Virus record (IMG/VR): IMGVR_UViG_3300032053_000007
Direction: 5' to 3' (one strand)
Source of the DNA: a virus
Lineage: Duplodnaviria > Heunggongvirae > Uroviricota > Caudoviricetes
Length of the DNA stretch: 64,000 bases
A program made the translations under genes and the position numbers. This document shows positions 1-64,000 of this stretch, piece by piece. Positions within the stretch are counted from its first letter, which is position 1, and the number at the start of each line of letters is the position of its first letter. Under the pieces are notes generated by a model. The model was not told the origin of the DNA, made no database searches, and saw only the letters and a program-made list of their open reading frames with translations.

Positions 1-43
1 CAAGAATAAGAACTACCTTCACTCTCCCTCTTTTTCCGCAAGA

Positions 44-51
44 TTTAAATA
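44..51 (+). promoter_or_regulatory. TATA box (promoter without GAGCATGG box)
   Basis: TTTAAATA about 37 nt before ATG 88. Confidence 0.35.
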
Positions 52-87
52 CTTCCTTTACTCTATGTTATCCCTTAGTGAGAAAAT

Positions 88-408
88 ATGCCTAACCCGA
101 AAATTCATGAAGATATTGATTGGAAAATTTTTGGAGAATCTTATCCCGAAGTTCATAAGTGGATAGATGGAACATATAATGGAACTAACGGACGTACTCA
201 TTGGATAGATACACACTATACAATTGCAATTTATGATAAATACAACCCAGAGGATTACCCAGATATAAAACAACGTGAAAGATTTATTGAAGTAGCAAAG
301 ATGCACGTTATGTTCGATTGGGCACTCTATTATAAGAGAATACTTCTACCAATTTCTCGTGACGATGTAATTAGAGAATTAAGGTCCGAGGGTATATTGA
401 TTGAGTGA
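88..408 (+). CDS. hypothetical protein
   Basis: track ORF; TATA upstream; no recognisable domain. Confidence 0.6.
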   Translation: MPNPKIHEDIDWKIFGESYPEVHKWIDGTYNGTNGRTHWIDTHYTIAIYDKYNPEDYPDIKQRERFIEVAKMHVMFDWALYYKRILLPISRDDVIRELRSEGILIE

Positions 409-802
409 ACGAAAGGTATATACAAAGCATGACCTATTAGGTTTCAAATTTACATGTGTTCATGAATGTAGTGAATGGAAACATGATATATGTAAACATT
501 GTCGTTCTCGACATTTATGCAATGACCATGTTCGCCCAGTTTATCTTTCCGAAACTGGGGTTTGTTTTGCAACAGAAACAGTAGAAATTGCTCCCAGATA
601 TTCTCAGGATTTAGGAACATATATTCATGAATTCACAGAAGTTGAGATTATCAAAATCCTAATAAAGTATCGCAAAGATTGGAATGCAGACTTTAACATT
701 AAAGGATATAGAGGAACTTTCATAGCTCACTTCATTTCTTTGTATGGAGTAAATGGCACTTGCCTAGAACCTGTAACAAAGAGAAATAGACCAAGATGGT
801 AA
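401..802 (+). CDS. hypothetical Cys/His-rich protein (paralog of 52399..52782)
   Basis: TTG start overlapping previous stop; YIHEFTEVEI resembles FVHEFNEVAI of 52399 gene. Confidence 0.55.
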   Translation: MSERKVYTKHDLLGFKFTCVHECSEWKHDICKHCRSRHLCNDHVRPVYLSETGVCFATETVEIAPRYSQDLGTYIHEFTEVEIIKILIKYRKDWNADFNIKGYRGTFIAHFISLYGVNGTCLEPVTKRNRPRW

Positions 803-803
803 T

Positions 804-962
804 ATGAGTTTCGAATATGATGGACTTTGGATTCATGCAACCGATAGATATAGTATAGAATGGAAAATGAAGGGCGAAAATCTTATTCCACCAGTTGAGG
901 GATTTCATCATCAATTTATTATTCTGAGACATCTTGGAAAAGAACAGAGACTCGAAAGTTGA
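804..962 (+). CDS. hypothetical small protein (52 aa)
   Basis: ATG 2 nt after previous stop; its TGA is the first 3 nt of the promoter cassette at 960; below track cutoff. Confidence 0.45.
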   Translation: MSFEYDGLWIHATDRYSIEWKMKGENLIPPVEGFHHQFIILRHLGKEQRLES

Positions 963-992
963 GCATGGTCTTTCTAGGGCAAGGTTTATATA
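960..992 (+). promoter_or_regulatory. GAGCATGG-box/TATA promoter cassette
   Basis: tGAGCATGGtctTTCT..TTTATATA; box-to-TATA offset 24; drives 1029 gene. Confidence 0.65.
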
Positions 993-1028
993 GGACGAAT
1001 GCGTGTATATATTCAAGGTAAGAAAAAA

Positions 1029-1298
1029 ATGATAAAACAAATCCGAAGTTGTATGCGGATTCCTTTAGAAAACATAAGCGAAGACGAGAAACGAAAAATC
1101 AAGGAAATGGATGGGCGAATCGTTGTAGTTAATGTTGAAGAACCGTGTCTTACTTGTGGACGACATAAACGTATGAAGTACACACAACATATTGACGGAA
1201 AGCTATTCGTTATTGAGGAATGTCTCTACTGCACAATCAACAACGGGAATGGCAAATTACATGGGATTCTCACATACGCCAATAGACAAACGAAGTAG
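1029..1298 (+). CDS. zinc-ribbon protein
   Basis: track ORF 999..1298 trimmed: ATG 999 lies 7 nt after the TATA box; ATG 1029 fits TSS; CLTC..CLYC. Confidence 0.55.
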   Translation: MIKQIRSCMRIPLENISEDEKRKIKEMDGRIVVVNVEEPCLTCGRHKRMKYTQHIDGKLFVIEECLYCTINNGNGKLHGILTYANRQTK

Positions 1299-1306
1299 AT
1301 GGTTTT

Positions 1307-1537
1307 ATGCCAGATTATATGTCAATGGTTTACATCGGAGAAAAAACTTATCTTGTTGACCGAGAAGCATACTATTTGCTTTGTAAGTTACAAGAGAAGA
1401 AGATGCCGAGAACCCCATATGAGACTATCTATCTAAAAGTTCTTAGCTGGCTAGTGGATAATAAAAAAGCCATTGAATTATCGCAGAAACCAATACAATT
1501 GGTAATACCGCATTTCAATCAATGGAGCGAAGAATAA
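1307..1537 (+). CDS. hypothetical protein
   Basis: track ORF. Confidence 0.55.
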   Translation: MPDYMSMVYIGEKTYLVDREAYYLLCKLQEKKMPRTPYETIYLKVLSWLVDNKKAIELSQKPIQLVIPHFNQWSEE

Positions 1538-1546
1538 AGGTGGTGA

Positions 1547-1933
1547 ATGAGTTTGAACCCTAGATGTCCAGAACCAAAATGTATTAGATTACTGCGAACC
1601 AGAAAACTCATAACTAACTTGGGATTATCCGAATGCCCTAACTGTAAAAGAAGTCAATCTAAGCCATTCATCTTGACCGAGAAAAAGAAAGGTATGCGTA
1701 AATGCTTGAAATGCCGCAAAGATTTCATGCCTAAATGCCGAGAAGGACTCACCAAATATTTCATATGCCAAGACCATCCGTGGCAGAAATTCAAAGTTGG
1801 TGCAGAAGTCATCTCATACAAGACTAAACCAAAGACGGCAGAAGAATTAGTTAGAGATGCTGGCGCAAAGAAACCATTCCAAGCGAAGAAGAAACAGAGG
1901 CAATCTAATGTCCAAATGCGACCACGAGCATAA
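1547..1933 (+). CDS. basic zinc-ribbon protein
   Basis: CPEPKC..CPNC, CLKC; K/R-rich. Confidence 0.6.
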   Translation: MSLNPRCPEPKCIRLLRTRKLITNLGLSECPNCKRSQSKPFILTEKKKGMRKCLKCRKDFMPKCREGLTKYFICQDHPWQKFKVGAEVISYKTKPKTAEELVRDAGAKKPFQAKKKQRQSNVQMRPRA

Positions 1934-2165
1934 GGTCTGCGAAAGTCGTTTGCGTACAGTCCTTAAAGGTGTAACCGCAAAGATGTTGGAAGTAGTATTT
2001 GACTTCATAGTTCTCGACCTTATCTTCCAACGTCCAGCGGAATCTTTAGGCGTAGCAATTGGGATAGAAGGACTTTGTTATGCTATTACCTATTTCAATG
2101 AACGTGGATGGAATAGAATACAATGGGGAAGAAAAATAATCAATGTTGCCACTAATAGAAATTGA
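1908..2165 (+). CDS. hypothetical protein, possibly membrane
   Basis: track ORF 1857..2165 trimmed to ATG 1908; hydrophobic stretches. Confidence 0.35.
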   Translation: MSKCDHEHKVCESRLRTVLKGVTAKMLEVVFDFIVLDLIFQRPAESLGVAIGIEGLCYAITYFNERGWNRIQWGRKIINVATNRN

Positions 2166-3078
2166 GGGCTTCAAAGTTTCTTTCACTCTTCTTTGGGTTA
2201 GAGATGATACCCCATTTTTAGGGAAAGTAGCTAAAGATGTAGTTCTTCTTGTGCCTATTTACAATACTACAAGACGTTGCTGGAAAGTTTTCGAACGAGC
2301 ACTTTATCGCTTAGACCCACAGCCTGAAAAAGTCATCTTCTGCGAAAACAATAGCGTAGATAATACTCTTGAACTGATTGAAAAGTTTCAGTTGCCACAC
2401 GAAGTTATTCGTATTTGGTTCAAAGAAGATGCCGCTAAGGGACAACCTTATGAGCCAATAGCTAATGTTCGTCAACTGCTTTTAACACGGGCAAGAACAT
2501 TTGGTGCAAACATAGCGATATTTCTCGATGATGACTGTATCCCACAGGATAAAGATTTTATTCAAAGGTTTTTGGATAATATTTATTACGACAATAATCT
2601 CGATATTTGTGGCGGGTCATATACTAGGGATTTTCCACAAGAAACTATGGTAGCAACCGTATGGTCTATTGATGCTCCTATTAAGGACATGCCGAAAGGG
2701 ACTGTTCCGATTATAAAACGAGGAATTGCAAAAGAGATAAGAAAAGCCAGACAACTTAATCTTAATGTTCTCGGCTTTAAATATCAAGATTATGACGAGG
2801 GAAAGATATACAAAGCGACTTGCACAAGTGCTGGTGCTTTGGCGTTAAGCAGAAAAATTCTTAATGATAAAAGATTGAATTTTGTTCCTATACGCCATGA
2901 TTTGGCTAAACAAGAAGAGGGGGCAAGCGAAGACTTTGGATTTTGTCTTTTAGCTGGTAGTTTGGGATATTCAGTTCATCTTGATTTCAGAATAAAGTTC
3001 GCTCATTTGGGTGCTATGTCTAATGAAACGGCAAAAAACCGTCCGTGGGCTACCTATGTGAAAGATTTCAAATATTGA
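2143..3078 (+). CDS. glycosyltransferase family 2-like
   Basis: VLLVPIYNT N-terminus, FLDDDC DxD motif; stop TGA inside cassette 3076. Confidence 0.65.
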   Translation: MLPLIEIEGFKVSFTLLWVRDDTPFLGKVAKDVVLLVPIYNTTRRCWKVFERALYRLDPQPEKVIFCENNSVDNTLELIEKFQLPHEVIRIWFKEDAAKGQPYEPIANVRQLLLTRARTFGANIAIFLDDDCIPQDKDFIQRFLDNIYYDNNLDICGGSYTRDFPQETMVATVWSIDAPIKDMPKGTVPIIKRGIAKEIRKARQLNLNVLGFKYQDYDEGKIYKATCTSAGALALSRKILNDKRLNFVPIRHDLAKQEEGASEDFGFCLLAGSLGYSVHLDFRIKFAHLGAMSNETAKNRPWATYVKDFKY

Positions 3079-3108
3079 GCATGGTGTTTTTTACGCAAGA
3101 TTTATATA
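3076..3108 (+). promoter_or_regulatory. GAGCATGG-box/TATA promoter cassette
   Basis: tGAGCATGGtgtTTTT..TTTATATA; offset 24. Confidence 0.65.
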
Positions 3109-3141
3109 GGACGACTGATATAATAGGATAGTGACCTAAAA

Positions 3142-3309
3142 ATGGGTAAAATAACTATAAGGGATTACGAGAGCTTGAGAAGATGGGCACAAAGAAAAAT
3201 AGGCGAATCCTATAATCTTTGGATAATGGAACAAGCTCTTAGGGAAATAAATGAAGCATTCAAAGCCTATATCGTTATGGGAGCCAAATCAGTAGAGGTT
3301 AATGAATAA
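3142..3309 (+). CDS. hypothetical small protein (55 aa)
   Basis: first ATG after cassette; TAATG overlap with next gene. Confidence 0.45.
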   Translation: MGKITIRDYESLRRWAQRKIGESYNLWIMEQALREINEAFKAYIVMGAKSVEVNE

Positions 3310-3698
3310 TGCCAGAAATACCGAAAGTACCAACAATCAAGCCAGTTCTTCCTATCAATCAAGAGAAATGTCCGAAGTGCGGCTCAATAGAAGTCAAACT
3401 TACATATGTTTCAGAAACTTATACAAAGATGGAATGTCGTAAATGTGGTTATCGGGTTGGTGACGATTGGAGACAACCAGCACCACTTAAGGAAGGATGG
3501 GTTTGGTTTCTTAATAGCAAAAAGGCACATTATGTCAAGGAACATCGTGCGCTTTGCGGACGTTGGCTATATCTAGGAAACACTTATGAGTTAGGAAATG
3601 ACGACAGCGTAGATAATTGTGCGGAATGCAAACGAAAATTGCTCAAAACGAATTGGAGAGAAGCAAAGAAATTAGCAAAGGAAGGATTGATACAATAA
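3309..3698 (+). CDS. zinc-ribbon protein
   Basis: CPKCGS..CRKCGY and CAEC. Confidence 0.6.
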   Translation: MPEIPKVPTIKPVLPINQEKCPKCGSIEVKLTYVSETYTKMECRKCGYRVGDDWRQPAPLKEGWVWFLNSKKAHYVKEHRALCGRWLYLGNTYELGNDDSVDNCAECKRKLLKTNWREAKKLAKEGLIQ

Positions 3699-4012
3699 TG
3701 CCAGTAACCATTCATTGTCCACATTGTAACGCAGAACTTCAACTCAAAGAAGAGAATAAAGGTCCAGAAGGTTTACTTGAATGTCCTAAATGTAAATGCA
3801 CATTCAGAGTTTGCTTGGCTACTTTTAATAGAGAATGTTTTGCTAAAATTTATCCAAAAACTGAGTGGAAAGCAGACAAAGACATTCAGATGGAAATTGG
3901 GGAAACTCTTGAGAAACGAAAGCGTGGGCGACCAAAGAAGGATAAAGTAGAATGGCAAGGTGGTCCTATGCAAGAAGTACCAAAAGAGAAGGAAGAAAAA
4001 AATGCCTCTTGA
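3698..4012 (+). CDS. zinc-ribbon protein
   Basis: track ORF 3617.. trimmed to ATG 3698 (TAATG overlap); CPHC..CPKCKC. Confidence 0.55.
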   Translation: MPVTIHCPHCNAELQLKEENKGPEGLLECPKCKCTFRVCLATFNRECFAKIYPKTEWKADKDIQMEIGETLEKRKRGRPKKDKVEWQGGPMQEVPKEKEEKNAS

Positions 4013-4358
4013 ATTGAATTTTCCTAATGCACCACAGATAAAGACAATACGAATAAAAGACAAGTATATATTCAAAGAACCTGATATAGATGAAGACCCC
4101 TATATTATCTGGGTCTGGAACAAAAGACTTCAATCTGGAAATACATTCTATGCAAAGCCTATTAACTTGGTGACGATGAATCTTTATATGGCTAAGAAGA
4201 TGCATGACTGTCCAGAGGATATGGTCGGAATAAGTCAATTCATGAGTGCTGTCTTGGTTGAGGAACTTTCTCATTGTGCAACTCGTTCAATGAAGAATCA
4301 TGAGAATTGGATTAGTTTCTTAGTCAAACTACAGGAGCAACTTCATTATGGCGTATAA
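4002..4358 (+). CDS. hypothetical protein
   Basis: track ORF 3960.. trimmed to ATG 4002. Confidence 0.5.
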   Translation: MPLELNFPNAPQIKTIRIKDKYIFKEPDIDEDPYIIWVWNKRLQSGNTFYAKPINLVTMNLYMAKKMHDCPEDMVGISQFMSAVLVEELSHCATRSMKNHENWISFLVKLQEQLHYGV

Positions 4359-4524
4359 GAGAAAAACTGTTGAAGAAATTCATATGATGATTGATTCTTT
4401 CAAGAAGTTGAGAGAAAAAGCTAAAGTTGACCACGAGTGGGCGATGTTCCATATTTTGAAAAGTTACATAGATTTGTTAGAATGGACTTTAGGAGAAAAA
4501 GAACTCAATGTGCCAAGTAAATGA
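4348..4524 (+). CDS. hypothetical small protein (58 aa)
   Basis: ATG overlapping the end of the previous gene; below cutoff. Confidence 0.4.
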   Translation: MAYKRKTVEEIHMMIDSFKKLREKAKVDHEWAMFHILKSYIDLLEWTLGEKELNVPSK

Positions 4525-4525
4525 A

Positions 4526-4786
4526 ATGAAACTTCACGTTCGGTGCAAGACTCTCGAAGACCCAGCCATTGTTTATATAACTTGGAAAAAGAAGGGTCAA
4601 ATAGGTGTATGTGCCAAATGCTGGGAGCGTATTGCAGATAAGGATTGGGAAACTGGTGATAGTCCCAAATCAACTATGGAAGAAATACTTTCCGATAAAG
4701 CTAGGTTCGGAGAAAATCCAGTAGAAACCGAATACAAACTTAGAGGTAAGAAACTTGAAGAGCAAAAAGACGAAGAAGATTTCTAA
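4526..4786 (+). CDS. hypothetical protein
   Basis: track ORF 4508.. trimmed to ATG 4526 just after previous stop; CAKCW. Confidence 0.5.
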   Translation: MKLHVRCKTLEDPAIVYITWKKKGQIGVCAKCWERIADKDWETGDSPKSTMEEILSDKARFGENPVETEYKLRGKKLEEQKDEEDF

Positions 4787-5030
4787 GTCCTATCGCACAT
4801 TTCTTTTTAAAGAACGCATGATAAACATAATTTCTATAATGCAAAGGTCTAATCCAACAATATGCTACTTTTGTGGTTTGCCTTTTGATGCATCCGATTT
4901 TCCGATTGATGGAAGGGACAAAGTTGATATTCACCATGTTTCTTATTCTCCTGAATATCTAGTATTGGCTCACACAAAATGTCACAAAAAGTTTCACGCC
5001 AAGCAGAAAAAAATCAGAACTAAAGTTTGA
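4755..5030 (+). CDS. HNH endonuclease-like protein
   Basis: CYFCG, DIHHVS, AHTKCHKKFH; start uncertain (alternative ATG 4818). Confidence 0.5.
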   Translation: MKSKKTKKISKSYRTFLFKERMINIISIMQRSNPTICYFCGLPFDASDFPIDGRDKVDIHHVSYSPEYLVLAHTKCHKKFHAKQKKIRTKV

Positions 5031-5096
5031 TAACTATATTATAAAGCATGTTGAAAGCATGGGAAAACGGCGGAGAAGGTTATCAAAACCAATATT

Positions 5097-5112
5097 TTAA
5101 TCAGTTGATTAA
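5097..5112. promoter_or_regulatory. TTAATCA-NN-TGATTAA palindrome (operator candidate)
   Basis: ttaatcagttgattaa, 22 nt upstream of box 5134. Confidence 0.55.
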
Positions 5113-5133
5113 CTGGCATCATAACCTTTAAAT

Positions 5134-5166
5134 TGAGCATGGTTATTCTAGCGTAAGGTTTATAAG
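5134..5166 (+). promoter_or_regulatory. GAGCATGG-box/TATA promoter cassette
   Basis: tGAGCATGGttaTTCT..TTTATAAG; offset 24. Confidence 0.65.
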
Positions 5167-5204
5167 GGACGGAGAGATTATAGTAGTTGGAGTATTGATG
5201 TATA

Positions 5205-5897
5205 ATGGCTCTTAATATAGATATGAGATTTTGGATTAACACGTTAATTTTCAATAATCTAGCTGAAATTTGTCCATTGCTAAGTCTTACTGGCGAAGAC
5301 CGAAAGGTTTATGAAATCTGCATTGAAGACTTTAAGAATTATACTGAATATCTTGACAGAAACCATATGAGTGTTGATAAACAAATATCTCAAGAGTTTC
5401 TACCTTCGCAACAAGTAATCATGGAAGAGATTATATCATTAATTGTAGAAAATTTTGGCGTAACCAAAAATTTGCAAGATATAAAAGACACAGAGGAATT
5501 TGTTCATTTTTGGGTTCAGTCGTGGTGGAAGAAATGGCAATATAGGACGAAAATTATTTTCAAAGACCAACCACATATGATTAATGTTAATTCACACTTT
5601 ACGGTGAATGATTTTACAGGAGAAGAACTTAACGAATTAACTCATGTCGTGACTGACAGACTTATACAATGTGGTGAGATATGCTGTGTCAACATTATGG
5701 CTGATGCCCTTATTAAGAAAGATATTCAAGCCGCTCAAAAATCAGAATGGACCGTTCAAGATAAACTTAATCTGATTCCAAGATTGCAAAGAGAAGTTAA
5801 GGAAATGAGTTATACCCACGGTCCACTCGTGTTCATTAAGGCAAACAAAAGTTACGGACTGAGGGAATGGCGGGATGGCTCAAACAAAATTATATAG
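5205..5897 (+). CDS. hypothetical protein
   Basis: track ORF, 230 aa, no recognisable domain. Confidence 0.6.
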   Translation: MALNIDMRFWINTLIFNNLAEICPLLSLTGEDRKVYEICIEDFKNYTEYLDRNHMSVDKQISQEFLPSQQVIMEEIISLIVENFGVTKNLQDIKDTEEFVHFWVQSWWKKWQYRTKIIFKDQPHMINVNSHFTVNDFTGEELNELTHVVTDRLIQCGEICCVNIMADALIKKDIQAAQKSEWTVQDKLNLIPRLQREVKEMSYTHGPLVFIKANKSYGLREWRDGSNKII

Positions 5898-6021
5898 GCA
5901 AATCCATAATCACAAATTTCGACTTGGAAATAACAAATGCAGAGCGGCTTTAGGATGGTACACTCGTTTTATTATGATGGCAATTAAATTTGTAGAAGAA
6001 GAAAAGGTTACGTTCACATGA
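5875..6021 (+). CDS. VxFT-tail mini-protein (48 aa)
   Basis: ends EEKVTFT, ovl ATGA; W-x-R..A..E motif shared with 6018 and 16732 ORFs. Confidence 0.4.
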   Translation: MAQTKLYRQIHNHKFRLGNNKCRAALGWYTRFIMMAIKFVEEEKVTFT

Positions 6022-6167
6022 AACCAAAAAATACATGGGGATGTATAATACCACCACCGACCACTCAATGTGGTAGTAATCATAGAGCATGTATGAGATG
6101 GTTTGTACGACTTGCTCACGAATATTACAACTATTTTCATAAAATAGAGAAGGTCCAATTCGATTGA
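6018..6167 (+). CDS. VxFT-tail mini-protein (49 aa)
   Basis: ends EKVQFD, ovl TTGA. Confidence 0.55.
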   Translation: MKPKNTWGCIIPPPTTQCGSNHRACMRWFVRLAHEYYNYFHKIEKVQFD

Positions 6168-6343
6168 AATGCCTTAATTGCGGTATCGAATTCGAATGTG
6201 ATGCCAAGTTTAAAGACTGTAGAACCAAAGAATGTTTCTGTAGAAAATGTTGGAAGAAAACTCGTTCGTATATTGAGAATCCCCATGCATTTGATGACTG
6301 TTATAAAGTTCGTGTAGAGTCTGAAAAGGTGAAGTTCGATTGA
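6164..6343 (+). CDS. ZR-F family zinc-ribbon mini-protein (59 aa)
   Basis: CLNCGIEFEC..CFCRKC; ends EKVKFD, ovl TTGA. Confidence 0.6.
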   Translation: MKCLNCGIEFECDAKFKDCRTKECFCRKCWKKTRSYIENPHAFDDCYKVRVESEKVKFD

Positions 6344-6519
6344 TAAAAGAACTTAGAATACGTCCTTCGATGGTTCAAAGAATTTATTGGACAGACCGAA
6401 AGCCTTACTTCTTTATCGAGTTGTTTCTATTTTTAGATATTCCAGAGTTTCCAAAATACCCAGATGACATTATGGTTCTCGTCAATGAATGGTTGACCCT
6501 CTCATTGATTAGAAGTTGA
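6340..6519 (+). CDS. hypothetical small protein (59 aa)
   Basis: TTG in junction; stop TGA opens cassette 6517. Confidence 0.5.
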   Translation: MIKELRIRPSMVQRIYWTDRKPYFFIELFLFLDIPEFPKYPDDIMVLVNEWLTLSLIRS

Positions 6520-6549
6520 GCATGGAGTTTCTGACGCAAAGTTTAAATA
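6517..6549 (+). promoter_or_regulatory. GAGCATGG-box/TATA promoter cassette
   Basis: tGAGCATGGagtTTCT..TTTAAATA; offset 24. Confidence 0.65.
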
Positions 6550-6584
6550 GGACGAGTGCGTAATACCTTTATAGTGATTGAAAT

Positions 6585-7298
6585 ATGAAACAAAAACAGA
6601 AATGTTCATCATGTGGACAAGATTATTTCGTAACAATGTTGAAGGTTTACGTCTTCAAGAAACATACTTGCCCTGACGACAAAACAGAATTGGCGAAGTC
6701 TATTGATGGGAATATTTTTGGTTGCCCTAAATGTAAGAAGGTATTTCGTAAAACTGTTCCAACCGAATGGAATAGTATGGGCACAAAAATTGAGGGTTCA
6801 ACTCGAAGTCTCGAAGAAAAAGGAAAAAGACTAATAAAGGAACCGAACACAGAGGTTGACAATGTTATGATTCCAGAGAAATCAATGTGCCAGAAATGTC
6901 GTAATTGGCAAATTAGAAGCGAACAAGCTACCAAGAATCGTGAACGAAAAATTGCAATGGGTGTGCCTGATGACATAAAGGTGGTTCCAGATTCGATAAG
7001 TAACGCTGATATTTACAAATATGAAATTTTCAGAAAAACCCAGACAGACTATCAGGAAACTAGAAAAGCGGAAGCATATGAACTACAGAAGAAAGAACGT
7101 GCCGCAATGGAAGCTGAACGCCAAGCAAAACTAGCCGAACAATTTAAGAAACCAGAAACTATGATACCCACAAAAGAAGAAATGATACCATTGATTGACC
7201 CCGAAACTGCAAAAATCATAGAAGAAGTAAAGAAGAAAGACGCTCACATAGCCGAACTGAAAAAGAAACTTGAGAAAGCACAAAAGGCTGAGAAGTAA
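6585..7298 (+). CDS. zinc-ribbon / coiled-coil protein
   Basis: CSSC, CPKC, CQKC; K/E-rich helical C-terminus; SD GTGATTGAA. Confidence 0.6.
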   Translation: MKQKQKCSSCGQDYFVTMLKVYVFKKHTCPDDKTELAKSIDGNIFGCPKCKKVFRKTVPTEWNSMGTKIEGSTRSLEEKGKRLIKEPNTEVDNVMIPEKSMCQKCRNWQIRSEQATKNRERKIAMGVPDDIKVVPDSISNADIYKYEIFRKTQTDYQETRKAEAYELQKKERAAMEAERQAKLAEQFKKPETMIPTKEEMIPLIDPETAKIIEEVKKKDAHIAELKKKLEKAQKAEK

Positions 7299-8416
7299 TG
7301 ACAGGCGCAGATAATCCAGACGAAATCTGGAAACCTTCCAAAGTATTCAAAAGGTTGGAGAAATTAGGAAAGAAGATGAGAAAACCACGAAAGATTCCAG
7401 AAGGATTCGAATGGGACCCTAAAGCTAAAGAATTGATTGATACTAGATGTAATAATGCAAAACTGAGAAAGTTGGTTAAGGAATCTGTTAAGGTTGATTT
7501 CGATAAACCAGCCATATGTATATCTCCATTCTTTACTGGAACAAAGAAACGCCAAAAAGAACTTCCGTGGGAACACTACCCTCATATTCCTATTTTGACA
7601 ACTAATGCCAGACTTAGAAGGTCATTGCTCGGACTTAGACTTCAATGGACAATAAAAGAAGATGGTGAAAATGTTACCATATGGAAGAGAAAGAAACCAC
7701 ATACGCGGAAACAGTTCGAGTTTGTCATATCAAGTCATAATCAAGAGATAGCCGCTAAGGATATTCAAGCCAGAGTAAGAAAAGATTGTGTAGAGGATTA
7801 TGAGAAAATCGTAGCACTAATCGAAGCTAATCCAACATTCAGAGTAATTGTAGAAGAATGTGCCAAAGGTGCAAGCGTCACAGGGATAAGAAGGTATGAA
7901 AAGCCTATCCTGTTCGTTGTTGACATCTACGATACCGCACTCAAGAATTTCCTTCCTTATACACAGGTATATCAATATTGTTATCACTCTAAAATTCCAG
8001 TTGTCCAGCTTTACGCATCAACAAGACACAGAACAATAAAGGATTTGATAAAGTTTTCTAATCACGTTCTGGAATACTGTAACACCGAAAAGGATTACGG
8101 CAAAGATGAAGGTATGGTACTGAAAACATTCGATAAAGAAGGAGAGTATATTCAAGCAAAAGTGAAACTAGATATTCCAAAGCCAATAGTCGAACGGATA
8201 CGAGAGGGACCGCCAAAGTTACCACAAATTCCAGAGAGCGAAATCATGGGTGCAATAAGCCATGTCGAAGCGGACTTTGGATTAGATGGTACACCAAAAC
8301 ATGATATGCCACTTATTGCTAAAGCCGTTTCAGAAGAATGCCGAAAACATCTCTACTCAAGTCGTGGAAACTTGTTCACATTCTATGAAGATTACATGGA
8401 GCGAAGAAAGAAATGA
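7298..8416 (+). CDS. ATP-dependent RNA/DNA ligase-like nucleotidyltransferase
   Basis: motif I KEDG (K120), motif IV EGMVLK, motif V AKVK. Confidence 0.6.
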   Translation: MTGADNPDEIWKPSKVFKRLEKLGKKMRKPRKIPEGFEWDPKAKELIDTRCNNAKLRKLVKESVKVDFDKPAICISPFFTGTKKRQKELPWEHYPHIPILTTNARLRRSLLGLRLQWTIKEDGENVTIWKRKKPHTRKQFEFVISSHNQEIAAKDIQARVRKDCVEDYEKIVALIEANPTFRVIVEECAKGASVTGIRRYEKPILFVVDIYDTALKNFLPYTQVYQYCYHSKIPVVQLYASTRHRTIKDLIKFSNHVLEYCNTEKDYGKDEGMVLKTFDKEGEYIQAKVKLDIPKPIVERIREGPPKLPQIPESEIMGAISHVEADFGLDGTPKHDMPLIAKAVSEECRKHLYSSRGNLFTFYEDYMERRKK

Positions 8417-8529
8417 GAAGGTATCCCGTTAACTTTAGACCGTATAATTGTTGTGCAACCTGTGGAAATGAAGAATGCACCCATAGATGGTGGGGAAGTT
8501 GCAGAGAATGGACGGAGAAGAAAAAATGA
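8413..8529 (+). CDS. Cys-rich mini-protein (38 aa)
   Basis: ATGA overlap at both ends; CCATCG..C..C. Confidence 0.45.
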   Translation: MRRYPVNFRPYNCCATCGNEECTHRWWGSCREWTEKKK

Positions 8530-8810
8530 AAGCTACATTTGAAGGAATATTAAATCTTTCTAATGAGGAATGGGAACAGAAAAAGAAAGAGATAGAATCC
8601 TTTCGAAATTGTACTATTTGTAATGCACGGCTTGTTATGAATCTTTGTCATCTTTACGAAGACAAATACTATTGTGAAGAACATTGCCCAGAACATAAAT
8701 GGCAAAGTGATTATGATTGGGTTACAGAATGTGCCAAATGTGGATTACATTACGAACATTATCTCCAAAAACTTCTCGAAGATAATAAAATTTCTTATTT
8801 AAAAAGATGA
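8526..8810 (+). CDS. Cys/His-rich protein
   Basis: track ORF 8487.. trimmed to ATG 8526 (ovl). Confidence 0.55.
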   Translation: MKATFEGILNLSNEEWEQKKKEIESFRNCTICNARLVMNLCHLYEDKYYCEEHCPEHKWQSDYDWVTECAKCGLHYEHYLQKLLEDNKISYLKR

Positions 8811-8839
8811 TGATAGTGATATATGGAGAGTAGAAAGAA

Positions 8840-8956
8840 ATGACCGATGAAGAATTACGAATAATTTCAGAAAGTCTTAAAGAATATTTGGAAGCAAGGC
8901 GAGAATATAACAGAGTCTATAGGTATCTTAAAGTTGTAAAGGTAATGAGAAAATGA
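8840..8956 (+). CDS. hypothetical mini-protein (38 aa)
   Basis: ATGA overlap with 8953 gene. Confidence 0.4.
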   Translation: MTDEELRIISESLKEYLEARREYNRVYRYLKVVKVMRK

Positions 8957-9174
8957 TATGTCCACATTGCAGAAAAGGAGAATTAGTAAATCCCAGACAT
9001 AACGTTCAACTAGATGCCGACCTTTATACTTGTAATGTTTGTCATCGTGGTTGGCATCAGGATAAAAAGAAGAGATGGCACAGTCACTTTGCGGCAGACG
9101 TTGAAGTATATAGTGAAAATGGGCATACTCTAATAGACTGTTCAACTTGGCACATAAATGAGGGAAGAAAATGA
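8953..9174 (+). CDS. zinc-ribbon protein
   Basis: CPHC..CNVC. Confidence 0.6.
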   Translation: MICPHCRKGELVNPRHNVQLDADLYTCNVCHRGWHQDKKKRWHSHFAADVEVYSENGHTLIDCSTWHINEGRK

Positions 9175-9596
9175 ACTGGCTTAAAAAAGCTAAAAAGAGT
9201 CTTAAAGAAAAATATAACCCCGATACACAGATAGATAAATGTGAATTGTGCGTATGTTGCTTCAAGAAATATAGAGAAGAATATGCCGTGGATTTTAACG
9301 ATGTATTTTTGAGGGCTTCTAATCTCGATAGTCGTATTAGTGGGGAATATTCACCTTATTACAACCTTATTAGGTTGAACAAAATGTATTTGAAACGTTT
9401 GTTCCAATTGAAAACCGTTGATGATGTAATTAGCCACGAGTTGGAACATGCATTAATTTATCGAATAATGCGGCGATTTGGTTTTTCAGAAGAAGTAAGC
9501 GATATTGGTTCTCTCTGTGTTTCCAAACCGTCACAATTTGATTTAAAAGATTTACGAGAGAAACTACATAAAAGGAAGCCAAAAAAATATGCCTGA
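9171..9596 (+). CDS. small HExxH metallopeptidase-like protein
   Basis: VISHELEHALIY. Confidence 0.55.
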   Translation: MNWLKKAKKSLKEKYNPDTQIDKCELCVCCFKKYREEYAVDFNDVFLRASNLDSRISGEYSPYYNLIRLNKMYLKRLFQLKTVDDVISHELEHALIYRIMRRFGFSEEVSDIGSLCVSKPSQFDLKDLREKLHKRKPKKYA

Positions 9597-10266
9597 TGAA
9601 GAGAAAAGAAAAGAAATAAGACACCCAAGTTTTGGTGTAATAAATATCTCTAGGGGCGTTTGCTCAGAGAAAATGAATTTGTTTGGAAGCAGTATCCAGC
9701 AGAGAACATTCATCAGAGTAGATATTAGCAAAGCTATTCTTATGAGGGACCTTTACAAAGATTGGATTATGTCGGACCACGGCGTACCGATAGTATCCGT
9801 TTATCTTTCGCCGTCACAGTTTGCAGATGCTATAACATCTTTGAATCAGGGTGAAGGAACCCCATGCACAATACGTTACATGGATGGACATGAAGTAAAA
9901 GAGGCACAATTTGAAAGTAAACGTGTGCAGTTCGATACCGAATTCGAAGATAAGATGAAGGAAGTCGCATCGACTACTAACCAATTTTACACCAAGATTG
10001 CTGGGATACTAGCGAAGCCGAGCATAGGAAAACATGATAGGGAAGAAATTCAAAAGCAACTCGACCAGTTAAAGATGCAGATAGAAAATAATGTTCCTTT
10101 TATAAAAAGACAATTCTCAGAACAGATGGATGAAACTGTAGTCGAAGCAAAGAATGAAGTTACCGCATTCATAGAAGACAAAATAAAGAAGTTGGGCTTA
10201 GAGGGATACAAAAAGGAACTACAGAAATCTTTAGAATTCAAGGAAGAAAAGAAGGAAGAACCATGA
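9589..10266 (+). CDS. hypothetical protein
   Basis: track ORF 225 aa; helical K/E-rich C-terminal half. Confidence 0.6.
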   Translation: MPDEEKRKEIRHPSFGVINISRGVCSEKMNLFGSSIQQRTFIRVDISKAILMRDLYKDWIMSDHGVPIVSVYLSPSQFADAITSLNQGEGTPCTIRYMDGHEVKEAQFESKRVQFDTEFEDKMKEVASTTNQFYTKIAGILAKPSIGKHDREEIQKQLDQLKMQIENNVPFIKRQFSEQMDETVVEAKNEVTAFIEDKIKKLGLEGYKKELQKSLEFKEEKKEEP

Positions 10267-10430
10267 ACTTTAACGAAGCCAGATGGAAAATTCAAGTGGA
10301 CATAATGTTTTTCCTAGATAGAAAAAATATTCCAATGGCTCTTGAAATTAGTCTATGGCTTACAACCCCGATAACTCTTTGGTACTGGATTATAGGAACA
10401 TTCGTCAAATTGGGGATTCTCGATTTATGA
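10263..10430 (+). CDS. small membrane protein (55 aa)
   Basis: ATGA overlap at both ends; W-rich TM segment. Confidence 0.4.
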   Translation: MNFNEARWKIQVDIMFFLDRKNIPMALEISLWLTTPITLWYWIIGTFVKLGILDL

Positions 10431-10615
10431 CCGAGGAAGTTAAACTTCTTAAATGCCCCAAATGTGGTGAATTGCTTATTCGGGTTAATGAAGAGAAGGA
10501 ACGTCAGCGTGTCGATTGCAAATGGATGTGTATTAACCAAGATTGTAGAAAAGGTTTAGAGTTTCCTGTCTATTATGGTTATACACAAAAAGATATTGAC
10601 AATCAGGTGAAATAA
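10427..10615 (+). CDS. zinc-ribbon protein
   Basis: track ORF 10355.. trimmed to ATG 10427; CPKCG..C..C. Confidence 0.5.
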   Translation: MTEEVKLLKCPKCGELLIRVNEEKERQRVDCKWMCINQDCRKGLEFPVYYGYTQKDIDNQVK

Positions 10616-10746
10616 TGGTTGCTATTAAATCTTGTGACCATTGTGGAAACGATGTTCTCGTTCAAGAAGTTCATCTTTACTGGAACGGCACTTCAATGTC
10701 ATGGATATGTGAAGTGTGTTGGAATAAATGTGGTAGTAAAAATTGA
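10615..10746 (+). CDS. zinc-ribbon mini-protein (43 aa)
   Basis: TAATG overlap; CDHCG..CEVCWNKC. Confidence 0.5.
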   Translation: MVAIKSCDHCGNDVLVQEVHLYWNGTSMSWICEVCWNKCGSKN

Positions 10747-10754
10747 ATGAAACA

Positions 10755-10922
10755 ATGAAACAATGGGTTAAGTCGTCTGGTAAAAAATGTAAAAGTTGTA
10801 AAAGAGAATTAACAGAAATCGAAGCGGCATATTGTGAGAATTTGCATACCTGTGCATACTATTGTATTAACTGTCTTTCAAAGAAGTATTATCTAATGCC
10901 AAAATTGCATGAGGACGATTGA
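10755..10922 (+). CDS. Cys-rich mini-protein (55 aa)
   Basis: CKSC..C..C..CINC. Confidence 0.45.
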   Translation: MKQWVKSSGKKCKSCKRELTEIEAAYCENLHTCAYYCINCLSKKYYLMPKLHEDD

Positions 10923-10936
10923 TATGTTCGAAATTT

Positions 10937-10969
10937 TGAGCATGGGCGTTCTACCACAAAGTTTATAAG
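10937..10969 (+). promoter_or_regulatory. GAGCATGG-box/TATA promoter cassette
   Basis: tGAGCATGGgcgTTCT..TTTATAAG; offset 24. Confidence 0.65.
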
Positions 10970-11008
10970 GAATGAATGCGTATTAGTGTGTAGATAGGTG
11001 AAACAGTA

Positions 11009-11404
11009 ATGTTTGAAATCTGGAAAGACCATTTGGCAACTTGTAACATCTTAGAATCTATGACTCCCGAAGGATGGATAATCGTAGATGTTAGAGATAT
11101 AAAGGATGGAACTGGCAACGATATTGAAGCTATAAAAACCAAAATACAAATCATAGCTAACCTTCTTTCTGTCGGGCAAAAAGTTGTAGTTAGATGTTGC
11201 GGCGGAATATCTCGGTCAAATACTATCGCATGTGCCGTAATGGTATTTATGCTTAATATTGACGGCAGAGATTTCGCTTATCATTGGGCAAAAGTTCGAA
11301 AAGCATGTCCACGGGCACTTATAAATATGGGATTCTTTGATGAAGTAAAGAAAGCCTTAGAAGAATTAGGCGTTGAAGAGAAACGGTTATTCTATGATAC
11401 CTAA
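11009..11404 (+). CDS. Cys-based (dual-specificity-type) protein phosphatase
   Basis: C-X5-R signature VVVRCCGGISRSNT. Confidence 0.7.
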   Translation: MFEIWKDHLATCNILESMTPEGWIIVDVRDIKDGTGNDIEAIKTKIQIIANLLSVGQKVVVRCCGGISRSNTIACAVMVFMLNIDGRDFAYHWAKVRKACPRALINMGFFDEVKKALEELGVEEKRLFYDT

Positions 11405-11651
11405 AAAGAAAGTATGGTTAGTCTGGGAATTTCAAATAGTAACTATAGAAACTGCTAAAGTTCAGTTACAGAGTCTTAGAGTTATCGCTGATACGGAAGA
11501 GAAAGGCGTTATCTATAAAGCCATATTTGAAAGAGAGAAACAATGGAAGTTTACTAAAGATGAATTATGGTTTGAACTTGAGGAAAGAGAGGTTAATCAT
11601 ATGTTCGGAATAGAAGACTTGAACAGATATGTGAGTAGAAATAGAATATGA
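11394..11651 (+). CDS. hypothetical protein
   Basis: track ORF 11373.. trimmed to ATG 11394. Confidence 0.5.
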   Translation: MIPKKKVWLVWEFQIVTIETAKVQLQSLRVIADTEEKGVIYKAIFEREKQWKFTKDELWFELEEREVNHMFGIEDLNRYVSRNRI

Positions 11652-12304
11652 ACAAACTTATTTGCTTAATGCCAGTTTACAACTCGGCTGATGTAGTTCT
11701 AGAAGCCTTAAAATCTATAGACGGCAAAGTTGATGAGATATTTTGTCTTGACGGGCGATGGATTGGTACGAGTGGTTTAGACCATTCAACTGATGAAACA
11801 CAGGAAATAATTTTGAATTTTTCTGAACATTCAAAATCTCGTGTTTGTTACACAAGATTACGACCTATGCATCAATGGGAAGCTAGGACAGAATCATTAA
11901 AATTTTGTGGTGATGGAGATTGGGCAATTTTTCTCGACTCAGATGAGATAATAATCATGTGGGGCGATAATGTTCGTAAAACGCTTGAAATATCAAATGA
12001 GAAAGTATATCGTATTTATTGGAAATTTTATAAACCTCATACGGCACTTCTAAGATATGGACTTGTTAAAAAGACAGAAACAATACATTGGTCAACAGAC
12101 CATAGGAGAATATTTGATAAAGATGGTGAATTAGATATAGTACATGCTCCAATAATCAATATTGTATTTGACCATCAAAAAATAGCCGACATAAAGAAGA
12201 TGCGTAAACGAGAGGAAGAATACAAACATTGGCTTCACGAATATGAAACTACACATTGGAATTTAGAAGATGGTCCAGACCCCAATCAAATTGATTTGGG
12301 ATAA
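11648..12304 (+). CDS. glycosyltransferase family 2-like
   Basis: LMPVYNSADVV N-terminus; FLDSDE DxD motif. Confidence 0.6.
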   Translation: MNKLICLMPVYNSADVVLEALKSIDGKVDEIFCLDGRWIGTSGLDHSTDETQEIILNFSEHSKSRVCYTRLRPMHQWEARTESLKFCGDGDWAIFLDSDEIIIMWGDNVRKTLEISNEKVYRIYWKFYKPHTALLRYGLVKKTETIHWSTDHRRIFDKDGELDIVHAPIINIVFDHQKIADIKKMRKREEEYKHWLHEYETTHWNLEDGPDPNQIDLG

Positions 12305-12555
12305 TCAAGATAGGAATTAGGTGGGTAATAAATTTTCCCATCAAAACATGGTATTTCTTTATAGTTCAATTCTTTACAACAAAAGTACCGATGATGACCA
12401 TTCAGAATTATGGCTTTTCCATCTTCACGAAACATTACTCGCAAAGGCTCTTTTAATCCATTAACTCGAATATCTTCAAGTAATACCTTCTCAACTTTGG
12501 GATTTCCTCTTGGAATTATTTTGTCTATGGGAACCATAATTATAGGGATTTTCAA
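12286..12555 (-). CDS. ParB/sulfiredoxin-like N-terminal domain protein (nuclease-type)
   Basis: PLRV..ILNGHHRYFCC..IPC; TTG start in junction. Confidence 0.65.
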   Translation of the reverse strand: MKIPIIMVPIDKIIPRGNPKVEKVLLEDIRVNGLKEPLRVMFREDGKAIILNGHHRYFCCKELNYKEIPCFDGKIYYPPNSYLDYPKSI

Positions 12556-12671
12556 GTGAACTGCACCTTAGTTTTTTCTTTTATATGTTTACAATTCTCA
12601 CAGAGCCATCGTGTCGTCTTTGGCTTCTTGTATAATACTTGAACATCTTTGCCACACCCATCGCAAATCAA
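12552..12671 (-). CDS. zinc-ribbon VxFT-tail mini-protein (39 aa)
   Basis: CDGCGK..CENC; ends TKVQFT; ovl at both ends. Confidence 0.55.
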   Translation of the reverse strand: MICDGCGKDVQVLYKKPKTTRWLCENCKHIKEKTKVQFT

Positions 12672-12850
12672 GTGAACTCGACCTTCTCTCCAAGTTCTCT
12701 ATAACCACATTCTTTAATTTGACCTTTACTTTTACAAGTGCATTTTTTACAAAGACAAACAGAAAGTCCTTTTGACACACTTTCCTCACACACTATATCA
12801 CCTTTACAGAAAAATTCTTTTCCACAATCAACACATTTCATTTTTATCAA
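12668..12850 (-). CDS. ZR-F family zinc-ribbon mini-protein
   Basis: CVDCGKEFFCKGDIVC..CLCKKC; ends EKVEFT. Confidence 0.65.
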   Translation of the reverse strand: MIKMKCVDCGKEFFCKGDIVCEESVSKGLSVCLCKKCTCKSKGQIKECGYRELGEKVEFT

Positions 12851-12960
12851 TCGAACTGCACCTTTACCCTCTCATCTTCTTTTTTCGGAAATTTAGGTTT
12901 CATTTTGTCGGCTGGAAGTAGAACAATGTTGTAATAGTCATCCCAACGATAGTTGCACAT
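12847..12960 (-). CDS. VxFT-tail mini-protein (37 aa)
   Basis: track ORF ..13089 trimmed to ATG 12960, 30 nt from TATA; ends VKVQFD. Confidence 0.45.
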   Translation of the reverse strand: MCNYRWDDYYNIVLLPADKMKPKFPKKEDERVKVQFD

Positions 12961-12985
12961 GGTAATCAATAGAACAATAACCATA

Positions 12986-13016
12986 AGACTTATATATACC
13001 TTTCTCCTTCTATATA
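12986..13016. promoter_or_regulatory. divergent promoter region (TATA boxes for minus operon and 13037 gene)
   Basis: cttatatatac plus ctatatac between divergent starts 12960(-) and 13037(+). Confidence 0.45.
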
Positions 13017-13036
13017 CAGATTGTGTAGTGATAAGC

Positions 13037-13201
13037 ATGGCAAAGCCATTTATTCCTTTGACAAAAGAGGAACAACAGGCTAGAGCCACTAGGATAGCAC
13101 AACGGGTTTGTACTTCATGCCGTTACGACTACGAAACTGGATGCAAAAAATGTATCTGGTATTTCATAATGAATGGAATGATAGGAGAGGAAGAATTTTG
13201 A
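13037..13201 (+). CDS. Cys-rich small protein
   Basis: track ORF 12953.. trimmed to ATG 13037 after SD GTGATAAGC; CTSC..CKKC. Confidence 0.5.
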   Translation: MAKPFIPLTKEEQQARATRIAQRVCTSCRYDYETGCKKCIWYFIMNGMIGEEEF

Positions 13202-13274
13202 GCGAGGAAGAATTAGAAGACGGTTCATTATTCTGGCAAGCATATCTTACTGACAATTGGGTGTTTAATCCTTC

Positions 13275-13481
13275 ATGAATCCCCTCAAGAAACTCTGGAA
13301 TCTTTTCATTACTCTACAGCTTTCTCTAATGTGGTGGCTTCTAACGGCTGTGATTCTTTTCAATTACTTTGGGTTTCTGGGATTGGTATGGGCGTTTTTT
13401 ATCATGTATTATGCCCGATACGCTAAACGAGAAGACCTCAAAAAGATGAGAGAAACCGCAAGGTTTATTAGTGACCGATAG
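13275..13481 (+). CDS. small membrane protein (2 TM)
   Basis: two hydrophobic helices. Confidence 0.55.
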   Translation: MNPLKKLWNLFITLQLSLMWWLLTAVILFNYFGFLGLVWAFFIMYYARYAKREDLKKMRETARFISDR

Positions 13482-13494
13482 ATACATTCTATAG

Positions 13495-14250
13495 ATGACT
13501 AATATGGCAAAATATATGATATGTATTTGCGGTTGGGTAAGTGAAGAATATCCAGATAATTGGATGCCTATAGGTTTAGGCGGAGTATTGGACTGTCCAA
13601 TATGTCATGCTCAACAACGAAATGCTACACTTGAAATGTGTTACGGTCACGTTTCTGTAGTTACCTTAAAGGAACTCAAAATGATTAGAGAATTTGAAGC
13701 AAGAGATATTCCGTGGGAAAAAGCAATATCGTTGTATCATGAAATAAAAATATGGGAAGGAGCTAGTGTGGAAAACTTGGCTAAAACTTATGAAAAACTT
13801 GAAACCAAATCTATTCATTGTCATCTTGCGTGGTTTGGTAGCGAGTTGGTTTGCAAAGAATGTAACCCAGTTTGCTATAAGAATCACCAGATGGGCAACC
13901 CAAATCATCTCAAATGGTGTGGCGAAGAGAAGTGTCCGATAAATCCCGAAAGATTCAAGAAACCAACATTTCCAGTAACATATAACCAAGAATTAGCTGA
14001 CTATCTAAGTTCTCCGCGAGAAGGTGTTTCTCCTAGAGAAAAAAAGGAAATAAAAAAGGGATTAGACGCATTAAAGACAGAAGAGGCTAAACCATTTGTT
14101 CCTGTAATACGTTCTCGAAGTGATGAATGCTGGGAAGAAGAGGAAGAACTGGAAGCAAAAGAGGATGCTATTCGAATGTCAAAGCGCAAGTCAATTCGCA
14201 AGGGTGGAAAATATAAAGAGCGAGGCAAGGAAAAACGGCGTGAACCATGA
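13495..14250 (+). CDS. Cys-rich protein with K/E-rich tail
   Basis: track ORF; several CxxC/CxxH pairs. Confidence 0.6.
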   Translation: MTNMAKYMICICGWVSEEYPDNWMPIGLGGVLDCPICHAQQRNATLEMCYGHVSVVTLKELKMIREFEARDIPWEKAISLYHEIKIWEGASVENLAKTYEKLETKSIHCHLAWFGSELVCKECNPVCYKNHQMGNPNHLKWCGEEKCPINPERFKKPTFPVTYNQELADYLSSPREGVSPREKKEIKKGLDALKTEEAKPFVPVIRSRSDECWEEEEELEAKEDAIRMSKRKSIRKGGKYKERGKEKRREP

Positions 14251-14411
14251 GTGATTGTAATAGATGTCCATATTGTGGTTCTGTTCCTATTCATGACCCA
14301 ATAATGTGTATAAATAAGTGCCCCCATTGTGGACGAATATGGTCTGATATTTACGCTGAGAATTATCTTTCAGATTTTTGGAACCGACCAGTAAAGGTAC
14401 AATTCGACTAA
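14247..14411 (+). CDS. zinc-ribbon VxFT-tail mini-protein (54 aa)
   Basis: CNRCPYCG..CPHCG; ends VKVQFD; stop TAA. Confidence 0.55.
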   Translation: MSDCNRCPYCGSVPIHDPIMCINKCPHCGRIWSDIYAENYLSDFWNRPVKVQFD

Positions 14412-14449
14412 CCGTAAAGTTTATATACTTCTTTTAATACAGTATCTCT

Positions 14450-14735
14450 TAGACACGGGTAATTGTTCACAACTTACATAGATGGACATGCCCCATGTTA
14501 GGACCTTTCGGGTACACGATTGGCGACAACATGATTGGTCGGACAACGAACAAGACCTATAGGAGTTGGGTGAACCCGCCAGCAATGCATTGGGGGTGGC
14601 GAAACCCTGACAAAACCGTGTCATGACCGAAGACCCACGGTGGGAGCGAAACGTACACTATGATATACGGATTGGCAGAACGGCTCGCCGTGATAGCTAT
14701 GGGGTCGGGTGTACTTTACCCGTCCCCACATTCTA
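14450..14735 (+). ncRNA. candidate structured ncRNA, class unknown
   Basis: own TATA (14420-14427); GC-richer than flanks; no + ORF; ends pair (acgggtaa 14455 / ttacccgt 14718); internal hairpins and GATTGG..ACAAC repeats. Confidence 0.45.
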
Positions 14736-14785
14736 TTTCCATAACCTTTAAATACCCGTTTTTCTTCTCATTCTAATGGATAGCA

Positions 14786-15229
14786 ATGGCTAGAATAAAG
14801 AAAAACATCAAAGGTATTCCGTTATTTTTATACGACTTTTTACAAATTTCCTTGTCAGCCTTCAAAGATTATTATCTAAAATTGAAGGTTTCTATAACAG
14901 GAGAAAATTATATTGGTCGTTATGTGGGAATCATTAGTTCATCTGAAAGACGACTTAGTTTTGAGAAATGCATAGCTGGTGGCTATACGGGGTATGTTCA
15001 GATAAAACTTTTCTCAAATCCAGATTGTGATGATTATGAAGAATGTGCAGAAGAAATTCTCAATCATGAAATACTTCATCAAGTGCTTGACAAAGTTGTG
15101 GGGCATGAAGCCAAAATGGGATTAGATAATATTCACAAGTCTTTCTATGTTCTCGATTGCAATGATAATAAGTGGCGGTTTGTGATAAAATTCATTAGCA
15201 AGAAAAAAGGGAATGTAGCCATTATCTGA
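14786..15229 (+). CDS. small HExxH metallopeptidase-like protein
   Basis: ILNHEILHQV; TATA TTTAAATA at 14747. Confidence 0.55.
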   Translation: MARIKKNIKGIPLFLYDFLQISLSAFKDYYLKLKVSITGENYIGRYVGIISSSERRLSFEKCIAGGYTGYVQIKLFSNPDCDDYEECAEEILNHEILHQVLDKVVGHEAKMGLDNIHKSFYVLDCNDNKWRFVIKFISKKKGNVAII

Positions 15230-15301
15230 GGTAAACAAAAACCTATAAGATGAACCGAAAGATTTATATATTAGTTAGAAGTATATAAGTTTGTGATTTC
15301 A

Positions 15302-15679
15302 ATGTCATTAAAAGATAGAAAACAAAAAAGACAATATATGAAAGATTATTGGATAACTCATCCAGAGAAATATGCGGACCAAAAGAAATCCATGACAAAA
15401 TTTCATAGAAAACAAAGACAATCGTTGAGAGTTGAGATTATTCAACTGCTCGGTAGCAAGTGTTCTAATACAGATTGTCCTATTCCACCTGAAAAGATGG
15501 ATATTAGATGTTTGCAAATAGACCATATAAATGGAAACGGAAATAAAGAACGAAGTCAATTTAGCAATTATAACCAATGGTTGAAATTTATCTTACCAAA
15601 AATACAAGTTGGTTCTAAAGATTATCAACTTCTTTGTGCATATTGTAATTGGATAAAACGTTATACTGAAAAATCCTAG
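15302..15679 (+). CDS. HNH endonuclease
   Basis: CLQIDHINGNGN..LLCAYCNWIK; trimmed to ATG 15302; TATA 15263. Confidence 0.65.
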   Translation: MSLKDRKQKRQYMKDYWITHPEKYADQKKSMTKFHRKQRQSLRVEIIQLLGSKCSNTDCPIPPEKMDIRCLQIDHINGNGNKERSQFSNYNQWLKFILPKIQVGSKDYQLLCAYCNWIKRYTEKS

Positions 15680-15727
15680 TATAAAAACCTATCGCAAGAT
15701 GTAAATAGGCGTTATACGTGAATTCTT

Positions 15728-15743
15728 TTAATCATATGATTAA
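15728..15743. promoter_or_regulatory. TTAATCA-NN-TGATTAA palindrome
   Basis: ttaatcatatgattaa. Confidence 0.5.
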
Positions 15744-15845
15744 ACTTTCAAAATGTGCGATTGGGCAAAAAGCGATTTCAAATCTTAACACCGTGGCTCT
15801 GCTCCGCACCATATGTTCAAACCGACTTATAAATGTTGCGGAAAT

Positions 15846-15878
15846 TGAGTATGGAGTTTCTAGCGCAAGGTTTATAAG
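15846..15878 (+). promoter_or_regulatory. GAGCATGG-box/TATA promoter cassette
   Basis: tGAGTATGGagtTTCT..TTTATAAG; offset 24; heads array 1. Confidence 0.65.
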
Positions 15879-15910
15879 GGACGAAAGACATTATTATTCC
15901 CAGATGGAAA

Positions 15911-16153
15911 ATGAGCGACAATCGTAAAACCCCATTCGGAAAACTCAACAGACGAGCAGAGCAAATTGCTGGTGATATTGATACAAAGAAGTTGGAAGAC
16001 GAGATTGGTGAGGCATTAGCAGATGCATGGCAAGCTGGCTATGACGAAGGATGCGGTACAGCACATGATGAGGGTTATCAGGAAGGAAAGGCAGAGGGCA
16101 TAAGGGAAGCCGAAGAGAAGTTTAAAGCCAAAGAGAAAGTGACGTTCACATGA
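15911..16153 (+). CDS. acidic VxFT-tail mini-protein
   Basis: ends EKVTFT, ovl ATGA. Confidence 0.6.
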   Translation: MSDNRKTPFGKLNRRAEQIAGDIDTKKLEDEIGEALADAWQAGYDEGCGTAHDEGYQEGKAEGIREAEEKFKAKEKVTFT

Positions 16154-16287
16154 TGAAGCCACCGAAAGAATGTTTTGTTTGTAGAGGAATTGGTTACGTG
16201 ATAGAAAGAAATCCAGACCCAAAAGGAGATAGATGGATTAGAGTTATGTGTAGAAGATGTAAAGGAGCGGGGTTTCTGAGAGAATGA
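16150..16287 (+). CDS. DnaJ-type CxxCxGxG zinc-finger mini-protein (45 aa)
   Basis: CFVCRGIG and CRRCKGAG; ATGA overlap at both ends. Confidence 0.55.
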   Translation: MMKPPKECFVCRGIGYVIERNPDPKGDRWIRVMCRRCKGAGFLRE

Positions 16288-16502
16288 TTCATTGTGAATG
16301 GAGAGGGTGTTCTAAGAAATCGGAATATGTTATCAATTGGAAAAACGAGCCTAGACCAATAATCATTGAACCTTTTGCGGACCATAACTTTCTTTGTGGA
16401 ACACACTTCAAAAAATTACAGCATGATTTTCCTGAGACAAAACAGAAACCTATAGAAATCTATGAACTTACAGACCCAGTTATAAAGGTGACATTTACTT
16501 GA
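16284..16502 (+). CDS. VxFT-tail mini-protein
   Basis: ends IKVTFT, ovl TTGA. Confidence 0.6.
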   Translation: MIHCEWRGCSKKSEYVINWKNEPRPIIIEPFADHNFLCGTHFKKLQHDFPETKQKPIEIYELTDPVIKVTFT

Positions 16503-16735
16503 ACTTTGACAAAATAAGGGCTGGCGACATTGTAATGTTCGAGCGAGAAGGAAAAATGCTTCATGGCAGAGTGTCAGCTAAAGGTTATCGTTATGTTGTT
16601 AGACCATTTGTGAATACTGATGAGCCAATTCTTTTCATTAGAGTGATTGAACATCCAGAATGGAAGGAAATAACTTTGTCTAGTAAAGAAGTAAAAAATA
16701 TTATCACAATAGGAGAAGTAGTGCATTTCACATGA
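16499..16735 (+). CDS. VxFT-tail mini-protein
   Basis: TTG start; ends EVVHFT. Confidence 0.6.
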   Translation: MNFDKIRAGDIVMFEREGKMLHGRVSAKGYRYVVRPFVNTDEPILFIRVIEHPEWKEITLSSKEVKNIITIGEVVHFT

Positions 16736-16833
16736 ACAGAAAAGATATAGACTATCCTCTCATCTTTAGACGACTTCGCTGGTTTAAACGACTTGCTAAA
16801 GAATATCAGAAAGAAAAGGTGCAGTTCACATGA
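16732..16833 (+). CDS. VxFT-tail mini-protein (33 aa)
   Basis: ends EKVQFT; ovl at both ends. Confidence 0.5.
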   Translation: MNRKDIDYPLIFRRLRWFKRLAKEYQKEKVQFT

Positions 16834-17102
16834 CAATCATACTTAAAAAGAACTTCAAGAAATGTCCTATGTGCGGCTCACGAAATTTAGCCCCTCATCT
16901 TCATAGCCAACATACTGAAAAGGAAGTACCGTGGGTTCGTTGCGAAGATTGTACGGCAATGTTTGTTAGAAGTTGTTCAAGTAATTCCCCAACAGAATCT
17001 ATTGTTATTTGGAATCGTAGAGGAAATGGCACTAAAATTGAGCCTGAAAGCACTAGCGTCTTTGTAACGCCAGAAGACCCAGAGGTTGTGCATTTTACAT
17101 GA
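16830..17102 (+). CDS. Lar-like (restriction-alleviation family) zinc-ribbon protein
   Basis: KCPMCGS..VRCEDC..IVIWNRR pattern; ends EVVHFT. Confidence 0.5.
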   Translation: MTIILKKNFKKCPMCGSRNLAPHLHSQHTEKEVPWVRCEDCTAMFVRSCSSNSPTESIVIWNRRGNGTKIEPESTSVFVTPEDPEVVHFT

Positions 17103-17347
17103 TTGGGTCAACTATTGCTAATATAAGAAAAGACGGACACACTAGATGTGTAGCAATGCATGGTCGGAGTGACCAATGCCCAAAAGAGGCAGAATTCTTA
17201 CTTTACTATAAAATACAAGGAAGAGTTAATGTTGAACCGTTTTGCGAAGATGACGCATATGAATTCTCAATGTATTTCTCGAATTATCTAGGGCTAAAAG
17301 TAATAATCGAAGAGATGAGACTTAAAGAGAGGGTACAATTTACATGA
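17099..17347 (+). CDS. Cys-rich VxFT-tail protein (paralog of 18682)
   Basis: AYEFSMYFSNYLGLKV shared; ends ERVQFT. Confidence 0.6.
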   Translation: MIGSTIANIRKDGHTRCVAMHGRSDQCPKEAEFLLYYKIQGRVNVEPFCEDDAYEFSMYFSNYLGLKVIIEEMRLKERVQFT

Positions 17348-17595
17348 TGAAGAGACCATGTGACAAGTGCAATAATATGTCTGATGCGTTAGTAAGAGTA
17401 CATCCAATTGATAAAAATGGACAAAATTTGGAAACTGTTTATCTTTGCCCAAATTGTCGTGCGGCGTGGGGAAAAGTTTATGATAAGGAAGTAAAGAATG
17501 TTGATTCTATTAAATTCCAAAGTGCGTGGACTAATTCTTGGGAAAACTTTATGAGTGGGAAATATGAAGAACGAGAAGTGGTGCAGTTTACATGA
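17344..17595 (+). CDS. ZR-W family zinc-ribbon mini-protein
   Basis: CDKC..CPNCRAAW; ends EVVQFT. Confidence 0.65.
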   Translation: MMKRPCDKCNNMSDALVRVHPIDKNGQNLETVYLCPNCRAAWGKVYDKEVKNVDSIKFQSAWTNSWENFMSGKYEEREVVQFT

Positions 17596-17774
17596 GTGCT
17601 GAACCAGTTCTTTTAACGCATCCTTCTAAACTGAACGTTAAATGGAGTATTTCGGGATGCACAGTACATAATTCGCTTAACAAAGAATATTGCATAAAAT
17701 CTTGCAGAATAAGAGAACATTGTACGGTTTATGTGTCAATTATGAATGAACGGGAGAAGGTTCAATTCACATGA
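17592..17774 (+). CDS. VxFT-tail mini-protein
   Basis: ends EKVQFT. Confidence 0.55.
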   Translation: MSAEPVLLTHPSKLNVKWSISGCTVHNSLNKEYCIKSCRIREHCTVYVSIMNEREKVQFT

Positions 17775-17998
17775 AACAACTCAAAGTTTTGCATTATGAT
17801 AAAGATTGTGGTTTGGTTCGTTTGACTACGCGAGAACATAGGTCTATACATTCTAATATTTGTTTCGGTTGTGGATATAATGGAGCAATAAAATGGAATT
17901 CTTATAACAAAGTTGTTCAATGTCACAATTGCGGACAGATAATAGCTAAACCAGAAAGTCATCCAGAATTAGAACGAGAGGTAGTGCAATTTACATGA
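17771..17998 (+). CDS. zinc-ribbon VxFT-tail mini-protein
   Basis: CFGCG..CHNCG; ends EVVQFT. Confidence 0.6.
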   Translation: MKQLKVLHYDKDCGLVRLTTREHRSIHSNICFGCGYNGAIKWNSYNKVVQCHNCGQIIAKPESHPELEREVVQFT

Positions 17999-18210
17999 CT
18001 GAACTACTAATTATTGGAATGATAAGTACAATTTGTGGTCTAATTATTGCAATGGTATTAGAGGCAAAAAGACAAAAACGCAAAATGATAAAAAGAGTAA
18101 GAATATATATCAAAGACCGTAATAAAACTTTACGTCTTTCAAAATGGAAAAGAATTGCTACTGAATGGAGAGAAGAATTAAAGAGACCTGTAAAGGTGAA
18201 GTTTACATGA
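17995..18210 (+). CDS. N-terminal-TM VxFT-tail mini-protein
   Basis: hydrophobic N-terminus; ends VKVKFT. Confidence 0.6.
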   Translation: MTELLIIGMISTICGLIIAMVLEAKRQKRKMIKRVRIYIKDRNKTLRLSKWKRIATEWREELKRPVKVKFT

Positions 18211-18560
18211 GCAAATTTTTACGGGCATATCTAGTTCAGGGTAACAAGAAATATGAGGGGATTTCATCAGTCGATATGACAGTAAAAGTGAATGGTGGCG
18301 ACATTTGGGAAATCGAACTTAAAATAGATAACGCACAGAAATTATGTAAAGATTGTGATAATAACAAAATGTTCAGGCTTCATATAGAAAGTACATCAAT
18401 GAAGGATTCAAAACCAATGATTGAAACTACTACAGGGGAAATACTAATAACTGAGATTGAATTTTTATCACAAACTCAATGTCGTGTAAATGGAATCGCA
18501 TCTAATATACGTTGGGCTTCCAGAGAAGGAATCACTAGAGAAAAGGTGCAATTTACGTGA
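18207..18560 (+). CDS. VxFT-tail protein
   Basis: track ORF 18165.. trimmed to junction ATG 18207; ends EKVQFT. Confidence 0.55.
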   Translation: MSKFLRAYLVQGNKKYEGISSVDMTVKVNGGDIWEIELKIDNAQKLCKDCDNNKMFRLHIESTSMKDSKPMIETTTGEILITEIEFLSQTQCRVNGIASNIRWASREGITREKVQFT

Positions 18561-18685
18561 AGTCAAAGTTATTTGATAATTGGGATACAGAAATTCAATA
18601 CAAAGCTAGAGTAATAGATTGGATGCTTGTTGTTGCAATTTGGAGACAGAACAAACACAGAAGGGAAAAGGTGCAGTTTACTTGA
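18557..18685 (+). CDS. VxFT-tail mini-protein (42 aa)
   Basis: GTG in junction ACGTGA; ends EKVQFT. Confidence 0.45.
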   Translation: MKSKLFDNWDTEIQYKARVIDWMLVVAIWRQNKHRREKVQFT

Positions 18686-18930
18686 ATGGTCGTGTTTTAA
18701 CCTGTTGTCTCGCGGTTGATTGTAGAAAAGAATCAGAGATTATTTTGTCATACAAAATGGTGCGAAGCGAAGGGAGCACTCGTGAATTTGCTACAAAAAT
18801 AACACATATATGCCACGATGAATTTTGTGAAGAACATGCTTATGAGTTCGGTATGTATTTTTCAAATTACTTAGGACTAAAAGTAAGAACAAAGAGAATA
18901 AATAGACCAGTAAAGGTGCAGTTTACATGA
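18682..18930 (+). CDS. Cys-rich VxFT-tail protein (paralog of 17099)
   Basis: track ORF 18619.. trimmed to junction TTG; ends VKVQFT. Confidence 0.6.
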   Translation: MNGRVLTCCLAVDCRKESEIILSYKMVRSEGSTREFATKITHICHDEFCEEHAYEFGMYFSNYLGLKVRTKRINRPVKVQFT

Positions 18931-19157
18931 AACGATGGTATCATAAAAAGTGTTGTTATTGCCATTGCAGTTTTATGTGTCACGGAGAATGTGGAATAGA
19001 ACTTAAAGCTAAACAAGAAACTGCTTGCTATTGTGGGGCTTGCATTCAAGAATTTGAGAGAGAGAAGGGTGGCAGAGAAATTGTCTCTGGAAAAGAGCGT
19101 TGTAGAAGTAGAATGGATTTTGGAATTGATGCAAAGGAGAAGGTGGAATTCACATAG
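18927..19157 (+). CDS. Cys-rich VxFT-tail mini-protein
   Basis: ends EKVEFT but stop is TAG (ACATAG), junction start lost. Confidence 0.6.
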   Translation: MKRWYHKKCCYCHCSFMCHGECGIELKAKQETACYCGACIQEFEREKGGREIVSGKERCRSRMDFGIDAKEKVEFT

Positions 19158-19201
19158 CTCTCAATACTTTTGGTTTAAAATTCAACTTCACTAAATGCCC
19201 T

Positions 19202-19405
19202 ATGTGCCATTCACGAAATATAGAAAAGAAAGAAGTATGTATGGAATGTAAAGATTGTCATGCTCAGTTTGTTCGAAGAGTACATCTTTTCGACAAAGAA
19301 TCATTGACGTGTATTTGGAATAGAAAAACAGATGGGACATATTTTGAGCATAGCAACAAAGTTTTTATAGTACCAGAGGACCCAGAGGTAGTGCAGTTCA
19401 CATGA
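19202..19405 (+). CDS. Lar-like zinc-ribbon protein, N-terminally compromised paralog of 16830
   Basis: homology continues upstream (FNFTKCPMC) to ATA 19154; first ATG removes first Cys; ends EVVQFT. Confidence 0.45.
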   Translation: MCHSRNIEKKEVCMECKDCHAQFVRRVHLFDKESLTCIWNRKTDGTYFEHSNKVFIVPEDPEVVQFT

Positions 19406-19692
19406 CTGTTTGGATTTGTCCGTTCTGTAAAAGTGAACTGATATTTACTGGAAAACGAAATGGCATAGGTTGGTTTGGAGATTTAGGCGCGAGTTTCTAT
19501 GCTTGTGAGTGCGGGCACAATATTATTAGCGAGGCATTCAAAAATGAAGATGGGACTCCAAAGATTTTCTATGATAATAAATGGGAACATCTTCTTAATG
19601 ACAAATGGAGATTTTATGATGAAAGGGATATGTGGGGAACGCCTAAAGATGTGCCGAAAGAATTAAAGAGAATAAAGGTGCAGTTTACTTGA
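19402..19692 (+). CDS. zinc-ribbon VxFT-tail protein
   Basis: CPFC..CECG; ends IKVQFT. Confidence 0.6.
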   Translation: MTVWICPFCKSELIFTGKRNGIGWFGDLGASFYACECGHNIISEAFKNEDGTPKIFYDNKWEHLLNDKWRFYDERDMWGTPKDVPKELKRIKVQFT

Positions 19693-19868
19693 CTGAATAT
19701 AAATGTACTTGTTGCACACTTACCAAAGGATGCATATTACGGACTAACAAACATGGAGAAATTTTTTGCACTCATGGTGGTAAAAGTATCAAAATTCCAA
19801 TTGAAAGGGAAATAAAACGTGGGGATTTAAAAGTGATAATACCGAGAGAGGTAGTGCAATTCACATGA
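19689..19868 (+). CDS. Cys-rich VxFT-tail mini-protein (59 aa)
   Basis: TTG junction start; ends EVVQFT. Confidence 0.5.
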   Translation: MTEYKCTCCTLTKGCILRTNKHGEIFCTHGGKSIKIPIEREIKRGDLKVIIPREVVQFT

Positions 19869-20104
19869 GAGCTAATTGGCTTAAAGGTAGAAAATGTGAC
19901 CGTTGTGGAAAAGAATCTGAATTGGTTTTAGGCAAATTTGAACATTTTCTTTGCAGAGAATGTAGTACAGAATGGGGTAATTTTATACAACCATTTCTTT
20001 CCAAACTTCATGATGTAGCGAGAACTCCTAAATGGTCTGAATTATGGGAAAAAATTTACGCCAAGTTTTTGGCTGAATGGATAGAGAAGGTACAATTCAC
20101 TTGA
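19865..20104 (+). CDS. ZR-W family zinc-ribbon mini-protein
   Basis: CDRCGK..CRECSTEW; ends EKVQFT. Confidence 0.65.
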   Translation: MRANWLKGRKCDRCGKESELVLGKFEHFLCRECSTEWGNFIQPFLSKLHDVARTPKWSELWEKIYAKFLAEWIEKVQFT

Positions 20105-20385
20105 CCGAAGAAATAAATCTTGAAAACCTCATTATTAAGGTGCGAAAAAGTACGCCTAAAAATCATAGACGAGCAAAAATTTGGGTTAAAAAAGGTTCGG
20201 CTAAAGTGGAGATTACTGACCAAGAAAAGTGGCTTAATGTAGAAGATATGTGTTGCGTTCTTAATCACGAGTTTCTTCATTGGATAATTACAAATATGAC
20301 AAAAACAAGACCTAAACAATATGACAAATACTTAGAGAGTCTTGGATTGTACTACCACGAAATATTAAGGGAAATATGGCAATAA
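20101..20385 (+). CDS. small HExxH metallopeptidase-like protein
   Basis: track ORF 20077.. trimmed to junction TTG; VLNHEFLHWI. Confidence 0.55.
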   Translation: MTEEINLENLIIKVRKSTPKNHRRAKIWVKKGSAKVEITDQEKWLNVEDMCCVLNHEFLHWIITNMTKTRPKQYDKYLESLGLYYHEILREIWQ

Positions 20386-20564
20386 GGGTAGTGAATAAGA
20401 TACCATTTGAAGAGATAAAGGAACGTGCAAAATGTAAGGAATGTTTAAGGGAAGAATACTGCAAGCGTATTCCAGTAAACGACCTTATCGTTCAGGCAAT
20501 AAAGGAGAATGGCAAGTGCCCAGACTTTATTACAACAGCTTCCCCGCCACCCGCTTCCTTCTGA
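20376..20564 (+). CDS. Cys-rich small protein
   Basis: CKEC..C..C; last gene of array 1. Confidence 0.5.
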   Translation: MAIRVVNKIPFEEIKERAKCKECLREEYCKRIPVNDLIVQAIKENGKCPDFITTASPPPASF

Positions 20565-20978
20565 GCATATACCAACTTTCTCTGGGATAGTCCCCTACCC
20601 CTAGCTCCCCTAGACGTTCAAAACTCCCTGAAAAAAAGACGTTTTCAGTTATTTTCTTTTCTCGAATCCTTAGTAAATCTAAATCGAAATGCTCAGGAAA
20701 TAGGAAATAAAAATAATACCAAAATAACAATCATAACAGAAATCACAAAGTTCGCCGACCAAAATCAAATTTTCGCCTGCGCGCCGCCTATGTGTGGGTA
20801 TGTGGTTTCAAAAAGTGTGACCGATGGTTTTTTCCTAAAGGTTTTTCTGCGTTACCCTTTTCCGTGTTTCCGTCTGGGTCACTTTCGAGGTTACGGTTAG
20901 TGTAACTTTCTGTGTCATTGAAAGTTCAACTCTTCCTTATATAATACGAGTTGCACCATATAAACCTTTCGGTAGTTA

Positions 20979-20994
20979 TTAATCAACTGATTAA
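20979..20994. promoter_or_regulatory. TTAATCA-NN-TGATTAA palindrome
   Basis: ttaatcaactgattaa. Confidence 0.55.
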
Positions 20995-21042
20995 AAGTTT
21001 GGGGCATGGAGCCGAGGGGGTGGAAAAAAGCCATCTGACCCC

Positions 21043-21174
21043 CGAACTGAATCGAACTCGGCAATACGAGCAAATTTCGGGGCGATTTGGCTCCCGCCCT
21101 TTCCCACCGAGAAAATTTCCCATAGGGTGAGTTTCGAACTGAGTCGAATTTCCGAAAACGAGCAAATTTCGAGG
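21043..21174 (+). repeat. two 40-nt imperfect direct repeats (period 92)
   Basis: cgaactgaRtcgaa..acgagcaaatttcgRgg at 21043-21082 and 21135-21174. Confidence 0.6.
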
Positions 21175-21311
21175 CAGATAATTTTTACAGGTCTCGCAAA
21201 TGACCATCACTTTTTTGCTGGTTGGGGATGTTTGTATGGAGAGAATGGCTTTCGAAATTTTTCGAAGTGCCAAAAAAGCTCCCAACCCTGCTGGTCATGG
21301 AAACCGAATGT

Positions 21312-21327
21312 TTAATCAACTGATTAA
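21312..21327. promoter_or_regulatory. TTAATCA-NN-TGATTAA palindrome
   Basis: ttaatcaactgattaa. Confidence 0.55.
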
Positions 21328-21392
21328 AATAGTTCCTTTTATGACCTTCGGCATGGAGAAGTCCATGCAAACCAGCGATACTCATAGGGTTT

Positions 21393-21425
21393 TGAGCATG
21401 GGAGTTCTTACTAAACCTTTATATA
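21393..21425 (+). promoter_or_regulatory. GAGCATGG-box/TATA promoter cassette
   Basis: tGAGCATGGgagTTCT..TTTATATA; offset 24. Confidence 0.65.
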
Positions 21426-21459
21426 GGGGAAAGCTATATCTCTAGGTAGTGACCGATTA

Positions 21460-21681
21460 ATGGGAAAAGTTAGAGATACAATGAAGCAGATAGGAATCAG
21501 GAACAGACCGAAAACCAATCTCGATAATGCTCAATGTCTCATTCAATGGGTTGCAAAGAAACACCCAAAAGTCTTAACTGAATATCTTGACTCCGAATTT
21601 TTCAAGATTCTAACGAGAACAAACCAATACGTTAGCGTCATGGAAGCAATGCACTTTCTTGATACAGGGAAGGATGAATAA
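21460..21681 (+). CDS. hypothetical protein
   Basis: track ORF. Confidence 0.55.
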   Translation: MGKVRDTMKQIGIRNRPKTNLDNAQCLIQWVAKKHPKVLTEYLDSEFFKILTRTNQYVSVMEAMHFLDTGKDE

Positions 21682-22337
21682 TGATTGAGGAAAAGAGAAA
21701 GAAAATTATAGTTACAATGGAACGGTTGCAAGACCTTCACCATTTAGCTATTCGACACCCGTTTCGTGTGAGTAGAAAAGGTACAACAGATGAATATTAT
21801 GACGTTCTTGATGAACTCGGTGAAGTTTTTCTAGCGTTAGTAAAGAAGTCTTTCGAGAACTCGGACATACCTTATCCGTGGTATCCGACAGGTAGATGGA
21901 TTTGGTCACACCAATATTGGTCATGCCTTCTTTCTCTCAGAGGGGAGATTGACGCTCAAACACCCGAATACATGGAAACTGTCGAACATTACCTAAATAC
22001 AATTCATCAATTCATGGAAAGAGAAAAACTCGAATCTTTCTATATGCACTCTGGTTATTCAACTTATGACAAGAAACAGCATGAAGAAAATCCCATGCGA
22101 AGTATGTTGTATGTCTATTATCCGAAAAGTAAAAGATGGGATTTGACAAAGTTCTGGGCTGAACGGGAATTGGAATATTGGAAGAAAGAACTAGCCGATG
22201 ATTTGGAACAAGTCAGGAAAGCAAAAAAAGATAAGGGACAATTCGTAAAAGTAAACGTCAACTATTATGAACGAAACACATATTACGATAGAAGAAGAAT
22301 AAAGGAATTGAAGGAGATAATAAATGGTGAAGCATAG
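21681..22337 (+). CDS. hypothetical protein
   Basis: track ORF 218 aa; TAATG overlap with previous. Confidence 0.6.
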   Translation: MIEEKRKKIIVTMERLQDLHHLAIRHPFRVSRKGTTDEYYDVLDELGEVFLALVKKSFENSDIPYPWYPTGRWIWSHQYWSCLLSLRGEIDAQTPEYMETVEHYLNTIHQFMEREKLESFYMHSGYSTYDKKQHEENPMRSMLYVYYPKSKRWDLTKFWAERELEYWKKELADDLEQVRKAKKDKGQFVKVNVNYYERNTYYDRRRIKELKEIINGEA

Positions 22338-22428
22338 ATTCATTCCGCGTCCTTTCATTGAGGACGATGAACGCCCGACTAGACCGATGCCTCACGGGAA
22401 TCCATTCGACTTAGGAGAACTTGATTAA
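22324..22428 (+). CDS. hypothetical mini-protein (34 aa)
   Basis: TAATG overlap with 22428 gene. Confidence 0.35.
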   Translation: MVKHRFIPRPFIEDDERPTRPMPHGNPFDLGELD

Positions 22429-22661
22429 TGCCTAAGAAATTCTACGCGCGTTGTGGTTTGTGCAAGAAAAACTTTGCAACAAAGAGAGGCGTTGATACTC
22501 ATTTTAAAAGTGAAGAACATCTCAGACGACTTGCAAGATGGTATGAACTTTGTACGGAAGGTAAAGAAAAAGGATTCACTTATATTTTAGGAAACATGGA
22601 AGGAAGTGCAAAGGAAGTTCTTGCAGAAGAGGAACGTCCAGAAGTTGTTAGCTTTGACTAA
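22428..22661 (+). CDS. C2H2 zinc-finger protein with VxFD tail
   Basis: C-x2-C-x12-H-x5-H (CGLCKKNF..HFKSEEH); ends EVVSFD. Confidence 0.55.
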   Translation: MPKKFYARCGLCKKNFATKRGVDTHFKSEEHLRRLARWYELCTEGKEKGFTYILGNMEGSAKEVLAEEERPEVVSFD

Positions 22662-22893
22662 AAGAAACTGTGAGAAATGTGGACGAGTTTTCACGGTGAC
22701 AGAAGATAAACTAAAATATCCTCATTCTATAGACGCTATTCTTTGTGGTTCTTGTCTAAGAAAATGGCTAGAGTTTTTTGCTGACCATAATACATTTTTT
22801 GTTGCTAAATATCCTAAGAAAATAAACCCAACTTGGGAAGTATTTAAGGGGAAAATTGCAGACTATACTAGAGAGAAGGTTGTGTTCACTTGA
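22654..22893 (+). CDS. ZR-W family zinc-ribbon mini-protein
   Basis: track ORF 22606.. trimmed to TTG 22654; CEKCG..CGSCLRKW; ends EKVVFT. Confidence 0.6.
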   Translation: MTKRNCEKCGRVFTVTEDKLKYPHSIDAILCGSCLRKWLEFFADHNTFFVAKYPKKINPTWEVFKGKIADYTREKVVFT

Positions 22894-23078
22894 CGACTTG
22901 GCAAATTGTTAAGTGTGACGTTTGCGGACGGTCTTATGAACAATACGGGGACGCTCACGATATTGGTGAACAAAACTTCTGCTGTGAACATTGCCTCTGG
23001 ACAGCAGTTAGTAATAGTGGAGAACCACAACCTAGACATACTTGCATAGAGGTAAAGGAAAAGGTGAACTTTACTTGA
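22890..23078 (+). CDS. zinc-ribbon VxFT-tail mini-protein
   Basis: CDVCG..CCEHC; ends EKVNFT. Confidence 0.6.
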   Translation: MTTWQIVKCDVCGRSYEQYGDAHDIGEQNFCCEHCLWTAVSNSGEPQPRHTCIEVKEKVNFT

Positions 23079-23263
23079 GTGGTTTATCAATTAATCGTGG
23101 TTGCTTCAACTGTAAGAAATACAAAAATTGTCGTGGTTCCATAGATAGTGAAAAAGGAATAGACCCAAAAGAAATTCAGAAAGGTAGAAATAATATACCT
23201 TATCGTGCTGGCTGTTGTTGCCAAAATTACGAGTTTGTCAAAGAAAAGGTGCTGTTCACATGA
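23075..23263 (+). CDS. GCFNC family mini-protein
   Basis: trimmed to junction TTG; RGCFNCKKYKNC..YRAGCCC; ends EKVLFT. Confidence 0.6.
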   Translation: MSGLSINRGCFNCKKYKNCRGSIDSEKGIDPKEIQKGRNNIPYRAGCCCQNYEFVKEKVLFT

Positions 23264-23535
23264 TTTGTGCTAAATGCGGAAAGGAAAACGGAAAAGCCAC
23301 GATGTTTAGGGAAACGGGGACAACCAACATTCTTAAACTAAATCCTGTATTTTATATTGGTGCTGATTGTGGTTGTTTTTGGAAGTGGTTGAAATTTCTT
23401 AAAGAGAAAGACCCAAATATCAAAATTGAAAAGAAAAGATGGGGCGCGTCTATAATATTTTCAAAGGGAATAGGTGAAGCAAACGAATTAGCCAAAGAGT
23501 TCGCGGACGATTTTGTGAAGGTGCAATTCACTTGA
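23260..23535 (+). CDS. zinc-ribbon VxFT-tail protein
   Basis: trimmed to junction ATG; ICAKCGK..CGCFWKW; ends VKVQFT. Confidence 0.6.
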   Translation: MICAKCGKENGKATMFRETGTTNILKLNPVFYIGADCGCFWKWLKFLKEKDPNIKIEKKRWGASIIFSKGIGEANELAKEFADDFVKVQFT

Positions 23536-23735
23536 AATGCCAAATTCCGATGTGCAATAAAGAAGCTGTAAAAGAAGTTCACGTTTACAAAAAGGTGAAC
23601 AGAGTAGAAATAATTTTTCTTTGTGAAGAACATTTTAAACAAGAAAATAAATGGCTCAGATATAAGAATATACAGCGAGAGATTTTCGACTTGAAACCTA
23701 AAGTGGATGATAGAATAAGGGTGCAATTTACTTGA
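23532..23735 (+). CDS. VxFT-tail mini-protein
   Basis: CQIPMC..CEEH; ends IRVQFT. Confidence 0.6.
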   Translation: MKCQIPMCNKEAVKEVHVYKKVNRVEIIFLCEEHFKQENKWLRYKNIQREIFDLKPKVDDRIRVQFT

Positions 23736-23968
23736 AACCGAAAAATAGACAAAACGTAAAATGTCCTAAATGTGGAAACGGATGGAATGAATGGGGATTT
23801 GCTTTTGAGCAAAAAGACATAAAATGGGTTCCGAACGGACATAAATTCTTAATGGGATATAAAGTTGTTGAAGGACACGACCCTTATCCTCTTAAAGTAA
23901 CTTGCAAGAAATGTGGTAAAGTTTTCAGAATAGAGTATGTTGATAAGGAAAAGGTCGAGTTCACTTGA
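23732..23968 (+). CDS. zinc-ribbon VxFT-tail mini-protein
   Basis: CPKCG..CKKCG; ends EKVEFT. Confidence 0.6.
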   Translation: MKPKNRQNVKCPKCGNGWNEWGFAFEQKDIKWVPNGHKFLMGYKVVEGHDPYPLKVTCKKCGKVFRIEYVDKEKVEFT

Positions 23969-24288
23969 CTTACTATTGTCCCTTCTGCAAACAAAAAATG
24001 TTTCATCAACCGAACAACCAAAGCGTAACTCAAGACGAAAAACTGAAAGCCAAAGTTGGAGACACTTTCAAATGTAGTTGCAGTATTTTTCAAGAAGATT
24101 CAGACGGGCAAGTTTACCAACTAAATTCGTGGAAACTTGAAAATGATGGATGGTATCATTTCGGCTCAACAAACGGCAAACCAATTAGAGAACATTTTCA
24201 CATGCACAACGAAAATGAGTGGGTAAAAATTTGTGGCAGAACTAGCGAACCATTTGATACACTTCCAGAGGTTGTGAGTTTTACTTGA
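23965..24288 (+). CDS. zinc-ribbon VxFT-tail protein
   Basis: CPFC..CSC; ends EVVSFT. Confidence 0.6.
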   Translation: MTYYCPFCKQKMFHQPNNQSVTQDEKLKAKVGDTFKCSCSIFQEDSDGQVYQLNSWKLENDGWYHFGSTNGKPIREHFHMHNENEWVKICGRTSEPFDTLPEVVSFT

Positions 24289-24443
24289 GCAAAAGAATCA
24301 CTATGAGTATAGACTACGCTGACATTCAGAAAGCCATAGAAATAATGGAGAAAGACGGGTTCTTGGTTGCTATTAGAGGAGATAAAATGATTGTCATGGG
24401 AAAACCAATAAAGGATACAAAGGAGAAGGTACAGTTTACATGA
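24285..24443 (+). CDS. VxFT-tail mini-protein (52 aa)
   Basis: junction TTG; ends EKVQFT. Confidence 0.5.
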   Translation: MSKRITMSIDYADIQKAIEIMEKDGFLVAIRGDKMIVMGKPIKDTKEKVQFT

Positions 24444-24580
24444 CCGAACTTCCAGAACATAAGTGCAAAGGTTGTCAAATGGATTGTTGGGGCAAAGAAT
24501 GGGACGATGAGAAGAAACAATATTTCTGTATAGCTGACGGATTTTATATTCAACAGAAAGAAAGAGTTGAGTTTACTTGA
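24440..24580 (+). CDS. Cys-rich VxFT-tail mini-protein (46 aa)
   Basis: CKGCQMDC; ends ERVEFT. Confidence 0.5.
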   Translation: MTELPEHKCKGCQMDCWGKEWDDEKKQYFCIADGFYIQQKERVEFT

Positions 24581-24870
24581 CAGACCTGAAAATTTGTTCT
24601 GTTTGTAATGAGGAAAAGACATGCCATTCTATTGCCCCATATACTATATGTAAAGATTGTTTTTCAAAATGGACACACTTTCTTGACAAAGGAAGTAGAA
24701 TACAAAGATTAAATGATGCTCGTAAAAATTATAACAATAGTGCAAAATTTGGAAATGATAACGATGAGGGTGAAAAAGCGTGGAAAGAATTCAGCGAAAT
24801 TTGGAACAAATATTTTGAAGAGTTTTTGAAAAACATAGAAACCAGAAAAGAGAAGGTTGCATTTACATGA
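24577..24870 (+). CDS. ZR-W family zinc-ribbon mini-protein
   Basis: CSVC..CKDCFSKW; ends EKVAFT. Confidence 0.65.
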   Translation: MTDLKICSVCNEEKTCHSIAPYTICKDCFSKWTHFLDKGSRIQRLNDARKNYNNSAKFGNDNDEGEKAWKEFSEIWNKYFEEFLKNIETRKEKVAFT

Positions 24871-25013
24871 ATGCCAAAATCACTATGGCTTATACAGGAT
24901 TAACGTGTGACGGATGCGGAAGAAAACAGATTGTGGTAGTTCTTAAAGGAAGAAAGTGGCTTTGTTATGACTGTATGCACAAAATGGACGTGGAGAAAGT
25001 AACCTTTACTTGA
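24867..25013 (+). CDS. zinc-ribbon VxFT-tail mini-protein (48 aa)
   Basis: CDGCG..CYDC; ends EKVTFT; TGA opens cassette 25011. Confidence 0.55.
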   Translation: MNAKITMAYTGLTCDGCGRKQIVVVLKGRKWLCYDCMHKMDVEKVTFT

Positions 25014-25043
25014 GCATGGTTCTTCTACCACAACCTTTATATA
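25011..25043 (+). promoter_or_regulatory. GAGCATGG-box/TATA promoter cassette
   Basis: offset 24; downstream only a 31-aa ORF (25071..25166) or noncoding RNA. Confidence 0.55.
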
Positions 25044-25369
25044 GTAGTTTGCACATACTACTTCTCAGCTATGGGTGATAGCATGGAAAACTACACCACA
25101 ACGAATCGTCTGAATGCTAGAATAGGACTTGAAACAACGATTACTGTTTCCATTATATATATTTAATGAATTGGTATATAGAATTAAAATGCGTGTAGAA
25201 AGAAACACGTACTTCTAGCCTAATCGTGCCCGTCCCGTTCAAGTGGACGAAGCGAAACCCCCTAACGGCTGTTCCGTTTTGGATGTTTCATTTTCAATTT
25301 TTCTACGTTAGTTTTTTTTCGAATGCTCAAAATTTTGCGCGAGCGCGACTCACCCGATTTTTCGAATTT

Positions 25370-25385
25370 TTAATCAGTTGATTAA
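25370..25385. promoter_or_regulatory. TTAATCA-NN-TGATTAA palindrome
   Basis: ttaatcagttgattaa. Confidence 0.55.
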
Positions 25386-25420
25386 TTATCCTATATTGTC
25401 CATGCAATATACGACCACGG

Positions 25421-25436
25421 TTAATCACCTGATTAA
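25421..25436. promoter_or_regulatory. TTAATCA-NN-TGATTAA palindrome
   Basis: ttaatcacctgattaa. Confidence 0.55.
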
Positions 25437-25439
25437 AAT

Positions 25440-25762
25440 TCTAAAATATAATTTTAATATTTTTTATATCTATGTCCTTTTGTCAAACGGGGCATTCTTA
25501 TGGCTTCTCTGGGCAATCGGATAGTTATTTTAATCCATAAAATCCTAAATAATTATATTTTCTTTTCGAAAATTGTTCGAATAGTCTATGGTAAAAGTAT
25601 GGACTTTTTGATGTTTCGAACTAACTCCGAAATCTATCAAGGATTATATTTAGGATTTATGGAATAGTTTATAACCTATGGGAAAAGACCATGAAAAATT
25701 ATATAACAGTCCCATTAAATCTTAAATTTAATTCATATACTTTTTCGAACTAACTTCGAAAC
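25440..25762. other. AT-rich noncoding block with inverted and direct repeats (origin-like)
   Basis: IR arms 25534-25558 / 25643-25663; tttcgaactaacYYcgaaa at 25614 and 25743. Confidence 0.35.
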
Positions 25763-25795
25763 TGAGCATGGCAATTCTTAGGGAAAGTTTATAAG
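25763..25795 (+). promoter_or_regulatory. GAGCATGG-box/TATA promoter cassette
   Basis: tGAGCATGGcaaTTCT..TTTATAAG; offset 24. Confidence 0.65.
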
Positions 25796-25827
25796 GGACA
25801 TTGCTATCTTAGTGTGTAGTGATTGAA

Positions 25828-26235
25828 ATGAACGACAAGAAATCAACTCAAGTCGTAGTAAAAACCTATGGAACTTCGTGGATAACTTCGCTGATTATCG
25901 CACTCATAGTCGGTGCTGTCGGCTTTCTAATTACGTCAAGCATACAAGGATTCATAGTCGGCTTCGTTATGGTTTTCCTGACTGAACTCATAATGCTGGC
26001 TTCGCTTATTCCCTACGTTGGCATATATCTCTATTGGGTCTGGGCGATACAACTAAATCAATTACTGATTAGTCTGGGAAACTTTACAACTGCACAAACA
26101 GCAACCTTCACAAACTTGCTAATCTATGCCCCATTGATTTACTGCCTGATTATCGGAATAATTCTTTTTGCCGTTTCAACACTCGTAGTCACGGTGTTCA
26201 TAGGAGCTTTGATAGGAGCATTGCTATCTCGATGA
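25828..26235 (+). CDS. polytopic membrane protein
   Basis: ATG after SD GTGATTGAA; about 4 TM helices. Confidence 0.6.
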   Translation: MNDKKSTQVVVKTYGTSWITSLIIALIVGAVGFLITSSIQGFIVGFVMVFLTELIMLASLIPYVGIYLYWVWAIQLNQLLISLGNFTTAQTATFTNLLIYAPLIYCLIIGIILFAVSTLVVTVFIGALIGALLSR

Positions 26236-26429
26236 ACACGATAAAAACCAAAAAACTTCACCTTTTTTTAGAAGGAAAGAAAATAAAACAAACGTCCGAA
26301 GAAAAAGAATGGGAAGCACATGAAGCTGGATTTTCAGAGGGTTATGACGCTGGCGCGGACGATTTTGAAGAGGTTGCAAGACGTAAAGCAAAACTTAGAG
26401 CAAAAGGAATCCCCGTGATGCACGATTAA
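26232..26429 (+). CDS. hypothetical acidic small protein
   Basis: track ORF; ATGA overlap. Confidence 0.5.
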   Translation: MNTIKTKKLHLFLEGKKIKQTSEEKEWEAHEAGFSEGYDAGADDFEEVARRKAKLRAKGIPVMHD

Positions 26430-26430
26430 T

Positions 26431-26463
26431 CGAGCATGGACGTTCTAACGCAAAGTTTATAAG
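26431..26463 (+). promoter_or_regulatory. GAGCATGG-box/TATA promoter cassette
   Basis: cGAGCATGGacgTTCT..TTTATAAG; offset 24. Confidence 0.65.
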
Positions 26464-26498
26464 TCACATTGAGATAGTATAGAAGTAAAGTGATTGAA

Positions 26499-26657
26499 AT
26501 GGTTGACAGAGATACGAAAAAGATAGATACCAAGTCCGAGAAGATTTGGATAACACAAATTCAACAAAGACATGGCTACGATACGTTAGTCACGATGCTT
26601 GTTCCAAACCCGAATTTGGGTGGAAAAAAGAACAAACGAAAACGTAGAGAAGATTAG
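26499..26657 (+). CDS. hypothetical small protein (52 aa), basic C-terminus
   Basis: ATG after SD GTGATTGAA. Confidence 0.45.
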   Translation: MVDRDTKKIDTKSEKIWITQIQQRHGYDTLVTMLVPNPNLGGKKNKRKRRED

Positions 26658-26658
26658 A

Positions 26659-26928
26659 ATGCAAGTAGAAAAACACGACAAATGGAATGCAAAAATAGGT
26701 TTCATAGTTCCAGAAGAGAAGCAACGGGGAGCAGAGTATCATTATACTGCTTATGCAGAAGGGAAAACTCCTAAAGAGTTGCGAAAAGCGATACGCGAGA
26801 AGATAAAATATCTTGAAAACAACGGAAGAGTAGTGAAAACGATTGAATTAGTTCACGATGTTAGTTTGGCTCTTATTTTTTCAAAAGAAGAATATCTAAG
26901 CGGAAAGGCAAAGGGGAAAAGAGAATGA
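26659..26928 (+). CDS. hypothetical protein
   Basis: track ORF 26599.. trimmed to ATG 26659. Confidence 0.5.
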   Translation: MQVEKHDKWNAKIGFIVPEEKQRGAEYHYTAYAEGKTPKELRKAIREKIKYLENNGRVVKTIELVHDVSLALIFSKEEYLSGKAKGKRE

Positions 26929-27242
26929 TAGACCCCTCAATGCTTTTCAACATTTCTAACATTCTCTTTCTGCTTGGCACATCTGCGCTGATTAGGGCAG
27001 TATTGAAGAACCGAAACATCTTGAAAGGCTACGATTGGCTAGGGGCATTGCTAACTTTGTCGGCGATGGCTTGCGTTCAGGGAGCGTATATTGTCTTTAT
27101 CGGACAGGGTTTGGGAAATTATTGGGTTTCATTTTTCTTCGCTCTTCCAACAGTTGCATATTGGGTTCTAGTCACAGTTTACTCGGTAAAGAACAAAATA
27201 CAAAAAGGCAAAATCGAAATCAAAGAAATAGAGGACGATTGA
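26925..27242 (+). CDS. small 3-TM membrane protein
   Basis: three hydrophobic helices; ATGA overlap. Confidence 0.55.
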   Translation: MIDPSMLFNISNILFLLGTSALIRAVLKNRNILKGYDWLGALLTLSAMACVQGAYIVFIGQGLGNYWVSFFFALPTVAYWVLVTVYSVKNKIQKGKIEIKEIEDD

Positions 27243-27243
27243 A

Positions 27244-27477
27244 ATGTTCGGATGGGGAAAGAAAGATAAATGCGATAGTTGTCCAACAGCGAAAATTTTA
27301 GAGGACGCAATGAGATTAGAGAGCGAAACGATTCGTACTTACCGCGACAGAATGGAAACACTTACGAATTATCTTCACCATTTCGAATTACGATACTTAG
27401 ACTTGAAAGAGGAAAACGAAGGTTTAAGAAAAGAGTTAAAGAAGTTGACGGGAAAAGAAAAGGTTCAATTCACTTGA
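27244..27477 (+). CDS. coiled-coil VxFT-tail protein
   Basis: heptad-like LKEENEGLRKELKKL; ends EKVQFT. Confidence 0.6.
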   Translation: MFGWGKKDKCDSCPTAKILEDAMRLESETIRTYRDRMETLTNYLHHFELRYLDLKEENEGLRKELKKLTGKEKVQFT

Positions 27478-27487
27478 GTTGATTGAA

Positions 27488-27679
27488 ATGTCCGAAATAA
27501 AATTCGTAGGTACTTTCCATTTAGGCGAAAGATTCTACGCGATGCTTTCTAATCTAGCTTTCTATTTCCAGATAGGCATAGTTCCAAACCCAAAGATAGA
27601 ACATTTTATCTATTTGCAGATAGACTTTGAGGACAAGAAGATTCATTGGAGATTCTTTAAATTCACTAATTTAAGGTGA
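27488..27679 (+). CDS. hypothetical protein
   Basis: ATG after GTTGATTGAA. Confidence 0.5.
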   Translation: MSEIKFVGTFHLGERFYAMLSNLAFYFQIGIVPNPKIEHFIYLQIDFEDKKIHWRFFKFTNLR

Positions 27680-27684
27680 TTGAA

Positions 27685-27894
27685 ATGTCTGAAAAACAAA
27701 AAGCACAAGCACAGGGAATACTAGACGCGCTGAAAGAATTAGGTTACTTGTCGATTGAATATGATTGTGGACATAGAGTAACCGTTTCTATAAGTGCTGG
27801 CGATGCACAGCGTTCAAGACCGAAAGCAACTGCGCTGGCTGTTGTAAAACTTCGAGAAATTATCCTTCAAGCGATAGTAAAGACAGAGGAATAA
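27685..27894 (+). CDS. hypothetical protein
   Basis: ATG after GGTGATTGAA. Confidence 0.5.
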   Translation: MSEKQKAQAQGILDALKELGYLSIEYDCGHRVTVSISAGDAQRSRPKATALAVVKLREIILQAIVKTEE

Positions 27895-27896
27895 AA

Positions 27897-28841
27897 ATGA
27901 GCGAAGAACAAAGTAAAAAAGAACTAGAGGAAAGAGCTAAATCTGTAATGGAGAGAATGGAAGAGATAATCGCTAAGGCTCAGAATGATGGAACGCTAGA
28001 GAGTTTTAACAAACCAATTCAACTTACTAAAGACTTTCTGACCACTAGACCGAACGATGCAAAGATAAAGACACAAATAGCATTATTCAAAAGCAGAACC
28101 TTCCTAGACAATTTCTTCTTAGACAAAGACGATAAACCTATGGGGGGCATTCCGAAAGTTGCACAGATAGGTGTGGTCGGAAACCCAGATGTCGGCAAGT
28201 CTTTAATCGCTCAGGAAGTTGCGCTCAGATTAGCTAGTGACGGAAACAAAGTTATTTTCACAACTAGCGAAGATATTTTCCAAGCTGACAACGACAGATT
28301 TGATTTGCAGAGTCGAATGAAACAGATGGCAACTTTTCTGGGACTGAGTTGGGAAAACATAAAGCAGAATCTTTTTGTGCTGGACGTTATTGCACACGGC
28401 GAACTTAGAGAATGGAATACACTTGTTTCAACTTATCGCGTACTCGTAGAACAGGAAAAGGCTGAGTTTCTAATTGTCGATTCGTTAACTCTCCTAGATG
28501 ATTATCGTGCTGGACTGAAATTCCACTTAGGCGAATTTGTCCGCTATAATCAGAAGAAAGGCGTGACAGGAATCTTTATCTCACAGAAAGCAAATGAGGA
28601 ATCAGTTGACCAACACGGACTTGCAGGGGGCATTGCATTAAGCCATTTGCTAGACGTGGAGTTTGAAATCAACTTTAAGAAACTCTCAAGTTGGGACGCT
28701 CAAATGAAAATCGACACCGAAGCAAAACAAGGCGAACTTCTACACTTCATACGGGTTCTCAAGTGTCGGCTAGGCAAGGCTGATATGCGATACCACAAAC
28801 TCCAAATAAGTAAAGATGGGATACTTCAATTAATCAAGTGA
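27897..28841 (+). CDS. KaiC/RadA-like RecA-superfamily ATPase
   Basis: Walker A GNPDVGKS, Walker B FLIVDSLT. Confidence 0.7.
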   Translation: MSEEQSKKELEERAKSVMERMEEIIAKAQNDGTLESFNKPIQLTKDFLTTRPNDAKIKTQIALFKSRTFLDNFFLDKDDKPMGGIPKVAQIGVVGNPDVGKSLIAQEVALRLASDGNKVIFTTSEDIFQADNDRFDLQSRMKQMATFLGLSWENIKQNLFVLDVIAHGELREWNTLVSTYRVLVEQEKAEFLIVDSLTLLDDYRAGLKFHLGEFVRYNQKKGVTGIFISQKANEESVDQHGLAGGIALSHLLDVEFEINFKKLSSWDAQMKIDTEAKQGELLHFIRVLKCRLGKADMRYHKLQISKDGILQLIK

Positions 28842-28846
28842 TTAAT

Positions 28847-28963
28847 ATGTTGACCGAACTTCAATTCTACGGCTTGATGGCTCTCTACTTTCTCGGTGTG
28901 GTTATATTCGCTCACTTGAAGTATGAGAAGCACAAACCCCCAGAACCGTTCAAACGTGATTGA
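28847..28963 (+). CDS. small TM protein (38 aa)
   Basis: hydrophobic core; TGA opens cassette 28961. Confidence 0.45.
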   Translation: MLTELQFYGLMALYFLGVVIFAHLKYEKHKPPEPFKRD

Positions 28964-28993
28964 GTATGGTCTTTCTAGGGAAACCTTTATTAG
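28961..28993 (+). promoter_or_regulatory. GAGCATGG-box/TATA promoter cassette
   Basis: tGAGTATGGtctTTCT..TTTATTAG; offset 24. Confidence 0.6.
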
Positions 28994-29028
28994 TTACGCT
29001 GTTATAACATAAGTATAAAGTGGTTGAA

Positions 29029-29136
29029 ATGACAAAGAAGATATTGGGCTACACAACTCAATTCGGAAAAGTTTGCGAAATCGTTGAGAAGGATAAAGAA
29101 ATAGTTGTCGAAGAAACAAACATAGATAGTGACTGA
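29029..29136 (+). CDS. hypothetical mini-protein (35 aa)
   Basis: ATG after GTGGTTGAA. Confidence 0.4.
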   Translation: MTKKILGYTTQFGKVCEIVEKDKEIVVEETNIDSD

Positions 29137-29138
29137 AG

Positions 29139-29408
29139 ATGGAAACAAGAAAACGAAAACTCGAAAGCGAATTGACGAAGATTGCAGAGATGGAAAAAGA
29201 ATCAAAACAACTCAGAACTTTTGAATCTTTTACAGACAAAGAAAAGATAGAATATTTCCGTAAAGTTTACGCATTCGCCAAAAAAATCATGGACGAAAAA
29301 CTCGGCGAAGATTGGTGTGAAGATAACGATAATGACCACTATGCTTTCGAGTTAGTTATGGAAATCTTCGGCAAAGACATTTGGAAACTCTACAATGGAA
29401 GCGATTAA
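29139..29408 (+). CDS. hypothetical protein
   Basis: track ORF. Confidence 0.55.
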   Translation: METRKRKLESELTKIAEMEKESKQLRTFESFTDKEKIEYFRKVYAFAKKIMDEKLGEDWCEDNDNDHYAFELVMEIFGKDIWKLYNGSD

Positions 29409-29409
29409 A

Positions 29410-29586
29410 ATGAAGTGTCCTAATTGCGGAAGTTCAAAAATCGCATACGATGTGAATCGTTCAAAGTTATCGAAGAAAGCAAAGGCAGAAGCGTACAGGC
29501 ATATTGAGGGAATAGTAAAGTCAGAGGGTCGGACAGATTTTCACGCAACATGTAAAAAGTGTGGCTATAAAGGAGAAATAAGATAA
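29410..29586 (+). CDS. zinc-ribbon protein
   Basis: CPNCGS..CKKCGY; alternative start 29395. Confidence 0.55.
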   Translation: MKCPNCGSSKIAYDVNRSKLSKKAKAEAYRHIEGIVKSEGRTDFHATCKKCGYKGEIR

Positions 29587-29843
29587 TGGCACACGTTAGA
29601 CTTAGAAATCGGGAAACTCCAAAGAGTGAAATAGAATGTCAAATAGGGGAAACGGTTAACCCAAAAAAGGTTTGTCCGAAATGTGCTTATGCAACGGGAT
29701 GCTCTGATTATGAGAATTATCTAAGCGAAAGGCATAGACGACATCAGGTATTAACAAAAATCAAACTAGAATTACAATATCGGTATTGGCAACTTAGAGT
29801 TTGGCTTGACAACTACAAACTGAGGTATTGGAACTATGAATAG
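29586..29843 (+). CDS. hypothetical protein
   Basis: track ORF; CPKC. Confidence 0.5.
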   Translation: MAHVRLRNRETPKSEIECQIGETVNPKKVCPKCAYATGCSDYENYLSERHRRHQVLTKIKLELQYRYWQLRVWLDNYKLRYWNYE

Positions 29844-30057
29844 CGGTTGTAACTGTCACGAGTGCAACGGTTGTCGTGAAGTTCCCCGTAAAATGCTCAA
29901 AGAAAGACTGAAAATAATTCGAACACAAGATAAACGAATCGAAAGGGATTTAGAAAAAATGATTGCTCAAGAAACCATTCGAATACTGATAATGAATATA
30001 GGTGAACTAATAGAATATTCAGACCTATACCTAGAAAGCAAAGGTGTTTTCAGATGA
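29836..30057 (+). CDS. hypothetical protein
   Basis: track ORF. Confidence 0.5.
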   Translation: MNSGCNCHECNGCREVPRKMLKERLKIIRTQDKRIERDLEKMIAQETIRILIMNIGELIEYSDLYLESKGVFR

Positions 30058-30317
30058 GCGAATGTCGAGAACATCATTGGGGTTCTAACGGGCGATGCTC
30101 AGTTTGCAGTATGCAAGCTAGATATTACGGTGAAGGTATGGGAAATTTGAGGGCTTGGTCGAAAAGAGAAATTGTTGGCGATAAGGCTCATTATGAAAGT
30201 TGTCTTGAATCTATGAAGTGTCATCCTCACGTTCATTGGTTACACACATCTCACATAATGTTGCCAACTGAGAAATCTCCACTAGCACAACTTTACAATA
30301 TGGAAGGGAACCAATAA
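30054..30317 (+). CDS. hypothetical Cys/His-rich protein
   Basis: track ORF; ATGA overlap. Confidence 0.5.
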   Translation: MSECREHHWGSNGRCSVCSMQARYYGEGMGNLRAWSKREIVGDKAHYESCLESMKCHPHVHWLHTSHIMLPTEKSPLAQLYNMEGNQ

Positions 30318-30469
30318 TGAACAAAATAAATTGGAAGAAAGAAATCCGAGATTGGCGAAATTGGGTGTGGATTGGTATGTCTAGCTTTGGAACTTGGATA
30401 TGGTTTCTTAGTTGGGTTACTTCACCACAGGGACAGCAATTCATTCAACATCTGGGGCGTTTAGCATGA
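30317..30469 (+). CDS. Trp-rich small membrane protein (50 aa)
   Basis: TAATG and ATGA overlaps. Confidence 0.4.
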   Translation: MNKINWKKEIRDWRNWVWIGMSSFGTWIWFLSWVTSPQGQQFIQHLGRLA

Positions 30470-30678
30470 ACGTAAGATGTATGAATAGGGGACAATTACG
30501 AAAACATCTTGCCATTTGGGATTATCTGGGAATATCCGAAGAGGAATTTCGAAAACGTGCGCTATATGGGTCGTGTGTCAAATGCGGTCAAACAGCAAGA
30601 GTACCAGATTCTTGTTTGTGTTTAGCGCACACGAGAGGATACCACAAATGGAGAAACACTAGAGAGCGAAAACTATGA
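30466..30678 (+). CDS. hypothetical protein
   Basis: track ORF 30412.. trimmed to ATG 30466; CVKCG. Confidence 0.5.
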   Translation: MNVRCMNRGQLRKHLAIWDYLGISEEEFRKRALYGSCVKCGQTARVPDSCLCLAHTRGYHKWRNTRERKL

Positions 30679-30839
30679 ATCAAGACGAACGCCGAGCATT
30701 GAAACTTCTTCGTGAACGATGCTTCTTAGTTGACGAAATGGAATTTAGAAAGTGGTGCGATAGCAGAGTAAAAGGCGAACGTGAAGGGCAATTACAAATA
30801 TCAGAACTTTGGTTAGCAAGGAATAGGTTGAATCAATGA
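30675..30839 (+). CDS. hypothetical small protein (54 aa)
   Basis: ATGA overlap at both ends. Confidence 0.45.
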   Translation: MNQDERRALKLLRERCFLVDEMEFRKWCDSRVKGEREGQLQISELWLARNRLNQ

Positions 30840-31060
30840 CTAAAGAAAGACATTGTATTCGATGCGGACGGAGAATCTTTAATCCTTCGGACACTTGTTT
30901 TGAATGCAATAAAGAATGGCAGACGTATATGAAAACTCATCCTTTGAAAACTAACATAGATTATTCCAGAGATAACGTAGAACAAAAACTTAGAGAAATG
31001 AGAGAGGAATCAAACAAACGCTGGAAAGGCTTTATTAGCGAAAAGGTGATGTTCACTTGA
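30836..31060 (+). CDS. ZR-W family zinc-ribbon mini-protein
   Basis: CIRCG..CFECNKEW; ends EKVMFT. Confidence 0.6.
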   Translation: MTKERHCIRCGRRIFNPSDTCFECNKEWQTYMKTHPLKTNIDYSRDNVEQKLREMREESNKRWKGFISEKVMFT

Positions 31061-31197
31061 AGTGGACAGTTGTAACTAGCAAACGTAAATTTGAAGTTAA
31101 GGCTAAAAGAAAAGCAGACGCGGAGCGAGAGGCGTGGAAACTAGCCGAGAAAGGCGAAGAAATTCTTTTTGTCGTTCCTAAATTTCCCTCTGACTAA
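31057..31197 (+). CDS. hypothetical mini-protein (46 aa), paralog of 37318
   Basis: VTSKR..EILF shared with 37318..37482. Confidence 0.45.
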   Translation: MKWTVVTSKRKFEVKAKRKADAEREAWKLAEKGEEILFVVPKFPSD

Positions 31198-31213
31198 TTA
31201 ATCAGGTGTTTAA
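31198..31213. promoter_or_regulatory. degenerate TTAATCA-NN-TGATTAA palindrome
   Basis: ttaatcaggtgtttaa. Confidence 0.4.
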
Positions 31214-31215
31214 CC

Positions 31216-31485
31216 GTGAGTGAAAAAGTAAAACAATATCTGCAATGTGGATGCAAAACAAAATTTATTCTTCTTGCTAGAGAGGAACACGAGAAACTTC
31301 ACAGAGATGCGTTTATACATTCTCTTGCACTATATAATGGTGCGATTGTTCACAACAACGTGGCACTACTTCATAGCGGAGAATCTTATTATCCTTCTAT
31401 TTCACTTAATTTAGGGGTTCGCCGTTTAGCTTGGCAAAGACGAGTTGAAATCTGGAACGAACCCGAACGTGTTCAATTTACTTGA
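31216..31485 (+). CDS. VxFT-tail protein
   Basis: GTG start; ends ERVQFT; TGA opens cassette 31483. Confidence 0.55.
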   Translation: MSEKVKQYLQCGCKTKFILLAREEHEKLHRDAFIHSLALYNGAIVHNNVALLHSGESYYPSISLNLGVRRLAWQRRVEIWNEPERVQFT

Positions 31486-31515
31486 ACATGGACTTTCTTA
31501 GCGAAGGTTTATAAG
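31483..31515 (+). promoter_or_regulatory. GAGCATGG-box/TATA promoter cassette
   Basis: tGAACATGGactTTCT..TTTATAAG; offset 24. Confidence 0.6.
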
Positions 31516-31553
31516 TGACGCTGATAACTTACTTTCAGTAAGGTCGAGAATAA

Positions 31554-32450
31554 ATGAGAAATATACTAAAGAATAAAAACGGCGAATGGAGCATTATTCG
31601 AATTGCTATTGTTGTCATCATTTCCGCATTTCTAGTGTTGACAGGCGTTCTAGGAATCAGGACTGTTCCAAGCGGTTACATAGGCGTTTCTACTCAATTC
31701 GGGCAAATTACAGGCACAACGGGTGAAGGCATTCATTGGGTCAACATTTGGTTTGGACAAGACATAGTGAACATTGACTTGCAGATTCATAAAGCAGAAC
31801 TAGCAAACATGTCTTGTGGAACTAACGACATGCAAGAAGTCACAACCACAGTTGCAATAAACTATCGAATTGAGTCTGGATTTGCAGAGGATATTTACAG
31901 AACACTCCGCACAGATTGGGAATCACGGGTTATAATCAACAACATGCAAGAAAGTCTAAAAGGTTCAATCTCTACTTTCAAAGCAGAAGAACTTCTCCAA
32001 AAACGAGATGCAGTAAAAGTTCTCTTTTTAGACACACTTCGCTCACGAATAAAGGATTATCACATAACAGTCGTTGACGTTCAGCTAGAGAACTTCGCAT
32101 TCTCAACAAAGTTCAACGAAGCCATTGAGAACAAAGTAACAGCCGAACAGCAAGCAATCACAGAAAAGAACAACTTAGAAATAGTTCGCTATCAACAGGA
32201 ACAGGAAATTCTCAAGCAACAAGCACAAGCAAACATGACAAGAATTGAAGCAGACGCATACGCATACGCAACTTTGGCAAAAGCCAATGCAGACGCGGAA
32301 GCATTGCAATTAATCGCACAGAAACTAAATGTTAGCCCAGAATATCTTCAATATCTCTATCTGCAACAATGGGACGGCAAACTGCCGACCTATTACGGAA
32401 GCGGTATAATTCCGTTCTTCCAACTGCCAACCAATTCGACAACTCCATAA
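31554..32450 (+). CDS. SPFH/band-7 (prohibitin-like) membrane protein
   Basis: N-terminal TM, RTVPSGYIGVSTQFGQ SPFH core, A/Q/E-rich coiled C-terminus. Confidence 0.75.
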   Translation: MRNILKNKNGEWSIIRIAIVVIISAFLVLTGVLGIRTVPSGYIGVSTQFGQITGTTGEGIHWVNIWFGQDIVNIDLQIHKAELANMSCGTNDMQEVTTTVAINYRIESGFAEDIYRTLRTDWESRVIINNMQESLKGSISTFKAEELLQKRDAVKVLFLDTLRSRIKDYHITVVDVQLENFAFSTKFNEAIENKVTAEQQAITEKNNLEIVRYQQEQEILKQQAQANMTRIEADAYAYATLAKANADAEALQLIAQKLNVSPEYLQYLYLQQWDGKLPTYYGSGIIPFFQLPTNSTTP

Positions 32451-32451
32451 A

Positions 32452-32470
32452 ATCTTCCTTTCTTTTTTTG
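32452..32470 (+). terminator. oligo-T terminator
   Basis: cttcctttctttttttg directly after stop. Confidence 0.5.
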
Positions 32471-32501
32471 TATATGGGTTTTCTTAGTAAACATTTATAT
32501 A
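32470..32501 (+). promoter_or_regulatory. degenerate box/TATA promoter cassette
   Basis: gtatATGGgttTTCT..TTTATATA; offset 24. Confidence 0.5.
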
Positions 32502-32537
32502 GAGGATTGTTATAGTATTCTAGTAAGGTCGAGAAAA

Positions 32538-33218
32538 ATGAAAAAAAGAAATTTGATAATAATCGCGCTTTTGATTGCGTTAGTGATACCAATAGTGATA
32601 GTTCCAGCATTTGCTTCTGACGACAATGATAAGCCAAATTGCAATGACGGTGACGATGGCAACTCTTGTAACAACAAGACCAAAATAATCTACGTGGACA
32701 GAATTGTTTACGTCAACCAAACGGTTGAAGTTCCTGTTTACGTGGACAGAATAGTGTACGTTGACAGAGTTGTTGAGAAAATCGTTTACAAAGACAGAAT
32801 AGTGGAAAAGACTGTTTACATTGACAGAATAGTTGAAAAGATTGTCTATGTTGACAAAGTTGTTGAAACAGTCGTTTACGTTGAAGTGCCAATAGAGGTC
32901 ATCAAAGAAGTCATTAAGGAAGTGCCTGTCGAAGTCATCAAGGAAGTCGAAATAATCAAATACTGCAACAACACGGTCTATATCGAAGTGCCAAAAGAAG
33001 TCATCAAGTACATCGAGAAAGTCCTTTACGTGAACAGAGTTGTTTACGTTGACAAGCCATTCTACGTCTATATCACCGACAACAAGAAAGACTGTAACCC
33101 ATGTTGGCTCTTGATAATCATACTGACTTTCATACTAGGACTGATAATTGGGGCATTGCTCAACAATCGAAAGTGTGTTTGCGTCAAAGAAACCAAAAAC
33201 AAAAATACCAAACAATAG
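32538..33218 (+). CDS. secreted/anchored repeat protein (x-V-Y-x-D-R-I-V-E-K decapeptide repeats)
   Basis: N-terminal signal/TM, Cys/Asp/Asn-rich stretch, about 10 repeats, then (E)VIKEV repeats, C-terminal TM. Confidence 0.65.
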   Translation: MKKRNLIIIALLIALVIPIVIVPAFASDDNDKPNCNDGDDGNSCNNKTKIIYVDRIVYVNQTVEVPVYVDRIVYVDRVVEKIVYKDRIVEKTVYIDRIVEKIVYVDKVVETVVYVEVPIEVIKEVIKEVPVEVIKEVEIIKYCNNTVYIEVPKEVIKYIEKVLYVNRVVYVDKPFYVYITDNKKDCNPCWLLIIILTFILGLIIGALLNNRKCVCVKETKNKNTKQ

Positions 33219-33256
33219 AGCATTTTTTTAATTGCTCTCTATATTTCTCTTTTTTA
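33217..33256 (+). terminator. hairpin plus T-run terminator
   Basis: agagca-tttttttaat-tgctct then tttctctttttt. Confidence 0.55.
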
Positions 33257-33388
33257 ATCTAGTTATCCATTTTAGGGCATACTGCTTTAATTTTCTGTAA
33301 CTTTAAAACATAACAAACTCTTCTGGTTTTATATATGAACCCTTCTTAAACACTACTACTGTGGGCGGAACGGCAAATTTGAGAAATT

Positions 33389-33404
33389 TTAATCAGTTGA
33401 TTAA
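33389..33404. promoter_or_regulatory. TTAATCA-NN-TGATTAA palindrome
   Basis: ttaatcagttgattaa. Confidence 0.55.
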
Positions 33405-33446
33405 TTAATTTATTGGAAAGACCGTGGAATTTTTTCCAAAGTCGAG

Positions 33447-33462
33447 TTAATCAACTGTTTAA
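33447..33462. promoter_or_regulatory. degenerate palindrome
   Basis: ttaatcaactgtttaa. Confidence 0.45.
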
Positions 33463-33506
33463 AAAAGTGGCTTTTGATGGCACAAGGGCTTGGACAGACG
33501 GTTATA

Positions 33507-33539
33507 TTGGCATGGATGTTCTAGGCAAAAGTTTATAAG
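33507..33539 (+). promoter_or_regulatory. GAGCATGG-box/TATA promoter cassette
   Basis: ttGGCATGGatgTTCT..TTTATAAG; offset 24; leaderless ATG 33563. Confidence 0.6.
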
Positions 33540-33562
33540 GGACGCTGATAATATATCCTAAT

Positions 33563-33853
33563 ATGACAACAAGAGAAGATGCAATAAAGCACATTCAGAA
33601 TTATAACAAGCCAAACGAACATATCTGTCTAATAATTTGGAATGTTGAGGACGTTCTGGGACGGGCAAAAGACAGGGGTATGAAAATTACCAAAAATGAA
33701 GCAGAGGAAATTATTGACATAATGGAACATAGACATGACGCAACAATAGGTGTAACTTGGGATACTATTGACTGTTATCTAGGAGATTTAGATGACAAAC
33801 GCCAAGAAGAGGAAAAGGCAAAGAATGGGGCAGAAAAGGTGTCCTTCACTTGA
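33563..33853 (+). CDS. VxFT-tail protein
   Basis: ends EKVSFT; TGA opens cassette 33851. Confidence 0.6.
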   Translation: MTTREDAIKHIQNYNKPNEHICLIIWNVEDVLGRAKDRGMKITKNEAEEIIDIMEHRHDATIGVTWDTIDCYLGDLDDKRQEEEKAKNGAEKVSFT

Positions 33854-33883
33854 GTATGGGGTTTTAGGGCAAAGGTTTATAAG
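33851..33883 (+). promoter_or_regulatory. GAGCATGG-box/TATA promoter cassette
   Basis: tGAGTATGGggtTTTA..TTTATAAG; offset 24. Confidence 0.6.
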
Positions 33884-33916
33884 GGTCGATGCTATTAATA
33901 ATTCAGGGTAGATTAG

Positions 33917-34174
33917 ATGACAAAGAAAAAAGAAACATTAATGCGTGATTTGAGTGTTAATCCAGAAAACGAAATGGATATTGAAACGGCAGTTCAAAAG
34001 CTAAAAGAAAGACAACGTAGAGCAATGCTTGTTCGAGATAAACGTATGGAAGAGTTTTCAATGTTCCGTTCGAAGAAACTTGCGTGTTTTTGGATTTTCG
34101 GGGGTTTGTTGTTAGCTTTGGCATTCATAGAGTTTATGAATGTACTATTAAGCAGTATGGCAACACCACTTTAG
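33917..34174 (+). CDS. C-terminal-TM small protein
   Basis: track ORF; hydrophobic C-terminus. Confidence 0.55.
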   Translation: MTKKKETLMRDLSVNPENEMDIETAVQKLKERQRRAMLVRDKRMEEFSMFRSKKLACFWIFGGLLLALAFIEFMNVLLSSMATPL

Positions 34175-34183
34175 GTGAATGGA

Positions 34184-35041
34184 ATGACCGAAACAGAAAA
34201 TAAAATCGCGGTTGAAATATCTGAACCCGATAAGGTTCAAGAAATGAGCGATGCAATACTTGAAATGATAGTGAAGAACCTAGTCGATAACGGAAGATTG
34301 CTTGTTATTGGGCTAGGGGGAACGGGCAAGACAAACGCCGTGAAGCACATAGTAAGATACATTCGAAACTCACAAAGATATAAAGAGGGAAAAATAGTAA
34401 TTCGAATAGGCGATAGTGCTAATACATGGAAACTCACATTTGATGAAATACCCTACGTTGACATAACAAAGAAACCGAGCATTCCAGAGGACGAGAAAAC
34501 AGTTTTGCTTGATTTGGGATTCTTATCAACTGCAAAAAATGTTAGCCTAGTCGAAAACTTAGTCGGACAAGACTATTACATTCAGAGAGAATCAATGAAC
34601 AAGAACAACGGGACGGCAGAAATCCAGAGAATCTACGTTCTGGAAGAGATTCAGAACTTGTTTGGTTCTTACAAGAAATCTGACTTCTGGTTGAAGATTT
34701 GGAGCGAATCAAGAAATTATAGTCAATTCTTCATAGGAATAGGTCAACGTCTGAGTGACATTTCTACTCAGATAGTTGAGCGCACAAAATATCTACTGAT
34801 AGGTTCTCTCGCTGGCGATAACGACATCTCGAAATTGAAAAGGGCATTTGGTTCAGAGAAGGGACAGAGAATAGCAAATGTAGTTATGAGTTTGCGAAAA
34901 GGCGAATTTCTCTGGGTTGACAGAGAGGGCGAAAACTCTATGAAAATTTCGTTTCCAAAGTTCGAACAGAACGGTAAACCTTATGAATTTAACGACAAAA
35001 CCATTAACACAAGGATTCATGCCGAGAGAGTTTTCCTATGA
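34184..35041 (+). CDS. P-loop NTPase (FtsK/HerA/A32-type candidate)
   Basis: Walker A GLGGTGKT, Walker B-like RIYVLEE; ATG 34184 after SD AGGTGA (track used GTG 34175). Confidence 0.6.
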   Translation: MTETENKIAVEISEPDKVQEMSDAILEMIVKNLVDNGRLLVIGLGGTGKTNAVKHIVRYIRNSQRYKEGKIVIRIGDSANTWKLTFDEIPYVDITKKPSIPEDEKTVLLDLGFLSTAKNVSLVENLVGQDYYIQRESMNKNNGTAEIQRIYVLEEIQNLFGSYKKSDFWLKIWSESRNYSQFFIGIGQRLSDISTQIVERTKYLLIGSLAGDNDISKLKRAFGSEKGQRIANVVMSLRKGEFLWVDREGENSMKISFPKFEQNGKPYEFNDKTINTRIHAERVFL

Positions 35042-35187
35042 ATTTCTGGAAAGTTTATCAGAAATGGGTTTTGGTTACGGGCAATATTATTGCCTATTAC
35101 ACCCATTCTGAATTTCTTCTTTTCCTTTTTTTCCTTCTCAATGACCCATTAATAGTTTTAGCATTGAAAGGGAGAACAACAGAATGA
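35038..35187 (+). CDS. small hydrophobic protein (49 aa)
   Basis: ATGA overlap at both ends. Confidence 0.4.
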   Translation: MNFWKVYQKWVLVTGNIIAYYTHSEFLLFLFFLLNDPLIVLALKGRTTE

Positions 35188-35405
35188 TTAAGGTCAGATG
35201 TGCGAATTGCAAAAAAGAATTTTACTGTAATGGTAATGATATGTGTTCTGTCGGCATTCGAGTTTCACAATTTCACAAAAAGATACATGAATGTTATTGT
35301 GAAGAATGTACGAGAAAACAACGCTTAGATACCGCGAAAGGAATTAAAAAATGCGGTTACAGAAAAGTTGAGGACGTAGAACCAGAAATGGTGAAATTCA
35401 CATGA
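35184..35405 (+). CDS. ZR-F family zinc-ribbon mini-protein
   Basis: CANCKKEFYCNGNDMC..CYCEEC; ends EMVKFT. Confidence 0.65.
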   Translation: MIKVRCANCKKEFYCNGNDMCSVGIRVSQFHKKIHECYCEECTRKQRLDTAKGIKKCGYRKVEDVEPEMVKFT

Positions 35406-35725
35406 TTGTCGGATTAAAAATCTTAGATGATTTTCAAGTTGGGGACGCGGAAGAGTTAGTCGAACAACTGAGAAAACGCGGTTTGCTAGATTTGACTCTT
35501 GAACAAGTGAAAGAGAAAGTTAAGAAAGAATATAATGGCACAGATTTTGAGGACGTAGTTTGTAACGATGATTGTATAGACTATATTCTCAAAGATTTAG
35601 CTGACGGTTGTTTTTATTGGGAATACCACAATAGTTCAGAACAATTTACGATAAACATAATTGACCCTAATAAACCATTCACTAAAGACGGTAAAGAACC
35701 AAAGGTTAAGGTGCAATTCAGTTGA
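35402..35725 (+). CDS. acidic VxFS-tail protein
   Basis: ends VKVQFS (AGTTGA junction). Confidence 0.6.
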   Translation: MIVGLKILDDFQVGDAEELVEQLRKRGLLDLTLEQVKEKVKKEYNGTDFEDVVCNDDCIDYILKDLADGCFYWEYHNSSEQFTINIIDPNKPFTKDGKEPKVKVQFS

Positions 35726-35949
35726 GTTTACCAACACAGGGCTGTTTCAACTGTTTGTTTAACAACCGAAAAAAAGGATATTGTGATACGAAAGGAGAAC
35801 AATATGGAACGAGATATGAGAATATAGGAAAACACAGCGAAAAATCCATTAAGACGACAGGAAGCAGTTGTATAACTTGGAAACAAGGAATAGACCTTTT
35901 CGCAAAATGGGATAAAGAGAAAGTAAAGGAAAGGGTGAAGTTTACTTGA
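35722..35949 (+). CDS. GCFNC family mini-protein
   Basis: QGCFNC..GSSC; ends ERVKFT. Confidence 0.6.
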   Translation: MSLPTQGCFNCLFNNRKKGYCDTKGEQYGTRYENIGKHSEKSIKTTGSSCITWKQGIDLFAKWDKEKVKERVKFT

Positions 35950-36119
35950 AGTGTAAAAATTGTAAAAAAGAGTTTAATTGCAAGCAATCATGTGATGCGA
36001 AAAATAGAAAGATGAACCAATGTTTATGTCCTGATTGTTGGGTGAAAAAGAAAGAAAGACTTGTAGAATGTCTTAAAGTCAAGCAACCAAATGAAAGGGA
36101 AATAGTGATGTTCACTTGA
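35946..36119 (+). CDS. ZR-F family zinc-ribbon mini-protein (57 aa)
   Basis: CKNCKKEFNCKQSC..CLCPDC; ends EIVMFT. Confidence 0.6.
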   Translation: MKCKNCKKEFNCKQSCDAKNRKMNQCLCPDCWVKKKERLVECLKVKQPNEREIVMFT

Positions 36120-36265
36120 ACAAAATAATACCCAGAGGACAAGCCAACAGAGAAGAGTTGAAAGTTGGAGATGTCTTTCACAAAAACGGTTATCGTTATC
36201 TGGTTCAAAAAATAGTTCATGGGATTCCATATTTAGAAGAACAAGAGGAAGTGCAATTCACTTGA
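36116..36265 (+). CDS. VxFT-tail mini-protein (49 aa)
   Basis: ends EEVQFT. Confidence 0.5.
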   Translation: MNKIIPRGQANREELKVGDVFHKNGYRYLVQKIVHGIPYLEEQEEVQFT

Positions 36266-36390
36266 ATCGAGAACAGATAATCAAAAATCTAAAATCTGTT
36301 CCAACAGGAAATGTCCAACAGAATCAGCAAATAATTGCTCAGGCATTAATTTACATCTTGGAGAATAAAGAAAAGGTGTCCTTCACTTGA
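36262..36390 (+). CDS. VxFT-tail mini-protein (42 aa)
   Basis: ends EKVSFT. Confidence 0.5.
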   Translation: MNREQIIKNLKSVPTGNVQQNQQIIAQALIYILENKEKVSFT

Positions 36391-36551
36391 GAAGAATGCA
36401 ACTGCAAGCTAACATAAAAACGGGCGTAACTACTCTGAAAGTTTTGATATGCACAAACTATTTACAAGACAGATGCCAAAAGTGTGACATGTATTCTGTG
36501 TGCGATGTTAGTGGCAAAAAGCCTAAAAAGGAAGTTGTGTGTTTCACTTGA
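36387..36551 (+). CDS. Cys-rich VxFT-tail mini-protein (54 aa)
   Basis: CQKCDMYSVC; ends EVVCFT. Confidence 0.5.
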   Translation: MRRMQLQANIKTGVTTLKVLICTNYLQDRCQKCDMYSVCDVSGKKPKKEVVCFT

Positions 36552-36763
36552 CCGAAAAAATTCCGCTAGAAGAAGATTATGACCCCCCAGATTATAGAGA
36601 GAAACTTACTTGTTATAATTGTGAGAAGTTCGCAAGTAGTATTAGAGAAATAGGCAATGGGGGAAGAGTAAAATTTGCTCACAAGTTTTGGTGGCTTTGT
36701 CCCGAATGTTTCAAAAAGCTAATTTTGAAAGAAAAAAGAAAAGAGAGGGTTGAGTTCACATGA
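36548..36763 (+). CDS. zinc-ribbon VxFT-tail mini-protein
   Basis: trimmed to junction TTG; CYNC..CPEC; ends ERVEFT. Confidence 0.6.
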   Translation: MTEKIPLEEDYDPPDYREKLTCYNCEKFASSIREIGNGGRVKFAHKFWWLCPECFKKLILKEKRKERVEFT

Positions 36764-37047
36764 CACGTAAAGTTAGTTTAAGATGGCTTGCGTATTCTAA
36801 TGACCCTCTTGCAGTAAAATTTAGAGGGGGTATAAGTGGGGGTTCAGAGGAATGTGCTCTTTGCTCTATGTTTTTTGAAGATGACTACGATGACGGAGAA
36901 CATATATCTAAATGTTCATTTGAAGAGATACACGAAAGCGAGATAGAACACTTTCAACAGATGGCAGATGAGATGATTTTGGATATTAAAATTACTTCAC
37001 TAGGCGATATAAGGAACGCTATAAAAGAAGTAGTTCAGTTCACTTGA
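36760..37047 (+). CDS. VxFT-tail protein
   Basis: ends EVVQFT; TGA opens cassette 37045. Confidence 0.6.
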   Translation: MTRKVSLRWLAYSNDPLAVKFRGGISGGSEECALCSMFFEDDYDDGEHISKCSFEEIHESEIEHFQQMADEMILDIKITSLGDIRNAIKEVVQFT

Positions 37048-37077
37048 GTATGGTAGTTCTGGGCTAAGGTTTATATA
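37045..37077 (+). promoter_or_regulatory. GAGCATGG-box/TATA promoter cassette
   Basis: tGAGTATGGtagTTCT..TTTATATA; offset 24. Confidence 0.6.
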
Positions 37078-37108
37078 GGACGATGCTAATATACTCTTGT
37101 TGATAAAA

Positions 37109-37318
37109 ATGGACTCCGAAGTTGATTTGATTATCGCCTACGAATCAGGCGAACTAGACGAACAGAAAACTCTGGAACTTTTCTCGATGCTAGTGAAAAA
37201 CGGACACGCTTGGAGTTTACAGGGAACCTACGGACGCATGGCTCACCAATTAATCGAAGCTGGCTACCTAGATAAACAGGGAAATATAACTCGAACATTC
37301 GAAGAGGACGAAGGTTAA
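37109..37318 (+). CDS. hypothetical protein
   Basis: trimmed to ATG 37109. Confidence 0.5.
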   Translation: MDSEVDLIIAYESGELDEQKTLELFSMLVKNGHAWSLQGTYGRMAHQLIEAGYLDKQGNITRTFEEDEG

Positions 37319-37482
37319 TGCCTGAACCGAAATTCAAAATAGTTACGAGTAAACGCAATTGGGTTGAGAAAGCGAAGGACAAGCAAACAGCCTACATACA
37401 GGCAGAGAAAAAGTTGGACAGGGACGAAAAGATTCTCTTCAACTTAGCATGGAATCAGGAAGCAAAACTTAGCGGTGAATGA
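37318..37482 (+). CDS. hypothetical small protein (54 aa), paralog of 31057
   Basis: TAATG overlap. Confidence 0.45.
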   Translation: MPEPKFKIVTSKRNWVEKAKDKQTAYIQAEKKLDRDEKILFNLAWNQEAKLSGE

Positions 37483-37483
37483 A

Positions 37484-37618
37484 ATGCCAAAAACCCTTTA
37501 TGATGTTGTCTTAAAGGAATTGGACAAACAATTGAAATACTACGGAGAAGATGTCGATTCAGAAATAGTTGCTTCGGAGATTGTAAAAAAAGTTGAGAAG
37601 TTTCTAGGAGAAAAGTAA
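37484..37618 (+). CDS. hypothetical mini-protein (44 aa)
   Basis: ATG 1 nt after previous stop. Confidence 0.4.
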   Translation: MPKTLYDVVLKELDKQLKYYGEDVDSEIVASEIVKKVEKFLGEK

Positions 37619-37619
37619 A

Positions 37620-37790
37620 ATGCCAAAACAAGCAACAGATGAACAAGTAAAAGACCTAGTTCGAAAGATAGACTTTCGGTCAAGAGTTTACGAAAGACTC
37701 AGAGTTCTAGGCTATTCAAAAGAAGATGCAACAGAAATAGTTATCGAATTAAGAAAAGCAATGGAGAAAATAGACGATGCCAACGCTTGA
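37620..37790 (+). CDS. hypothetical small helical protein (56 aa)
   Basis: ATG 1 nt after previous stop. Confidence 0.4.
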   Translation: MPKQATDEQVKDLVRKIDFRSRVYERLRVLGYSKEDATEIVIELRKAMEKIDDANA

Positions 37791-38013
37791 ATCTTCGATT
37801 TACATTGAAGCCCAAAAGAAAAAGAAAGACCCGAATGCAGAACTTAGACGAATGAAGGGAACGGCGATTCTTTTCATCTGCGATAATCCGACCCCGATAT
37901 TCACACGACAATTTAATGCGGAGAAACAAGCCGTTTCCGAGTTGGCGTTTTCGGAAGAAATGGTTGAGAACCCCGAAAAAAGGAAGGAAAGACTTAGAGG
38001 TTACGTTTGCTGA
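37777..38013 (+). CDS. hypothetical protein
   Basis: track ORF; TGA opens cassette 38011. Confidence 0.5.
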   Translation: MPTLESSIYIEAQKKKKDPNAELRRMKGTAILFICDNPTPIFTRQFNAEKQAVSELAFSEEMVENPEKRKERLRGYVC

Positions 38014-38043
38014 GTACGTTCGTTCTAGGCATACATTTATATA
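38011..38043 (+). promoter_or_regulatory. GAGCATGG-box/TATA promoter cassette (variant box)
   Basis: tGAGTACGTtcgTTCT..TTTATATA; offset 24; heads 17-gene array. Confidence 0.6.
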
Positions 38044-38076
38044 GGACGAACACATAGACATAACTGAGTGTCTGCA

Positions 38077-38343
38077 ATGGAAGGAAGTAAAGCGTTTCGC
38101 GCTCAGATAGACAAACTTGTTAAGCAACGAACAAAACTTAAACTAGACGATGACGTAAAAATATTGAGGGGGGAAAACAAAGGCAAGATAGGGTTCATTG
38201 ACAAAATAGGCTCTATAACAGACATTAAAGACGTAAATTCTACACACGTTCAATATCTTGTTCGTGTTGGCAAAGACCTTCTTGCATACGATGATTTTGA
38301 ATTACAGGTAACAATGAAACCTGAGAAAGTGGACTTCACATGA
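38077..38343 (+). CDS. VxFT-tail protein
   Basis: trimmed to ATG 38077; ends EKVDFT. Confidence 0.6.
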   Translation: MEGSKAFRAQIDKLVKQRTKLKLDDDVKILRGENKGKIGFIDKIGSITDIKDVNSTHVQYLVRVGKDLLAYDDFELQVTMKPEKVDFT

Positions 38344-38606
38344 TGTTGAAAACGGATTGTCTAAAATGTGGTGCATGGGTTCCTGAATATAATCGGGACG
38401 ATGATATGATAGACGTTTCTTTGTGCAAAGATTGTCTTGCGATGTGGCACAAATTTCATCACAAATATGGAAGGGATATTGAAAGAAAATATACTCAGGG
38501 CATAAATGGACATCACGCAAGTTGGGCTGTTTTTCTAGGCGAACTTCCTAACTTCTGGGATAAGAGTATAGACAAACCTAAAAAAGAACGAGTGCAATTT
38601 ACATGA
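38340..38606 (+). CDS. ZR-W family zinc-ribbon mini-protein
   Basis: CLKCG..CKDCLAMW; ends ERVQFT. Confidence 0.65.
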   Translation: MMLKTDCLKCGAWVPEYNRDDDMIDVSLCKDCLAMWHKFHHKYGRDIERKYTQGINGHHASWAVFLGELPNFWDKSIDKPKKERVQFT

Positions 38607-38761
38607 ATAACCCCGATTGTGAAAAGTGTCATTGCAACGGTTGTGCTAACTTCTGCTATAAAACTTGTAAAAGTCATTCATGTGGTGCTGACAGAGAAAA
38701 TTATCCTTACAAAATTTTGTGCAGAGAAATCAAAATCAGAGAGAAGGTATTGTTCACTTGA
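38603..38761 (+). CDS. Cys-rich VxFT-tail mini-protein (52 aa)
   Basis: 9 Cys; ends EKVLFT. Confidence 0.5.
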   Translation: MNNPDCEKCHCNGCANFCYKTCKSHSCGADRENYPYKILCREIKIREKVLFT

Positions 38762-38985
38762 AGTGCGCTAAATGTCACAAAGAAATTCAGGGACGAGAAG
38801 TTAAGATAGGAGAATCTAAAGAAACTATGAGAATTATTTGTATGGGGTGCAGAACAGTTTGGATAAAAATTTATGAGAAAAAGATTCAGATATTAGAAGG
38901 TTTCCAACTTCAAAATAAAGTTTGGAAAGAAGAGTATCACAAGTTCATAGGAATTATAGACAAAGAACAGGTAGAATTTACATGA
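38758..38985 (+). CDS. ZR-W family zinc-ribbon mini-protein
   Basis: trimmed to junction TTG; CAKC..CMGCRTVW; ends EQVEFT. Confidence 0.6.
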   Translation: MKCAKCHKEIQGREVKIGESKETMRIICMGCRTVWIKIYEKKIQILEGFQLQNKVWKEEYHKFIGIIDKEQVEFT

Positions 38986-39128
38986 ATCGAAACGAACAAC
39001 CTGATTATTGCAAAAAGTGTGAGTTGGATTGTGAGGGAAGAGTATGGGATTCAAAAAGAGGATTGTGGTATTGCACAAGTTGGACTTGCTTTATTCCAGA
39101 TAACAGAGAGCGAGTTGAGTTTACTTGA
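38982..39128 (+). CDS. Cys-rich VxFT-tail mini-protein (48 aa)
   Basis: trimmed to junction ATG; CKKCELDC; ends ERVEFT. Confidence 0.55.
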   Translation: MNRNEQPDYCKKCELDCEGRVWDSKRGLWYCTSWTCFIPDNRERVEFT

Positions 39129-39505
39129 GTGGCACTTTTTCGAATTGGACTTTACGCAAAGAACCTGAGTTTGAAACCGAACTAACAGATATTATGGAAG
39201 AATATTCAGATGACACGATAGAGAAAAATATCCTTATCATTTTGAAACGGGAGAAATTATGGGATAAGGGGTTTGAACTGATTTTTCCTATTGGAGCTTT
39301 CAAAGAGATAGATAAAGAAAATGATAGCTACCAATTTGACTATGAGATTTGGAAGGGCGATAAGGTAATTGCTAGTGGAACTTGTTACGGGACTGTCACA
39401 ACCGACTTGGCATATTCAGAAATTTTAGATATGACACTAGAAATAAATGAGGGATATAGCGAACTTGTACGTTTACATTCAAAAGAAAAGGTTGAGTTTA
39501 CATGA
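39125..39505 (+). CDS. acidic VxFT-tail protein
   Basis: ends EKVEFT. Confidence 0.6.
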   Translation: MSGTFSNWTLRKEPEFETELTDIMEEYSDDTIEKNILIILKREKLWDKGFELIFPIGAFKEIDKENDSYQFDYEIWKGDKVIASGTCYGTVTTDLAYSEILDMTLEINEGYSELVRLHSKEKVEFT

Positions 39506-39717
39506 TAGTCCCCGAACTTTTCAAAAGAACTTGTAGAACGTGTGGACGAATTTTTTACTGTGATAATGATTGTGGAAAACTTGAAAAGAGCAAACATAGT
39601 AATGGTTGTGAATGTGGATTATGCCACGCAAAAACAGTAAGGGAAAATGGTCGTTCTTGCGAAGAACGAATGGAGCGAAACAAATATCGTTATCAAGAGG
39701 TTGTACAATTTACATGA
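39502..39717 (+). CDS. ZR-F family zinc-ribbon mini-protein
   Basis: CRTCGRIFYCDNDC..CECGLC; ends EVVQFT. Confidence 0.65.
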   Translation: MIVPELFKRTCRTCGRIFYCDNDCGKLEKSKHSNGCECGLCHAKTVRENGRSCEERMERNKYRYQEVVQFT

Positions 39718-39815
39718 ACCATCTACAACATATTTTTACAAAATATAGAAGTCTCAAAAAATGGTATGACCGTTTTGAAATTGAGAAAGAACCCGTGAGA
39801 GTGCAATTCACATGA
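39714..39815 (+). CDS. VxFT-tail mini-protein (33 aa)
   Basis: trimmed to junction ATG; ends VRVQFT. Confidence 0.5.
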   Translation: MNHLQHIFTKYRSLKKWYDRFEIEKEPVRVQFT

Positions 39816-40027
39816 CACAAAAATCCTATAATCGTATTTGTGAAAAATGCGGTGAATCTTTTCAAACGAATAACGATATTCTTTGTCAAAAATGCAGAGA
39901 AAAATGGTATAATTTTTACGAACTTCACAAAAACGATGCCGACATTCCAGAATCCGAAGCAAAAGCAACCTTTCTCTGGGACAAGTTTATTAAAAGGGTA
40001 GATAAAGAGGTAGTGCAATTTACATGA
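39812..40027 (+). CDS. ZR-W family zinc-ribbon mini-protein
   Basis: CEKCG..CQKCREKW; ends EVVQFT. Confidence 0.65.
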   Translation: MTQKSYNRICEKCGESFQTNNDILCQKCREKWYNFYELHKNDADIPESEAKATFLWDKFIKRVDKEVVQFT

Positions 40028-40233
40028 AGAAATATCCATTAGCTCTAACAAAGAAGTGCGGTAATTGTGGTAGAACTTTCACTTGTAAAGGGAGAGGATG
40101 GACTAAATCTTCAATAACGGGAAAATGTCCTCACGAATATAGCGTTTGTTGGTGTGAAAAATGCAATCATGGGTCGGGTCGTCCAGAAGGTTGCGAAGAG
40201 GTTGACTTAAAAGAAGTGGTGCAATTCACATGA
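40024..40233 (+). CDS. ZR-F family zinc-ribbon mini-protein
   Basis: CGNCGRTFTCKG..CWCEKC; ends EVVQFT. Confidence 0.65.
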   Translation: MKKYPLALTKKCGNCGRTFTCKGRGWTKSSITGKCPHEYSVCWCEKCNHGSGRPEGCEEVDLKEVVQFT

Positions 40234-40373
40234 CGGAAATATACTGCGCTGGAAAAATAATTTACTGCGATGTCGGGGAGATAAATCATTATGACGATTT
40301 TTGTCAAAAGAGTTGCAGACAACGTTCGATTTGTGAAGTGAGAAAACAAAAAGAAGAGGTTCAATTCACTTGA
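40230..40373 (+). CDS. Cys-rich VxFT-tail mini-protein (47 aa)
   Basis: ends EEVQFT. Confidence 0.5.
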   Translation: MTEIYCAGKIIYCDVGEINHYDDFCQKSCRQRSICEVRKQKEEVQFT

Positions 40374-40567
40374 AAGAAATGACGTGCCAAGTTTGCGGAA
40401 AAAAGTTCTTCTGTAATTGTGACGAAGAATGTTCCCCAGACGCTACATTATGCTATTGTAAAGAATGTTCAATCAAAAAATGGGGAACAAAATTTACTGA
40501 AGATATAGGGTCACTTGAATTGTGCTATGGGGGAATACCCGAAAAAGAGAAGGTGTTATTCACTTGA
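40370..40567 (+). CDS. ZR-F family zinc-ribbon mini-protein
   Basis: CQVCGKKFFCNC..CYCKEC; ends EKVLFT. Confidence 0.65.
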   Translation: MKEMTCQVCGKKFFCNCDEECSPDATLCYCKECSIKKWGTKFTEDIGSLELCYGGIPEKEKVLFT

Positions 40568-40773
40568 CAAACAAACTCGTTGATAAAGAAGAACTTCCAG
40601 ATTTTTGTCCCGTGTGCGGAGAAAAGAATAACGGAAAATGGGCGTTTCTTTGTATAAAATGTTGGATGGTTTTTGTCAAGTGGAGTCATGAAAAATATCC
40701 GAATGACATAATAATTTCAGACCATATTCCAGAATATTTAGCCAAACTCAAAGAGAAGGTAGAGTTCACTTGA
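40564..40773 (+). CDS. ZR-W family zinc-ribbon mini-protein
   Basis: trimmed to junction TTG; CPVCG..CIKCWMVF; ends EKVEFT. Confidence 0.6.
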   Translation: MTNKLVDKEELPDFCPVCGEKNNGKWAFLCIKCWMVFVKWSHEKYPNDIIISDHIPEYLAKLKEKVEFT

Positions 40774-41048
40774 AATGTTCGAAATGTGGAAAACCAATAA
40801 CTGTAACTCTTCCAAAAAAGAAATGGTTCCACGTAAGCAATTCTAATAATTTTGAACATAAAGACGAAGATACCAAAACGATAGATGCGGTTTTAATCTT
40901 TTTAGTAAATAGCGGATTTAAACATAACATCTGGATTTGTAGAGGATGTTATGACGAATGGGGCATCTTTCATGGGAAACATTTTGGAAGATGGGAATAT
41001 TGCTGGAATCTCTGGTTTAATATGAGAGAGGTTGTTCGATTCACATGA
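40770..41048 (+). CDS. ZR-W family zinc-ribbon mini-protein
   Basis: CSKCGK..CRGCYDEW; ends EVVRFT. Confidence 0.65.
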   Translation: MKCSKCGKPITVTLPKKKWFHVSNSNNFEHKDEDTKTIDAVLIFLVNSGFKHNIWICRGCYDEWGIFHGKHFGRWEYCWNLWFNMREVVRFT

Positions 41049-41260
41049 ACAAAATTTGTGGAAAATGCGGAAAACATTTCGTGTGCAATAATGGGTGCGC
41101 TAGATTAGGTCTTAGTCATGGCAAAGTGCAATACGGGGGTTGTTATTGCTCCGATTGTGCGCGAAAGTTTGAGAAATCCGAAGTTGGGGAATACCCAAAA
41201 GATTTGAAAGAAGTTTGTTCACGATTCTGTAAAGCTAAAGAAACGGTGTCATTCACATGA
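41045..41260 (+). CDS. ZR-F family zinc-ribbon mini-protein
   Basis: CGKCGKHFVCNNGC..CYCSDC; ends ETVSFT. Confidence 0.65.
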   Translation: MNKICGKCGKHFVCNNGCARLGLSHGKVQYGGCYCSDCARKFEKSEVGEYPKDLKEVCSRFCKAKETVSFT

Positions 41261-41487
41261 CCCATAAATCTCCGCTTGCACAATGGAAAAAGAAACCACT
41301 TGTCGAATTGAAAAGTGAAATTCATACTTTACAAGCATTGAGCAACCGATTAACTAGGTCTGCGGAACTACATAAAAAAGAGAGAAATTTTCCAATGCAA
41401 ATGGTTTGTCTGATAAAGAAGAGAAAAGTCGATATTAGAATTTCTGAACTTATGTTTCGGATTCCAGAAAAGGTGAGTTTCGATTGA
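41257..41487 (+). CDS. VxFD-tail protein
   Basis: ends EKVSFD. Confidence 0.6.
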   Translation: MTHKSPLAQWKKKPLVELKSEIHTLQALSNRLTRSAELHKKERNFPMQMVCLIKKRKVDIRISELMFRIPEKVSFD

Positions 41488-41624
41488 CAGAAGAGAAAAT
41501 GATAGAATGTTTTAGATGTGGAAAACTTTGGTTCTGCAAACCCTTCGCTGGAAGTCGTGCACTTTTTTGTCCCGAATGTCTAAAACTATTGTATAAACAA
41601 AAAGAGAAAGTTCGGTTCGATTAG
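41484..41624 (+). CDS. zinc-ribbon VxFD-tail mini-protein (46 aa)
   Basis: CFRCGKLWFC..CPEC; ends EKVRFD; stop TAG, last gene of array. Confidence 0.55.
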   Translation: MTEEKMIECFRCGKLWFCKPFAGSRALFCPECLKLLYKQKEKVRFD

Positions 41625-41729
41625 TCCCCTACCCCTAGCTACATTTGACAGGTAAATAGACTAGGGAAAAAGACGTTCTGGATGCTAGGGCGAAGCCAAT
41701 GGGAACTGAAGCCTGAAGTCGGTGCTTTT

Positions 41730-41745
41730 TTAATCAGTTGATTAA
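41730..41745. promoter_or_regulatory. TTAATCA-NN-TGATTAA palindrome
   Basis: ttaatcagttgattaa. Confidence 0.55.
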
Positions 41746-41899
41746 AAGTCTGGGGAATACGTTGGGGGCTGGCAGAGGGCTTCACCATAAACCGAAATCT
41801 AATTGGGAAGAAAAAACGCCTATGTGCGTTATGTGACACTCAGGATTCTACTAAAAATTTAATTTTCGAGGGGACGGAAAGTTACACCGAAAGTGTGAC

Positions 41900-42031
41900 C
41901 TAGCCTTCGTCCTCTAGTGCTTCCTCAAGTTCTGACGGGTCGGGACAACCAACGGGTCGCCTGAAAGTTTTAACTACTTTTGCAAGAACAATTAAACCTA
42001 TTATGAAACCCAGAGTATCAAACGGAAACAT
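41900..42031 (-). CDS. small membrane protein (43 aa)
   Basis: MFPFDTLGFIIGLIVLAKVV..; ATG about 12 nt after TSS predicted from minus-strand cassette 42067-42099. Confidence 0.4.
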   Translation of the reverse strand: MFPFDTLGFIIGLIVLAKVVKTFRRPVGCPDPSELEEALEDEG

Positions 42032-42066
42032 ATTTGTGCCTCTTTGTGAATACTACAACACGGTAG

Positions 42067-42099
42067 CTTATAAATCTTTCCCTAAAAACGCCATGCTCA
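42067..42099 (-). promoter_or_regulatory. GAGCATGG-box/TATA promoter cassette (minus strand)
   Basis: reverse complement reads tGAGCATGGcgtTTTT..TTTATAAG; offset 24. Confidence 0.55.
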
Positions 42100-42164
42100 A
42101 TTTCCAGCACAGCTTTCACAATGGTCGCTTTTGCCAAACGGGACGCGGTGCGAGGCGCATTTAA

Positions 42165-42180
42165 TTAATCAGGTGATTAA
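42165..42180. promoter_or_regulatory. TTAATCA-NN-TGATTAA palindrome
   Basis: ttaatcaggtgattaa. Confidence 0.55.
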
Positions 42181-42230
42181 CTGCTTCACGCCCCTTCACG
42201 CCGAGGCACGATGCGAACTGTTGAGCTTAT

Positions 42231-42246
42231 TTAATCAAATGATTAA
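42231..42246. promoter_or_regulatory. TTAATCA-NN-TGATTAA palindrome
   Basis: ttaatcaaatgattaa. Confidence 0.5.
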
Positions 42247-42340
42247 TTTCAAAACTCGAAGCCTTTACATTCGAAGTCTGCGCGTTGCCGTTTTCCAAGA
42301 CTGATTTTCCAAAACGAACCCGAACGAAACCCAGATTCCA

Positions 42341-42520
42341 TAGGACTGATGGTCTTTTTAACATCGTTTCCATTGGTCGAAAAGCATTATTTGAGCCTCT
42401 TCGAACAAAAGAAGGACACTCGTTCAATATCGTTTATATATGTTCGAAATTATTGAACGATTTGCCCCGAAGAGAACGCTCAGGGGATGAAATTGAGAGT
42501 CGGGCATTATCCACAGTCCT
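42341..42520 (+). repeat. conserved 180-nt noncoding element, copy 1 (candidate structured RNA)
   Basis: collinear with 56347-56526: taggactgatg .. hairpin cgttcaat/attgaacg .. cgggcattatccacagtcct. Confidence 0.5.
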
Positions 42521-42629
42521 TTGGGGGACACTACTTCGGGGCACAGTTAAACTCTAGGTGTAATAAAAGTTTCGACCATGCCTTTGACCATCAACATTTA
42601 AGTCACTCAGAGTGCAACCTTTCACTTTT

Positions 42630-42645
42630 TTAAACAGTTGATTAA
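42630..42645. promoter_or_regulatory. palindrome (one mismatch)
   Basis: ttaaacagttgattaa, 7 nt upstream of box. Confidence 0.5.
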
Positions 42646-42651
42646 CTAAAA

Positions 42652-42684
42652 CGAGCATGGTCGTTCTGGGGAAACCTTTATAAG
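42652..42684 (+). promoter_or_regulatory. GAGCATGG-box/TATA promoter cassette
   Basis: cGAGCATGGtcgTTCT..TTTATAAG; offset 24; leader cgctggcatctata shared with 44919 cassette. Confidence 0.65.
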
Positions 42685-42714
42685 CTACGCTGGCATCTAT
42701 AAAGGTGTGGAAAA

Positions 42715-44442
42715 ATGACAAAGCAGAAACAAGCAAAGACGAACAACTTCTCTAAGATACTTGACGAGATGAGGAATCTTGCCATAGCAATTACGAAGGA
42801 CAAACGGATTCGTATCAAGTATATTCCAGAACAACCAACTTCTGCTTTCAATATGGAAAACTTTGAGATTTCTTTGAGTTTACAGAGTTATCCCGATTTC
42901 GTGAAAACATCGCCCCGTCTATTCCGAAAAATCCTAGACGGTGACATGGTTCACGAGTGCGGTCATCTGATTCTAACAAAACCGAATTGGGAATTTTTCA
43001 ACAATTGGACAACAAAAATCAAACGACAGAGAGGATTTTACAAGCTGGCTCACGAAGTTTGCAACATAGTTGAAGATAAGCGCGTGAATCATTTCATAAT
43101 TCTCAGATACAGGTTTGATGTCGGCAAGAGGCTACTTTTGGCGAATTTGATACTAAAAGACATGATAGACAACACAATTGAAAAGCCACAAATAGCCATG
43201 TCAACCATCTTACCGAAGGGCGAAAACTTAGGCGAAAACGAAATTCCAAACATGACAATTCAAGCTGGACAACAAGACGGGGTTTACATGGTTGCAATTT
43301 TGTGCAATGAAGGTCTATATGAGGCTAAATGCACAGAGTTATGGAACAAACTAAGCCCAGATGCTAGAAAGGACTGTGAAACAGCCCTTAAAGTGCTAGA
43401 GGGGACGAAATATCAACGTGTCAAACTCGACATAATAAGGTCTTGCCAAACGATTTATGAATTGGTAGCTAAACACTTGAACGCTGACTATACGACAAAG
43501 GAATATGTCGTTTCTAGAAGAGGGGGCAACGTAAAGGGCAAAATATCGGACAGACTTAGGCAATTACTAGAAAAAGAGGAAGAGCAAGAAAAGGCAGAAG
43601 AGGACAAGAAGAAACACCTAGAAGATTTGCAGAAAGGTTCGGGTGCTGGCGAAGGCACAGGCGAAGAGATTCCAGCCCCAGACCCAGATTTTGAGGCGTA
43701 TTCGAAACTTCTGGACGAATGCAAGCCTGAAATTTCCGAGCTATTGAATCAACTAAAGAAGAAAATGAAACCGAGAGTTCAACGGGACATTTTCCAGAAA
43801 CGCGGAAAAATGATGAGTCCAATTGTTCCACGCATCTACACAAACAGCTTTAGGGGAACCGTTCGCAATGTGTATCTGCGTACAACAACAAAATTTGAGA
43901 AGGAACAAGTCGCAATTCAATTTTGGTTCGATTTCTCAGGGTCAGTTAGTCGAATAGAGGCTGAAAAGATAACCACTATACTGAATGAGGTCTTTGGACA
44001 TTACGTTGACGATTACGGGTTCAGTATTGGGTGCTTTGGGGCAGATACCCAGAAAGTAAAGACTTTCTTTGAAACCTTCGAAAACACACGGGCAAGAATT
44101 GGAGCTATTTCGGTGAATGCTGGCGGTACTGAGGTTTCCGTTGGATTAGAGGCAAGCCTGAGAATGTTCAATACGATTAAAGGCGAACGCCGAAAGATTC
44201 TGGTCATTGCGTCCGATTTCTGCTTCTGTGGTGATGAAGAAACGAAAGCAGAGGAATTAATCGACCAATATGCGAAAGCTGGAATTGAATGTATCTTCAT
44301 AGGTTTCTGTGACTGTGAGAATGTAGAAACCTTCGCAAGCAAAGTGAAAAACTTGAAGTGCTCACGAACACGGATAAACCAAATATCCGAATTACCTCAG
44401 AGATTCCTAAACGTGTATCTAAACGTAGAAACCCAGAAGTGA
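42715..44442 (+). CDS. vWA-domain protein with N-terminal HExxH putative metallopeptidase domain
   Basis: MVHECGHLI; MIDAS-like FDFSGSVS; E/K-rich linker; architecture as in metallopeptidase-plus-VWA proteins partnered with MoxR ATPases. Confidence 0.65.
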   Translation: MTKQKQAKTNNFSKILDEMRNLAIAITKDKRIRIKYIPEQPTSAFNMENFEISLSLQSYPDFVKTSPRLFRKILDGDMVHECGHLILTKPNWEFFNNWTTKIKRQRGFYKLAHEVCNIVEDKRVNHFIILRYRFDVGKRLLLANLILKDMIDNTIEKPQIAMSTILPKGENLGENEIPNMTIQAGQQDGVYMVAILCNEGLYEAKCTELWNKLSPDARKDCETALKVLEGTKYQRVKLDIIRSCQTIYELVAKHLNADYTTKEYVVSRRGGNVKGKISDRLRQLLEKEEEQEKAEEDKKKHLEDLQKGSGAGEGTGEEIPAPDPDFEAYSKLLDECKPEISELLNQLKKKMKPRVQRDIFQKRGKMMSPIVPRIYTNSFRGTVRNVYLRTTTKFEKEQVAIQFWFDFSGSVSRIEAEKITTILNEVFGHYVDDYGFSIGCFGADTQKVKTFFETFENTRARIGAISVNAGGTEVSVGLEASLRMFNTIKGERRKILVIASDFCFCGDEETKAEELIDQYAKAGIECIFIGFCDCENVETFASKVKNLKCSRTRINQISELPQRFLNVYLNVETQK

Positions 44443-44448
44443 GTAAAA

Positions 44449-44613
44449 ATGGTTTGCATAATTGACGATAAAGAATGTAGAAAATTGGCAGACGAAATTT
44501 CTAAAGACCTCTTCGAATACAATAAACACAAGATAAAGCTAACCAAAAAATTCTTGTGGACTATGCTTTATTGCGAATTGAAACGAAGTAAACTTAACAA
44601 AACTCGAATGTGA
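44449..44613 (+). CDS. hypothetical small protein (54 aa)
   Basis: ATG 6 nt after vWA stop. Confidence 0.4.
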   Translation: MVCIIDDKECRKLADEISKDLFEYNKHKIKLTKKFLWTMLYCELKRSKLNKTRM

Positions 44614-44619
44614 TAACTT

Positions 44620-44847
44620 GTGAAATATAAAAGACATTGCACACATTGTAAGAACAATTTTTTCTGCAACGGAAAATGCAAAAGTGATAGACTTAAAAAT
44701 CCGAATGACTGTTATTGTCTTGAGTGTGTAAAAAAAGTTTCGGAAGAGTTTTCAAAGTTGTCTGGGGCAGACTCTACTTATGAATCTTTTAACGTTGTTC
44801 AATTTCATTGCCAAGAATCGGGCAGAGAAGAAGTGCAATTTACTTAA
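44620..44847 (+). CDS. ZR-F family zinc-ribbon mini-protein
   Basis: CTHCKNNFFCNGKC..CYCLEC; ends EEVQFT with TAA and no downstream gene. Confidence 0.65.
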   Translation: MKYKRHCTHCKNNFFCNGKCKSDRLKNPNDCYCLECVKKVSEEFSKLSGADSTYESFNVVQFHCQESGREEVQFT

Positions 44848-44896
44848 ACTTTTGGTGCAACCTTTGGTTCGGGCGGGAGAGGGGTTTTGAGAAATT

Positions 44897-44912
44897 TTAA
44901 TCAGTTGATTAA
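44897..44912. promoter_or_regulatory. TTAATCA-NN-TGATTAA palindrome
   Basis: ttaatcagttgattaa, 7 nt upstream of box. Confidence 0.55.
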
Positions 44913-44918
44913 CTAAAA

Positions 44919-44951
44919 TGAACATGGTCTTTCTAAGCAAACATTTAAATA
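44919..44951 (+). promoter_or_regulatory. GAGCATGG-box/TATA promoter cassette
   Basis: tGAACATGGtctTTCT..TTTAAATA; offset 24. Confidence 0.65.
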
Positions 44952-44985
44952 GGACGCTGGCATCTATACTCGTAAGGTAATAAAG

Positions 44986-45873
44986 ATGAACTCAGAATTT
45001 GAAAAGATTCATGCAAAGGTCGAATCAGCACTTGAAGGTGCTGGCATCTACGTCAAAGGCATCGAGTTCGTGGACGAACATGGCTACATTGAAAAGTCAA
45101 GAGCGATTCTTGAAATTGTCGGCAACCTTAGATTAGTCGGCGAAACGGGGACGGGCAAAACAACTCTTGTTCACAAGTTGGCTGAATTGTTAGAGGTTCC
45201 GCTTTTTGAAATTGTCTTAACACGGGACGTGACAAAGTGGGATTTGCTGGCATGTGATACTCTGAAAGCTGGAAGCACAGAAACAAGAGATGGAATCATA
45301 ATTCAATGGTTGAACAGCGAGAAAGGTCTGCTTTACATAGACGGGTTCAACTATGCAGAACCATCGATAATTTCACTTCTGGAATCATTGGCAGACTTTA
45401 GGGGAAACGTGTATATTCCAGAATACAAGAAGCAATTCACACGGACAGCACAGCACTATCTCGTTATCAGCTATAACCCCTCAGAAAAATCGGGTTACTC
45501 TGGGACATTCATCGAGAACATTGCAACCATTAGACGATTTGAAGGTCTGATAATCGAATACCTTAGCCCCCAGAAAGAACGCGAATTGGTAAAGAAGTTC
45601 TCTGGAAACTATGACTTTTCTGCGAAGTTCGTAGAAATTGCCAAAAAGACGCGAACCGAATACGAGAACGGAAAACTTAGAACGCCCCTCACGACAGGCA
45701 ACCTAATAAACTACGGCAAACTCTACAAAGCGAAGATGTCCGAAGAGGACATAATCGATATAGCAAGTTCGCTTTACACCGCAAGAGAAGAGCGCAATTT
45801 ATTTAGGTCGTTCTTCGAAGATAGCTCTGAGATAGACGTAGAAAAGTTGAAAAAGAAAGAAGAGGATACCTAA
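44986..45873 (+). CDS. AAA+ ATPase, MoxR/CbbQ/CobS-like (AAA_5 type)
   Basis: Walker A GETGTGKTT; LLYIDGFNYA Walker B region (Gly where Glu is expected); IRRFEG like the MoxR DRF motif. Confidence 0.7.
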   Translation: MNSEFEKIHAKVESALEGAGIYVKGIEFVDEHGYIEKSRAILEIVGNLRLVGETGTGKTTLVHKLAELLEVPLFEIVLTRDVTKWDLLACDTLKAGSTETRDGIIIQWLNSEKGLLYIDGFNYAEPSIISLLESLADFRGNVYIPEYKKQFTRTAQHYLVISYNPSEKSGYSGTFIENIATIRRFEGLIIEYLSPQKERELVKKFSGNYDFSAKFVEIAKKTRTEYENGKLRTPLTTGNLINYGKLYKAKMSEEDIIDIASSLYTAREERNLFRSFFEDSSEIDVEKLKKKEEDT

Positions 45874-46200
45874 ATGAATAGATTCTTTTGCAATAGAAAA
45901 ATTATAGTAGCGAACCCTGCTGGCGAAGAACCCCCAACACCACAACCGACACGAAAAACTTTGCAGAAACCGTTTGACCCCAAAAACCCCCCGAAAGGTA
46001 TCTGTGAAATTTGCCTAGACCCGAAACACAAAACTGCACATTGCGAAGCACACGGACGGATTCACTATATTCACAAAAAATGCCACAAAATTGCAGATGG
46101 AAAACTTCTCGAATTCATACGTCATTTCTACTGTAAAGAATTCGAAGAGTTACCAATTGAACAACGTGCAATTTGGCTATGGCTACACGATAAATGGTAA
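45874..46200 (+). CDS. Cys/His-rich (zinc-binding?) protein
   Basis: CEIC..HC..H..C..H; starts right after AAA+ stop. Confidence 0.5.
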   Translation: MNRFFCNRKIIVANPAGEEPPTPQPTRKTLQKPFDPKNPPKGICEICLDPKHKTAHCEAHGRIHYIHKKCHKIADGKLLEFIRHFYCKEFEELPIEQRAIWLWLHDKW

Positions 46201-46233
46201 ACCCAAAATTCCACTTTTTTGAGGAAAACCAAA

Positions 46234-46386
46234 ATGACTGATTATATTGAAGAGGCGTTAGCGCGAAGAGAAATGCAAGAATTTCTAATCGAGAGAAGAA
46301 AAGACTATCAGAAAAAATACGCTCAAACTCACAAACGAAAATCGAAACCGAAAAAGAAAGTTGAACGGGAAATTTTCCATTGGTGA
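46234..46386 (+). CDS. basic small protein (50 aa)
   Basis: below cutoff; K/R-rich. Confidence 0.4.
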   Translation: MTDYIEEALARREMQEFLIERRKDYQKKYAQTHKRKSKPKKKVEREIFHW

Positions 46387-46390
46387 AAAA

Positions 46391-46606
46391 ATGACATATA
46401 TCGGGCAAGACGAAGAATTAACGATAGAGCGTGGTTGTTTTAATTGCGCTCGATTCAAAAAATGTCATCTTATTGAGGGACAAAGAAGAAATGGAATTAA
46501 TTTTATGGAGATTTTGAAGGACGGTGCGGAAGATTATCGTTATGGTTGTTGTTGCACAACTTATCTAGCAGAATCCGAAGCTAGAGAACAGGTGCAATTT
46601 ACTTGA
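46391..46606 (+). CDS. GCFNC family mini-protein
   Basis: trimmed to ATG 46391; RGCFNCARFKKC..YRYGCCC; ends EQVQFT. Confidence 0.6.
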   Translation: MTYIGQDEELTIERGCFNCARFKKCHLIEGQRRNGINFMEILKDGAEDYRYGCCCTTYLAESEAREQVQFT

Positions 46607-46890
46607 TTCAAAATTGTCCGTCTTGCGGTTCAATTCGCTTGACTCGAAAATGTCCGTCTTGTGGTTCTATTCTGGAAGAACAAAGTGGAACACTTTTTTT
46701 CACAGATAGTTTTTCACAACACGATAGACAAAAAATAAGGGAAACTCACTTTTTGCATTATTTTTGCGAAGTTTGTCGTAAAAATGATTTGCCTTTTGAC
46801 TTTTTATTTTTCAAAGGAAAACAATTCATTTATGATAAGGGCAGATGGAACCTCTTAGCTCCTGAGAGAGAATGTGTTCAATTCACCTAA
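46603..46890 (+). CDS. zinc-ribbon VxFT-tail protein
   Basis: CPSCGS..CPSCGS; ends ECVQFT encoded GAATGTGTTCAATTCACCTAA (no SD, TAA stop). Confidence 0.6.
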   Translation: MIQNCPSCGSIRLTRKCPSCGSILEEQSGTLFFTDSFSQHDRQKIRETHFLHYFCEVCRKNDLPFDFLFFKGKQFIYDKGRWNLLAPERECVQFT

Positions 46891-46946
46891 TTAATCAACC
46901 ATAAGACTTAAATACTTAATTAACCATCTATTAATTAGTGTTTCAA

Positions 46947-47300
46947 ATGAAATGTCAAGACTGTGAAAAAGAAACAAATACAAAATCTCAAAGATGTCCT
47001 GAATGCCAAAAGATATATCACCAAAAATGGCTAGAAGAATTAAAACTCTGGGCGATTCAAAAGTTAGGCGATAAGTGTTTTCATTGCGATAAACATTTTG
47101 ATTCTTGTGTTTATGATTTTCACCATGAAGGAAACGATACATGGCTTCGTTGCAATGAACAACAAAAAAATGCGAATCGAAGAGTAAAAGAATTGGTTCG
47201 TTGGAGAAGGGCAGAGAAAATTCCAGAGGACGTTCGATTAGTCTGCGCGAATTGTCACAGAATTATTAGTCATAAATCGTTTAATCACCTGATTAAGTAA
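46947..47300 (+). CDS. HNH endonuclease
   Basis: CFHCDK..DFHHEGN..LVCANCHRIISH; 3-prime end encodes palindrome 47281 (FNHLIK). Confidence 0.65.
   Translation: MKCQDCEKETNTKSQRCPECQKIYHQKWLEELKLWAIQKLGDKCFHCDKHFDSCVYDFHHEGNDTWLRCNEQQKNANRRVKELVRWRRAEKIPEDVRLVCANCHRIISHKSFNHLIK
47281..47296. promoter_or_regulatory. TTAATCA-NN-TGATTAA palindrome
   Basis: ttaatcacctgattaa inside end of HNH CDS, 7 nt upstream of box. Confidence 0.55.
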
Positions 47301-47302
47301 AA

Positions 47303-47335
47303 TGAGAATGGAGATTCCTAGCAAACGTTTATATA
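47303..47335 (+). promoter_or_regulatory. GAGCATGG-box/TATA promoter cassette
   Basis: tGAGAATGGagaTTCC..TTTATATA; offset 24. Confidence 0.6.
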
Positions 47336-47352
47336 GGACGCTGTATTTATAG

Positions 47353-47368
47353 TTAATCAAGTGATTAA
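47353..47368. promoter_or_regulatory. TTAATCA-NN-TGATTAA palindrome on predicted TSS
   Basis: ttaatcaagtgattaa centred about 27 nt after TATA centre. Confidence 0.55.
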
Positions 47369-47369
47369 A

Positions 47370-48059
47370 ATGGCTGACCAAAAAACGACAAACAAACTCA
47401 TCATAGACGAAAAGGCTCTTGAATCGTTAGGACTACACGGCGAAACGATTTATACAATAGAGTATGACCTTTACAGCGAGAAATATCTGACGGACGCGGA
47501 AAAGAAAAAGTTGACAAAAGAACAACGGGACGCAAACACGCGATTCAACAAACTTGCGCGAATTTTCAGAAACGCAATTGTGTTCGCTCTGAAATTCAAG
47601 CTGGACGCTGTGAAACATCTCGAAAGCAGTTGGCTTCTGGACGGCGATAAGCTGGACTTAGCTGTTGCAGAAATTGAAGAGATAAAGGCAAAGGCAAAGA
47701 GCAAAGGATTTGAGGACATCGACAGACGCATAAAAATCATTCCGATTTTCACGACCCCAGAAGGATTCGAAAACTACAAAGACAAGAAAGCAGAGTTCAT
47801 TCTTAACTTCATAATGGAACACGTCAAGATGGCAGAGGACGGGTTAAAAGACAAACGCATGGCTCAGAGCACACTTTGGAGATGTCGAAAAGCAGTTGAG
47901 ATTTGCAATTCACACATCGAAAGCATGAAGGGACACGAGCGATATAACGAAATGTTAGACACCGTGAATATGCTGGACGAATTGAACGGGCAATGCGAAA
48001 GTTTTCTCTGTGACCAAAAGGCAGAAAAGGCAAAGAAGAACAAGAAAGAAGAGGACTGA
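47370..48059 (+). CDS. hypothetical helical protein
   Basis: trimmed to ATG 47370; K/E-rich. Confidence 0.55.
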   Translation: MADQKTTNKLIIDEKALESLGLHGETIYTIEYDLYSEKYLTDAEKKKLTKEQRDANTRFNKLARIFRNAIVFALKFKLDAVKHLESSWLLDGDKLDLAVAEIEEIKAKAKSKGFEDIDRRIKIIPIFTTPEGFENYKDKKAEFILNFIMEHVKMAEDGLKDKRMAQSTLWRCRKAVEICNSHIESMKGHERYNEMLDTVNMLDELNGQCESFLCDQKAEKAKKNKKEED

Positions 48060-48091
48060 AAACTTAGACAAAAATTCGAGCGTGAAAGAAA

Positions 48092-48370
48092 ATGTTTCAA
48101 TTCAATATAATTTCAACCAAAGAAATAGAAGAGGACGCTAAACTGTTCTCAAACCTTAAAGTACCATGTTCTCTGTTGCTCATTAGAAAAGACGGTTTCG
48201 ACATAGAAGAACAGGAAGATATTGACCTTATATGCAACCTTCTTTCTCAATTTGAATATGAGGTTAGTACCGAGTCCACTTTTTATGTTTCGACAAAAGA
48301 CATAGGCAAAATTAAAGAAGTCTTAGTTGCCTACGGAATTGCATTAAATCCACACATTAAGGAAGATTAA
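48092..48370 (+). CDS. hypothetical acidic protein
   Basis: track ORF. Confidence 0.5.
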   Translation: MFQFNIISTKEIEEDAKLFSNLKVPCSLLLIRKDGFDIEEQEDIDLICNLLSQFEYEVSTESTFYVSTKDIGKIKEVLVAYGIALNPHIKED

Positions 48371-48373
48371 AAA

Positions 48374-48490
48374 ATGAGTAAAGAACTAACGGGCTACGAA
48401 ATATTTCGTAAAATCTTTAGTGAAACTGAGGGTGGCAAAAAGTTTTCAGAACACCCGTTAGCGAAAAAAATCTTTAAGGAACGGACGTGA
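48374..48490 (+). CDS. hypothetical mini-protein (38 aa)
   Basis: GTGA overlap with next. Confidence 0.35.
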   Translation: MSKELTGYEIFRKIFSETEGGKKFSEHPLAKKIFKERT

Positions 48491-48648
48491 AAACTTTGAC
48501 AAAACAACCTTCGTGGACGGATAACCGAATTTTGACACGCAACGAAGTTAGACGGGGATTAGTAGAAAATTGGCTGAACGGTTGTGAATTTTCCGAAGCG
48601 TTTCTTAATTCAGACCTTTACAAACTAGAGAACAAGAGCGTGAAATAA
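48487..48648 (+). CDS. hypothetical small protein (53 aa)
   Basis: GTG start; TAATG overlap with next. Confidence 0.4.
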   Translation: MKTLTKQPSWTDNRILTRNEVRRGLVENWLNGCEFSEAFLNSDLYKLENKSVK

Positions 48649-48803
48649 TGTCTAAAAAGAAATTCTTAGTTACATACGAAGGGGACGACCCCCCGACATT
48701 GCTCGACATGAAAGACTGTCTGTTATCAAACGGAATGGACGAAGGGGGCATTCTCACAGTCGTAGAGGTCAAACGGACGAAGGAAAAGGTTGCATTTACA
48801 TGA
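48648..48803 (+). CDS. VxFT-tail mini-protein (51 aa)
   Basis: ends EKVAFT. Confidence 0.5.
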   Translation: MSKKKFLVTYEGDDPPTLLDMKDCLLSNGMDEGGILTVVEVKRTKEKVAFT

Positions 48804-49021
48804 ATCAAATAATAAAAGCTGGCGATTTTGTACGGTTGCTTAAATCAAATAATCCTTACGTTCCCGTAGGCACGATACTAGAAGTTGAATCAATTACAAA
48901 AAAAACCCCACTTGTTTTTACCGTGTGTGTGGTAAAACGAAAATGGTCAAAGTATTTCGTTCACGGTGACATAATTCGAAAGGTGAAATTCATGGTTCCT
49001 GAGAGGGTTGAATTTACATGA
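48800..49021 (+). CDS. VxFT-tail mini-protein
   Basis: ends ERVEFT. Confidence 0.6.
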   Translation: MNQIIKAGDFVRLLKSNNPYVPVGTILEVESITKKTPLVFTVCVVKRKWSKYFVHGDIIRKVKFMVPERVEFT

Positions 49022-49266
49022 CTGATTTGAAGAACGTAGCTCGAAAACTTGGGCATATTGGATTTGGAGTTCGAATTGAGGGGGACAAACTAATCGTTTA
49101 TGAGGGATGGATGAAAGATTGTCTGCTCATTCTGGGCGTTAAATCCTATAAGGACGGGCTGGCGAAGAGGGCGAAGCAATTAGAGGCTGAATATGGGCTT
49201 AAACTCGAAAGTTGTAAGATACGGAACAGTATTTCGAGAATGGTCTTTCTGGAACAACCTTTATAA
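49018..49266 (+). CDS. hypothetical protein
   Basis: track ORF; reads through cassette 49235 and stops in its TATA (tttaTAAg). Confidence 0.5.
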   Translation: MTDLKNVARKLGHIGFGVRIEGDKLIVYEGWMKDCLLILGVKSYKDGLAKRAKQLEAEYGLKLESCKIRNSISRMVFLEQPL

Positions 49267-49267
49267 G
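49235..49267 (+). promoter_or_regulatory. GAGCATGG-box/TATA promoter cassette
   Basis: cGAGAATGGtctTTCT..TTTATAAG; offset 24. Confidence 0.6.
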
Positions 49268-49284
49268 TCACGGTGTTGTTCTAG

Positions 49285-49300
49285 TTAATCAGGTGATTAA
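49285..49300. promoter_or_regulatory. TTAATCA-NN-TGATTAA palindrome on predicted TSS
   Basis: ttaatcaggtgattaa. Confidence 0.55.
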
Positions 49301-49464
49301 TACGGGAAAACTTCATAGGATAAAGCGCAAACTCGCAAAACGCAAAGTCACGGGGGTCTGCCGTTGAACGTCCGAAAACTTAGACGTTTCTATTCAAGTC
49401 TGCCGACAGGCTCACATCACGGTCAACCGTTCGCACATGGCAAGTTTAGAGAGGGGTTGAAAGC

Positions 49465-49662
49465 GTGACGGATTTAAACTTAAAGGCTCTTCTGAAAAAT
49501 CACGATGTCCCTATTTGCATTGATGAGGCAGAATGTCCTCATAAGGTTCACAGAAAGAACCCCTATAAACCTCTATGCTTATTGCCTTTTCTTAACTATA
49601 AACATAAAGAATGCAAAGCGCAAAGATACCCAGACGCAAAGGAAAAGGTGAACTTTACATGA
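49465..49662 (+). CDS. VxFT-tail mini-protein
   Basis: GTG start; ends EKVNFT. Confidence 0.55.
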   Translation: MTDLNLKALLKNHDVPICIDEAECPHKVHRKNPYKPLCLLPFLNYKHKECKAQRYPDAKEKVNFT

Positions 49663-49952
49663 CGGGTAAATGGGTCTGGGATGGAACTAATTCGTGGAGA
49701 ATAGGAACCGAATTTCTTAGTTTAGACGTTTATGAAGATTGTGAAACTCATACTCCCAATGAATGTGAGTGCACAGAGATTTGGCTCAGAGATGATAAAA
49801 CAGGAAAATACGATACTGAGGGAATCTTTAACACTTATGAAGAGGCAAAAAGTCATGCTGAACAATTTATGAGAGAAAATCCGAATGGATGGCTTTTAAA
49901 GGACAGTTTAAAAACAGAATACGACAAAAGGGAAAAGGTGACGTTTACATGA
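49659..49952 (+). CDS. VxFT-tail protein
   Basis: trimmed to junction ATG; ends EKVTFT. Confidence 0.6.
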   Translation: MTGKWVWDGTNSWRIGTEFLSLDVYEDCETHTPNECECTEIWLRDDKTGKYDTEGIFNTYEEAKSHAEQFMRENPNGWLLKDSLKTEYDKREKVTFT

Positions 49953-50068
49953 CTGACTGTGCTATAATAGTGTTCGACAAAGATACAGGAAAACTTAGAT
50001 GTTTCATTCATACGGCAGAGTTTAATCGCTGGCTAGACAGAAGAAAAGAACGGGTGATTTTCTCGTGA
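49949..50068 (+). CDS. VxFS-tail mini-protein (39 aa)
   Basis: ends ERVIFS, GTGA junction. Confidence 0.45.
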   Translation: MTDCAIIVFDKDTGKLRCFIHTAEFNRWLDRRKERVIFS

Positions 50069-50259
50069 CGTTTCAAGTTGGCGATAAGGCAAAGCTAAAA
50101 TACGCTGGCTTTAGGCATTGCCCCAAAGGTTCATTTGTTAAAATTACAAGAATTATGTCAAACAGAACCATTGATATAAGATATAAAACCGAAAGGTATG
50201 TTGTATCTGATACAGATTTAATCGAATTACAACAAAAGGAGAAGGTATGTTTCACATGA
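50065..50259 (+). CDS. VxFT-tail mini-protein
   Basis: ends EKVCFT. Confidence 0.6.
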   Translation: MTFQVGDKAKLKYAGFRHCPKGSFVKITRIMSNRTIDIRYKTERYVVSDTDLIELQQKEKVCFT

Positions 50260-50462
50260 CAACAATAGACGATAACGGTTATATCGAGTACGATTATGAG
50301 GATTTGTGTACGGAATGCAAGATGCACGATAAATGTCACGAAAACAGTATTGATTATGATGAAATTGATAAATGTTGTCAAGAACTTAATTCTCAAATGA
50401 AAGCGCGAGGAACCAAACTATATAAAACCCCAGAGCCAAAAGAGAAGGTGTTATTCACATGA
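50256..50462 (+). CDS. acidic Cys-rich VxFT-tail mini-protein
   Basis: trimmed to junction ATG; CTECKMHDKC; ends EKVLFT. Confidence 0.6.
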   Translation: MTTIDDNGYIEYDYEDLCTECKMHDKCHENSIDYDEIDKCCQELNSQMKARGTKLYKTPEPKEKVLFT

Positions 50463-50605
50463 CGGGCGTTCTCGTTATACCGTGTTCAAAATGTGGCAGA
50501 CCTCTCAATATTCCCGTTAAAAACTATGCGGATGCAAAGAAGATAGGTTCAAGAATGTGTAAGCAATGCAACAACAAAGGAAGAGAAAAGGTCTGTTTCA
50601 CATGA
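50459..50605 (+). CDS. zinc-ribbon VxFT-tail mini-protein (48 aa)
   Basis: CSKCG..CKQC; ends EKVCFT. Confidence 0.55.
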   Translation: MTGVLVIPCSKCGRPLNIPVKNYADAKKIGSRMCKQCNNKGREKVCFT

Positions 50606-50820
50606 TTTGTTCTAAATGTGGAAACGAGTTCAAACAACGAATTAACGAGAAATTATGCTTTAATTGTATGATGTACGAGCTAGACAGGCTCAGAGAGCAA
50701 GGCGAACGCATAGACAAGTTACTTTCCGATAACCCAGAGATAATGGAACTCTTAGACAAAATGAAGGCGCGAGAGATTATTAACCGTCTAAAGGGACGGG
50801 AAACGGTGACGTTCACATGA
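50602..50820 (+). CDS. zinc-ribbon VxFT-tail mini-protein
   Basis: trimmed to junction ATG; CSKCG..CFNC; ends ETVTFT. Confidence 0.6.
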   Translation: MICSKCGNEFKQRINEKLCFNCMMYELDRLREQGERIDKLLSDNPEIMELLDKMKAREIINRLKGRETVTFT

Positions 50821-50996
50821 TTTGTAAAGTTTGTGGAAAGAGATTCACTTGCAATAATATATGTGATAGTTTGCATAAATTGAGCGCGAACGTGTGTTAT
50901 TGCAAACCATGTTCAATAGAAAGAGGATTCAAAGGCAATACCCTAAATGTTTGTTATAAAAAGGCTAACGAAAAAGAACAGGTCGAGTTCACATGA
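50817..50996 (+). CDS. ZR-F family zinc-ribbon mini-protein (59 aa)
   Basis: CKVCGKRFTCNNIC..CYCKPC; ends EQVEFT. Confidence 0.6.
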   Translation: MICKVCGKRFTCNNICDSLHKLSANVCYCKPCSIERGFKGNTLNVCYKKANEKEQVEFT

Positions 50997-51232
50997 TAAA
51001 TTCAAACCGTAAAAAGTGTTGTATTTGCGGTAAAAAAGGTTATGCAAATTATCACGATATACAGACTGAGGAAAAACTTTATCTTTGCGACTCACATGGT
51101 ATTTTGTGGGAAAAATCACAAGAACGACATGACTTCTTTCACGATAGAAGAGATAATACTTGGGAGTCTTTTTTCAAAAAGTGGCTATTAAAACGCAAAG
51201 TAACAACAAAAGAGAAGGTCAATTTCACTTGA
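50993..51232 (+). CDS. zinc-ribbon VxFT-tail mini-protein (ZR-W-like)
   Basis: CCICGK..CDSHGILW; ends EKVNFT. Confidence 0.6.
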   Translation: MINSNRKKCCICGKKGYANYHDIQTEEKLYLCDSHGILWEKSQERHDFFHDRRDNTWESFFKKWLLKRKVTTKEKVNFT

Positions 51233-51456
51233 AAGAGAAAGGTTGCTTTAACTGTTCGAACAAGAGGAATCTCGACAAGATTTATTATAAATGCACAGAG
51301 ATGCGCTCACAACCTAACTTAACTGAACCGAACGGGAAAGCTACAGGATTTTTAAGGGACGTGAAAACTCCGTTAGGTAGTCCTAGACATTCTTATCGTT
51401 TAGGTTGTTCATGTGAGTATTGGAAGAGTGAACGGGAAACGGTTGAATTTACATGA
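51229..51456 (+). CDS. GCFNC family mini-protein
   Basis: trimmed to junction TTG; KGCFNC..YRLGCSC; ends ETVEFT. Confidence 0.6.
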   Translation: MKEKGCFNCSNKRNLDKIYYKCTEMRSQPNLTEPNGKATGFLRDVKTPLGSPRHSYRLGCSCEYWKSERETVEFT

Positions 51457-51695
51457 CAAAATTTAAAGGACGTTGTAGAAAATGCAAAAGAATAGTTAGC
51501 GGTCAATTTCCAATTAAACTATTATTGGCTGTTCTCTGCGAAAGTTGTAACGAAGAATGGAAGAGATATTTTTCAAAAAGGTTTGACAAAGAACATGGGA
51601 CGCTTTTAGGTTTTCATACGCCCATTGAAGAATGGGAAAAGGAAAAGTGGTTTAAGGATTTTCTCAACAGCAAAGAGAAGGTAGAGTTTACATGA
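51453..51695 (+). CDS. ZR-W family zinc-ribbon mini-protein
   Basis: CRKCK..CESCNEEW; ends EKVEFT. Confidence 0.65.
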   Translation: MTKFKGRCRKCKRIVSGQFPIKLLLAVLCESCNEEWKRYFSKRFDKEHGTLLGFHTPIEEWEKEKWFKDFLNSKEKVEFT

Positions 51696-51907
51696 TTCAA
51701 CTAACAAAAACCGATTATAATATTTGTATTTCATCAATAAGCTATTATAGTTGCACTAATTGTTGGAAAAACAGCCTAAAAGTTTATCGTTTGAAAGGAA
51801 AAGTACAAGAAAGAGGAAAAATTGGCATAACTTTAACGTGGCTCTGCCCTGACTGTTTCGAAAAAATCATCAAAAAGAAAGACATAGAACAGGTTCAATT
51901 TACATAA
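51692..51907 (+). CDS. zinc-ribbon VxFT-tail mini-protein
   Basis: CTNC..CPDC; ends EQVQFT with ACATAA (no start formed). Confidence 0.6.
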   Translation: MIQLTKTDYNICISSISYYSCTNCWKNSLKVYRLKGKVQERGKIGITLTWLCPDCFEKIIKKKDIEQVQFT

Positions 51908-51948
51908 ACCATAACCTTTATAAGCAACTTCTACTATTTTATCTTTAG

Positions 51949-52275
51949 ATGATTCAGATGCGATTAAAGTCTATTGGAAATTTTGACGTTGAAATAAAAG
52001 AGAAAACTGAATCACAAAAAAAGAGACAACGAGAACAAATAAAAATGTGGGGAAAAAAACACCCAGAGCGAACTAAAATGAAGAATGCAAAACGGCGAGA
52101 ATTAGGGTTTGACCCTTTTAATGGGAGATTTATTGGCTCTGTTGCTCATCATATAGATTTTGAATGTGTTATCTATATTCCCAGAGAACTTCATATTTCT
52201 ATTCATCATTGCGTTTGGACAGGTCAGGGTATGGCAGAAATAAATGATAAAGTTTTCGAATGGCTTACCACATAA
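51949..52275 (+). CDS. HNH-like protein (weak)
   Basis: VAHHIDFE..LHISIHH; TATA 51917; alternative ATG 51958. Confidence 0.4.
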   Translation: MIQMRLKSIGNFDVEIKEKTESQKKRQREQIKMWGKKHPERTKMKNAKRRELGFDPFNGRFIGSVAHHIDFECVIYIPRELHISIHHCVWTGQGMAEINDKVFEWLTT

Positions 52276-52305
52276 ACGTGGCGACAAGTGGTTTTTAGCG
52301 AATTT

Positions 52306-52321
52306 TTAATCAGTTGATTAA
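52306..52321. promoter_or_regulatory. TTAATCA-NN-TGATTAA palindrome
   Basis: ttaatcagttgattaa, 3 nt upstream of box. Confidence 0.55.
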
Positions 52322-52323
52322 CT

Positions 52324-52356
52324 CGAACATGGACGTTCTAGGCGAAACTTTATATA
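52324..52356 (+). promoter_or_regulatory. GAGCATGG-box/TATA promoter cassette
   Basis: cGAACATGGacgTTCT..TTTATATA; offset 24. Confidence 0.6.
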
Positions 52357-52370
52357 GCGCGCTGTACTGA

Positions 52371-52386
52371 TTAATCAGTTGATTAA
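52371..52386. promoter_or_regulatory. TTAATCA-NN-TGATTAA palindrome on predicted TSS
   Basis: ttaatcagttgattaa. Confidence 0.55.
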
Positions 52387-52398
52387 TTGGTGAACGCG

Positions 52399-52782
52399 AT
52401 GAACACGGAGAAAATTTACTTCGATAACGCTGAACTCGATGGAACAGCTTTGGCTTCTGGGACTATTTCAAGATATGATACTAAAATTACCAAAGTTATC
52501 TATTCCATTGACGGTATAATCGCTGATGATATTGGTGCTGAGTTGTTCGTTCACGAATTCAATGAAGTTGCAATTTATGAAGTATTGAATCGAATTCTTC
52601 CATACGAAAGTTTATCAGCTATTTCTCACAACTTGAACGCTGAAAGCGATAACGAGTATGTAGAAGAGAGAAACCTTTTACATGGTTATGTAAAGAGCGA
52701 TAGACTTCCAGCTATTGACAAAGTTTTCACACAACAAGAAACAGACGAGTTTAGGGCAAGAGCAAACAAACCTAGACGATAA
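52399..52782 (+). CDS. hypothetical protein (paralog of 401..802)
   Basis: trimmed to ATG 52399 after SD TGGTGA; FVHEFNEVAIYEVL. Confidence 0.55.
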   Translation: MNTEKIYFDNAELDGTALASGTISRYDTKITKVIYSIDGIIADDIGAELFVHEFNEVAIYEVLNRILPYESLSAISHNLNAESDNEYVEERNLLHGYVKSDRLPAIDKVFTQQETDEFRARANKPRR

Positions 52783-52783
52783 A

Positions 52784-52816
52784 CGAGCATGGACTTTTTC
52801 CCGAAACATTTATATA
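52784..52816 (+). promoter_or_regulatory. GAGCATGG-box/TATA promoter cassette
   Basis: cGAGCATGGactTTTT..TTTATATA; offset 24. Confidence 0.6.
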
Positions 52817-52837
52817 CTTGATTGACATCTGTAATAA

Positions 52838-53090
52838 CATGACGCACTCGCGTCTAACTAAAGGGCGCGTAAGACCGAAGGACGCACAACGTCCAAAAAC
52901 TTACCGACCCTTCAAAGTCGCTAGGGTTACGTTCGAAATAAGCGACAAGAACGGAACCGCACAAGACCGAAGGTTTGTCTCGCGGTAAAACGGGGCATTC
53001 CACCAACTTGTGCTTCAACTGACAAAAAAACCACAAACCACGTCCGAAAACGGGGCATGGCACACTCTCCATGCCCCCTCTCTCCTTTTT
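52838..53090 (+). other. promoter-to-terminator unit: GC-rich RNA or leaderless 49-aa basic ORF (52838..52987)
   Basis: ATG at predicted TSS; atypically GC-rich; repeats aagaccgaagg x2 and aaacggggcat x2; ends in hairpin plus T5. Confidence 0.35.
53052..53090 (+). terminator. hairpin plus T-run terminator
   Basis: ggggcatgg-cacactct-ccatgcccc ..ccttttt. Confidence 0.55.
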
Positions 53091-53122
53091 AAGTATGGTC
53101 TTTCTATGACAAGGTTTATATA
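53091..53122 (+). promoter_or_regulatory. GAGCATGG-box/TATA promoter cassette (variant box)
   Basis: aAGTATGGtctTTCT..TTTATATA; offset 24. Confidence 0.55.
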
Positions 53123-53144
53123 GGACGCAGACATATTACTTTTG

Positions 53145-53262
53145 GGTTCGTGCGGAACACTCTCAGATAGTCGGCGAGTTAATGAGCCATGAAAAACCGC
53201 TAGGGTATGGGAGTTAGGCGTGGGTAATGGCACTCACGGTGTATCAGCCACACGAACTCACT
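53145..53262 (+). ncRNA. candidate small RNA (about 120 nt)
   Basis: cassette-driven; no ORF over 11 aa; terminal 10-bp stem gttcgtgcgg / ccacacgaac. Confidence 0.4.
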
Positions 53263-53265
53263 AAT

Positions 53266-53298
53266 TGAATATGGTCTTTCTTAGCGAAAGTTTATATA
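53266..53298 (+). promoter_or_regulatory. GAGCATGG-box/TATA promoter cassette (variant box)
   Basis: tGAATATGGtctTTCT..TTTATATA; offset 24. Confidence 0.55.
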
Positions 53299-53319
53299 GT
53301 TGGGTGTGTATTATACTCT

Positions 53320-53436
53320 TCCGCACGTTGAAAAATCCTTATGCGGTGCGATACGACATAGGGCAAATTTCAACCTCTACATTAAATAAAACTAGGGTCA
53401 CGGCGAAACGCACTAGCCAAGACCCCCCTAAAATTT
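53320..53436 (+). ncRNA. candidate small RNA (about 115 nt)
   Basis: cassette-driven; no ORF over 6 aa before next cassette. Confidence 0.4.
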
Positions 53437-53469
53437 TGAGCACGTTCTTTCTTAGCAAACCTTTATATA
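53437..53469 (+). promoter_or_regulatory. GAGCATGG-box/TATA promoter cassette (variant box)
   Basis: tGAGCACGTtctTTCT..TTTATATA; offset 24. Confidence 0.6.
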
Positions 53470-53503
53470 GGACGGCGAACACTACATCTCAAAGGTTGAA
53501 ACT

Positions 53504-53893
53504 ATGAAATTGCAAGAACTTAGGGAAAAGTTGACATCGAAGGACGTTAAACCCTCAGAGTCATGGCTAGAAAATCAATATCCAGCACAACCATCTGAAC
53601 GATACTCTAAGCTAACATATTTGAACCTAGCGAACATTGAGGACAATTTCGGCAAAGAGGCAAAAGAACAACTAGAAAAATATCTTCTAAAGAACCCAGA
53701 AAAACGTGTCGTTGTTCTCGCGGAACTCACAGAGAAGGGCAATGTCAAAAAGCGACCCAGAATCTTCGTAGATTCAGGTGTTGGTTATGACAACTTTGCG
53801 TCATACTACGGAATCTATGAGCTATTCGCGTGTTCCGTTCACATGCACGGATTCATTGAAGTTTTCCAGAATATCAAAGACGGACAACAATAG
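53504..53893 (+). CDS. hypothetical protein
   Basis: track ORF. Confidence 0.6.
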   Translation: MKLQELREKLTSKDVKPSESWLENQYPAQPSERYSKLTYLNLANIEDNFGKEAKEQLEKYLLKNPEKRVVVLAELTEKGNVKKRPRIFVDSGVGYDNFASYYGIYELFACSVHMHGFIEVFQNIKDGQQ

Positions 53894-53904
53894 GTGACTG
53901 AGCA

Positions 53905-54252
53905 ATGAAGAACTTCCTAACATCAAAAGACAAATTCCCACCCGTCCATTGCAATGTTTTCCAAGACTATGACAGATTAGACGCGCTGGCAAAGAAACGG
54001 GGCTACCACGCTATTGAACTAGGAAATGACGACAAAATTACGACCCGTTCAGGCACAGGGCTTCAAAATGAACACCTTCATTCTGGATGGATAACAACTA
54101 TGGGTGAATCTGGAACAGACCCGAAAGCAATGACCGAATTGCTGAAAGACAAGATAAAAGAGTGCGAAACGCGCGGAGAAACCGTTATTATTGGCTTCTG
54201 CCAAACGGGATGGTTCTCAGTCGGATATACGCTTTACTTGAAGGACGCTTAA
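53905..54252 (+). CDS. hypothetical protein
   Basis: track ORF. Confidence 0.6.
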   Translation: MKNFLTSKDKFPPVHCNVFQDYDRLDALAKKRGYHAIELGNDDKITTRSGTGLQNEHLHSGWITTMGESGTDPKAMTELLKDKIKECETRGETVIIGFCQTGWFSVGYTLYLKDA

Positions 54253-54255
54253 GCC

Positions 54256-54435
54256 ATGATGGACAAAGAGTTTAAGGTCAAAATAACCCCTAAACAAGCT
54301 CGATACGTCATAAAGCTCTTGAAAGATGCCGTAAAGACGAAAAGACGCAAAAAACAGCAAAACATCGACAGCATTGAAATACTCGTCACGGACATCGACA
54401 TTCAGGTATCAACCGAGAACACACGATTTCTCTAA
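54256..54435 (+). CDS. small basic protein (59 aa), possible DNA binder
   Basis: below cutoff; KVKITPKQARYVIKLLKD strand-helix pattern (weak). Confidence 0.4.
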   Translation: MMDKEFKVKITPKQARYVIKLLKDAVKTKRRKKQQNIDSIEILVTDIDIQVSTENTRFL

Positions 54436-54450
54436 CCTTCTCTTTTTTTG
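54436..54450 (+). terminator. oligo-T terminator
   Basis: ccttctctttttttg. Confidence 0.5.
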
Positions 54451-54481
54451 TGCATGGACGTTCTACCACAATCTTTATATA
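54449..54481 (+). promoter_or_regulatory. GAGCATGG-box/TATA promoter cassette (variant box)
   Basis: tGTGCATGGacgTTCT..TTTATATA; offset 24; about 105-nt leader. Confidence 0.55.
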
Positions 54482-54608
54482 GCTGTTTGATTATTGTATT
54501 ACTCGTATGAGCACGGGAACAAGGTTTCCAAACTACGTCCTTAGCTGACGAGTGATGGACGCTTATTGGAGAATCGTCCGTGTTCCGCGCTAATCTAAGT
54601 GGTCTAAA

Positions 54609-54746
54609 ATGATAACACTAAAAACCGTGATTAAGAAAGTAAAAGAGAACGCTGGCATAATCATGGCATTTGCCCCGATAGCCTTTTTCGTAGTTGTAAT
54701 AGCTCTAATACTTTCTGGAATACTCAAAGTTCACATTGAATTTTGA
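54609..54746 (+). CDS. small TM protein (45 aa)
   Basis: hydrophobic core; TGA opens cassette 54744. Confidence 0.45.
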   Translation: MITLKTVIKKVKENAGIIMAFAPIAFFVVVIALILSGILKVHIEF

Positions 54747-54776
54747 GCATGGACGTTCTTAGGAAACCTTTATATA
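54744..54776 (+). promoter_or_regulatory. GAGCATGG-box/TATA promoter cassette
   Basis: tGAGCATGGacgTTCT..TTTATATA; offset 24. Confidence 0.65.
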
Positions 54777-54809
54777 GCTCGGTGTTGTTGTTATTATCAA
54801 GTGAACAAG

Positions 54810-55028
54810 ATGGTCAAGCAAAAAATAGGATTCTTTAAGTGGCTCTACACAAGAACCATCGAAGTCATACGTGACCCTCTAACCCAAAGTATAGGGGCAA
54901 TTCTGGGTGGAATTTTCATTTTCGCTTTTTCTGCTACTTTTGGTGCGCTATTCTCGCCTCTTCTATTTTTGGGTGTCCCTGTTGGAATATTGGTACTACT
55001 CTACGGAGTCTATAAAGTCGAACACTAG
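54810..55028 (+). CDS. small 2-TM membrane protein
   Basis: trimmed to ATG 54810. Confidence 0.55.
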   Translation: MVKQKIGFFKWLYTRTIEVIRDPLTQSIGAILGGIFIFAFSATFGALFSPLLFLGVPVGILVLLYGVYKVEH

Positions 55029-55031
55029 ATT

Positions 55032-55064
55032 CGAGCATGGTCTTTCTACCACAACCTTTATATA
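55032..55064 (+). promoter_or_regulatory. GAGCATGG-box/TATA promoter cassette
   Basis: cGAGCATGGtctTTCT..TTTATATA; offset 24; no CDS downstream. Confidence 0.6.
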
Positions 55065-55089
55065 CCCGTTTGACATACTACTCTATCAA

Positions 55090-55147
55090 GGGCGAAGGGA
55101 TATTGTTCCATTTTTTCACCGTCCTTTCTCGCGCTTTCCCTTCGCCC
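55090..55147 (+). other. 11-bp perfect hairpin at 5-prime end of a noncoding transcript
   Basis: gggcgaaggga (55090) / tcccttcgccc (55137), followed by C/T-rich tract to about 55330. Confidence 0.4.
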
Positions 55148-55335
55148 GTTCTACTCATTCCTTCTAACCTCTCTAACCCTCTACAAACTTAGACGATTTC
55201 ACTAACACTTTTTGTTAAAGACCTCAGAACCCCCGACCCAGAGAGCCTTTACACTTTTTGATTTCACCACGTCAACCGAAACTGACCCAAGTTCTGCCCA
55301 AGCCGTCTTGAGCCTCTCTCACGAAACCCAGATTT

Positions 55336-55351
55336 TTAATCAACTGATTAA
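55336..55351. promoter_or_regulatory. TTAATCA-NN-TGATTAA palindrome
   Basis: ttaatcaactgattaa. Confidence 0.55.
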
Positions 55352-55672
55352 CGAATCGTAGCTCGTAACGAGGCTGTGCACCCTTTACCCCGACCTCTAA
55401 CCATATAACACAAATTGTTAAGCAAATTCCCGAACCCCAGAGAACCCACGTCCGACCCCTAACCCAGACCCTCTAACGACCTCTAATCACTAACCCCCCC
55501 AAGAGAGCCATATACCCCCAAAAGTGGAGTCCATGCTTAAAAGAAATGCTCGATAAAAGATACTGATGACCTTTACATACGTAAAGGAAAGGGTTGTCAT
55601 ACGTAAAGGGTCTATGGAGTGGAATGTTGGCATACGACAACGGCGTGATTGACATAGTGCTGTAGCTCTATT

Positions 55673-55688
55673 TTAAACAGGTGATTAA
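55673..55688. promoter_or_regulatory. palindrome (one mismatch)
   Basis: ttaaacaggtgattaa. Confidence 0.5.
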
Positions 55689-55813
55689 CGACCCCATTAT
55701 AAAGAAGTCCCCCCCCTCTAGCTCCCCTGAATGCCAAAACAAGCCTAGAAAAAAGACGTTTTGGCAAACGGTGACTTTATTATCCGAAAGGCTCGCGGAA
55801 CTGTGGAGAATTT

Positions 55814-55829
55814 TTAATCAGGTGATTAA
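55814..55829. promoter_or_regulatory. TTAATCA-NN-TGATTAA palindrome
   Basis: ttaatcaggtgattaa. Confidence 0.55.
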
Positions 55830-56192
55830 GCAGGGCGAACCGACAGGTAGAAGGGACGGCGTGAACTCTCTGACCAGAAAATAATTGGAACCAAAAAAAC
55901 GCCTATGTGCGCTTATGTGATATTCTCAGTTGCATTCTATGGACAATTTCCTGTTAACCGAGGCGTTACCCCAAAAGTTGCACTTTTTGTTACACTAGAA
56001 GTTGTGCTAGACCAAAACGTTTATATACCCCCTATTTAAGCGTATCGCCGATAGCCTTATATAGTAGCTATTTAAACCTATCGGTTGCTTATATATGTGC
56101 AAACTTAGCAAAATTCGAACCATAAAGTACAACTCTCTATTATCACGTCCTTCGAACCATATACCGCAACTCTTATATAGATGCCATACTTA

Positions 56193-56225
56193 CTTATAAA
56201 CGTTTGCCCAGAACGACCATGCTCG
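56193..56225 (-). promoter_or_regulatory. GAGCATGG-box/TATA promoter cassette (minus strand)
   Basis: reverse complement reads cGAGCATGGtcgTTCT..TTTATAAG; offset 24; no convincing CDS downstream. Confidence 0.5.
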
Positions 56226-56346
56226 ATTTAGAGGCTGATTCAGGGCGGAAACAACTAACGGAGCACACTTACAGATTCGAACTCGCGCCGATGACTAGCT
56301 CTGAGACTGATTAACTAAAACGAACGTCATCGAACGGTGAATTCAT

Positions 56347-56526
56347 TAGGACTGATGACAATTTTGACGTTCTAACATTACCCCGAACTCCACGATTTAG
56401 CCTTATTCGACTAAACGGGGCGTACTCGCTCAATATCGTTGAGCAAATATAAAGGGAATTGAGCGTATTGCTCCGAACGACCCGCTCACAGGTTGATTTT
56501 AGAAAACGGGCATTATCCACAGTCCT
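56347..56526 (+). repeat. conserved 180-nt noncoding element, copy 2
   Basis: same landmarks and spacing as 42341-42520; hairpin cgctcaat/attgagcg shows a compensatory T-A to C-G change. Confidence 0.5.
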
Positions 56527-56792
56527 ACCCGCCATTGCTGGCGCGAACGGGCTTCGAACTTGGTTGTACTTTGAGTTACATTGAATATACATCATGCGTT
56601 ACTATGTAATATACGCTTAACGCGAACAACTCCAACTCTCTCAAACATACGTTCTCAGCGCACTATATATACGTTTGCTTTTTCCTGTACGACACATCTA
56701 CAAGTCAATGGTCGAACTGTTGGTTTAAGCTACACTTTAATGGAAACGTTTATAAGAGAGGGTGCGAACGTTATTCTAAGGACGTGAAACAC

Positions 56793-57287
56793 TTGAACGA
56801 TAAGGACGAATTGACACGACTTGAAAACTTAGCGCAAAAACTAGGTTTTACCGTGATATATAATTTAACCCTTAGCTGGAATCATTCGAAGGTTTCCTTT
56901 TATCCATGTCGAAGAATCCTTATCGGAACTAAGAACTATTCACCAAATTCAAATATCGGTTATGGAACCATACCTGATAAGGTTAAAGCGTTAATTCTGA
57001 ATCACGAGCTAGGGCATATTGTCGTATATGAAACGCTTTACCCTAACATGGATTTAGCTGATTTTTGTCTCTCAAATGATTCAAAATTCTTGGTACAACA
57101 AGAGATGTACGCATGGAAAACCGCAATAAATGAATCGCTCGATGATAATTCTGACCCTCTAGTGTTGGAATTGATACAAGAATCGATAAACCAATACATT
57201 TATTGTGAGTATATCGGAACATGCACAATAGAATCTCAGCAAGAACTACAGCAAAAAATAATTACTAAGTTTACACGTACAAAATAG
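56793..57287 (+). CDS. small HExxH metallopeptidase-like protein
   Basis: LNHELGHIVVYE; TTG 56793 six nt after AAGGACGTG (track used GTG 56784). Confidence 0.55.
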   Translation: MNDKDELTRLENLAQKLGFTVIYNLTLSWNHSKVSFYPCRRILIGTKNYSPNSNIGYGTIPDKVKALILNHELGHIVVYETLYPNMDLADFCLSNDSKFLVQQEMYAWKTAINESLDDNSDPLVLELIQESINQYIYCEYIGTCTIESQQELQQKIITKFTRTK

Positions 57288-57340
57288 TACACAAAGGTTT
57301 ATTAAGGACGGTGCTATTATACTCTTAAGGACGTGGAAAG

Positions 57341-57634
57341 ATGGTCGAAATAAAAATCTATGTCGTAACAACGGAAAACCCAGATAAGACAAAACTAGAT
57401 TCTGTGAAAGTTCAACTATGCGGTGCATTCGGCGGTTTAACCGTCATTAATAACTGTGAGGGTCTATGGCTAGATAACGGAAAATTATACGCGGACAACG
57501 TACAGATTTGGCTCATAGAAAGTTCAACTGTGGTTTCTCCTGAACAAATAATGAAATATGGTGAAGACTTAAAGGCAATATGCAAACAAAAATCTCAAAT
57601 GATAAGCATAAACGGACACCCATATTTTGTTTGA
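57341..57634 (+). CDS. hypothetical protein
   Basis: own TATA, tatact initiator region, AAGGACGTG SD. Confidence 0.6.
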   Translation: MVEIKIYVVTTENPDKTKLDSVKVQLCGAFGGLTVINNCEGLWLDNGKLYADNVQIWLIESSTVVSPEQIMKYGEDLKAICKQKSQMISINGHPYFV

Positions 57635-57645
57635 AACAATTTCCC

Positions 57646-57655
57646 TCTTTTTTTG
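57646..57655 (+). terminator. oligo-T terminator
   Basis: ctctttttttg after stop 57634. Confidence 0.45.
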
Positions 57656-57708
57656 ATATAAACCTTTATATAGAACGCTGACATTATACTATTGAAGGAC
57701 GTGTGAAC

Positions 57709-58302
57709 GTGGAACACTTACAACTTAGCGCAATATGCGAACACTTAACACAACTAGAGGACACGGACGCGGAAGGACTCTTCGATTTAAGCCTAGAATC
57801 ACAAGTGCAGTTCTTAGAATTCTTTAAACACTATAAGGACTGTGAAAAAGGCAAGGCTAAAGGAAAGGGCTTTGGAAATTGCTGGAAATTGAATTCTAAG
57901 CGTAATCCTAACGTATTTACCCATTTAGAGGCACAATTTAAGAGATTAGTGGACGACTTTAACCTAGAGTTGAACCATGAGGTACGCATAAAAGTTAAGG
58001 ATAGGTGCAACCGCTGGCACATTTTCAAATTAGACTTCTTTGACCCTAAGACCCAAATTGACATAGAAATAAGCCCAAATTGGCACAAGAATTACCTTTT
58101 AGTCGTAAGACGTGACGCATTGCGTAGAAGGCTCTTAAAACGGGTCGGGATTCGAAGTCTAACGGTTCCTGTAGTATATAAGGGCAAACACGGACACATA
58201 GATTATATAAGAGCGAAACGAATAATAAAGATAATCAAAAGTGCAACCGTCAGCCCTAACTCACTAGACTACTATACAACTAATAAAGAGGTGAATGAAT
58301 AA
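57709..58302 (+). CDS. endonuclease-fold protein (DUF559/Vsr-like, weak)
   Basis: KLDFFDPKTQIDIEISPNWH resembles DF..(h)IE.DG..H core; GTG 57709 after AAGGACGTG. Confidence 0.4.
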   Translation: MEHLQLSAICEHLTQLEDTDAEGLFDLSLESQVQFLEFFKHYKDCEKGKAKGKGFGNCWKLNSKRNPNVFTHLEAQFKRLVDDFNLELNHEVRIKVKDRCNRWHIFKLDFFDPKTQIDIEISPNWHKNYLLVVRRDALRRRLLKRVGIRSLTVPVVYKGKHGHIDYIRAKRIIKIIKSATVSPNSLDYYTTNKEVNE

Positions 58303-58535
58303 TGGAATATTTCGGAAATTGTCCCAAATGCAGACACCACACGATAGTTAAATCCGTGAAGGCTATAAAAAGTGCAACTGCGAGACTACCACAGCGTACA
58401 AGCGAATGTATCAACTGCGGAACAACTGCAAGAATAACCATAATCGGCGAAATAGTTAAACTTGCAGGGATAACTAACGTGGTCAACCCAGAGTTTGCAA
58501 CGGTAAACAGACTTGTGGTGCGCCTGTGGAGTTAA
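58302..58535 (+). CDS. zinc-ribbon protein
   Basis: CPKCRHH..CINCGT; TAATG overlap. Confidence 0.55.
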   Translation: MEYFGNCPKCRHHTIVKSVKAIKSATARLPQRTSECINCGTTARITIIGEIVKLAGITNVVNPEFATVNRLVVRLWS

Positions 58536-58537
58536 AC

Positions 58538-58577
58538 CACCGTGACATGCACGGTGCAACTTTCCCTTCTTTTTTTA
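58538..58577 (+). terminator. hairpin plus T-run terminator
   Basis: caccgtg-acatg-cacggtg ..cttcttttttt. Confidence 0.55.
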
Positions 58578-58642
58578 GTACAACTTTCTATTAACTGAAA
58601 ACTTAGCGAATTTTTAATTTTCTTCCCTGTTCGAATATTGTC

Positions 58643-58762
58643 TTCGATTCACCACAATGACGTGCTATTGAACCATACTCTCCATTGTGATGAATTTGTG
58701 TCCCACTTCGAGGTATGGTCTTTTCCCATGCTTTTCTTCGAATGTTGACTTCGATTCATCAC
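58643..58762. repeat. TTCGATTCAYCAC iteron-like repeats with hairpin
   Basis: ttcgattcaccac 58643, gtgatgaat 58687 (inverted), ttcgattcatcac 58750; related set at 59592-59780. Confidence 0.5.
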
Positions 58763-58830
58763 GAATTTTGGAAACATTGTTGGCATGGATGGAACGGTAC
58801 GGCGGAGCCGTGCGGCGAACTTAGCATTTT

Positions 58831-58846
58831 TTAATCAACTGATTAA
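58831..58846. promoter_or_regulatory. TTAATCA-NN-TGATTAA palindrome
   Basis: ttaatcaactgattaa, 20 nt upstream of TATA 58867. Confidence 0.55.
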
Positions 58847-58909
58847 CTCAGGACTGAGTAGGAATGTTTATAAGACTCGATGCTATTATACTCTTAAGGA
58901 CGTGGAATA

Positions 58910-59170
58910 ATGGCAAGAATCTTTAAAGTGAATGAAACCACAGAAATACTCTGTGAATTTGTGAGCACAAGAAGCGGTTTTAGACATGATGCAAGGCTGT
59001 TCAAAAATGGCAATGAATACGAAAAGGCTAAAGTATGCTACGTAAACAGAACATGGGAGAAATTTGACTTCGAAACCGTCATACATAAACTGCTAGAAAA
59101 GACGGACGCTTTGACCGAAACAGAAAAAGAGCAATTCAGAACCGAATTAAACAACAAATACGGCTATTAA
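58910..59170 (+). CDS. hypothetical protein
   Basis: TATA 58867, AAGGACGTG SD. Confidence 0.6.
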   Translation: MARIFKVNETTEILCEFVSTRSGFRHDARLFKNGNEYEKAKVCYVNRTWEKFDFETVIHKLLEKTDALTETEKEQFRTELNNKYGY

Positions 59171-59206
59171 CCCCCCTACCCCCTTTTTGTTTTTTTGGTG
59201 ATAATC

Positions 59207-59308
59207 ATGGAACAAAAAAGACGAATTCGGACACAACCGAAATTAAAAGGAAATCTCGGCAAACTGTTTAATAAGCGATTTTTTGAACTGCTCGAACAGA
59301 ACCGATAA
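59207..59308 (+). CDS. basic mini-protein (33 aa)
   Basis: SD TGGTGATAATC-ATG; flanked by T-run terminators. Confidence 0.4.
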   Translation: MEQKRRIRTQPKLKGNLGKLFNKRFFELLEQNR

Positions 59309-59445
59309 AACTCCCTCTTTTTTTGACTTGCAAACTTAGCGGAAAAACAAATTTTAACTTAATATATACCTATGTGCGTTACACCCCAGACAGTTACCCC
59401 CAGAAGTTCAACTTTCGGTTGACCACAACCTTTATATAGGTCGCC

Positions 59446-59497
59446 ATACCGAAACGTTTATATACTACCCTATACCGAAACCCTTATATACTACCTA
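59446..59497 (+). repeat. two 26-bp tandem repeats each carrying a TATA box
   Basis: ataccgaaacSYttatatactaccYt x2. Confidence 0.55.
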
Positions 59498-59591
59498 TTT
59501 GACTTCATAGTTCCTGTTCTAACCATACAACACCGTCACTTATAAACCTTCCTATTTAACTGTTCAACAATAATACAGTTAGTACATTGTG

Positions 59592-59780
59592 TTCGATTCA
59601 TCACAACGATGAGAGCGAAAATTTCGTTCGAGAAAATATACATGAAAACACCATAGTACGAGTAACCACTTCGAAAACACACATATGGGGCAATAAAAAG
59701 ACCATTGTGGTGAATCGTAGCCAATTTCGAAGCATGGGAAAAGCATGGTAAATTCTCGAATCGTGACTTCGATTCACCAC
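59592..59780. repeat. TTCGATTCAYCAC iteron-like repeats (second set)
   Basis: 59592 (+), 59707 (inverted), 59768 (+); central ttcgaagcatgggaaaagcatgg resembles reverse complement of 58716-58752. Confidence 0.5.
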
Positions 59781-60024
59781 GCATAGGAACAAAAGTTCAC
59801 CGTGAGTTCAACTGTGGGTGACATTCAATTCAAGTGATGCGTGTCCATGTAATATACGCTTAACGCGAGGCTCTGGTTATGAACGTGGGCACGGGACTAT
59901 TTAAACGTTTGCTTTTAACTGTTTAACGTGACTACACATGACCATATAAACTGTATATTTGACCTACACTTTAAAGCCAACCTTTAAATACTACGTTCGA
60001 CACGTTACCTAATGGTGAACAAGG

Positions 60025-60498
60025 ATGCCAATAAAAACCGTGGAATTTGTCTTATATCTCTCGGACGTTGTAAACTTAGGCTTTTCAGAATTGACGATTC
60101 AAAAAATTAAGCAGAGATTGATAGACCACTTTTCATTTGGTACGAATTTACCAGAGAATTACGTTGTAATTTATCCTCATATTGTAGCGTTTGAGATGCA
60201 CAACGAGGATAAAATTGTTCGCAAATTTAACTATACAGTTCTGCATGAATTGATACACGGATTACTTGAAGAGAGTGAACTTAATACAGAAGAGATGTGC
60301 CACGCTTGGAGTATGATACTAACCGATGACCGTGAATCAAATGTAAGCGGTCAAGGACACCACTATTATCAAATGTTAAAAGGACGAACAGAAATCGTTG
60401 TAAACGAAGAACCCAAATTCGAGGCGGAAAAGCTAAACGCGGCGCGGAATTTGTCCAGAATGCGATTAGTGAAACACCATGAGCTAACAGGACTTTAA
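60025..60498 (+). CDS. small HExxH metallopeptidase-like protein
   Basis: VLHELIHGLLEE. Confidence 0.55.
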   Translation: MPIKTVEFVLYLSDVVNLGFSELTIQKIKQRLIDHFSFGTNLPENYVVIYPHIVAFEMHNEDKIVRKFNYTVLHELIHGLLEESELNTEEMCHAWSMILTDDRESNVSGQGHHYYQMLKGRTEIVVNEEPKFEAEKLNAARNLSRMRLVKHHELTGL

Positions 60499-60581
60499 AC
60501 CGCGAAGTATATAAACCTTCTGGTTTTACCCAAACCTTTATTAATGACCGTGCTATATTATATCTCAAGGATGTTGAAAAA

Positions 60582-60884
60582 ATGGCAAACGTATTTAGTG
60601 TTAAACACTACGTAAAAATTGCCGAGCTAATAGGCAAGGCAAAAGACTTAGACGAATTTTACAGATTTTTCGTAAAGTTCGCACAAGCCGAAAACCCAAA
60701 ATTCTCTATTGAGAAGTTCTATAAAGCGGTTCAGAAAAGCCACCAATTCGGCGGAATCGGGTGCGGTGCGCCCGAATTAGCCGAGAAACCCCAAAAAGAG
60801 TGGGAATTTCCTCAAGAGGCTATAGAATCGGACGGTCAACCTGACGAAGCCCAAGAATGGCACGATTTCGACCCTGACGCTTAA
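60582..60884 (+). CDS. hypothetical protein
   Basis: own TATA (tttattaa); track ORF. Confidence 0.6.
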   Translation: MANVFSVKHYVKIAELIGKAKDLDEFYRFFVKFAQAENPKFSIEKFYKAVQKSHQFGGIGCGAPELAEKPQKEWEFPQEAIESDGQPDEAQEWHDFDPDA

Positions 60885-60901
60885 AGCGTCCCTCTTTTTT
60901 T
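60876..60901 (+). terminator. hairpin plus T-run terminator
   Basis: gacgc-ttaaa-gcgtc cctcttttttt (overlaps stop). Confidence 0.55.
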
Positions 60902-60992
60902 ATCCATAACATGTAACATAACATGTTTTCCATGCTTTGACCATGCCTGACATGACATAAAGGTTTATATAAGTCGGTTGATATAGTAGTAC

Positions 60993-61166
60993 ATGGCGAG
61001 AAAAATGAACACACACAACAACACACAAGTAAAAACTCATGTCGGGACTTTTCAAGTGAAATACCACCGTGACGGCGGAAAAGTCGGCAGTACGAGCGTG
61101 ATTATCCGAAAGAAGCTCGTTTATGAACCCTATGACATTTTAGCCTATAAATTCGGAGCAAAATAA
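60993..61166 (+). CDS. hypothetical small protein (57 aa), leaderless
   Basis: ATG 22 nt after TATA 60964-60971. Confidence 0.45.
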   Translation: MARKMNTHNNTQVKTHVGTFQVKYHRDGGKVGSTSVIIRKKLVYEPYDILAYKFGAK

Positions 61167-61168
61167 AA

Positions 61169-61291
61169 ATGCCAAAAACTTGTTTAGGAAATTTGACTCG
61201 TGACTGTTCTGGGACATGTCCAGATTATCAGGAATGCCTTAAAAAATACATGGACATGGAAATAAGAACGTCAGAACATAACAGAGATTAA
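61169..61291 (+). CDS. Cys-rich mini-protein (40 aa)
   Basis: C..C..C..C; ATG 2 nt after previous stop. Confidence 0.4.
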   Translation: MPKTCLGNLTRDCSGTCPDYQECLKKYMDMEIRTSEHNRD

Positions 61292-61522
61292 TGCAACCGA
61301 GGCGGTTCACGGGAAGTTTAACTTTAAGTTGGTTTCTAATCATGGTATCCGTGTCCATGTAATATCCCGTTTTTTCTCGCGCTGAGGTTGTCGCCCTCAA
61401 TAGTAACGTGTGCATCGAGGTATATAAACGTTTGCTTTCAAGTGTAGAACAGGACTACAGTTTAGCTACACAACAACGTTTATAAGTCACGGTGATATAA
61501 TATAGTTAAGGACGTGTGTGAC

Positions 61523-62035
61523 ATGGACGCATTAAAAAAAGCTCTTGCGGTTAAGCGTAAAATGATTCACCCAGAACGACAAAATTTTTGTCTAAACAAA
61601 CTTAGTGAATTCTCGAAACGCTTAATATTAGGAATTCAAGACACACCTTATATTTTGCTTCCTGACCAAAAACAAACCTATTCTATCGATTTGAACCTTA
61701 AGCAATGCCGAAAAGCTAAACGGGACGGTTTACAGAACGTAATTCGTGCATCATGGTCAAATCTGCCTTTTAGAAATAAAAGCGAATTTGATATTATTTA
61801 TGCTGATAATTTCGGCGATAGAAAAGACATTAACGAAATAGCGCACGAAGTAAATCGACTGAAAACCAAAAAGCTCATCGTTTTAGGTGCGGCTAGAGCA
61901 TTCAGGAAGCCAGCGAAGCGTAAATGGAAATATCTGCTCAAAACGAGGTTCCCTAAGCTAAAGCTCCAAGAATTACGGAAGGACGGCGGTTATTGTTCCA
62001 CGGTGCAATGGACAGCAATACTGTATAAGCGTTGA
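61523..62035 (+). CDS. hypothetical protein
   Basis: trimmed to ATG 61523 after AAGGACGTG; NLPFRNKSEFDIIYAD only weakly methyltransferase-like. Confidence 0.55.
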   Translation: MDALKKALAVKRKMIHPERQNFCLNKLSEFSKRLILGIQDTPYILLPDQKQTYSIDLNLKQCRKAKRDGLQNVIRASWSNLPFRNKSEFDIIYADNFGDRKDINEIAHEVNRLKTKKLIVLGAARAFRKPAKRKWKYLLKTRFPKLKLQELRKDGGYCSTVQWTAILYKR

Positions 62036-62091
62036 ACACTTAAATAGGAACGTTTATATAGCTCGCCGCATACGTTACTATTGGTGAAAAA

Positions 62092-62223
62092 ATGACCAAC
62101 AACAAAAAGCCCAAAAAGTTGAGCACGGAAGACTTTAACGCGATATTTGACGCGATAAGGAACACGGAAAAACACCCAAAAATAAAATTCTCATGTCGAA
62201 CGTTCAGAGGAGTCAGGGACTAA
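62092..62223 (+). CDS. hypothetical mini-protein (43 aa)
   Basis: TATA 62053, SD TGGTGA, T-run after stop. Confidence 0.45.
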   Translation: MTNNKKPKKLSTEDFNAIFDAIRNTEKHPKIKFSCRTFRGVRD

Positions 62224-62310
62224 AACCCTTTTTCTTTTGTAGTTCTGTTGTACACTTGAATCGAAAGGTATATAAGGAACGGTGTACACATACTATTGAG
62301 GGAAAAACTC

Positions 62311-62538
62311 ATGGCAAGGACAATAAGGGTTAACGTGGTTGTGTGCTACAGAAATAGGCTTACAAGAATGTTTAAAAACGTTGAACTTGACATAACACAC
62401 ATAAACGAACTTAATAACCGTAACATGTCAAGAGCGTTCGAAGAACAATACCCTAAACTCGTGGCAAAAATCCCAACGTGGACGGACAACCGAGGGTTTA
62501 CTTTTAGGGCTAACTTCGAATGTGAACCGCTCTACTAA
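62311..62538 (+). CDS. hypothetical protein
   Basis: trimmed to ATG 62311; TATA 62266; T-run after stop. Confidence 0.55.
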   Translation: MARTIRVNVVVCYRNRLTRMFKNVELDITHINELNNRNMSRAFEEQYPKLVAKIPTWTDNRGFTFRANFECEPLY

Positions 62539-62758
62539 AACCCCAATTTTTTGTGTATTTCTGTTCTACAGTTAAAAGCGAAGGTTTAAATAGGTCGGCG
62601 ATATACTATATTTGTCGAGCGCGGGACTCGGCGGCGCGAGCTATCGGATATTACATGGGCACGGACGGCAAGAATCCACCGAAACGTTTATAAGCAACCG
62701 CCTCACCAGAACCTTTATAAGTCTCTGTGCTATACTATTCTATAAGGACTGTGAAAAC

Positions 62759-63052
62759 ATGATAGACATGAATAAGGTCAGTATGGCGTTAACTCTAACA
62801 AACGCGAAGTTAAACGCTCTCTCAACAGAAAAATACAACACACTAAAAGCCTCTGTTGACGTACCACTTGAACCGCTGGAAATAGTGAAATATCAGAATC
62901 TAAAAGCTATCGCCCAAATAGAACAGAAAATTTCACTCGAAGTTGCACTCTGGATATACACGGCAATTGAGCATTGGGCAAAAACGACACTAGGAGAAAA
63001 AATTCTGATAACTCAAATGATAGCTGGCTGGGCTGGGATTCTTCGCAAATAA
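62759..63052 (+). CDS. hypothetical protein
   Basis: track ORF 62612.. trimmed: its 5-prime part covers two TATA boxes and a GC-rich hairpin. Confidence 0.55.
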   Translation: MIDMNKVSMALTLTNAKLNALSTEKYNTLKASVDVPLEPLEIVKYQNLKAIAQIEQKISLEVALWIYTAIEHWAKTTLGEKILITQMIAGWAGILRK

Positions 63053-63141
63053 ACCCTTTCTTTTCTGTATTATTGTTCTACAGTCAAAAGCAAACGTTTA
63101 AATACCTCTCTGAACATATACTATTATTGGTGAAAAGCGCA

Positions 63142-63288
63142 ATGAGAAACCGAAAAAGAGAATTTAGTTATGAAGAGCAACCTAGACAAATAGCTCTAGC
63201 ATTTGAACGTGAGCTATTGATAATCTGCGCTCAAGTAGAACAAGCCGAAAAAATCGAAGCACAAAAAAGACGAGGTTATCAAGTATGA
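63142..63288 (+). CDS. hypothetical mini-protein (48 aa)
   Basis: track ORF 62974.. trimmed to ATG 63142 after TATA 63097 and SD TGGTGA. Confidence 0.45.
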   Translation: MRNRKREFSYEEQPRQIALAFERELLIICAQVEQAEKIEAQKRRGYQV

Positions 63289-63377
63289 GCGAATTACTAA
63301 TAGCTCTCTTAGGCATCTTTTCAGCGTGGTTTATCTCTGACCAACTGATACAGAACGTAGGCAAAAAGAAAAAGTAA
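63285..63377 (+). CDS. TM mini-protein (30 aa)
   Basis: ATGA overlap; LLIALLGIFSAWFI. Confidence 0.4.
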   Translation: MSELLIALLGIFSAWFISDQLIQNVGKKKK

Positions 63378-63393
63378 GAGGGCTTCAATACAG

Positions 63394-63412
63394 CACGGGC
63401 TAATTGCCCGTG
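63394..63412 (+). terminator. terminator-like hairpin
   Basis: cacgggc-taatt-gcccgtg. Confidence 0.4.
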
Positions 63413-63573
63413 TTCCTAGTGATTAGCCTCTAGGTAGAATATAGCTAACTGATGAACCTTATAGGCTATGGTTTATAGGGTCAAGGTTGTTGCACTACAC
63501 TTGCAAGCTAGAGGCTATCACACAATAATACTTTTAGTACAACTAATTAGTTACACTTTTAGTTATACCAAAT

Positions 63574-63751
63574 CCTTATATACTAGCCTGTTTCACTTGT
63601 GCACAACACTACTATATAAACCTTTCACAACCCTTATATACTAGAGCCTCACTCACGAGCACAGCACTACTATATAAGGCTTACGCAACCCTTATATACT
63701 ACACCCTACCCCCTACCCCTATTTAAACTTATCGCAACGCTTATATACTAG
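63574..63751. repeat. 58-bp tandem repeats carrying inverted pairs of TATA boxes
   Basis: ccttatatactag at 63574, 63632, 63690 (and 63739); ctactatataa at 63610, 63668. Confidence 0.6.
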
Positions 63752-64000
63752 ACCCGCCCCTCTACCCCCTTATAAAGCTATCGGACAATTCTCAGTTGCA
63801 CTTTCGGTTGCACCCACAAGAGCACTAACAATTATCACAAAAAGTACAACTTTCAGTTACATCAACAAGTCCCCCGCCAGTTCCACCCACAGGCGAATCA
63901 GAGGTAATATAGTCCCCCCCTAAACACAGGAATTCGATTTTGGTGGATGGGACTAAGCTGGGTAAATTGCCCTATGTTTCAACTGGGTCATGATGTTTCA

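What the first reader, a model, noticed from the sequence alone, without database searches (positions are those of the whole stretch)
25440..25762. AT-rich block with a long imperfect inverted repeat and duplicated hairpins, a candidate replication origin
This region lies between two palindromes (25370, 25421) and the cassette at 25763. It is the most AT-rich stretch of the window.

It contains a ~21-24 bp inverted repeat (25534-25558 and 25643-25663). It also has two copies of tttcgaactaacYYcgaaa (25614 and 25743), each self-complementary.

Upstream, the cassette at 25011 drives only a 31-aa ORF or a noncoding RNA.
Basis: inference. Interest (0 to 1): 0.5.

Follow-up and report, generated by a model that had tools for sequence, protein, structure and literature searches.

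The report
Conserved AT-rich protein-binding DNA platform
The AT-rich block is real, non-coding and better conserved than its neighbouring genes in related large, probably archaeal, virus-like elements. It looks like a docking platform for DNA-binding proteins in front of a promoter, and nothing tested here shows it is a replication origin.

Summary
The stretch 25422-25744 is the lowest-GC stretch of the window (26% against 38%). The tract 25430-25475 is the least stable duplex in 64 kb.

Two of the flagged features are not specific to this site:
- The flanking palindromes belong to a 24-copy dispersed family.
- The "hairpins" are pairs of the self-complementary hexamer TTCGAA, 11 bp apart.
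- The same layout (TTCGA pair, ATGG..CCAT dyad, TTCGA pair, then a promoter) recurs at about 21.2 kb, at 58.7 kb and in a relative.

In four relatives, two sub-blocks are 85-94% identical in DNA while the adjacent gene is only 61-76% identical. A fifth relative carries a replaced motif set in the same layout. In another relative a gene splits the block.

The inverted-repeat arms do not change in a compensatory way. The block holds no canonical promoter and no conserved ORF. No Rfam family matches it.

GC skew does not change across the block (0.165 against 0.152, p=0.66). No initiator gene was seen from -10 to +70 kb.

Best reading: a cis-acting platform for DNA-binding proteins, most likely an upstream control region (about 0.4). 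Replication origin remains possible (about 0.22).

The parts
25011..25048 (+). Promoter cassette (TGAGCATGG-N3-TTCT-N9-TTTATATA) of the sub-class 'TTCTACCACAAYCTTTATATA'. Its TGA is the stop codon of the upstream 48-aa gene.
   Evidence: PWM score 19.8.
25066..25320 (+). Conserved non-coding RNA of about 255 nt. The ends are inferred from the TATA position and the T-runs. The 3' domain (core CCCGTCCCGTTCAAGTGGACGAAG plus the hairpin AACGGcuguuCCGTT) is conserved in 6 lineages. The 5' domain comes in two types.
   Evidence: No Rfam match. The 31-aa ORF is not conserved.
25337..25356 (.). Conserved GC-rich island GCGCGAGCGCGACTCACCCG between the RNA's T-runs and the palindromes.
   Evidence: Alignment.
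25370..25385 (.). 16-bp palindrome TTAATCAGTTGATTAA, a member of a 24-copy dispersed family.
25421..25436 (.). 16-bp palindrome TTAATCACCTGATTAA of the same family. It marks the left boundary of the block.
   Evidence: In L010 an extra gene sits between the two palindromes.
25430..25475 (.). Nearly pure A+T tract. It is the least stable duplex of the window and resembles a DNA-unwinding element.
   Evidence: It is conserved in L009, L010, L015 and L016, shortened in L007, and less AT-rich in L027.
25472..25495 (.). Imperfect 24-bp palindrome ATGTCCTTTTGTCAAACGGGGCAT, the core of conserved 'block B' (25441-25545).
   Evidence: block B is 85-94% identical in four lineages. TTTTGNCAAACGG recurs at 42129 and 55759.
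25482..25520 (+). Direct repeat GTCAAACGG / GGCAATCGG, 30 bp apart. In relatives it reads GGCAAACGG twice.
25534..25558 (+). Left arm of the inverted repeat. It contains copy 1 of AAATCCTAAAT (25540-25550, direct orientation).
25565..25581 (.). TTCGAA pair 1 (TTCGAAAATTGTTCGAA; half-sites 11 bp apart).
   Evidence: Position is conserved in all lineages.
25588..25602 (.). Central ATGG element (ATGGTAAAAGTATGG). In relatives it is an ATGGTA..(T)CCAT dyad. It is the centre of dyad-symmetric unit 1 (25534-25666).
   Evidence: The nhmmer reverse-strand self-match has E=6.6e-7.
25615..25631 (.). TTCGAA pair 2 (TTCGAACTAACTCCGAA).
25643..25663 (-). Right arm of the inverted repeat. It contains copy 2 of AAATCCTAAAT (25648-25658, inverted orientation).
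25678..25692 (.). Dyad ATGGGAAAAGACCAT, the core of conserved 'block D' (25643-25735) and the centre of dyad-symmetric unit 2 (25613-25771).
   Evidence: An exact second copy lies at 58715-58729 on the - strand.
25717..25727 (+). Copy 3 of the arm motif (AAATCTTAAAT, direct orientation).
   Evidence: The three exact copies in the window all lie in the block.
25744..25760 (.). TTCGAA pair 3 (TTCGAACTAACTTCGAA). It abuts the next promoter cassette.
   Evidence: In 6 lineages it lies 26-28 nt from the TATA box; in two promoters that lack the TGAGCATGG element it lies 12 nt away.
25763..25800 (+). Canonical promoter cassette of the downstream gene. That gene is 25828-26235 and encodes a 135-aa membrane protein.
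   Evidence: PWM score 23.7.

Best explanation
What it is. The block 25421-25762 is a cis-acting, double-stranded-DNA docking platform for sequence-specific proteins. It is not a gene, not an RNA structure and not a canonical promoter.

Its parts fall into two groups.
(a) 'Common' words, which this element also uses in front of other promoters:
- the 16-bp palindrome;
- TTCGAA-N5-TTCGAA pairs on one face of the helix;
- ATGG..CCAT dyads.
(b) 'Locus-specific' words:
- three AAATCYTAAAT sites, oriented direct, inverted, direct;
- the 24-bp palindrome and the GGCAAACGG repeats of block B;
- a 45-bp, almost pure A+T tract.

The words are arranged as two overlapping dyad-symmetric units that end directly at the BRE/TATA-type promoter cassette at 25763.

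Most likely mechanism. The block is an upstream control region. Proteins encoded by the element (or by the host) assemble cooperatively on the phased sites. The easily deformed AT-rich DNA helps them bend or wrap it. The assembled complex then switches the adjacent promoter, and it insulates that promoter from the strongly promoted non-coding RNA unit upstream.

Shown here: the anatomy, the conservation, the recurrence of the layout at other promoters, the motif replacement in one lineage, the absence of an ORF, a promoter or RNA covariation, and the absence of a skew change.

Inferred: that proteins bind, which proteins they are, and that the output is transcriptional.
For: - Conservation. 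Blocks B and D are 85-94% identical in DNA in L009, L010, L015 and L016. The adjacent gene is 61-76% identical and the ATPase 2 kb away is only 48% identical in protein in L009.
- Spacers vary while half-sites stay. This is the pattern of protein-binding sites.
- The TTCGA pairs occur only in non-coding hubs (21134, 21251, 25565, 25615, 25744, 58630, 58737), plus one coding hit. There are 10 matches against 1.2 expected.
- Seven of the 61 TTCGAA sites in the window fall within 443 bp.
- The layout pair, ATGG/CCAT dyad, pair, then promoter recurs at 21.13-21.39 kb, at 58.63-58.87 kb (with the identical 15-mer ATGGGAAAAGACCAT) and in L031 5493-5650.
- Pair 3 keeps a fixed distance to the TATA box: 26-28 nt in six lineages, and 12 nt where the pair replaces the TGAGCATGG element in L010 and L027.
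- In L027 the block is split by a promoter plus a 99-aa gene, and each half again sits directly upstream of a promoter.
- In L007 the arm motif AAATCCTAAAT is replaced by (C)GTAAAG at the right-arm and post-block-D positions (three exact CGTAAAG) and, read by eye, by TTGTAAAG at the left arm. The layout and the TTCGAA pairs are kept. This is as expected for sites that co-evolve with a specificity protein.
- Both halves are significantly dyad-symmetric (E=7e-7 and 1e-4).
Against: - About 330 bp is long for an archaeal promoter-upstream region. Blocks B and D lie 70-320 bp from the TATA box.
- No regulator gene could be identified; all the neighbouring genes lack recognisable homologues.
- The unique AT tract next to arrays of binding sites is also what an origin looks like.
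- The locus-specific words are found nowhere else in the 64 kb. This would fit a single-copy function such as an origin or a centromere.
- There are no transcript data.
Confidence: 0.4

Rival explanations
1. Replication origin. Initiator proteins would bind the three AAATCYTAAAT sites and block B, and melt the adjacent 45-bp A+T tract. Transcription from the 25011 cassette towards the block might help opening or priming.
For: - It holds the least stable duplex of the window, directly beside the ordered binding-site arrays.
- Non-coding conservation is strong.
- The locus-specific motifs are unique in 64 kb, and they are replaced as a set in L007, as iterons and initiators co-vary.
- In five of the six lineages the RNA unit lies directly upstream of the block; in L010 an extra gene sits between them. 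The RNA is transcribed towards the block.
- A RecA/KaiC-family ATPase lies 2 kb downstream in several lineages.
Against: - GC skew is 0.165 on the left and 0.152 on the right (p=0.66). AT skew does not differ significantly either. Cumulative skew has no extremum here across 80 kb, although the genes on both sides are co-oriented.
- No ORB-like consensus.
- No initiator, MCM, primase or polymerase gene from -10 to +70 kb.
- The ATPase is of the KaiC/GvpD/RAD55 type and is not linked to the block in L007, L029 or L030.
- Half of the motif vocabulary recurs at two other hubs within 38 kb, which is too dense for origins.
- The block tolerates a gene insertion at its centre in L027, and the inverted repeat is absent there and in L007.
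- Base rate: the window is 64 kb of an element of at least 152 kb and holds about six long non-coding hubs.
Confidence: 0.22
2. Another single-copy DNA-transaction site. One option is a centromere-like partition site. Another is a packaging (pac) recognition site built from clusters of a palindromic hexamer around a central bendable region, as in P1 parS and P1 pac.
For: - Two motif types lie symmetrically around central dyads, and clusters of a palindromic hexamer (TTCGAA) are present.
- The element is large (at least 152 kb), so a partition function would be useful.
- The similarity to P1 parS/pac is from my own knowledge, not tested here.
Against: - No ParA/ParB or terminase gene is adjacent. 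The only ParB_N-domain gene lies about 27 kb upstream, and the weak terminase-ATPase-like ORF lies 8.5 kb downstream.
- The TTCGA-pair layout is not single-copy.
- No contig ends map to the block.
Confidence: 0.12
3. The block is transcribed. It would be either a read-through extension of the upstream RNA or a small RNA started from the weak TATA-like site at 25667, and the repeats would be RNA hairpins.
For: - A TATA-like AGTTTATAAC is conserved in 5 of 6 lineages inside block D.
- Each TTCGAA pair can fold as a 5-7-bp hairpin.
Against: - The best promoter-matrix score inside the block is 6.0, against at least 14.5 for all 23 training cassettes.
- The long-range arms show non-compensatory changes: TTA on the left with CCT on the right in L015.
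- Hairpin potential follows trivially from the palindromic hexamer.
- Several T-runs lie between the RNA and the block.
- No Rfam hit better than noise.
- The 55-aa ORF 25500-25667 changes mostly non-synonymously and is cut short in relatives (read by eye).
Confidence: 0.08

Closest known systems
Archaeal upstream activating or operator arrays bound cooperatively by Lrp/AsnC-type regulators (for example Ptr2 of Methanocaldococcus or Ss-LrpB of Sulfolobus; from my own knowledge)
   Same: Several 15-17-bp palindromic sites with AT-rich centres, regularly spaced and lying just upstream of BRE/TATA. Binding is cooperative and deforms the DNA.
   Different: No such regulator gene was identified here. 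The half-site TTCGAA is not a documented consensus. The platform is much longer and mixes at least four motif types.
Archaeal oriC-type origins (inverted ORB elements flanking an AT-rich unwinding element, next to orc1/cdc6)
   Same: An AT-rich unwinding-type tract, inverted copies of a short motif, and an intergenic location.
   Different: No ORB or mini-ORB consensus, no adjacent orc1/cdc6 gene and no skew inflection.
Iteron or transcription-activated phage origins (lambda ori; T4 oriF/oriG and the T7 primary origin, which are a promoter plus a downstream unwinding element; from my own knowledge)
   Same: Repeats in helical phase beside an AT-rich tract. A strong promoter upstream is aimed at the tract. 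The repeats vary between lineages as alleles.
   Different: There is no array of four or more tandem iterons and no linked initiator gene. T-run terminators lie between the promoter and the tract.
Mycobacteriophage 'stoperators' and other dispersed phage operator families (compared with the flanking 16-bp palindromes only; from my own knowledge)
   Same: A short site repeated about 24 times through the genome, mostly in short intergenic spaces near promoters and gene ends.
   Different: These sites are symmetric, often occur in pairs 51-72 bp apart, and have no known binding protein.
P1 parS and P1 pac sites (from my own knowledge)
   Same: Two kinds of short motif, or clusters of a palindromic hexamer, arranged around a central bendable region.
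   Different: No adjacent par or terminase genes. The layout occurs more than once in the genome.

Membership tests
Archaeal oriC-type origin | Two or more ORB or mini-ORB elements (TCCANNGGAAAC-like, with a G-string) in inverted orientation | tested here: not met
   The pattern gives 7 matches against 4.3 expected in the window, and none lies in the block. GGCAAACGG-like words in block B resemble only part of an ORB.
Archaeal oriC-type origin | AT-rich duplex-unwinding element | tested here: met
   The tract 25430-25475 is the only stretch of 30 bp or more with at most 2 G/C. It holds the least stable 40-mer of the window, 4.4 sd below the mean.
Archaeal oriC-type origin | Adjacent initiator gene (orc1/cdc6 or another Rep) | tested here: not met
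   Pfam and PHROG scans of 112 window ORFs, and the precomputed Pfam labels for -10 to +70 kb, show none. Most neighbouring genes have no recognisable homologues, so an unrecognised initiator is not excluded.
Archaeal oriC-type origin | Strand-composition (skew) switch at the site | tested here: not met
   GC skew is 0.165 on the left and 0.152 on the right (p=0.66). There is no cumulative extremum at 25.5 kb. Only about 80 kb of at least 152 kb could be tested.
Iteron-type phage or plasmid origin | Array of three or more direct repeats of 17-22 bp in helical register beside an AT-rich region | tested here: inconclusive
   Three 17-bp TTCGAA pairs exist, but they are 50 and 129 bp apart and are internally symmetric. 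The GGCAAACGG repeat has two copies 30 bp apart.
Iteron-type phage or plasmid origin | Autonomous replication, or a marker-frequency peak | not testable with these tools
   No read data and no host.
Promoter-upstream operator or activator array | Palindromic sites at a fixed distance from the core promoter across lineages | tested here: met
   Pair 3 ends 26-28 nt before TTTATA in the window, L009, L007, L016, L027 and L031. It ends 12 nt before TTTATA in L010 and at L027 pair 1. The one exception is 39 nt in L015.
Promoter-upstream operator or activator array | The same site layout is reused at other promoters of the same genome | tested here: met
   It recurs at 21134-21266 before cassette 21393 and at 58630-58754 before the TATA box at 58868, and in L031 at 5493-5616 before a cassette.
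Promoter-upstream operator or activator array | An identified cognate DNA-binding regulator | not tested
   No candidate gene was recognised.
Structured non-coding RNA | Helices maintained by compensatory substitutions, or a match to a known family | tested here: not met
   The arms change without compensation. Rfam shows only noise.
Partition (parS) or packaging (pac) site | Linkage to parAB or terminase genes | tested here: not met
   No such genes lie within several kb.

The most novel reading that the evidence does not exclude
The block is a transcription-assisted replication origin of a very large (at least 152 kb) uncultivated archaeal virus-like element, possibly infecting Bathyarchaeia. 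An element-specific initiator would bind the three AAATCYTAAAT sites and block B, and the 45-bp A+T tract would melt. The conserved RNA of about 255 nt, fired towards the block from the 25011 cassette, would help opening or priming. Lineage-specific motif sets (type I against L007 type II) would act as origin-specificity alleles.
Probability: 0.12. Interest if true: 0.7.

Novelty: new variant of a known kind. Interest (0 to 1): 0.35.

Why it matters
If the block is a control platform, it gives a concrete and testable picture of how a very large, almost entirely unannotated, apparently archaeal virus-like element organises its transcription. That picture has three parts:
- a standard promoter cassette of about 40 bp;
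- a dispersed 16-bp palindrome;
- upstream modules built from a small vocabulary of short motifs.

If it were the origin, it would be one of very few origin candidates for large archaeal viruses.

In either case, the motif replacement in one lineage points to a protein and DNA-site specificity pair that could be searched for. As it stands, the finding is a well-documented conserved cis-element of unknown function, not a demonstrated origin.

Tried and rejected
- Rfam, at gathering thresholds and at permissive thresholds: only chance-level miRNA and snoRNA hits that reflect the palindromes.
- tRNA scan: none found.
- blastn against phage records: no match.
- IMG/VR protein scan and cassette-pattern scan: nothing found.
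- Scans of the metagenome and genome collections with the RNA core pattern. These gave two true relatives (L015, L016), one re-detection of the known L007-lineage contig (L012) and five high-GC chance hits (L013, L014, L017-L019), which I discarded.
- Sigma-70 promoter and terminator scan: at chance level.
- The 55-aa ORF 25500-25667 as a gene. Rejected because its substitutions are mostly non-synonymous and it is cut short in relatives.
- The 31-aa ORF after the 25011 cassette. Rejected because its start codons are lost in L007.
- ORB search: negative.
- The KaiC-like ATPase as a replicative helicase. It has no PDB sequence match. Its homologues are annotated as KaiC/GvpD/RAD55, and the closest cellular relative is from a Bathyarchaeota genome. 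I therefore did not use it as origin evidence.
- Looking for the block upstream of the ATPase in more distant relatives (L029, L030, L031). It is absent; L031 holds only the pair, dyad, pair layout of another hub.
- Pfam scan of the accessory ORFs inserted in relatives: nothing significant.
- Walking along the contigs beyond 10 kb either side of the window was not possible, because only window-encoded proteins can be looked up. Whole-element skew is therefore untested.
- Literature searches by sample accession and for large Bathyarchaeia viruses found nothing relevant.

Full report
**Context**

The window has about 38% G+C. It is densely packed with small ORFs, nearly all on the + strand. It has no tRNA and no Rfam family hit.

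Identical DNA occurs in several sediment metagenome assemblies, on contigs of 86, 137 and 152 kb. The element is therefore at least 152 kb long.

Of 112 ORFs tested, few have any family match. About 24 copies of a cassette of about 40 bp lie in front of genes. The cassette reads TGAGCATGG-N3-TTCT-N9-TTTATAWRGGAC, and an SD-like GTGAT plus ATG follows 30-45 nt later.

Three observations hint at an archaeal host, possibly Bathyarchaeia, but do not prove one:
- The KaiC-family ATPase at 27897 has its closest cellular homologue (42% identity) in a Candidatus Bathyarchaeota genome.
- A class II ribonucleotide reductase just beyond the window resembles those of haloarchaeal tailed viruses (about 40% identity), among others.
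- Sigma-70-type sites are at chance level.

**Checking the observation**

- The block is the lowest-GC stretch of the window at 200-323 bp (24.5-26%). A stretch at 15.3 kb ties with it at 500 bp.
- The tract 25430-25475 is the only stretch of 30 bp or more with at most 2 G/C. It holds the least stable 40-mer of the window: -36.3 kcal/mol against -51.2 ± 3.4.
- The inverted repeat has a perfect 12-bp core and extends to about 17/18 with one indel. A core of that length arises in 1.4% of shuffles of this AT-rich block.
- The two TTTCGAACTAACTYCGAAA copies are real, and there is a third, degenerate copy at 25565.

**Features that are not special to this site**

The palindrome TTAATCAnnTGATTAA occurs 24 times in the window against 1.1 expected. 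It often occurs in pairs 51-72 bp apart. At 42652, 44919 and 47303 it lies exactly 6 nt upstream of a cassette.

The 'hairpins' are self-complementary because each consists of two copies of the palindromic hexamer TTCGAA, 11 bp apart. Seven of the 61 TTCGAA sites in the window fall within 25318-25760. Paired TTCGA sites occur only in non-coding hubs, at 21.13/21.25 kb, 25.57/25.62/25.74 kb and 58.63/58.74 kb, apart from one coding hit.

The 58.7-kb hub also carries the identical 15-mer ATGGGAAAAGACCAT found in the block. The layout pair, ATGG/CCAT dyad, pair, then promoter is also seen at 21.2 kb and in relative L031. TTTTGNCAAACGG from block B recurs at 42129 and 55759, each time near a 16-bp palindrome.

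**Features that are special to this site**

The three exact copies of AAATCYTAAAT in the window all lie in the block. They are oriented direct, inverted, direct. The A+T tract and block B as a whole are also unique to it.

A profile of the block matches its own reverse strand twice: over 25534-25666 (E=7e-7) and over 25613-25771 (E=1e-4). The block is therefore two overlapping dyad-symmetric units. They are centred on the ATGG element at 25588-25602 and on ATGGGAAAAGACCAT at 25678-25692.

**Comparative evidence**

I recovered further lineages through homologues of the downstream membrane protein (46-89% identical) and through a pattern scan with the RNA core. Five of them (L009, L007, L010, L015, L016) hold the whole region, and L027 holds it from the palindromes onward.

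In five of the six lineages that hold the whole region (the window, L009, L007, L015, L016) the order is the same:
1. cassette;
2. RNA of about 255 nt;
3. T-runs;
4. GC island;
5. palindrome pair;
6. A+T tract and block B;
7. arm;
8. pair 1;
9. dyad;
10. pair 2;
11. arm and block D;
12. arm;
13. pair 3;
14. promoter.

In L010 the order is the same except that an extra gene sits between the two palindromes.

Blocks B and D are 85-94% identical in DNA in four lineages (L009, L010, L015, L016). In the same lineages the neighbouring gene is 61-76% identical, and in L009 the ATPase is only 48% identical in protein. The middle of the block is about 63% identical, but it keeps the TTCGA half-sites and the dyad while the spacers vary.

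L007 shows the reverse pattern. Its membrane gene is 92% identical, but block B is 60% and block D 68% identical. The arm motif is replaced by (C)GTAAAG at the right-arm and post-block-D positions (three exact CGTAAAG in the block) and, read by eye, by TTGTAAAG at the left arm. The TTCGAA pairs, the GGGAAAAGACCAT dyad and the layout stay the same. This replacement of the arm motif together is what co-evolution with a specificity protein would produce.

The inverted-repeat arms do not change in a compensatory way. In L015 the left arm reads TTA where the right arm keeps CCT. The repeat is missing in L007 and L027. It is therefore two oppositely oriented protein sites, not a maintained hairpin or cruciform.

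Relatives carry extra ORFs at three positions:
- between the two palindromes (L010);
- between pair 3 and the membrane gene (L007, L010);
- between pair 1 and pair 2, together with its own promoter (L027).

After the L027 insertion, each half of the block again lies directly upstream of a promoter.

**What the block is not**

- Not coding. The 55-aa ORF is not conserved.
- Not a canonical promoter. The best matrix score inside it is 6.0, against at least 14.5 for every training cassette.
- Not a known or covarying RNA.

**Tests of the origin reading**

Genes lie on the + strand on both sides of the block. A change in replication direction should therefore show as a change in skew on top of a constant transcription bias. 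None is seen:
- GC skew is 0.165 over the 20 kb to the left and 0.152 over the 20 kb to the right (p=0.66).
- AT skew does not differ significantly.
- Cumulative skew rises steadily from -10 kb to about 52 kb and has no extremum at 25.5 kb.
- The only shift is at 52-56 kb (0.142 falling to 0.006, p=9e-5), in a region of several cassette-driven non-coding units.

No ORB-type consensus is present. No initiator, MCM, primase or polymerase gene is present in the roughly 80 kb I could annotate. The ATPase 2 kb downstream is of the KaiC/GvpD/RAD55 type, and it is not linked to the block in L007, L029 or L030.

Three hubs sharing half of the motif vocabulary lie within 38 kb, which is too dense for origins. 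On base rates, the window is less than half of the element and contains about six long non-coding hubs.

The points in favour of an origin still stand: the uniquely unstable tract beside ordered site arrays, the single-copy and lineage-variable motifs, and the upstream promoter aimed at the block.

**Verdict**

The block is a conserved, cis-acting platform for DNA-binding proteins.
- Upstream transcription-control region for the promoter at 25763: most likely, about 0.4.
- Replication origin: possible but unsupported, about 0.22.
- Partition or packaging site: about 0.12.
- Transcribed RNA element: about 0.08.

Read-depth profiling of the source metagenomes and transcript mapping would decide between these.

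Noticed in passing
window, about 24 sites (for example 960, 3076, 5134, 6517, 15846, 25763, 26431, 37045, 47303): A promoter cassette of about 40 bp, TGAGCATGG-N3-TTCT-N9-TTTATAWRGGAC. Its core looks like an archaeal BRE/TATA promoter, and its TGA is often the stop codon of the preceding gene. In a subset the conservation runs into the upstream gene's last codons (..V-x-F-T-stop). A matrix built from the core finds about 60 + strand sites and about 20 - strand sites, most of them beyond 56 kb.
   Followed up: partly
window, 24 sites (for example 5097, 20979, 21312, 33389, 42165, 44897, 47281, 52306, 55814, 58831): A dispersed 16-bp palindrome, TTAATCAnnTGATTAA (24 copies against 1.1 expected). 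It often occurs in pairs 51-72 bp apart, or 6 nt upstream of a cassette. In L010 an extra gene is bracketed by copies. It could be an operator, an insulator or a recombination boundary.
   Followed up: partly
window 25066-25320; L009 5237-5501; L007 4203-4462; L010 4432-4686; L015 and L016 (reverse strand): A conserved, cassette-driven non-coding RNA of about 255 nt. Its 3' domain is invariant (CCCGTCCCGTTCAAGTGGACGAAG plus an AACGG/CCGTT hairpin), and it has two alternative 5' domains. It has no Rfam match, shows little covariation, and its fold z-score is only -1.6.
   Followed up: partly
window 52784-56700: A cluster of cassette-driven units without ORFs (52784, 53090, 53266, 54449, 55032), followed by a C-rich non-coding stretch at 55.1-55.6 kb. 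It also holds a - strand cassette at 56217-56225. GC skew drops from about +0.14 to about 0 here, the only compositional shift in 80 kb.
   Followed up: partly
window 20590-20660, 41624-41690, 55708-55760; also 20787, 41826, 55903: Repeated non-coding segments shared by three hubs: GTCCCCTACCCCTAGCTCCCC...AAAAAGACGTT and CGCCTATGTGCG..TATGTGA. They suggest that the hubs are paralogous modules. Seen by eye only.
   Followed up: no
window 59378-59495 and 63530-63783: Tandem arrays (periods 26, 49 and 58 bp) of units carrying TATA-like CCCTTATATACTAC or ACGTTTATATAC boxes. They give promoter-matrix hits on both strands.
   Followed up: no
window 58630-58880 and 59590-59790: Further repeat-rich hubs. 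They carry TTCGATTCAYCAC repeats in both orientations, ATGGTCTTTTCCCAT and ATGGGAAAAGCATGG. The layout is the same as the right half of the block.
   Followed up: partly
L010 4798-5214 and 5548-5937; L027 240-539; L007 4852-5484: Lineage-specific accessory ORFs inserted in and around the block, each with its own promoter. They have no significant Pfam match (best hit DUF968, E=0.04). This locus is a hotspot for insertion or exchange.
   Followed up: partly
L007 3836-4140: One lineage has a second, unrelated cassette-driven non-coding unit immediately upstream of the conserved RNA.
   Followed up: no
L020 1-9900 (upstream of the window) and L023 17117-19994 (downstream): The element also carries a glycan-synthesis gene cluster, a ParB_N-domain gene and a trypsin-like protease upstream of the window. 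Downstream it carries dCMP deaminase and a class II ribonucleotide reductase with an adjacent HNH gene. This fits a very large virus-like element.
   Followed up: no
window 12286-13089: A local reversal of GC skew (-0.16) coincides with several - strand ORFs. This may be a small block of genes transcribed in the opposite direction.
   Followed up: no

What the first reader, a model, noticed from the sequence alone, without database searches (positions are those of the whole stretch)
35184..41260. Paralog expansion of at least three zinc-ribbon mini-protein families interleaved across arrays (cassette shuffling)
Three families recur, interleaved rather than tandemly clustered.
- ZR-F (CxxCxxxFxC..C..CxCxxC): 6164, 12668(-), 35184, 35946, 39502, 40024, 40370, 41045, 44620, 50817.
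- ZR-W (CxxC..CxxCxxxW..F/Y): 17344, 19865, 22654, 24577, 30836, 38340, 38758, 39812, 40564, 40770, 51453.
- GCFNC (xGCFNC..Y-R-x-G-C-C/S-C): 23075, 35722, 46391, 51229.

Other paralog pairs are 17099/18682, 16830/19202, 31057/37318, 401/52399 and 5875/6018/16732.

The identical junction at every gene border is an obvious substrate for homologous recombination. That recombination would permute cassettes while always preserving frame, tail, SD and start.
Basis: seen in the sequence. Interest (0 to 1): 0.8.

Follow-up and report, generated by a model that had tools for sequence, protein, structure and literature searches.

The report
Shuffled zinc-finger mini-gene cassettes in virus
A roughly 152-kb uncultivated virus-like genome carries long operons of tiny cysteine-rich genes from several old paralog families, and related genomes show whole genes gained, lost and moved with breakpoints exactly at a stereotyped 21-base gene junction.

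Summary
With the shared C-terminal tails removed, all-vs-all BLASTP gives 41 pairs at E<=0.01, against about 1.4 in full shuffles and 2.6 in Cys-fixed shuffles. Leave-one-out HMMs support all 10 ZR-F members plus one more (18927), 8 of 11 ZR-W members, and all 4 GCFNC members. ZR-W members 30836, 40564 and 40770 are not supported.

The genes are real: dN/dS is about 0.22-0.28. The paralogs are old, because nearly every ZR-F copy has a closer ortholog in another genome than any in-genome paralog.

Cassette shuffling is supported by seven related metagenome contigs. Backbone genes are mostly syntenic, while tail-bearing cassettes vary in presence and order. 26 of 36 homology-block ends fall within -4..+8 nt of a junction stop codon, against 5.7% by chance.

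- The GCFNC gene 23075 lies in a different array in one relative.
- One 165-bp indel has its crossover inside the AAGGT core of the junction.

The junction encodes a Shine-Dalgarno sequence plus an overlapping stop/start. Two more distant lineages use different stereotyped tails (F.FR and WSVS) on the same ZR-F family. That the junction is the actual recombination substrate remains an inference. Protein function is unknown, and the host is probably archaeal.

The parts
35184..37047 (+). Array of 9 tail-bearing mini-gene cassettes: 35184, 35402, 35722, 35946, 36116, 36262, 36387, 36548, 36760. All are linked by 4-nt NTGA stop/start overlaps.
38068..41624 (+). Array of 17 tail-bearing cassettes with no internal gaps. 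It lies downstream of a single promoter-like cassette.
16284..20104 (+). Array of 13 + 4 tail cassettes, with 15992 just upstream. It is compared with L021 and L022, where gene order is permuted.
22428..25013 (+). Array of 12 tail cassettes. It is permuted in L022. The 23075 cassette is absent here in L021.
49465..51907 (+). Array of 12 tail cassettes. It holds ZR-F 50817, GCFNC 51229 and ZR-W 51453.
35184..35405 (+). ZR-F member, 73 aa
   Evidence: LOO HMM 32.9 bits; alignment A1
35946..36119 (+). ZR-F member, 57 aa
   Evidence: LOO 31.4 bits
39502..39717 (+). ZR-F member, 71 aa
   Evidence: LOO 28.4 bits
40024..40233 (+). ZR-F member, 69 aa
   Evidence: LOO 23.3 bits; orthologs in L029 (78%) and L025 (54%)
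40370..40567 (+). ZR-F member, 65 aa. Its closest in-genome paralog is 50817.
   Evidence: LOO 28.4 bits; pair E=2e-8
41045..41260 (+). ZR-F member, 71 aa
   Evidence: LOO 28.7 bits
6164..6343 (+). ZR-F member, 59 aa, with tail ..KVKFD
   Evidence: LOO 21.7 bits
12668..12850 (-). ZR-F member on the minus strand, 60 aa. It lies inside a 687-bp insertion (12293-12979) that is absent from L021 and L022.
   Evidence: LOO 36.5 bits; insertion shown
18927..19157 (+).
   Evidence: LOO 21.8 bits; orthologs in L021 and L022 at 82-84%
44620..44847 (+). ZR-F member, an isolated cassette, 75 aa
   Evidence: LOO 35.6 bits
50817..50996 (+). ZR-F member, 59 aa
   Evidence: LOO 39.5 bits
38340..38606 (+). ZR-W member, 88 aa
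   Evidence: LOO 29.3 bits
38758..38985 (+). ZR-W member, 75 aa
   Evidence: LOO 28.6 bits
39812..40027 (+). ZR-W member, 71 aa. This is the protein that was structure-modelled.
   Evidence: LOO 37.1 bits; AF2 pLDDT 76.8
17344..17595 (+). ZR-W member, 83 aa. Its L021 ortholog carries Pfam DUF7569.
   Evidence: LOO 33.4 bits
19865..20104 (+). ZR-W member, 79 aa
   Evidence: LOO 30.4 bits
22654..22893 (+). ZR-W member, 79 aa
   Evidence: LOO 35.9 bits
24577..24870 (+). ZR-W member, borderline, 97 aa
   Evidence: LOO 18.7 bits
51453..51695 (+). ZR-W member, 80 aa
   Evidence: LOO 25.0 bits
40564..41048 (+). The same holds for 30836-31060.
   Evidence: LOO 8.0, 14.8 and 12.0 bits, against non-members up to 16-23 bits
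35722..35949 (+). GCFNC member, the weakest of the four, 75 aa
   Evidence: LOO 14.4 bits, against 8.9 or less for non-members
23075..23263 (+). GCFNC member. Its ortholog lies in a different array in L029.
   Evidence: LOO 29.8 bits
46391..46606 (+). GCFNC member, 71 aa
   Evidence: LOO 19.0 bits; pair E=8e-9 with 23075
51229..51456 (+). GCFNC member, 75 aa
   Evidence: LOO 18.6 bits
40213..40233 (+). Example of the stereotyped junction: GAAGTGGTGCAATTCACATGA. It encodes the tail ..EVVQFT, an SD-like GGTG 8 nt before the next start, and an ATG overlapping the TGA stop.
38008..38058 (+). Promoter-like cassette (BRE-like purine run + TTTATATA + GGACG) 32 nt upstream of 38068, the first gene of the 17-cassette array.
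33848..33898 (+). Promoter-like cassette upstream of 33917. It presumably drives 33917, the ATPase gene 34184, 35038 and the 35184-37047 array.

Best explanation
**What the element is.** The window is part of a roughly 152-kb uncultivated virus-like element, probably an archaeal virus. Its variable regions are long polycistronic operons of 33-126-codon genes.

**What is shown.**
- About two thirds of these genes encode Cys-rich, presumably zinc-binding, mini-proteins. They belong to several old paralog families. ZR-F has an 8-Cys signature (CxxCxxxFxC..C..CxCxxC..C). ZR-W has a CxxC..CxxCxxxW knuckle followed by two helices. GCFNC is the third, and there are further small clusters beyond these three (14 single-linkage clusters in all at E<=1e-3, the named families included).
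- The genes are under purifying selection.
- Every cassette ends in one stereotyped roughly 21-nt sequence: A.A GAR AAG GTG nnn TTY ACW TGA.
- That sequence is at once the C-terminal tail (..K/R-E-K/V-V-x-F-T), a Shine-Dalgarno element (AAGGTG, 8 nt upstream) and the overlapping start codon of the next gene.
- Across related genomes the cassettes are gained, lost, replaced and moved within and between arrays.
- Breakpoints lie in this junction, so every rearrangement regenerates an intact tail, SD and start.

**What is inferred.**
- The junction repeats are themselves the recombination substrate, through short-homology recombination or template switching. This would also keep them homogeneous within a lineage.
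- Translation of internal cistrons is coupled by termination and reinitiation at the NTGA overlap.
- The mini-proteins are accessory host-interaction (takeover or anti-defence type) binding modules.
For: **Families are real.**

**Genes are coding.** dN/dS with tails excluded is 0.22-0.28 for cassettes, against 0.17-0.23 for backbone genes.

**The junction shows nucleotide-level selection.** In the tail, Val is GTG in 56% of cases against 16% genome-wide, and Lys is AAG. Together these give AAGGTG 8 nt before the start. sigma70-type promoters and intrinsic terminators are not enriched in the scanned stretch 33000-45000, which holds two of the arrays. A single conserved promoter-like cassette lies upstream of arrays.

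**Shuffling.**
- Homology-block ends fall at junctions: 26/36 against 5.7% expected (P=5e-25), and 31/38 starts against 17.5%.
- The inter-array move of 23075 is resolved to the junctions.
- A 165-bp cassette indel has its crossover inside AAGGT.
- Synonymous divergence between the window and L021 ranges from 0.07 to 0.73 among adjacent cassettes, which indicates mosaic exchange.

**The tail belongs to the array, not to the protein.**
- A tail-free ZR-F profile finds 53 representative proteins in 1.84 billion. 28 carry the V.F[T/D..] tail and 4 carry an F.FR tail. 21 lack either tail, of which at least one carries a WSVS tail.
- Contig L040 uses TTTnnnTTTAGGTGA, with SD AGGTGA over the stop codon.
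- Contig L050 uses TGGAGTGTATCA-stop-ATG on all 12 consecutive genes.
- The tail is modelled as disordered, with pLDDT below 50.

**Paralogs are ancient.** The best match of 9 of 11 ZR-F copies is in another genome. F.FR-tailed members are closest to the FT-tailed 35184/12850 subfamily.

**Virus-like context.** The element encodes class II RNR, dCMP deaminase, HNH, RNA ligase, two GT2 enzymes, and KaiC-like and MoxR-like ATPases. Two independent assemblies give contigs of 151,756 and 151,787 bp.
Against: - Genes are packed with no spacers. Any surviving rearrangement must therefore break at gene borders, so breakpoint location alone does not prove the junction is the substrate.
- The exactly shared core of two junctions is only about 6-15 nt. 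That is short for classical homologous recombination.
- A non-tail gene (30054) is also relocated in L029, and non-tail genes are also gained and lost.
- The minus-strand cassette block at 12293-12979 sits in a non-array site in inverted orientation. Direct-repeat recombination cannot explain that.
- Only one indel is recent enough to show a chimeric junction.
- The array is 100% identical across contigs from seven sequencing samples, so turnover is slow.
- Zinc binding and the fold are unverified. The ZR-F model is unusable (pLDDT 58.8), and the ZR-W model has no PDB match below E=2.
- The function of the proteins is entirely inferred.
Confidence: 0.72

Rival explanations
1. The junction is only a translation signal. 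It is kept stereotyped because it is the optimal SD, spacer and overlapping start for coupled translation. Cassette gain, loss and movement happen by illegitimate recombination anywhere. Selection then removes every product that lacks an intact junction, so breakpoints only appear to sit at junctions.
For: - The codon bias in the tail creates AAGGTG at canonical spacing.
- Three lineages each embed an SD in a different tail.
- Non-tail genes are also gained, lost and moved.
- An inverted cassette block sits in a non-array site.
Against: - The spacer positions TTYACW (GTATCA in the WSVS lineage) are invariant although SD function does not require them. This homogeneity within a lineage and difference between lineages looks like concerted evolution.
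- The one recent indel has its crossover inside the shared AAGGT core.
- Order permutations are concentrated in the tail arrays, and backbone order is mostly conserved.
Confidence: 0.3
2. Cassettes are moved by a dedicated enzyme that recognises the junction. This could be an integron-like site-specific recombinase or a homing-type nuclease. Candidates are the HNH-like gene 15293 and the ParB/Srx-like ORF in the 12293-12979 insertion.
For: - The architecture resembles an integron array: promoterless cassettes behind one promoter, separated by a repeated site.
- An HNH-like ORF lies beside or inside arrays. It is at 15293 in the window and between cassettes in L036.
- A ParB-like ORF travels with the inverted cassette block.
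Against: - No integrase or recombinase domain was found among the 30 largest ORFs.
- The junction is 21 nt, lies inside coding sequence and has no inverted-repeat structure. There is no covariation between positions -12 and -6 (P=0.37).
- Only 64 kb of about 152 kb was examined, so an enzyme encoded elsewhere is not excluded.
Confidence: 0.1
3. The families are an artefact. On this view the Cys patterns are convergent zinc-knuckle motifs, and the order differences are assembly chimeras created at the repeated junction.
For: - Generic zinc-finger profiles give weak hits to many unrelated proteins.
- Cys-fixed decoys of ZR-F reach 21-23 bits.
Against: - Cys-fixed shuffles give 2.6 pairs against 41 observed.
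- Independent members from other contigs score 28-34 bits.
- The tail-free profile recovers proteins that independently carry the tail.
- The window array is 100% identical in contigs from ENA, JGI and Logan assemblies of seven sequencing samples.
- The repeats are about 21 nt, far shorter than the final assembly k-mer implied by the k141 contig names.
- Orthologs diverge by 12-30% in nucleotide sequence, so they are different genomes rather than mis-joins.
Confidence: 0.03

Closest known systems
PeSL-mediated modular shuffling in hyperplastic regions of T4-type phages (Arbiol et al. 2010, PMC2839356; Comeau et al. 2014, PMC4122927)
   Same: - Small, mostly ORFan accessory genes sit in variable regions of a large virus genome.
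- A short repeated sequence lies at gene borders.
- Insertions, deletions and replacements between related genomes are bounded by that repeat.
- The present genome also has a repeated roughly 50-nt promoter cassette.
   Different: - PeSLs are intergenic, non-coding promoter-plus-terminator cassettes.
- Here the repeat is in frame and coding. It is the C-terminal tail of every protein plus the SD and the overlapping start of the next gene.
- It carries no promoter or terminator.
- Mini-circles were shown for PeSLs and could not be tested here.
Integron gene-cassette arrays (IntI, attI, attC)
   Same: - There are arrays of promoterless single-gene cassettes behind one promoter.
- The cassettes are separated by a recurring site.
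- Cassette content and order differ between relatives.
   Different: - No IntI-like recombinase was found in the window.
- The junction is 21 nt, coding and not a folded imperfect palindrome like attC.
- Translation here is coupled through overlapping stop and start codons.
Archaeal one-domain zinc-finger mu-proteins with C(P)XCG motifs in Haloferax volcanii (Nagel et al. 2019, PMC6562870), and Pfam DUF7569
   Same: - The proteins are under 100 aa and consist essentially of one CxxC..CxxC zinc-binding module.
- There are many paralogs per genome.
- Two ZR-W members match DUF7569 (best E=5.5e-8), and one matches the HVO_0758 profile weakly (E=0.018).
   Different: - ZR-F and GCFNC match no Pfam family. 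One ZR-F member hits zf-MYND at 7.6e-5.
- The genes here are virus-borne, arrayed and tail-tagged. The haloarchaeal genes are dispersed chromosomal genes.
Translational coupling by overlapping stop/start codons (ATGA) with the SD inside the upstream ORF. This is a general prokaryotic operon feature and is named here from established knowledge.
   Same: - 73 of 80 tail genes have an ATG, TTG or GTG overlapping the stop as NTGA.
- AAGGTG lies 8 nt upstream.
   Different: - The whole 21-nt unit, including the spacer and the encoded peptide, is stereotyped about 80 times per 64 kb.
- Related lineages use a different stereotyped unit.
- I know of no described precedent, and literature searches found none.

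Membership tests
Integron cassette array | IntI-type tyrosine recombinase adjacent to the array | tested here: not met
   Pfam scans of the 30 largest ORFs of the window found no integrase or recombinase. The remaining roughly 88 kb of the element were not examined.
Integron cassette array | attC sites, which are 57-141-nt imperfect inverted repeats between cassettes | tested here: not met
   Cassettes overlap by 4 nt. The only recurring element is a 21-nt coding junction with no inverted repeat. There is no covariation between candidate pairing positions (P=0.37).
T4-type PeSL modular shuffling | The repeated border element is a promoter plus a stem-loop terminator | tested here: not met
   The junction is coding. 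sigma70-type promoter and terminator scans are at or below shuffle expectation in the scanned stretch 33000-45000, which holds two of the arrays. Separate promoter-like cassettes do exist at array starts.
T4-type PeSL modular shuffling | Indels and replacements between related genomes are bounded by the repeat | tested here: met
   26 of 36 block ends fall at the junction stop, against 5.7% expected.
T4-type PeSL modular shuffling | Excised mini-circles formed by recombination between neighbouring repeats | not testable with these tools
   This needs raw reads or PCR on samples.
Pfam DUF7569 (for ZR-W) | Significant match of family members to the Pfam profile | tested here: inconclusive
   2 of 12 scanned members match, with best E=5.5e-8. 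The others match only generic zinc-ribbon models at E>1e-3. The L021 ortholog of 17344 carries a precomputed PF24453 hit.
zf-MYND (for ZR-F) | Match to the Pfam profile | tested here: not met
   1 of 11 members matches, at E=7.6e-5, and the others do not. The PDB profile search gives only C2H2 and SMYD noise. The C4-C2HC ligand spacing of MYND was not compared here.
Zinc ribbon / treble-clef fold (ZR-W) | Two CxxC knuckles, the second at the N-terminus of a helix, that coordinate zinc | tested here: inconclusive
   The AF2 model (pLDDT 76.8) shows a beta-hairpin at residues 6-19 and a helix from residue 26 that starts at the second CxxC. No PDB match falls below E=2. Metal binding is untested.
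Translationally coupled operon | Overlapping stop/start, and an SD 5-10 nt upstream inside the preceding ORF | tested here: met
   One search gives the logo, codon bias and start-codon counts. Actual coupling was not tested, because no expression data are available.

The most novel reading that the evidence does not exclude
The stereotyped in-frame junction is a dedicated plug-and-play cassette-exchange system of a clade of (probably archaeal) large viruses. A lineage-specific roughly 15-21-nt unit serves at once as the recombination site, the ribosome-binding site, the start codon and the protein tail. The units seen are EKVxFT, FxFR and WSVS. Any mini-gene could then be moved between operons or between co-infecting viruses and be expressed at once. 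Concerted evolution would keep the unit uniform within each lineage. This would amount to a recombinase-independent, translation-level analogue of integrons.
Probability: 0.35. Interest if true: 0.85.

Novelty: new variant of a known kind. Interest (0 to 1): 0.66.

Why it matters
- Modular shuffling of small accessory genes is a central idea in virus genome evolution. The sequence signals that mediate it are known in only a few systems, such as T4 PeSLs and integron attC sites.
- Here the border signal lies inside the coding sequence and has three jobs at once: peptide tail, SD and overlapping start. Every exchange is therefore automatically in frame and translatable.
- Three related lineages use three different such units on the same protein family.
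- This gives a clean and testable model for how viruses keep a pool of interchangeable mini-genes.
- It also defines new virus-restricted families of zinc-type mini-proteins. ZR-F has about 50 representative clusters among 1.84 billion proteins. These are candidates for host-takeover or anti-defence factors in a host group, probably archaea, where few such factors are known.

Tried and rejected
- **Nucleotide search against 50,697 phage records.** It returned only a chance 106-nt hit.
- **Junction pattern in IMG/VR.** It gave only single chance matches per contig.
- **Junction pattern in GTDB genomes.** It found one real relative, a 1.9-kb contig binned in a Pacearchaeota MAG. The Bacillus and Bathyarchaeota hits are single chance matches.
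- **Iterative HMM search inside the window.** It drifted and merged ZR-F with ZR-W. I replaced it with leave-one-out scoring.
- **AF2 on ZR-F.** The model had pLDDT 58.8, so I did not use it for fold search.
- **Foldseek of the ZR-W model against the PDB.** Nothing scored below E=2. The afdb50 library was unavailable.
- **PDB sequence searches.** They gave only generic zinc-finger noise.
- **SD-masking hairpin in the junction (GGTG pairing with CAC).** I rejected this, because positions -12 and -6 do not covary.
- **Strain-level variants as a source of recent recombinants.** The fetched contigs that carry the 39812 protein are 100% identical to the window where they overlap it (L042-L045 compared). 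L001 is identical up to 52512 and differs only downstream of there.
- **Walking further along the 152-kb contig.** The look-up rule allows only window proteins. Only one look-up of this kind was made: the window gene 60025-60498 with a 10-kb flank reached about 6.5 kb of contig sequence beyond the 3' end of the window. No look-up was made from the 5' end, so nothing upstream of the window was seen.
- **tblastn of the 285-aa ATPase against phages.** There was no match.
- **Literature searches for the DUF names and for conserved coding junctions.** They found nothing relevant.

Full report
**1. What is in the window**

The 64-kb window is identical to part of ENA metagenome contig ERZ27247916 k141_6238898, which is 151,756 bp long. 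Another assembly gives a 151,787-bp contig, so the element is probably about 152 kb and close to complete.

Nearly all genes are on the + strand. My gene caller finds 226 ORFs of at least 25 aa at 90% coding density. 80 of them end in ..V.F[T/D/S]*. They sit mostly in uninterrupted arrays: 16284-20104, 22428-25013, 35184-37047, 38068-41624 and 49465-51907.

The junction consensus is A.A GAR AAG GTG nnn TTY ACW TGA. The strict pattern occurs 32 times against 0 expected.

Tail cassettes have a median length of 71 aa and 5.75% Cys, against 2.3% in other genes. 52 of the 80 have at least 4 Cys.

**2. Are the families real?**

I removed the last 7 residues so that the shared tail could not create similarity.
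- All-vs-all BLASTP gives 41 pairs at E<=0.01 and 18 at E<=1e-3.
- Full shuffles give 0-2 pairs.
- Shuffles that keep each Cys in place give 0-7, mean 2.6.

Naive HMM iteration drifted and merged families, so I used leave-one-out HMMs instead.
- **ZR-F:** The best non-member scores at most 18.7. Gene 18927 is an eleventh member.
- **ZR-W:** seven members are robust at 25-37 bits, and 24577 is borderline. 30836, 40564 and 40770 are not supported.
- **GCFNC:** all four score above all non-members.

The alignments show invariant Cys columns plus conserved non-Cys positions. Examples are F13 and the CYC motif in ZR-F, W32 in ZR-W, and GCFNC with R-x-G-C in the third family. Members in related contigs that were not used to build the profiles score 28-34 bits.

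Of the extra pairs, 17099/18682 and 16830/19202 are strong and 31057/37318 is moderate. 6018/16732, 5875 and 401/52399 are weak.

No two same-family cassettes are adjacent. Random placement would give only 2.0 adjacencies (P=0.11). 'Interleaved' therefore means dispersed rather than actively alternated.

**3. Are they genes, and how old are the paralogs?**

I compared orthologs between the window and L021, L022 and L029, with tails excluded. Cassettes have dN/dS of 0.22-0.28, and backbone genes have 0.17-0.23. The cassettes are therefore protein-coding and under purifying selection.

In-genome paralogs share 25-53% identity, while orthologs in other contigs share 50-98%. For 9 of 11 ZR-F copies the best match lies in another genome. 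The 'expansion' is an old diversification kept as parallel orthologous lines.

**4. Distribution and known relatives**

Profile searches of 5.8 billion proteins found only 11 (ZR-F), 17 (ZR-W) and 12 (GCFNC) clusters. All come from the same kind of metagenome contigs.

An exhaustive HMMER scan of 1.84 billion representatives with a tail-free ZR-F profile found 53 proteins at E<=1e-3. Two of these are evident false positives. 43 of the 53 match the 7-Cys signature.

Pfam results are as follows.
- ZR-F has no family. One member hits zf-MYND at 7.6e-5.
- Two ZR-W members match DUF7569, with best E=5.5e-8.
- The GCFNC homologs carry no precomputed Pfam domain. The four GCFNC members themselves were not scanned against Pfam.

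PDB sequence searches give only generic zinc-finger noise.

AF2 on ZR-W (39812) gives pLDDT 76.8. The model has a beta-hairpin knuckle, a helix that starts at the second CxxC, a second helix and a disordered tail. Foldseek finds nothing below E=2. The ZR-F model was too poor to use.

**5. Test of cassette shuffling**

I obtained seven related contigs. L021 and L022 came through a ZR-F homolog. L023, L024, L025, L028 and L029 came through the 575-aa backbone protein. A 1.9-kb fragment, L036, turned up in a MAG.

Backbone genes keep their order. These include 14786, 20101, 20391, 20790-21681, 34184, 37852, 42715 and 44986. Tail cassettes do not.

*Array 15992-20104:*
- L021 inserts a gene between 16732 and 16830.
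- L021 lacks 17771, 18682 and 19202-19865.
- L021 places 17995 after 18557 and two novel cassettes.
- L022 has the order 16732, two novel cassettes (one a ZR-F), 17995, 18927, a ZR-W, 17592, 19202-like, one novel cassette, 17099-like.

*Array 22428-25013:*
- L021 lacks 23075.
- L022 has 22890 after 23260 and 24440 before 23732.

*Finding region 35184-41260:*
- L029 keeps 35402, 36387, 36760, 38603, 38982, 39812, 40024, 41045 and 41257, with 8 novel cassettes interspersed.
- L029 carries the ortholog of 23075 (73% aa, 80% nt) between 39812 and 40024.
- L028 has the 24867 ortholog (81%) and a 40564-like gene in yet another array.
- L028 also has two GCFNC genes in tandem.

*Nucleotide level:*
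- 26 of 36 homology-block 3' ends inside window arrays lie within -4..+8 nt of a junction stop codon, against 5.7% by chance (P=5e-25).
- 31 of 38 5' starts lie within -30..+8 nt, against 17.5% by chance (P=1e-17).
- For the 23075 move, homology switches from the 39812 context to 23075 right after the TGA. It switches back to the 40024 context right after the next TGA.
- For the L021 insertion, the window junction CAGAAAGA|AAAGGTGCAGTTCACATGA combines the left half of one L021 junction with the right half of the other. The crossover lies within AAGGT.
- Synonymous divergence between the window and L021 varies from 0.07 to 0.73 among neighbouring cassettes. This points to mosaic exchange.

**6. 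What the junction is**

Codon usage in the tail departs from the genome norm in the direction that creates an SD. Val is GTG in 56% of tails against 16% genome-wide, and Lys is AAG. The result is AAGGTG 8 nt upstream of an ATG or TTG that overlaps the TGA.

sigma70-type promoters and intrinsic terminators are not enriched in the scanned stretch 33000-45000, which holds two of the arrays. Arrays are instead preceded by a conserved roughly 50-nt cassette: TTGAGCATGGnCTTTCTAGGGCAAGG-TTTATATA-GGACGCTG. Its TATA-like core lies 27-50 nt upstream of the first start codon. A loose regex for this core matches 34 times on the + strand and 7 times on the - strand. This has the form of an archaeal BRE/TATA promoter with a short leader or none.

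The tail is not a property of the protein family. ZR-F homologs in contig L040 end in F.FR, encoded as TTTnnnTTTAGGTGA with the SD over the stop. In L049-L051, all 12 consecutive mini-genes end in WSVS, encoded as TGGAGTGTATCA-stop-ATG.

So three lineages each have one stereotyped SD-bearing coding junction. Even the spacer is uniform within a lineage, and it differs between lineages. That pattern is what concerted evolution by recombination among junctions would produce. A lineage-specific RNA-level requirement could produce it too.

**7. Context**

Large ORFs in or next to the window encode:
- two GT2 glycosyltransferases;
- an RNA ligase;
- MoxR-type and KaiC/RecA-type ATPases;
- an SPFH protein;
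- a SprT-like protein;
- class II ribonucleotide reductase;
- dCMP deaminase;
- an HNH endonuclease.

There are no tRNAs. Most proteins have no Pfam or PHROG match.

Several hints point to an archaeal host, and none is decisive:
- the promoter form;
- weak hits to archaeal DUF75xx families;
- the closeness of the RNR to those of haloarchaeal viruses, among others;
- the Pacearchaeota-binned fragment.

**8. Limits**

- The role of the junction as recombination substrate is inferred. Gene packing alone would force viable breakpoints to gene borders.
- A non-tail gene (30054) has also moved.
- The 687-bp minus-strand block at 12293-12979 (short ORF, ZR-F, small zinc ribbon, ParB-like ORF) is an ectopic inverted insertion. 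Direct-repeat recombination does not explain it.
- The array is invariant across contigs from seven sequencing samples, so events are rare.
- The biochemical function of the mini-proteins is unknown. Accessory host-interaction roles are a guess by analogy with the variable regions of large phages.

**9. Verdict**

The nearest precedent is PeSL-mediated modular shuffling in T4-type phages (PMC2839356, PMC4122927). Here, however, the repeated border element is an in-frame unit of coding tail, SD and overlapping start. I found no description of such a unit in the literature. I therefore class this as a new variant of a known kind.

Noticed in passing
window, + strand. Examples: 957-1007, 3073-3123, 6514-6564, 15843-15893, 33848-33898, 37042-37092, 38008-38058, 42649-42699, 44916-44966, 47300-47350, 54741-54791: A highly conserved promoter-like cassette of about 50 nt (TTGAGCATGGnCTTTCTAGGGCAAGG-TTTATATA-GGACGCTG) lies 27-50 nt upstream of the first gene of operons and arrays. 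There are about 25-30 copies. A loose regex gives 34 hits on the + strand and 7 on the - strand. The BRE-like plus TATA form suggests archaeal-type transcription with short leaders or none. The cassette is also a second class of dispersed repeat that could mediate recombination.
   Followed up: partly
window 5031-5060, 42634-42660, 44870-44900, 52290-52320, 58560-58590 (approximate): The palindromic motif TTTTAATCAGTTGATTAACT lies just upstream of several promoter cassettes. It may be an operator or a terminator.
   Followed up: no
window 12293-12979 (minus-strand genes): A 687-bp insertion is absent from L021 and L022. On the opposite strand it carries a short ORF ending ..KVQFD, a ZR-F gene, a 39-aa zinc-ribbon gene ending ..KVQFT, and an ORF of about 80 aa with a ParB/Srx-like ..NGHHR.. 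motif. It looks like a small mobile module inserted in inverted orientation.
   Followed up: partly
L040 (JGI 3300078615) 7033-9448; L050 (Logan SRR26074199) 6914-9774: More distant relatives use other stereotyped junctions. L040 uses ..F[I/V/Q]FR*, encoded as TTTnnnTTTAGGTGA with the SD over the stop and the start 5-7 nt downstream. L050 uses ..WSVS*, encoded as TGGAGTGTATCA-stop-ATG, on 12 consecutive genes. ZR-F family members occur with all three tail types.
   Followed up: partly
window 52513 onward, compared with L001 (ERZ27247683 k141_72449): L001 is 100% identical to the window from 32715 to 52512. From there it drops abruptly to about 95% identity, and one segment is replaced (window 53070-53266 against 442 bp in L001). 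This marks a recombination boundary between two strains.
   Followed up: partly
window about 58894-59058, compared with L038 and L039: Contigs from two other samples carry an insertion of about 1.9 kb that includes a 160-aa minus-strand gene. It is flanked by a 165-bp duplication of window 58894-59058.
   Followed up: no
window 42715-44442, compared with L028 10001-12706 and L025 8732-11491: The 575-aa Cys-rich backbone protein has no Pfam or PDB match. In two relatives it is 901 and 919 aa long. In L028 both halves are conserved around an insert of about 330 aa, which could be an intein or an inserted domain.
   Followed up: no
window 15293-15679; L036 (reverse complement) 720-1208: A 128-aa ORF lies just upstream of the first array. 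It is homologous (34%) to an ORF in L036 that has an HNH-like motif (..INHKNHNGN..CANCN..) and sits between tail cassettes. No Pfam hit reached E<0.01.
   Followed up: no
window 34274-43853: This array region is 100% identical in contigs from four further samples: JGI 3300035660, ENA ERZ27247977, and Logan SRR11721899 and SRR9651192. The same genotype is therefore widespread, and the arrays are stable on short time scales.
   Followed up: yes
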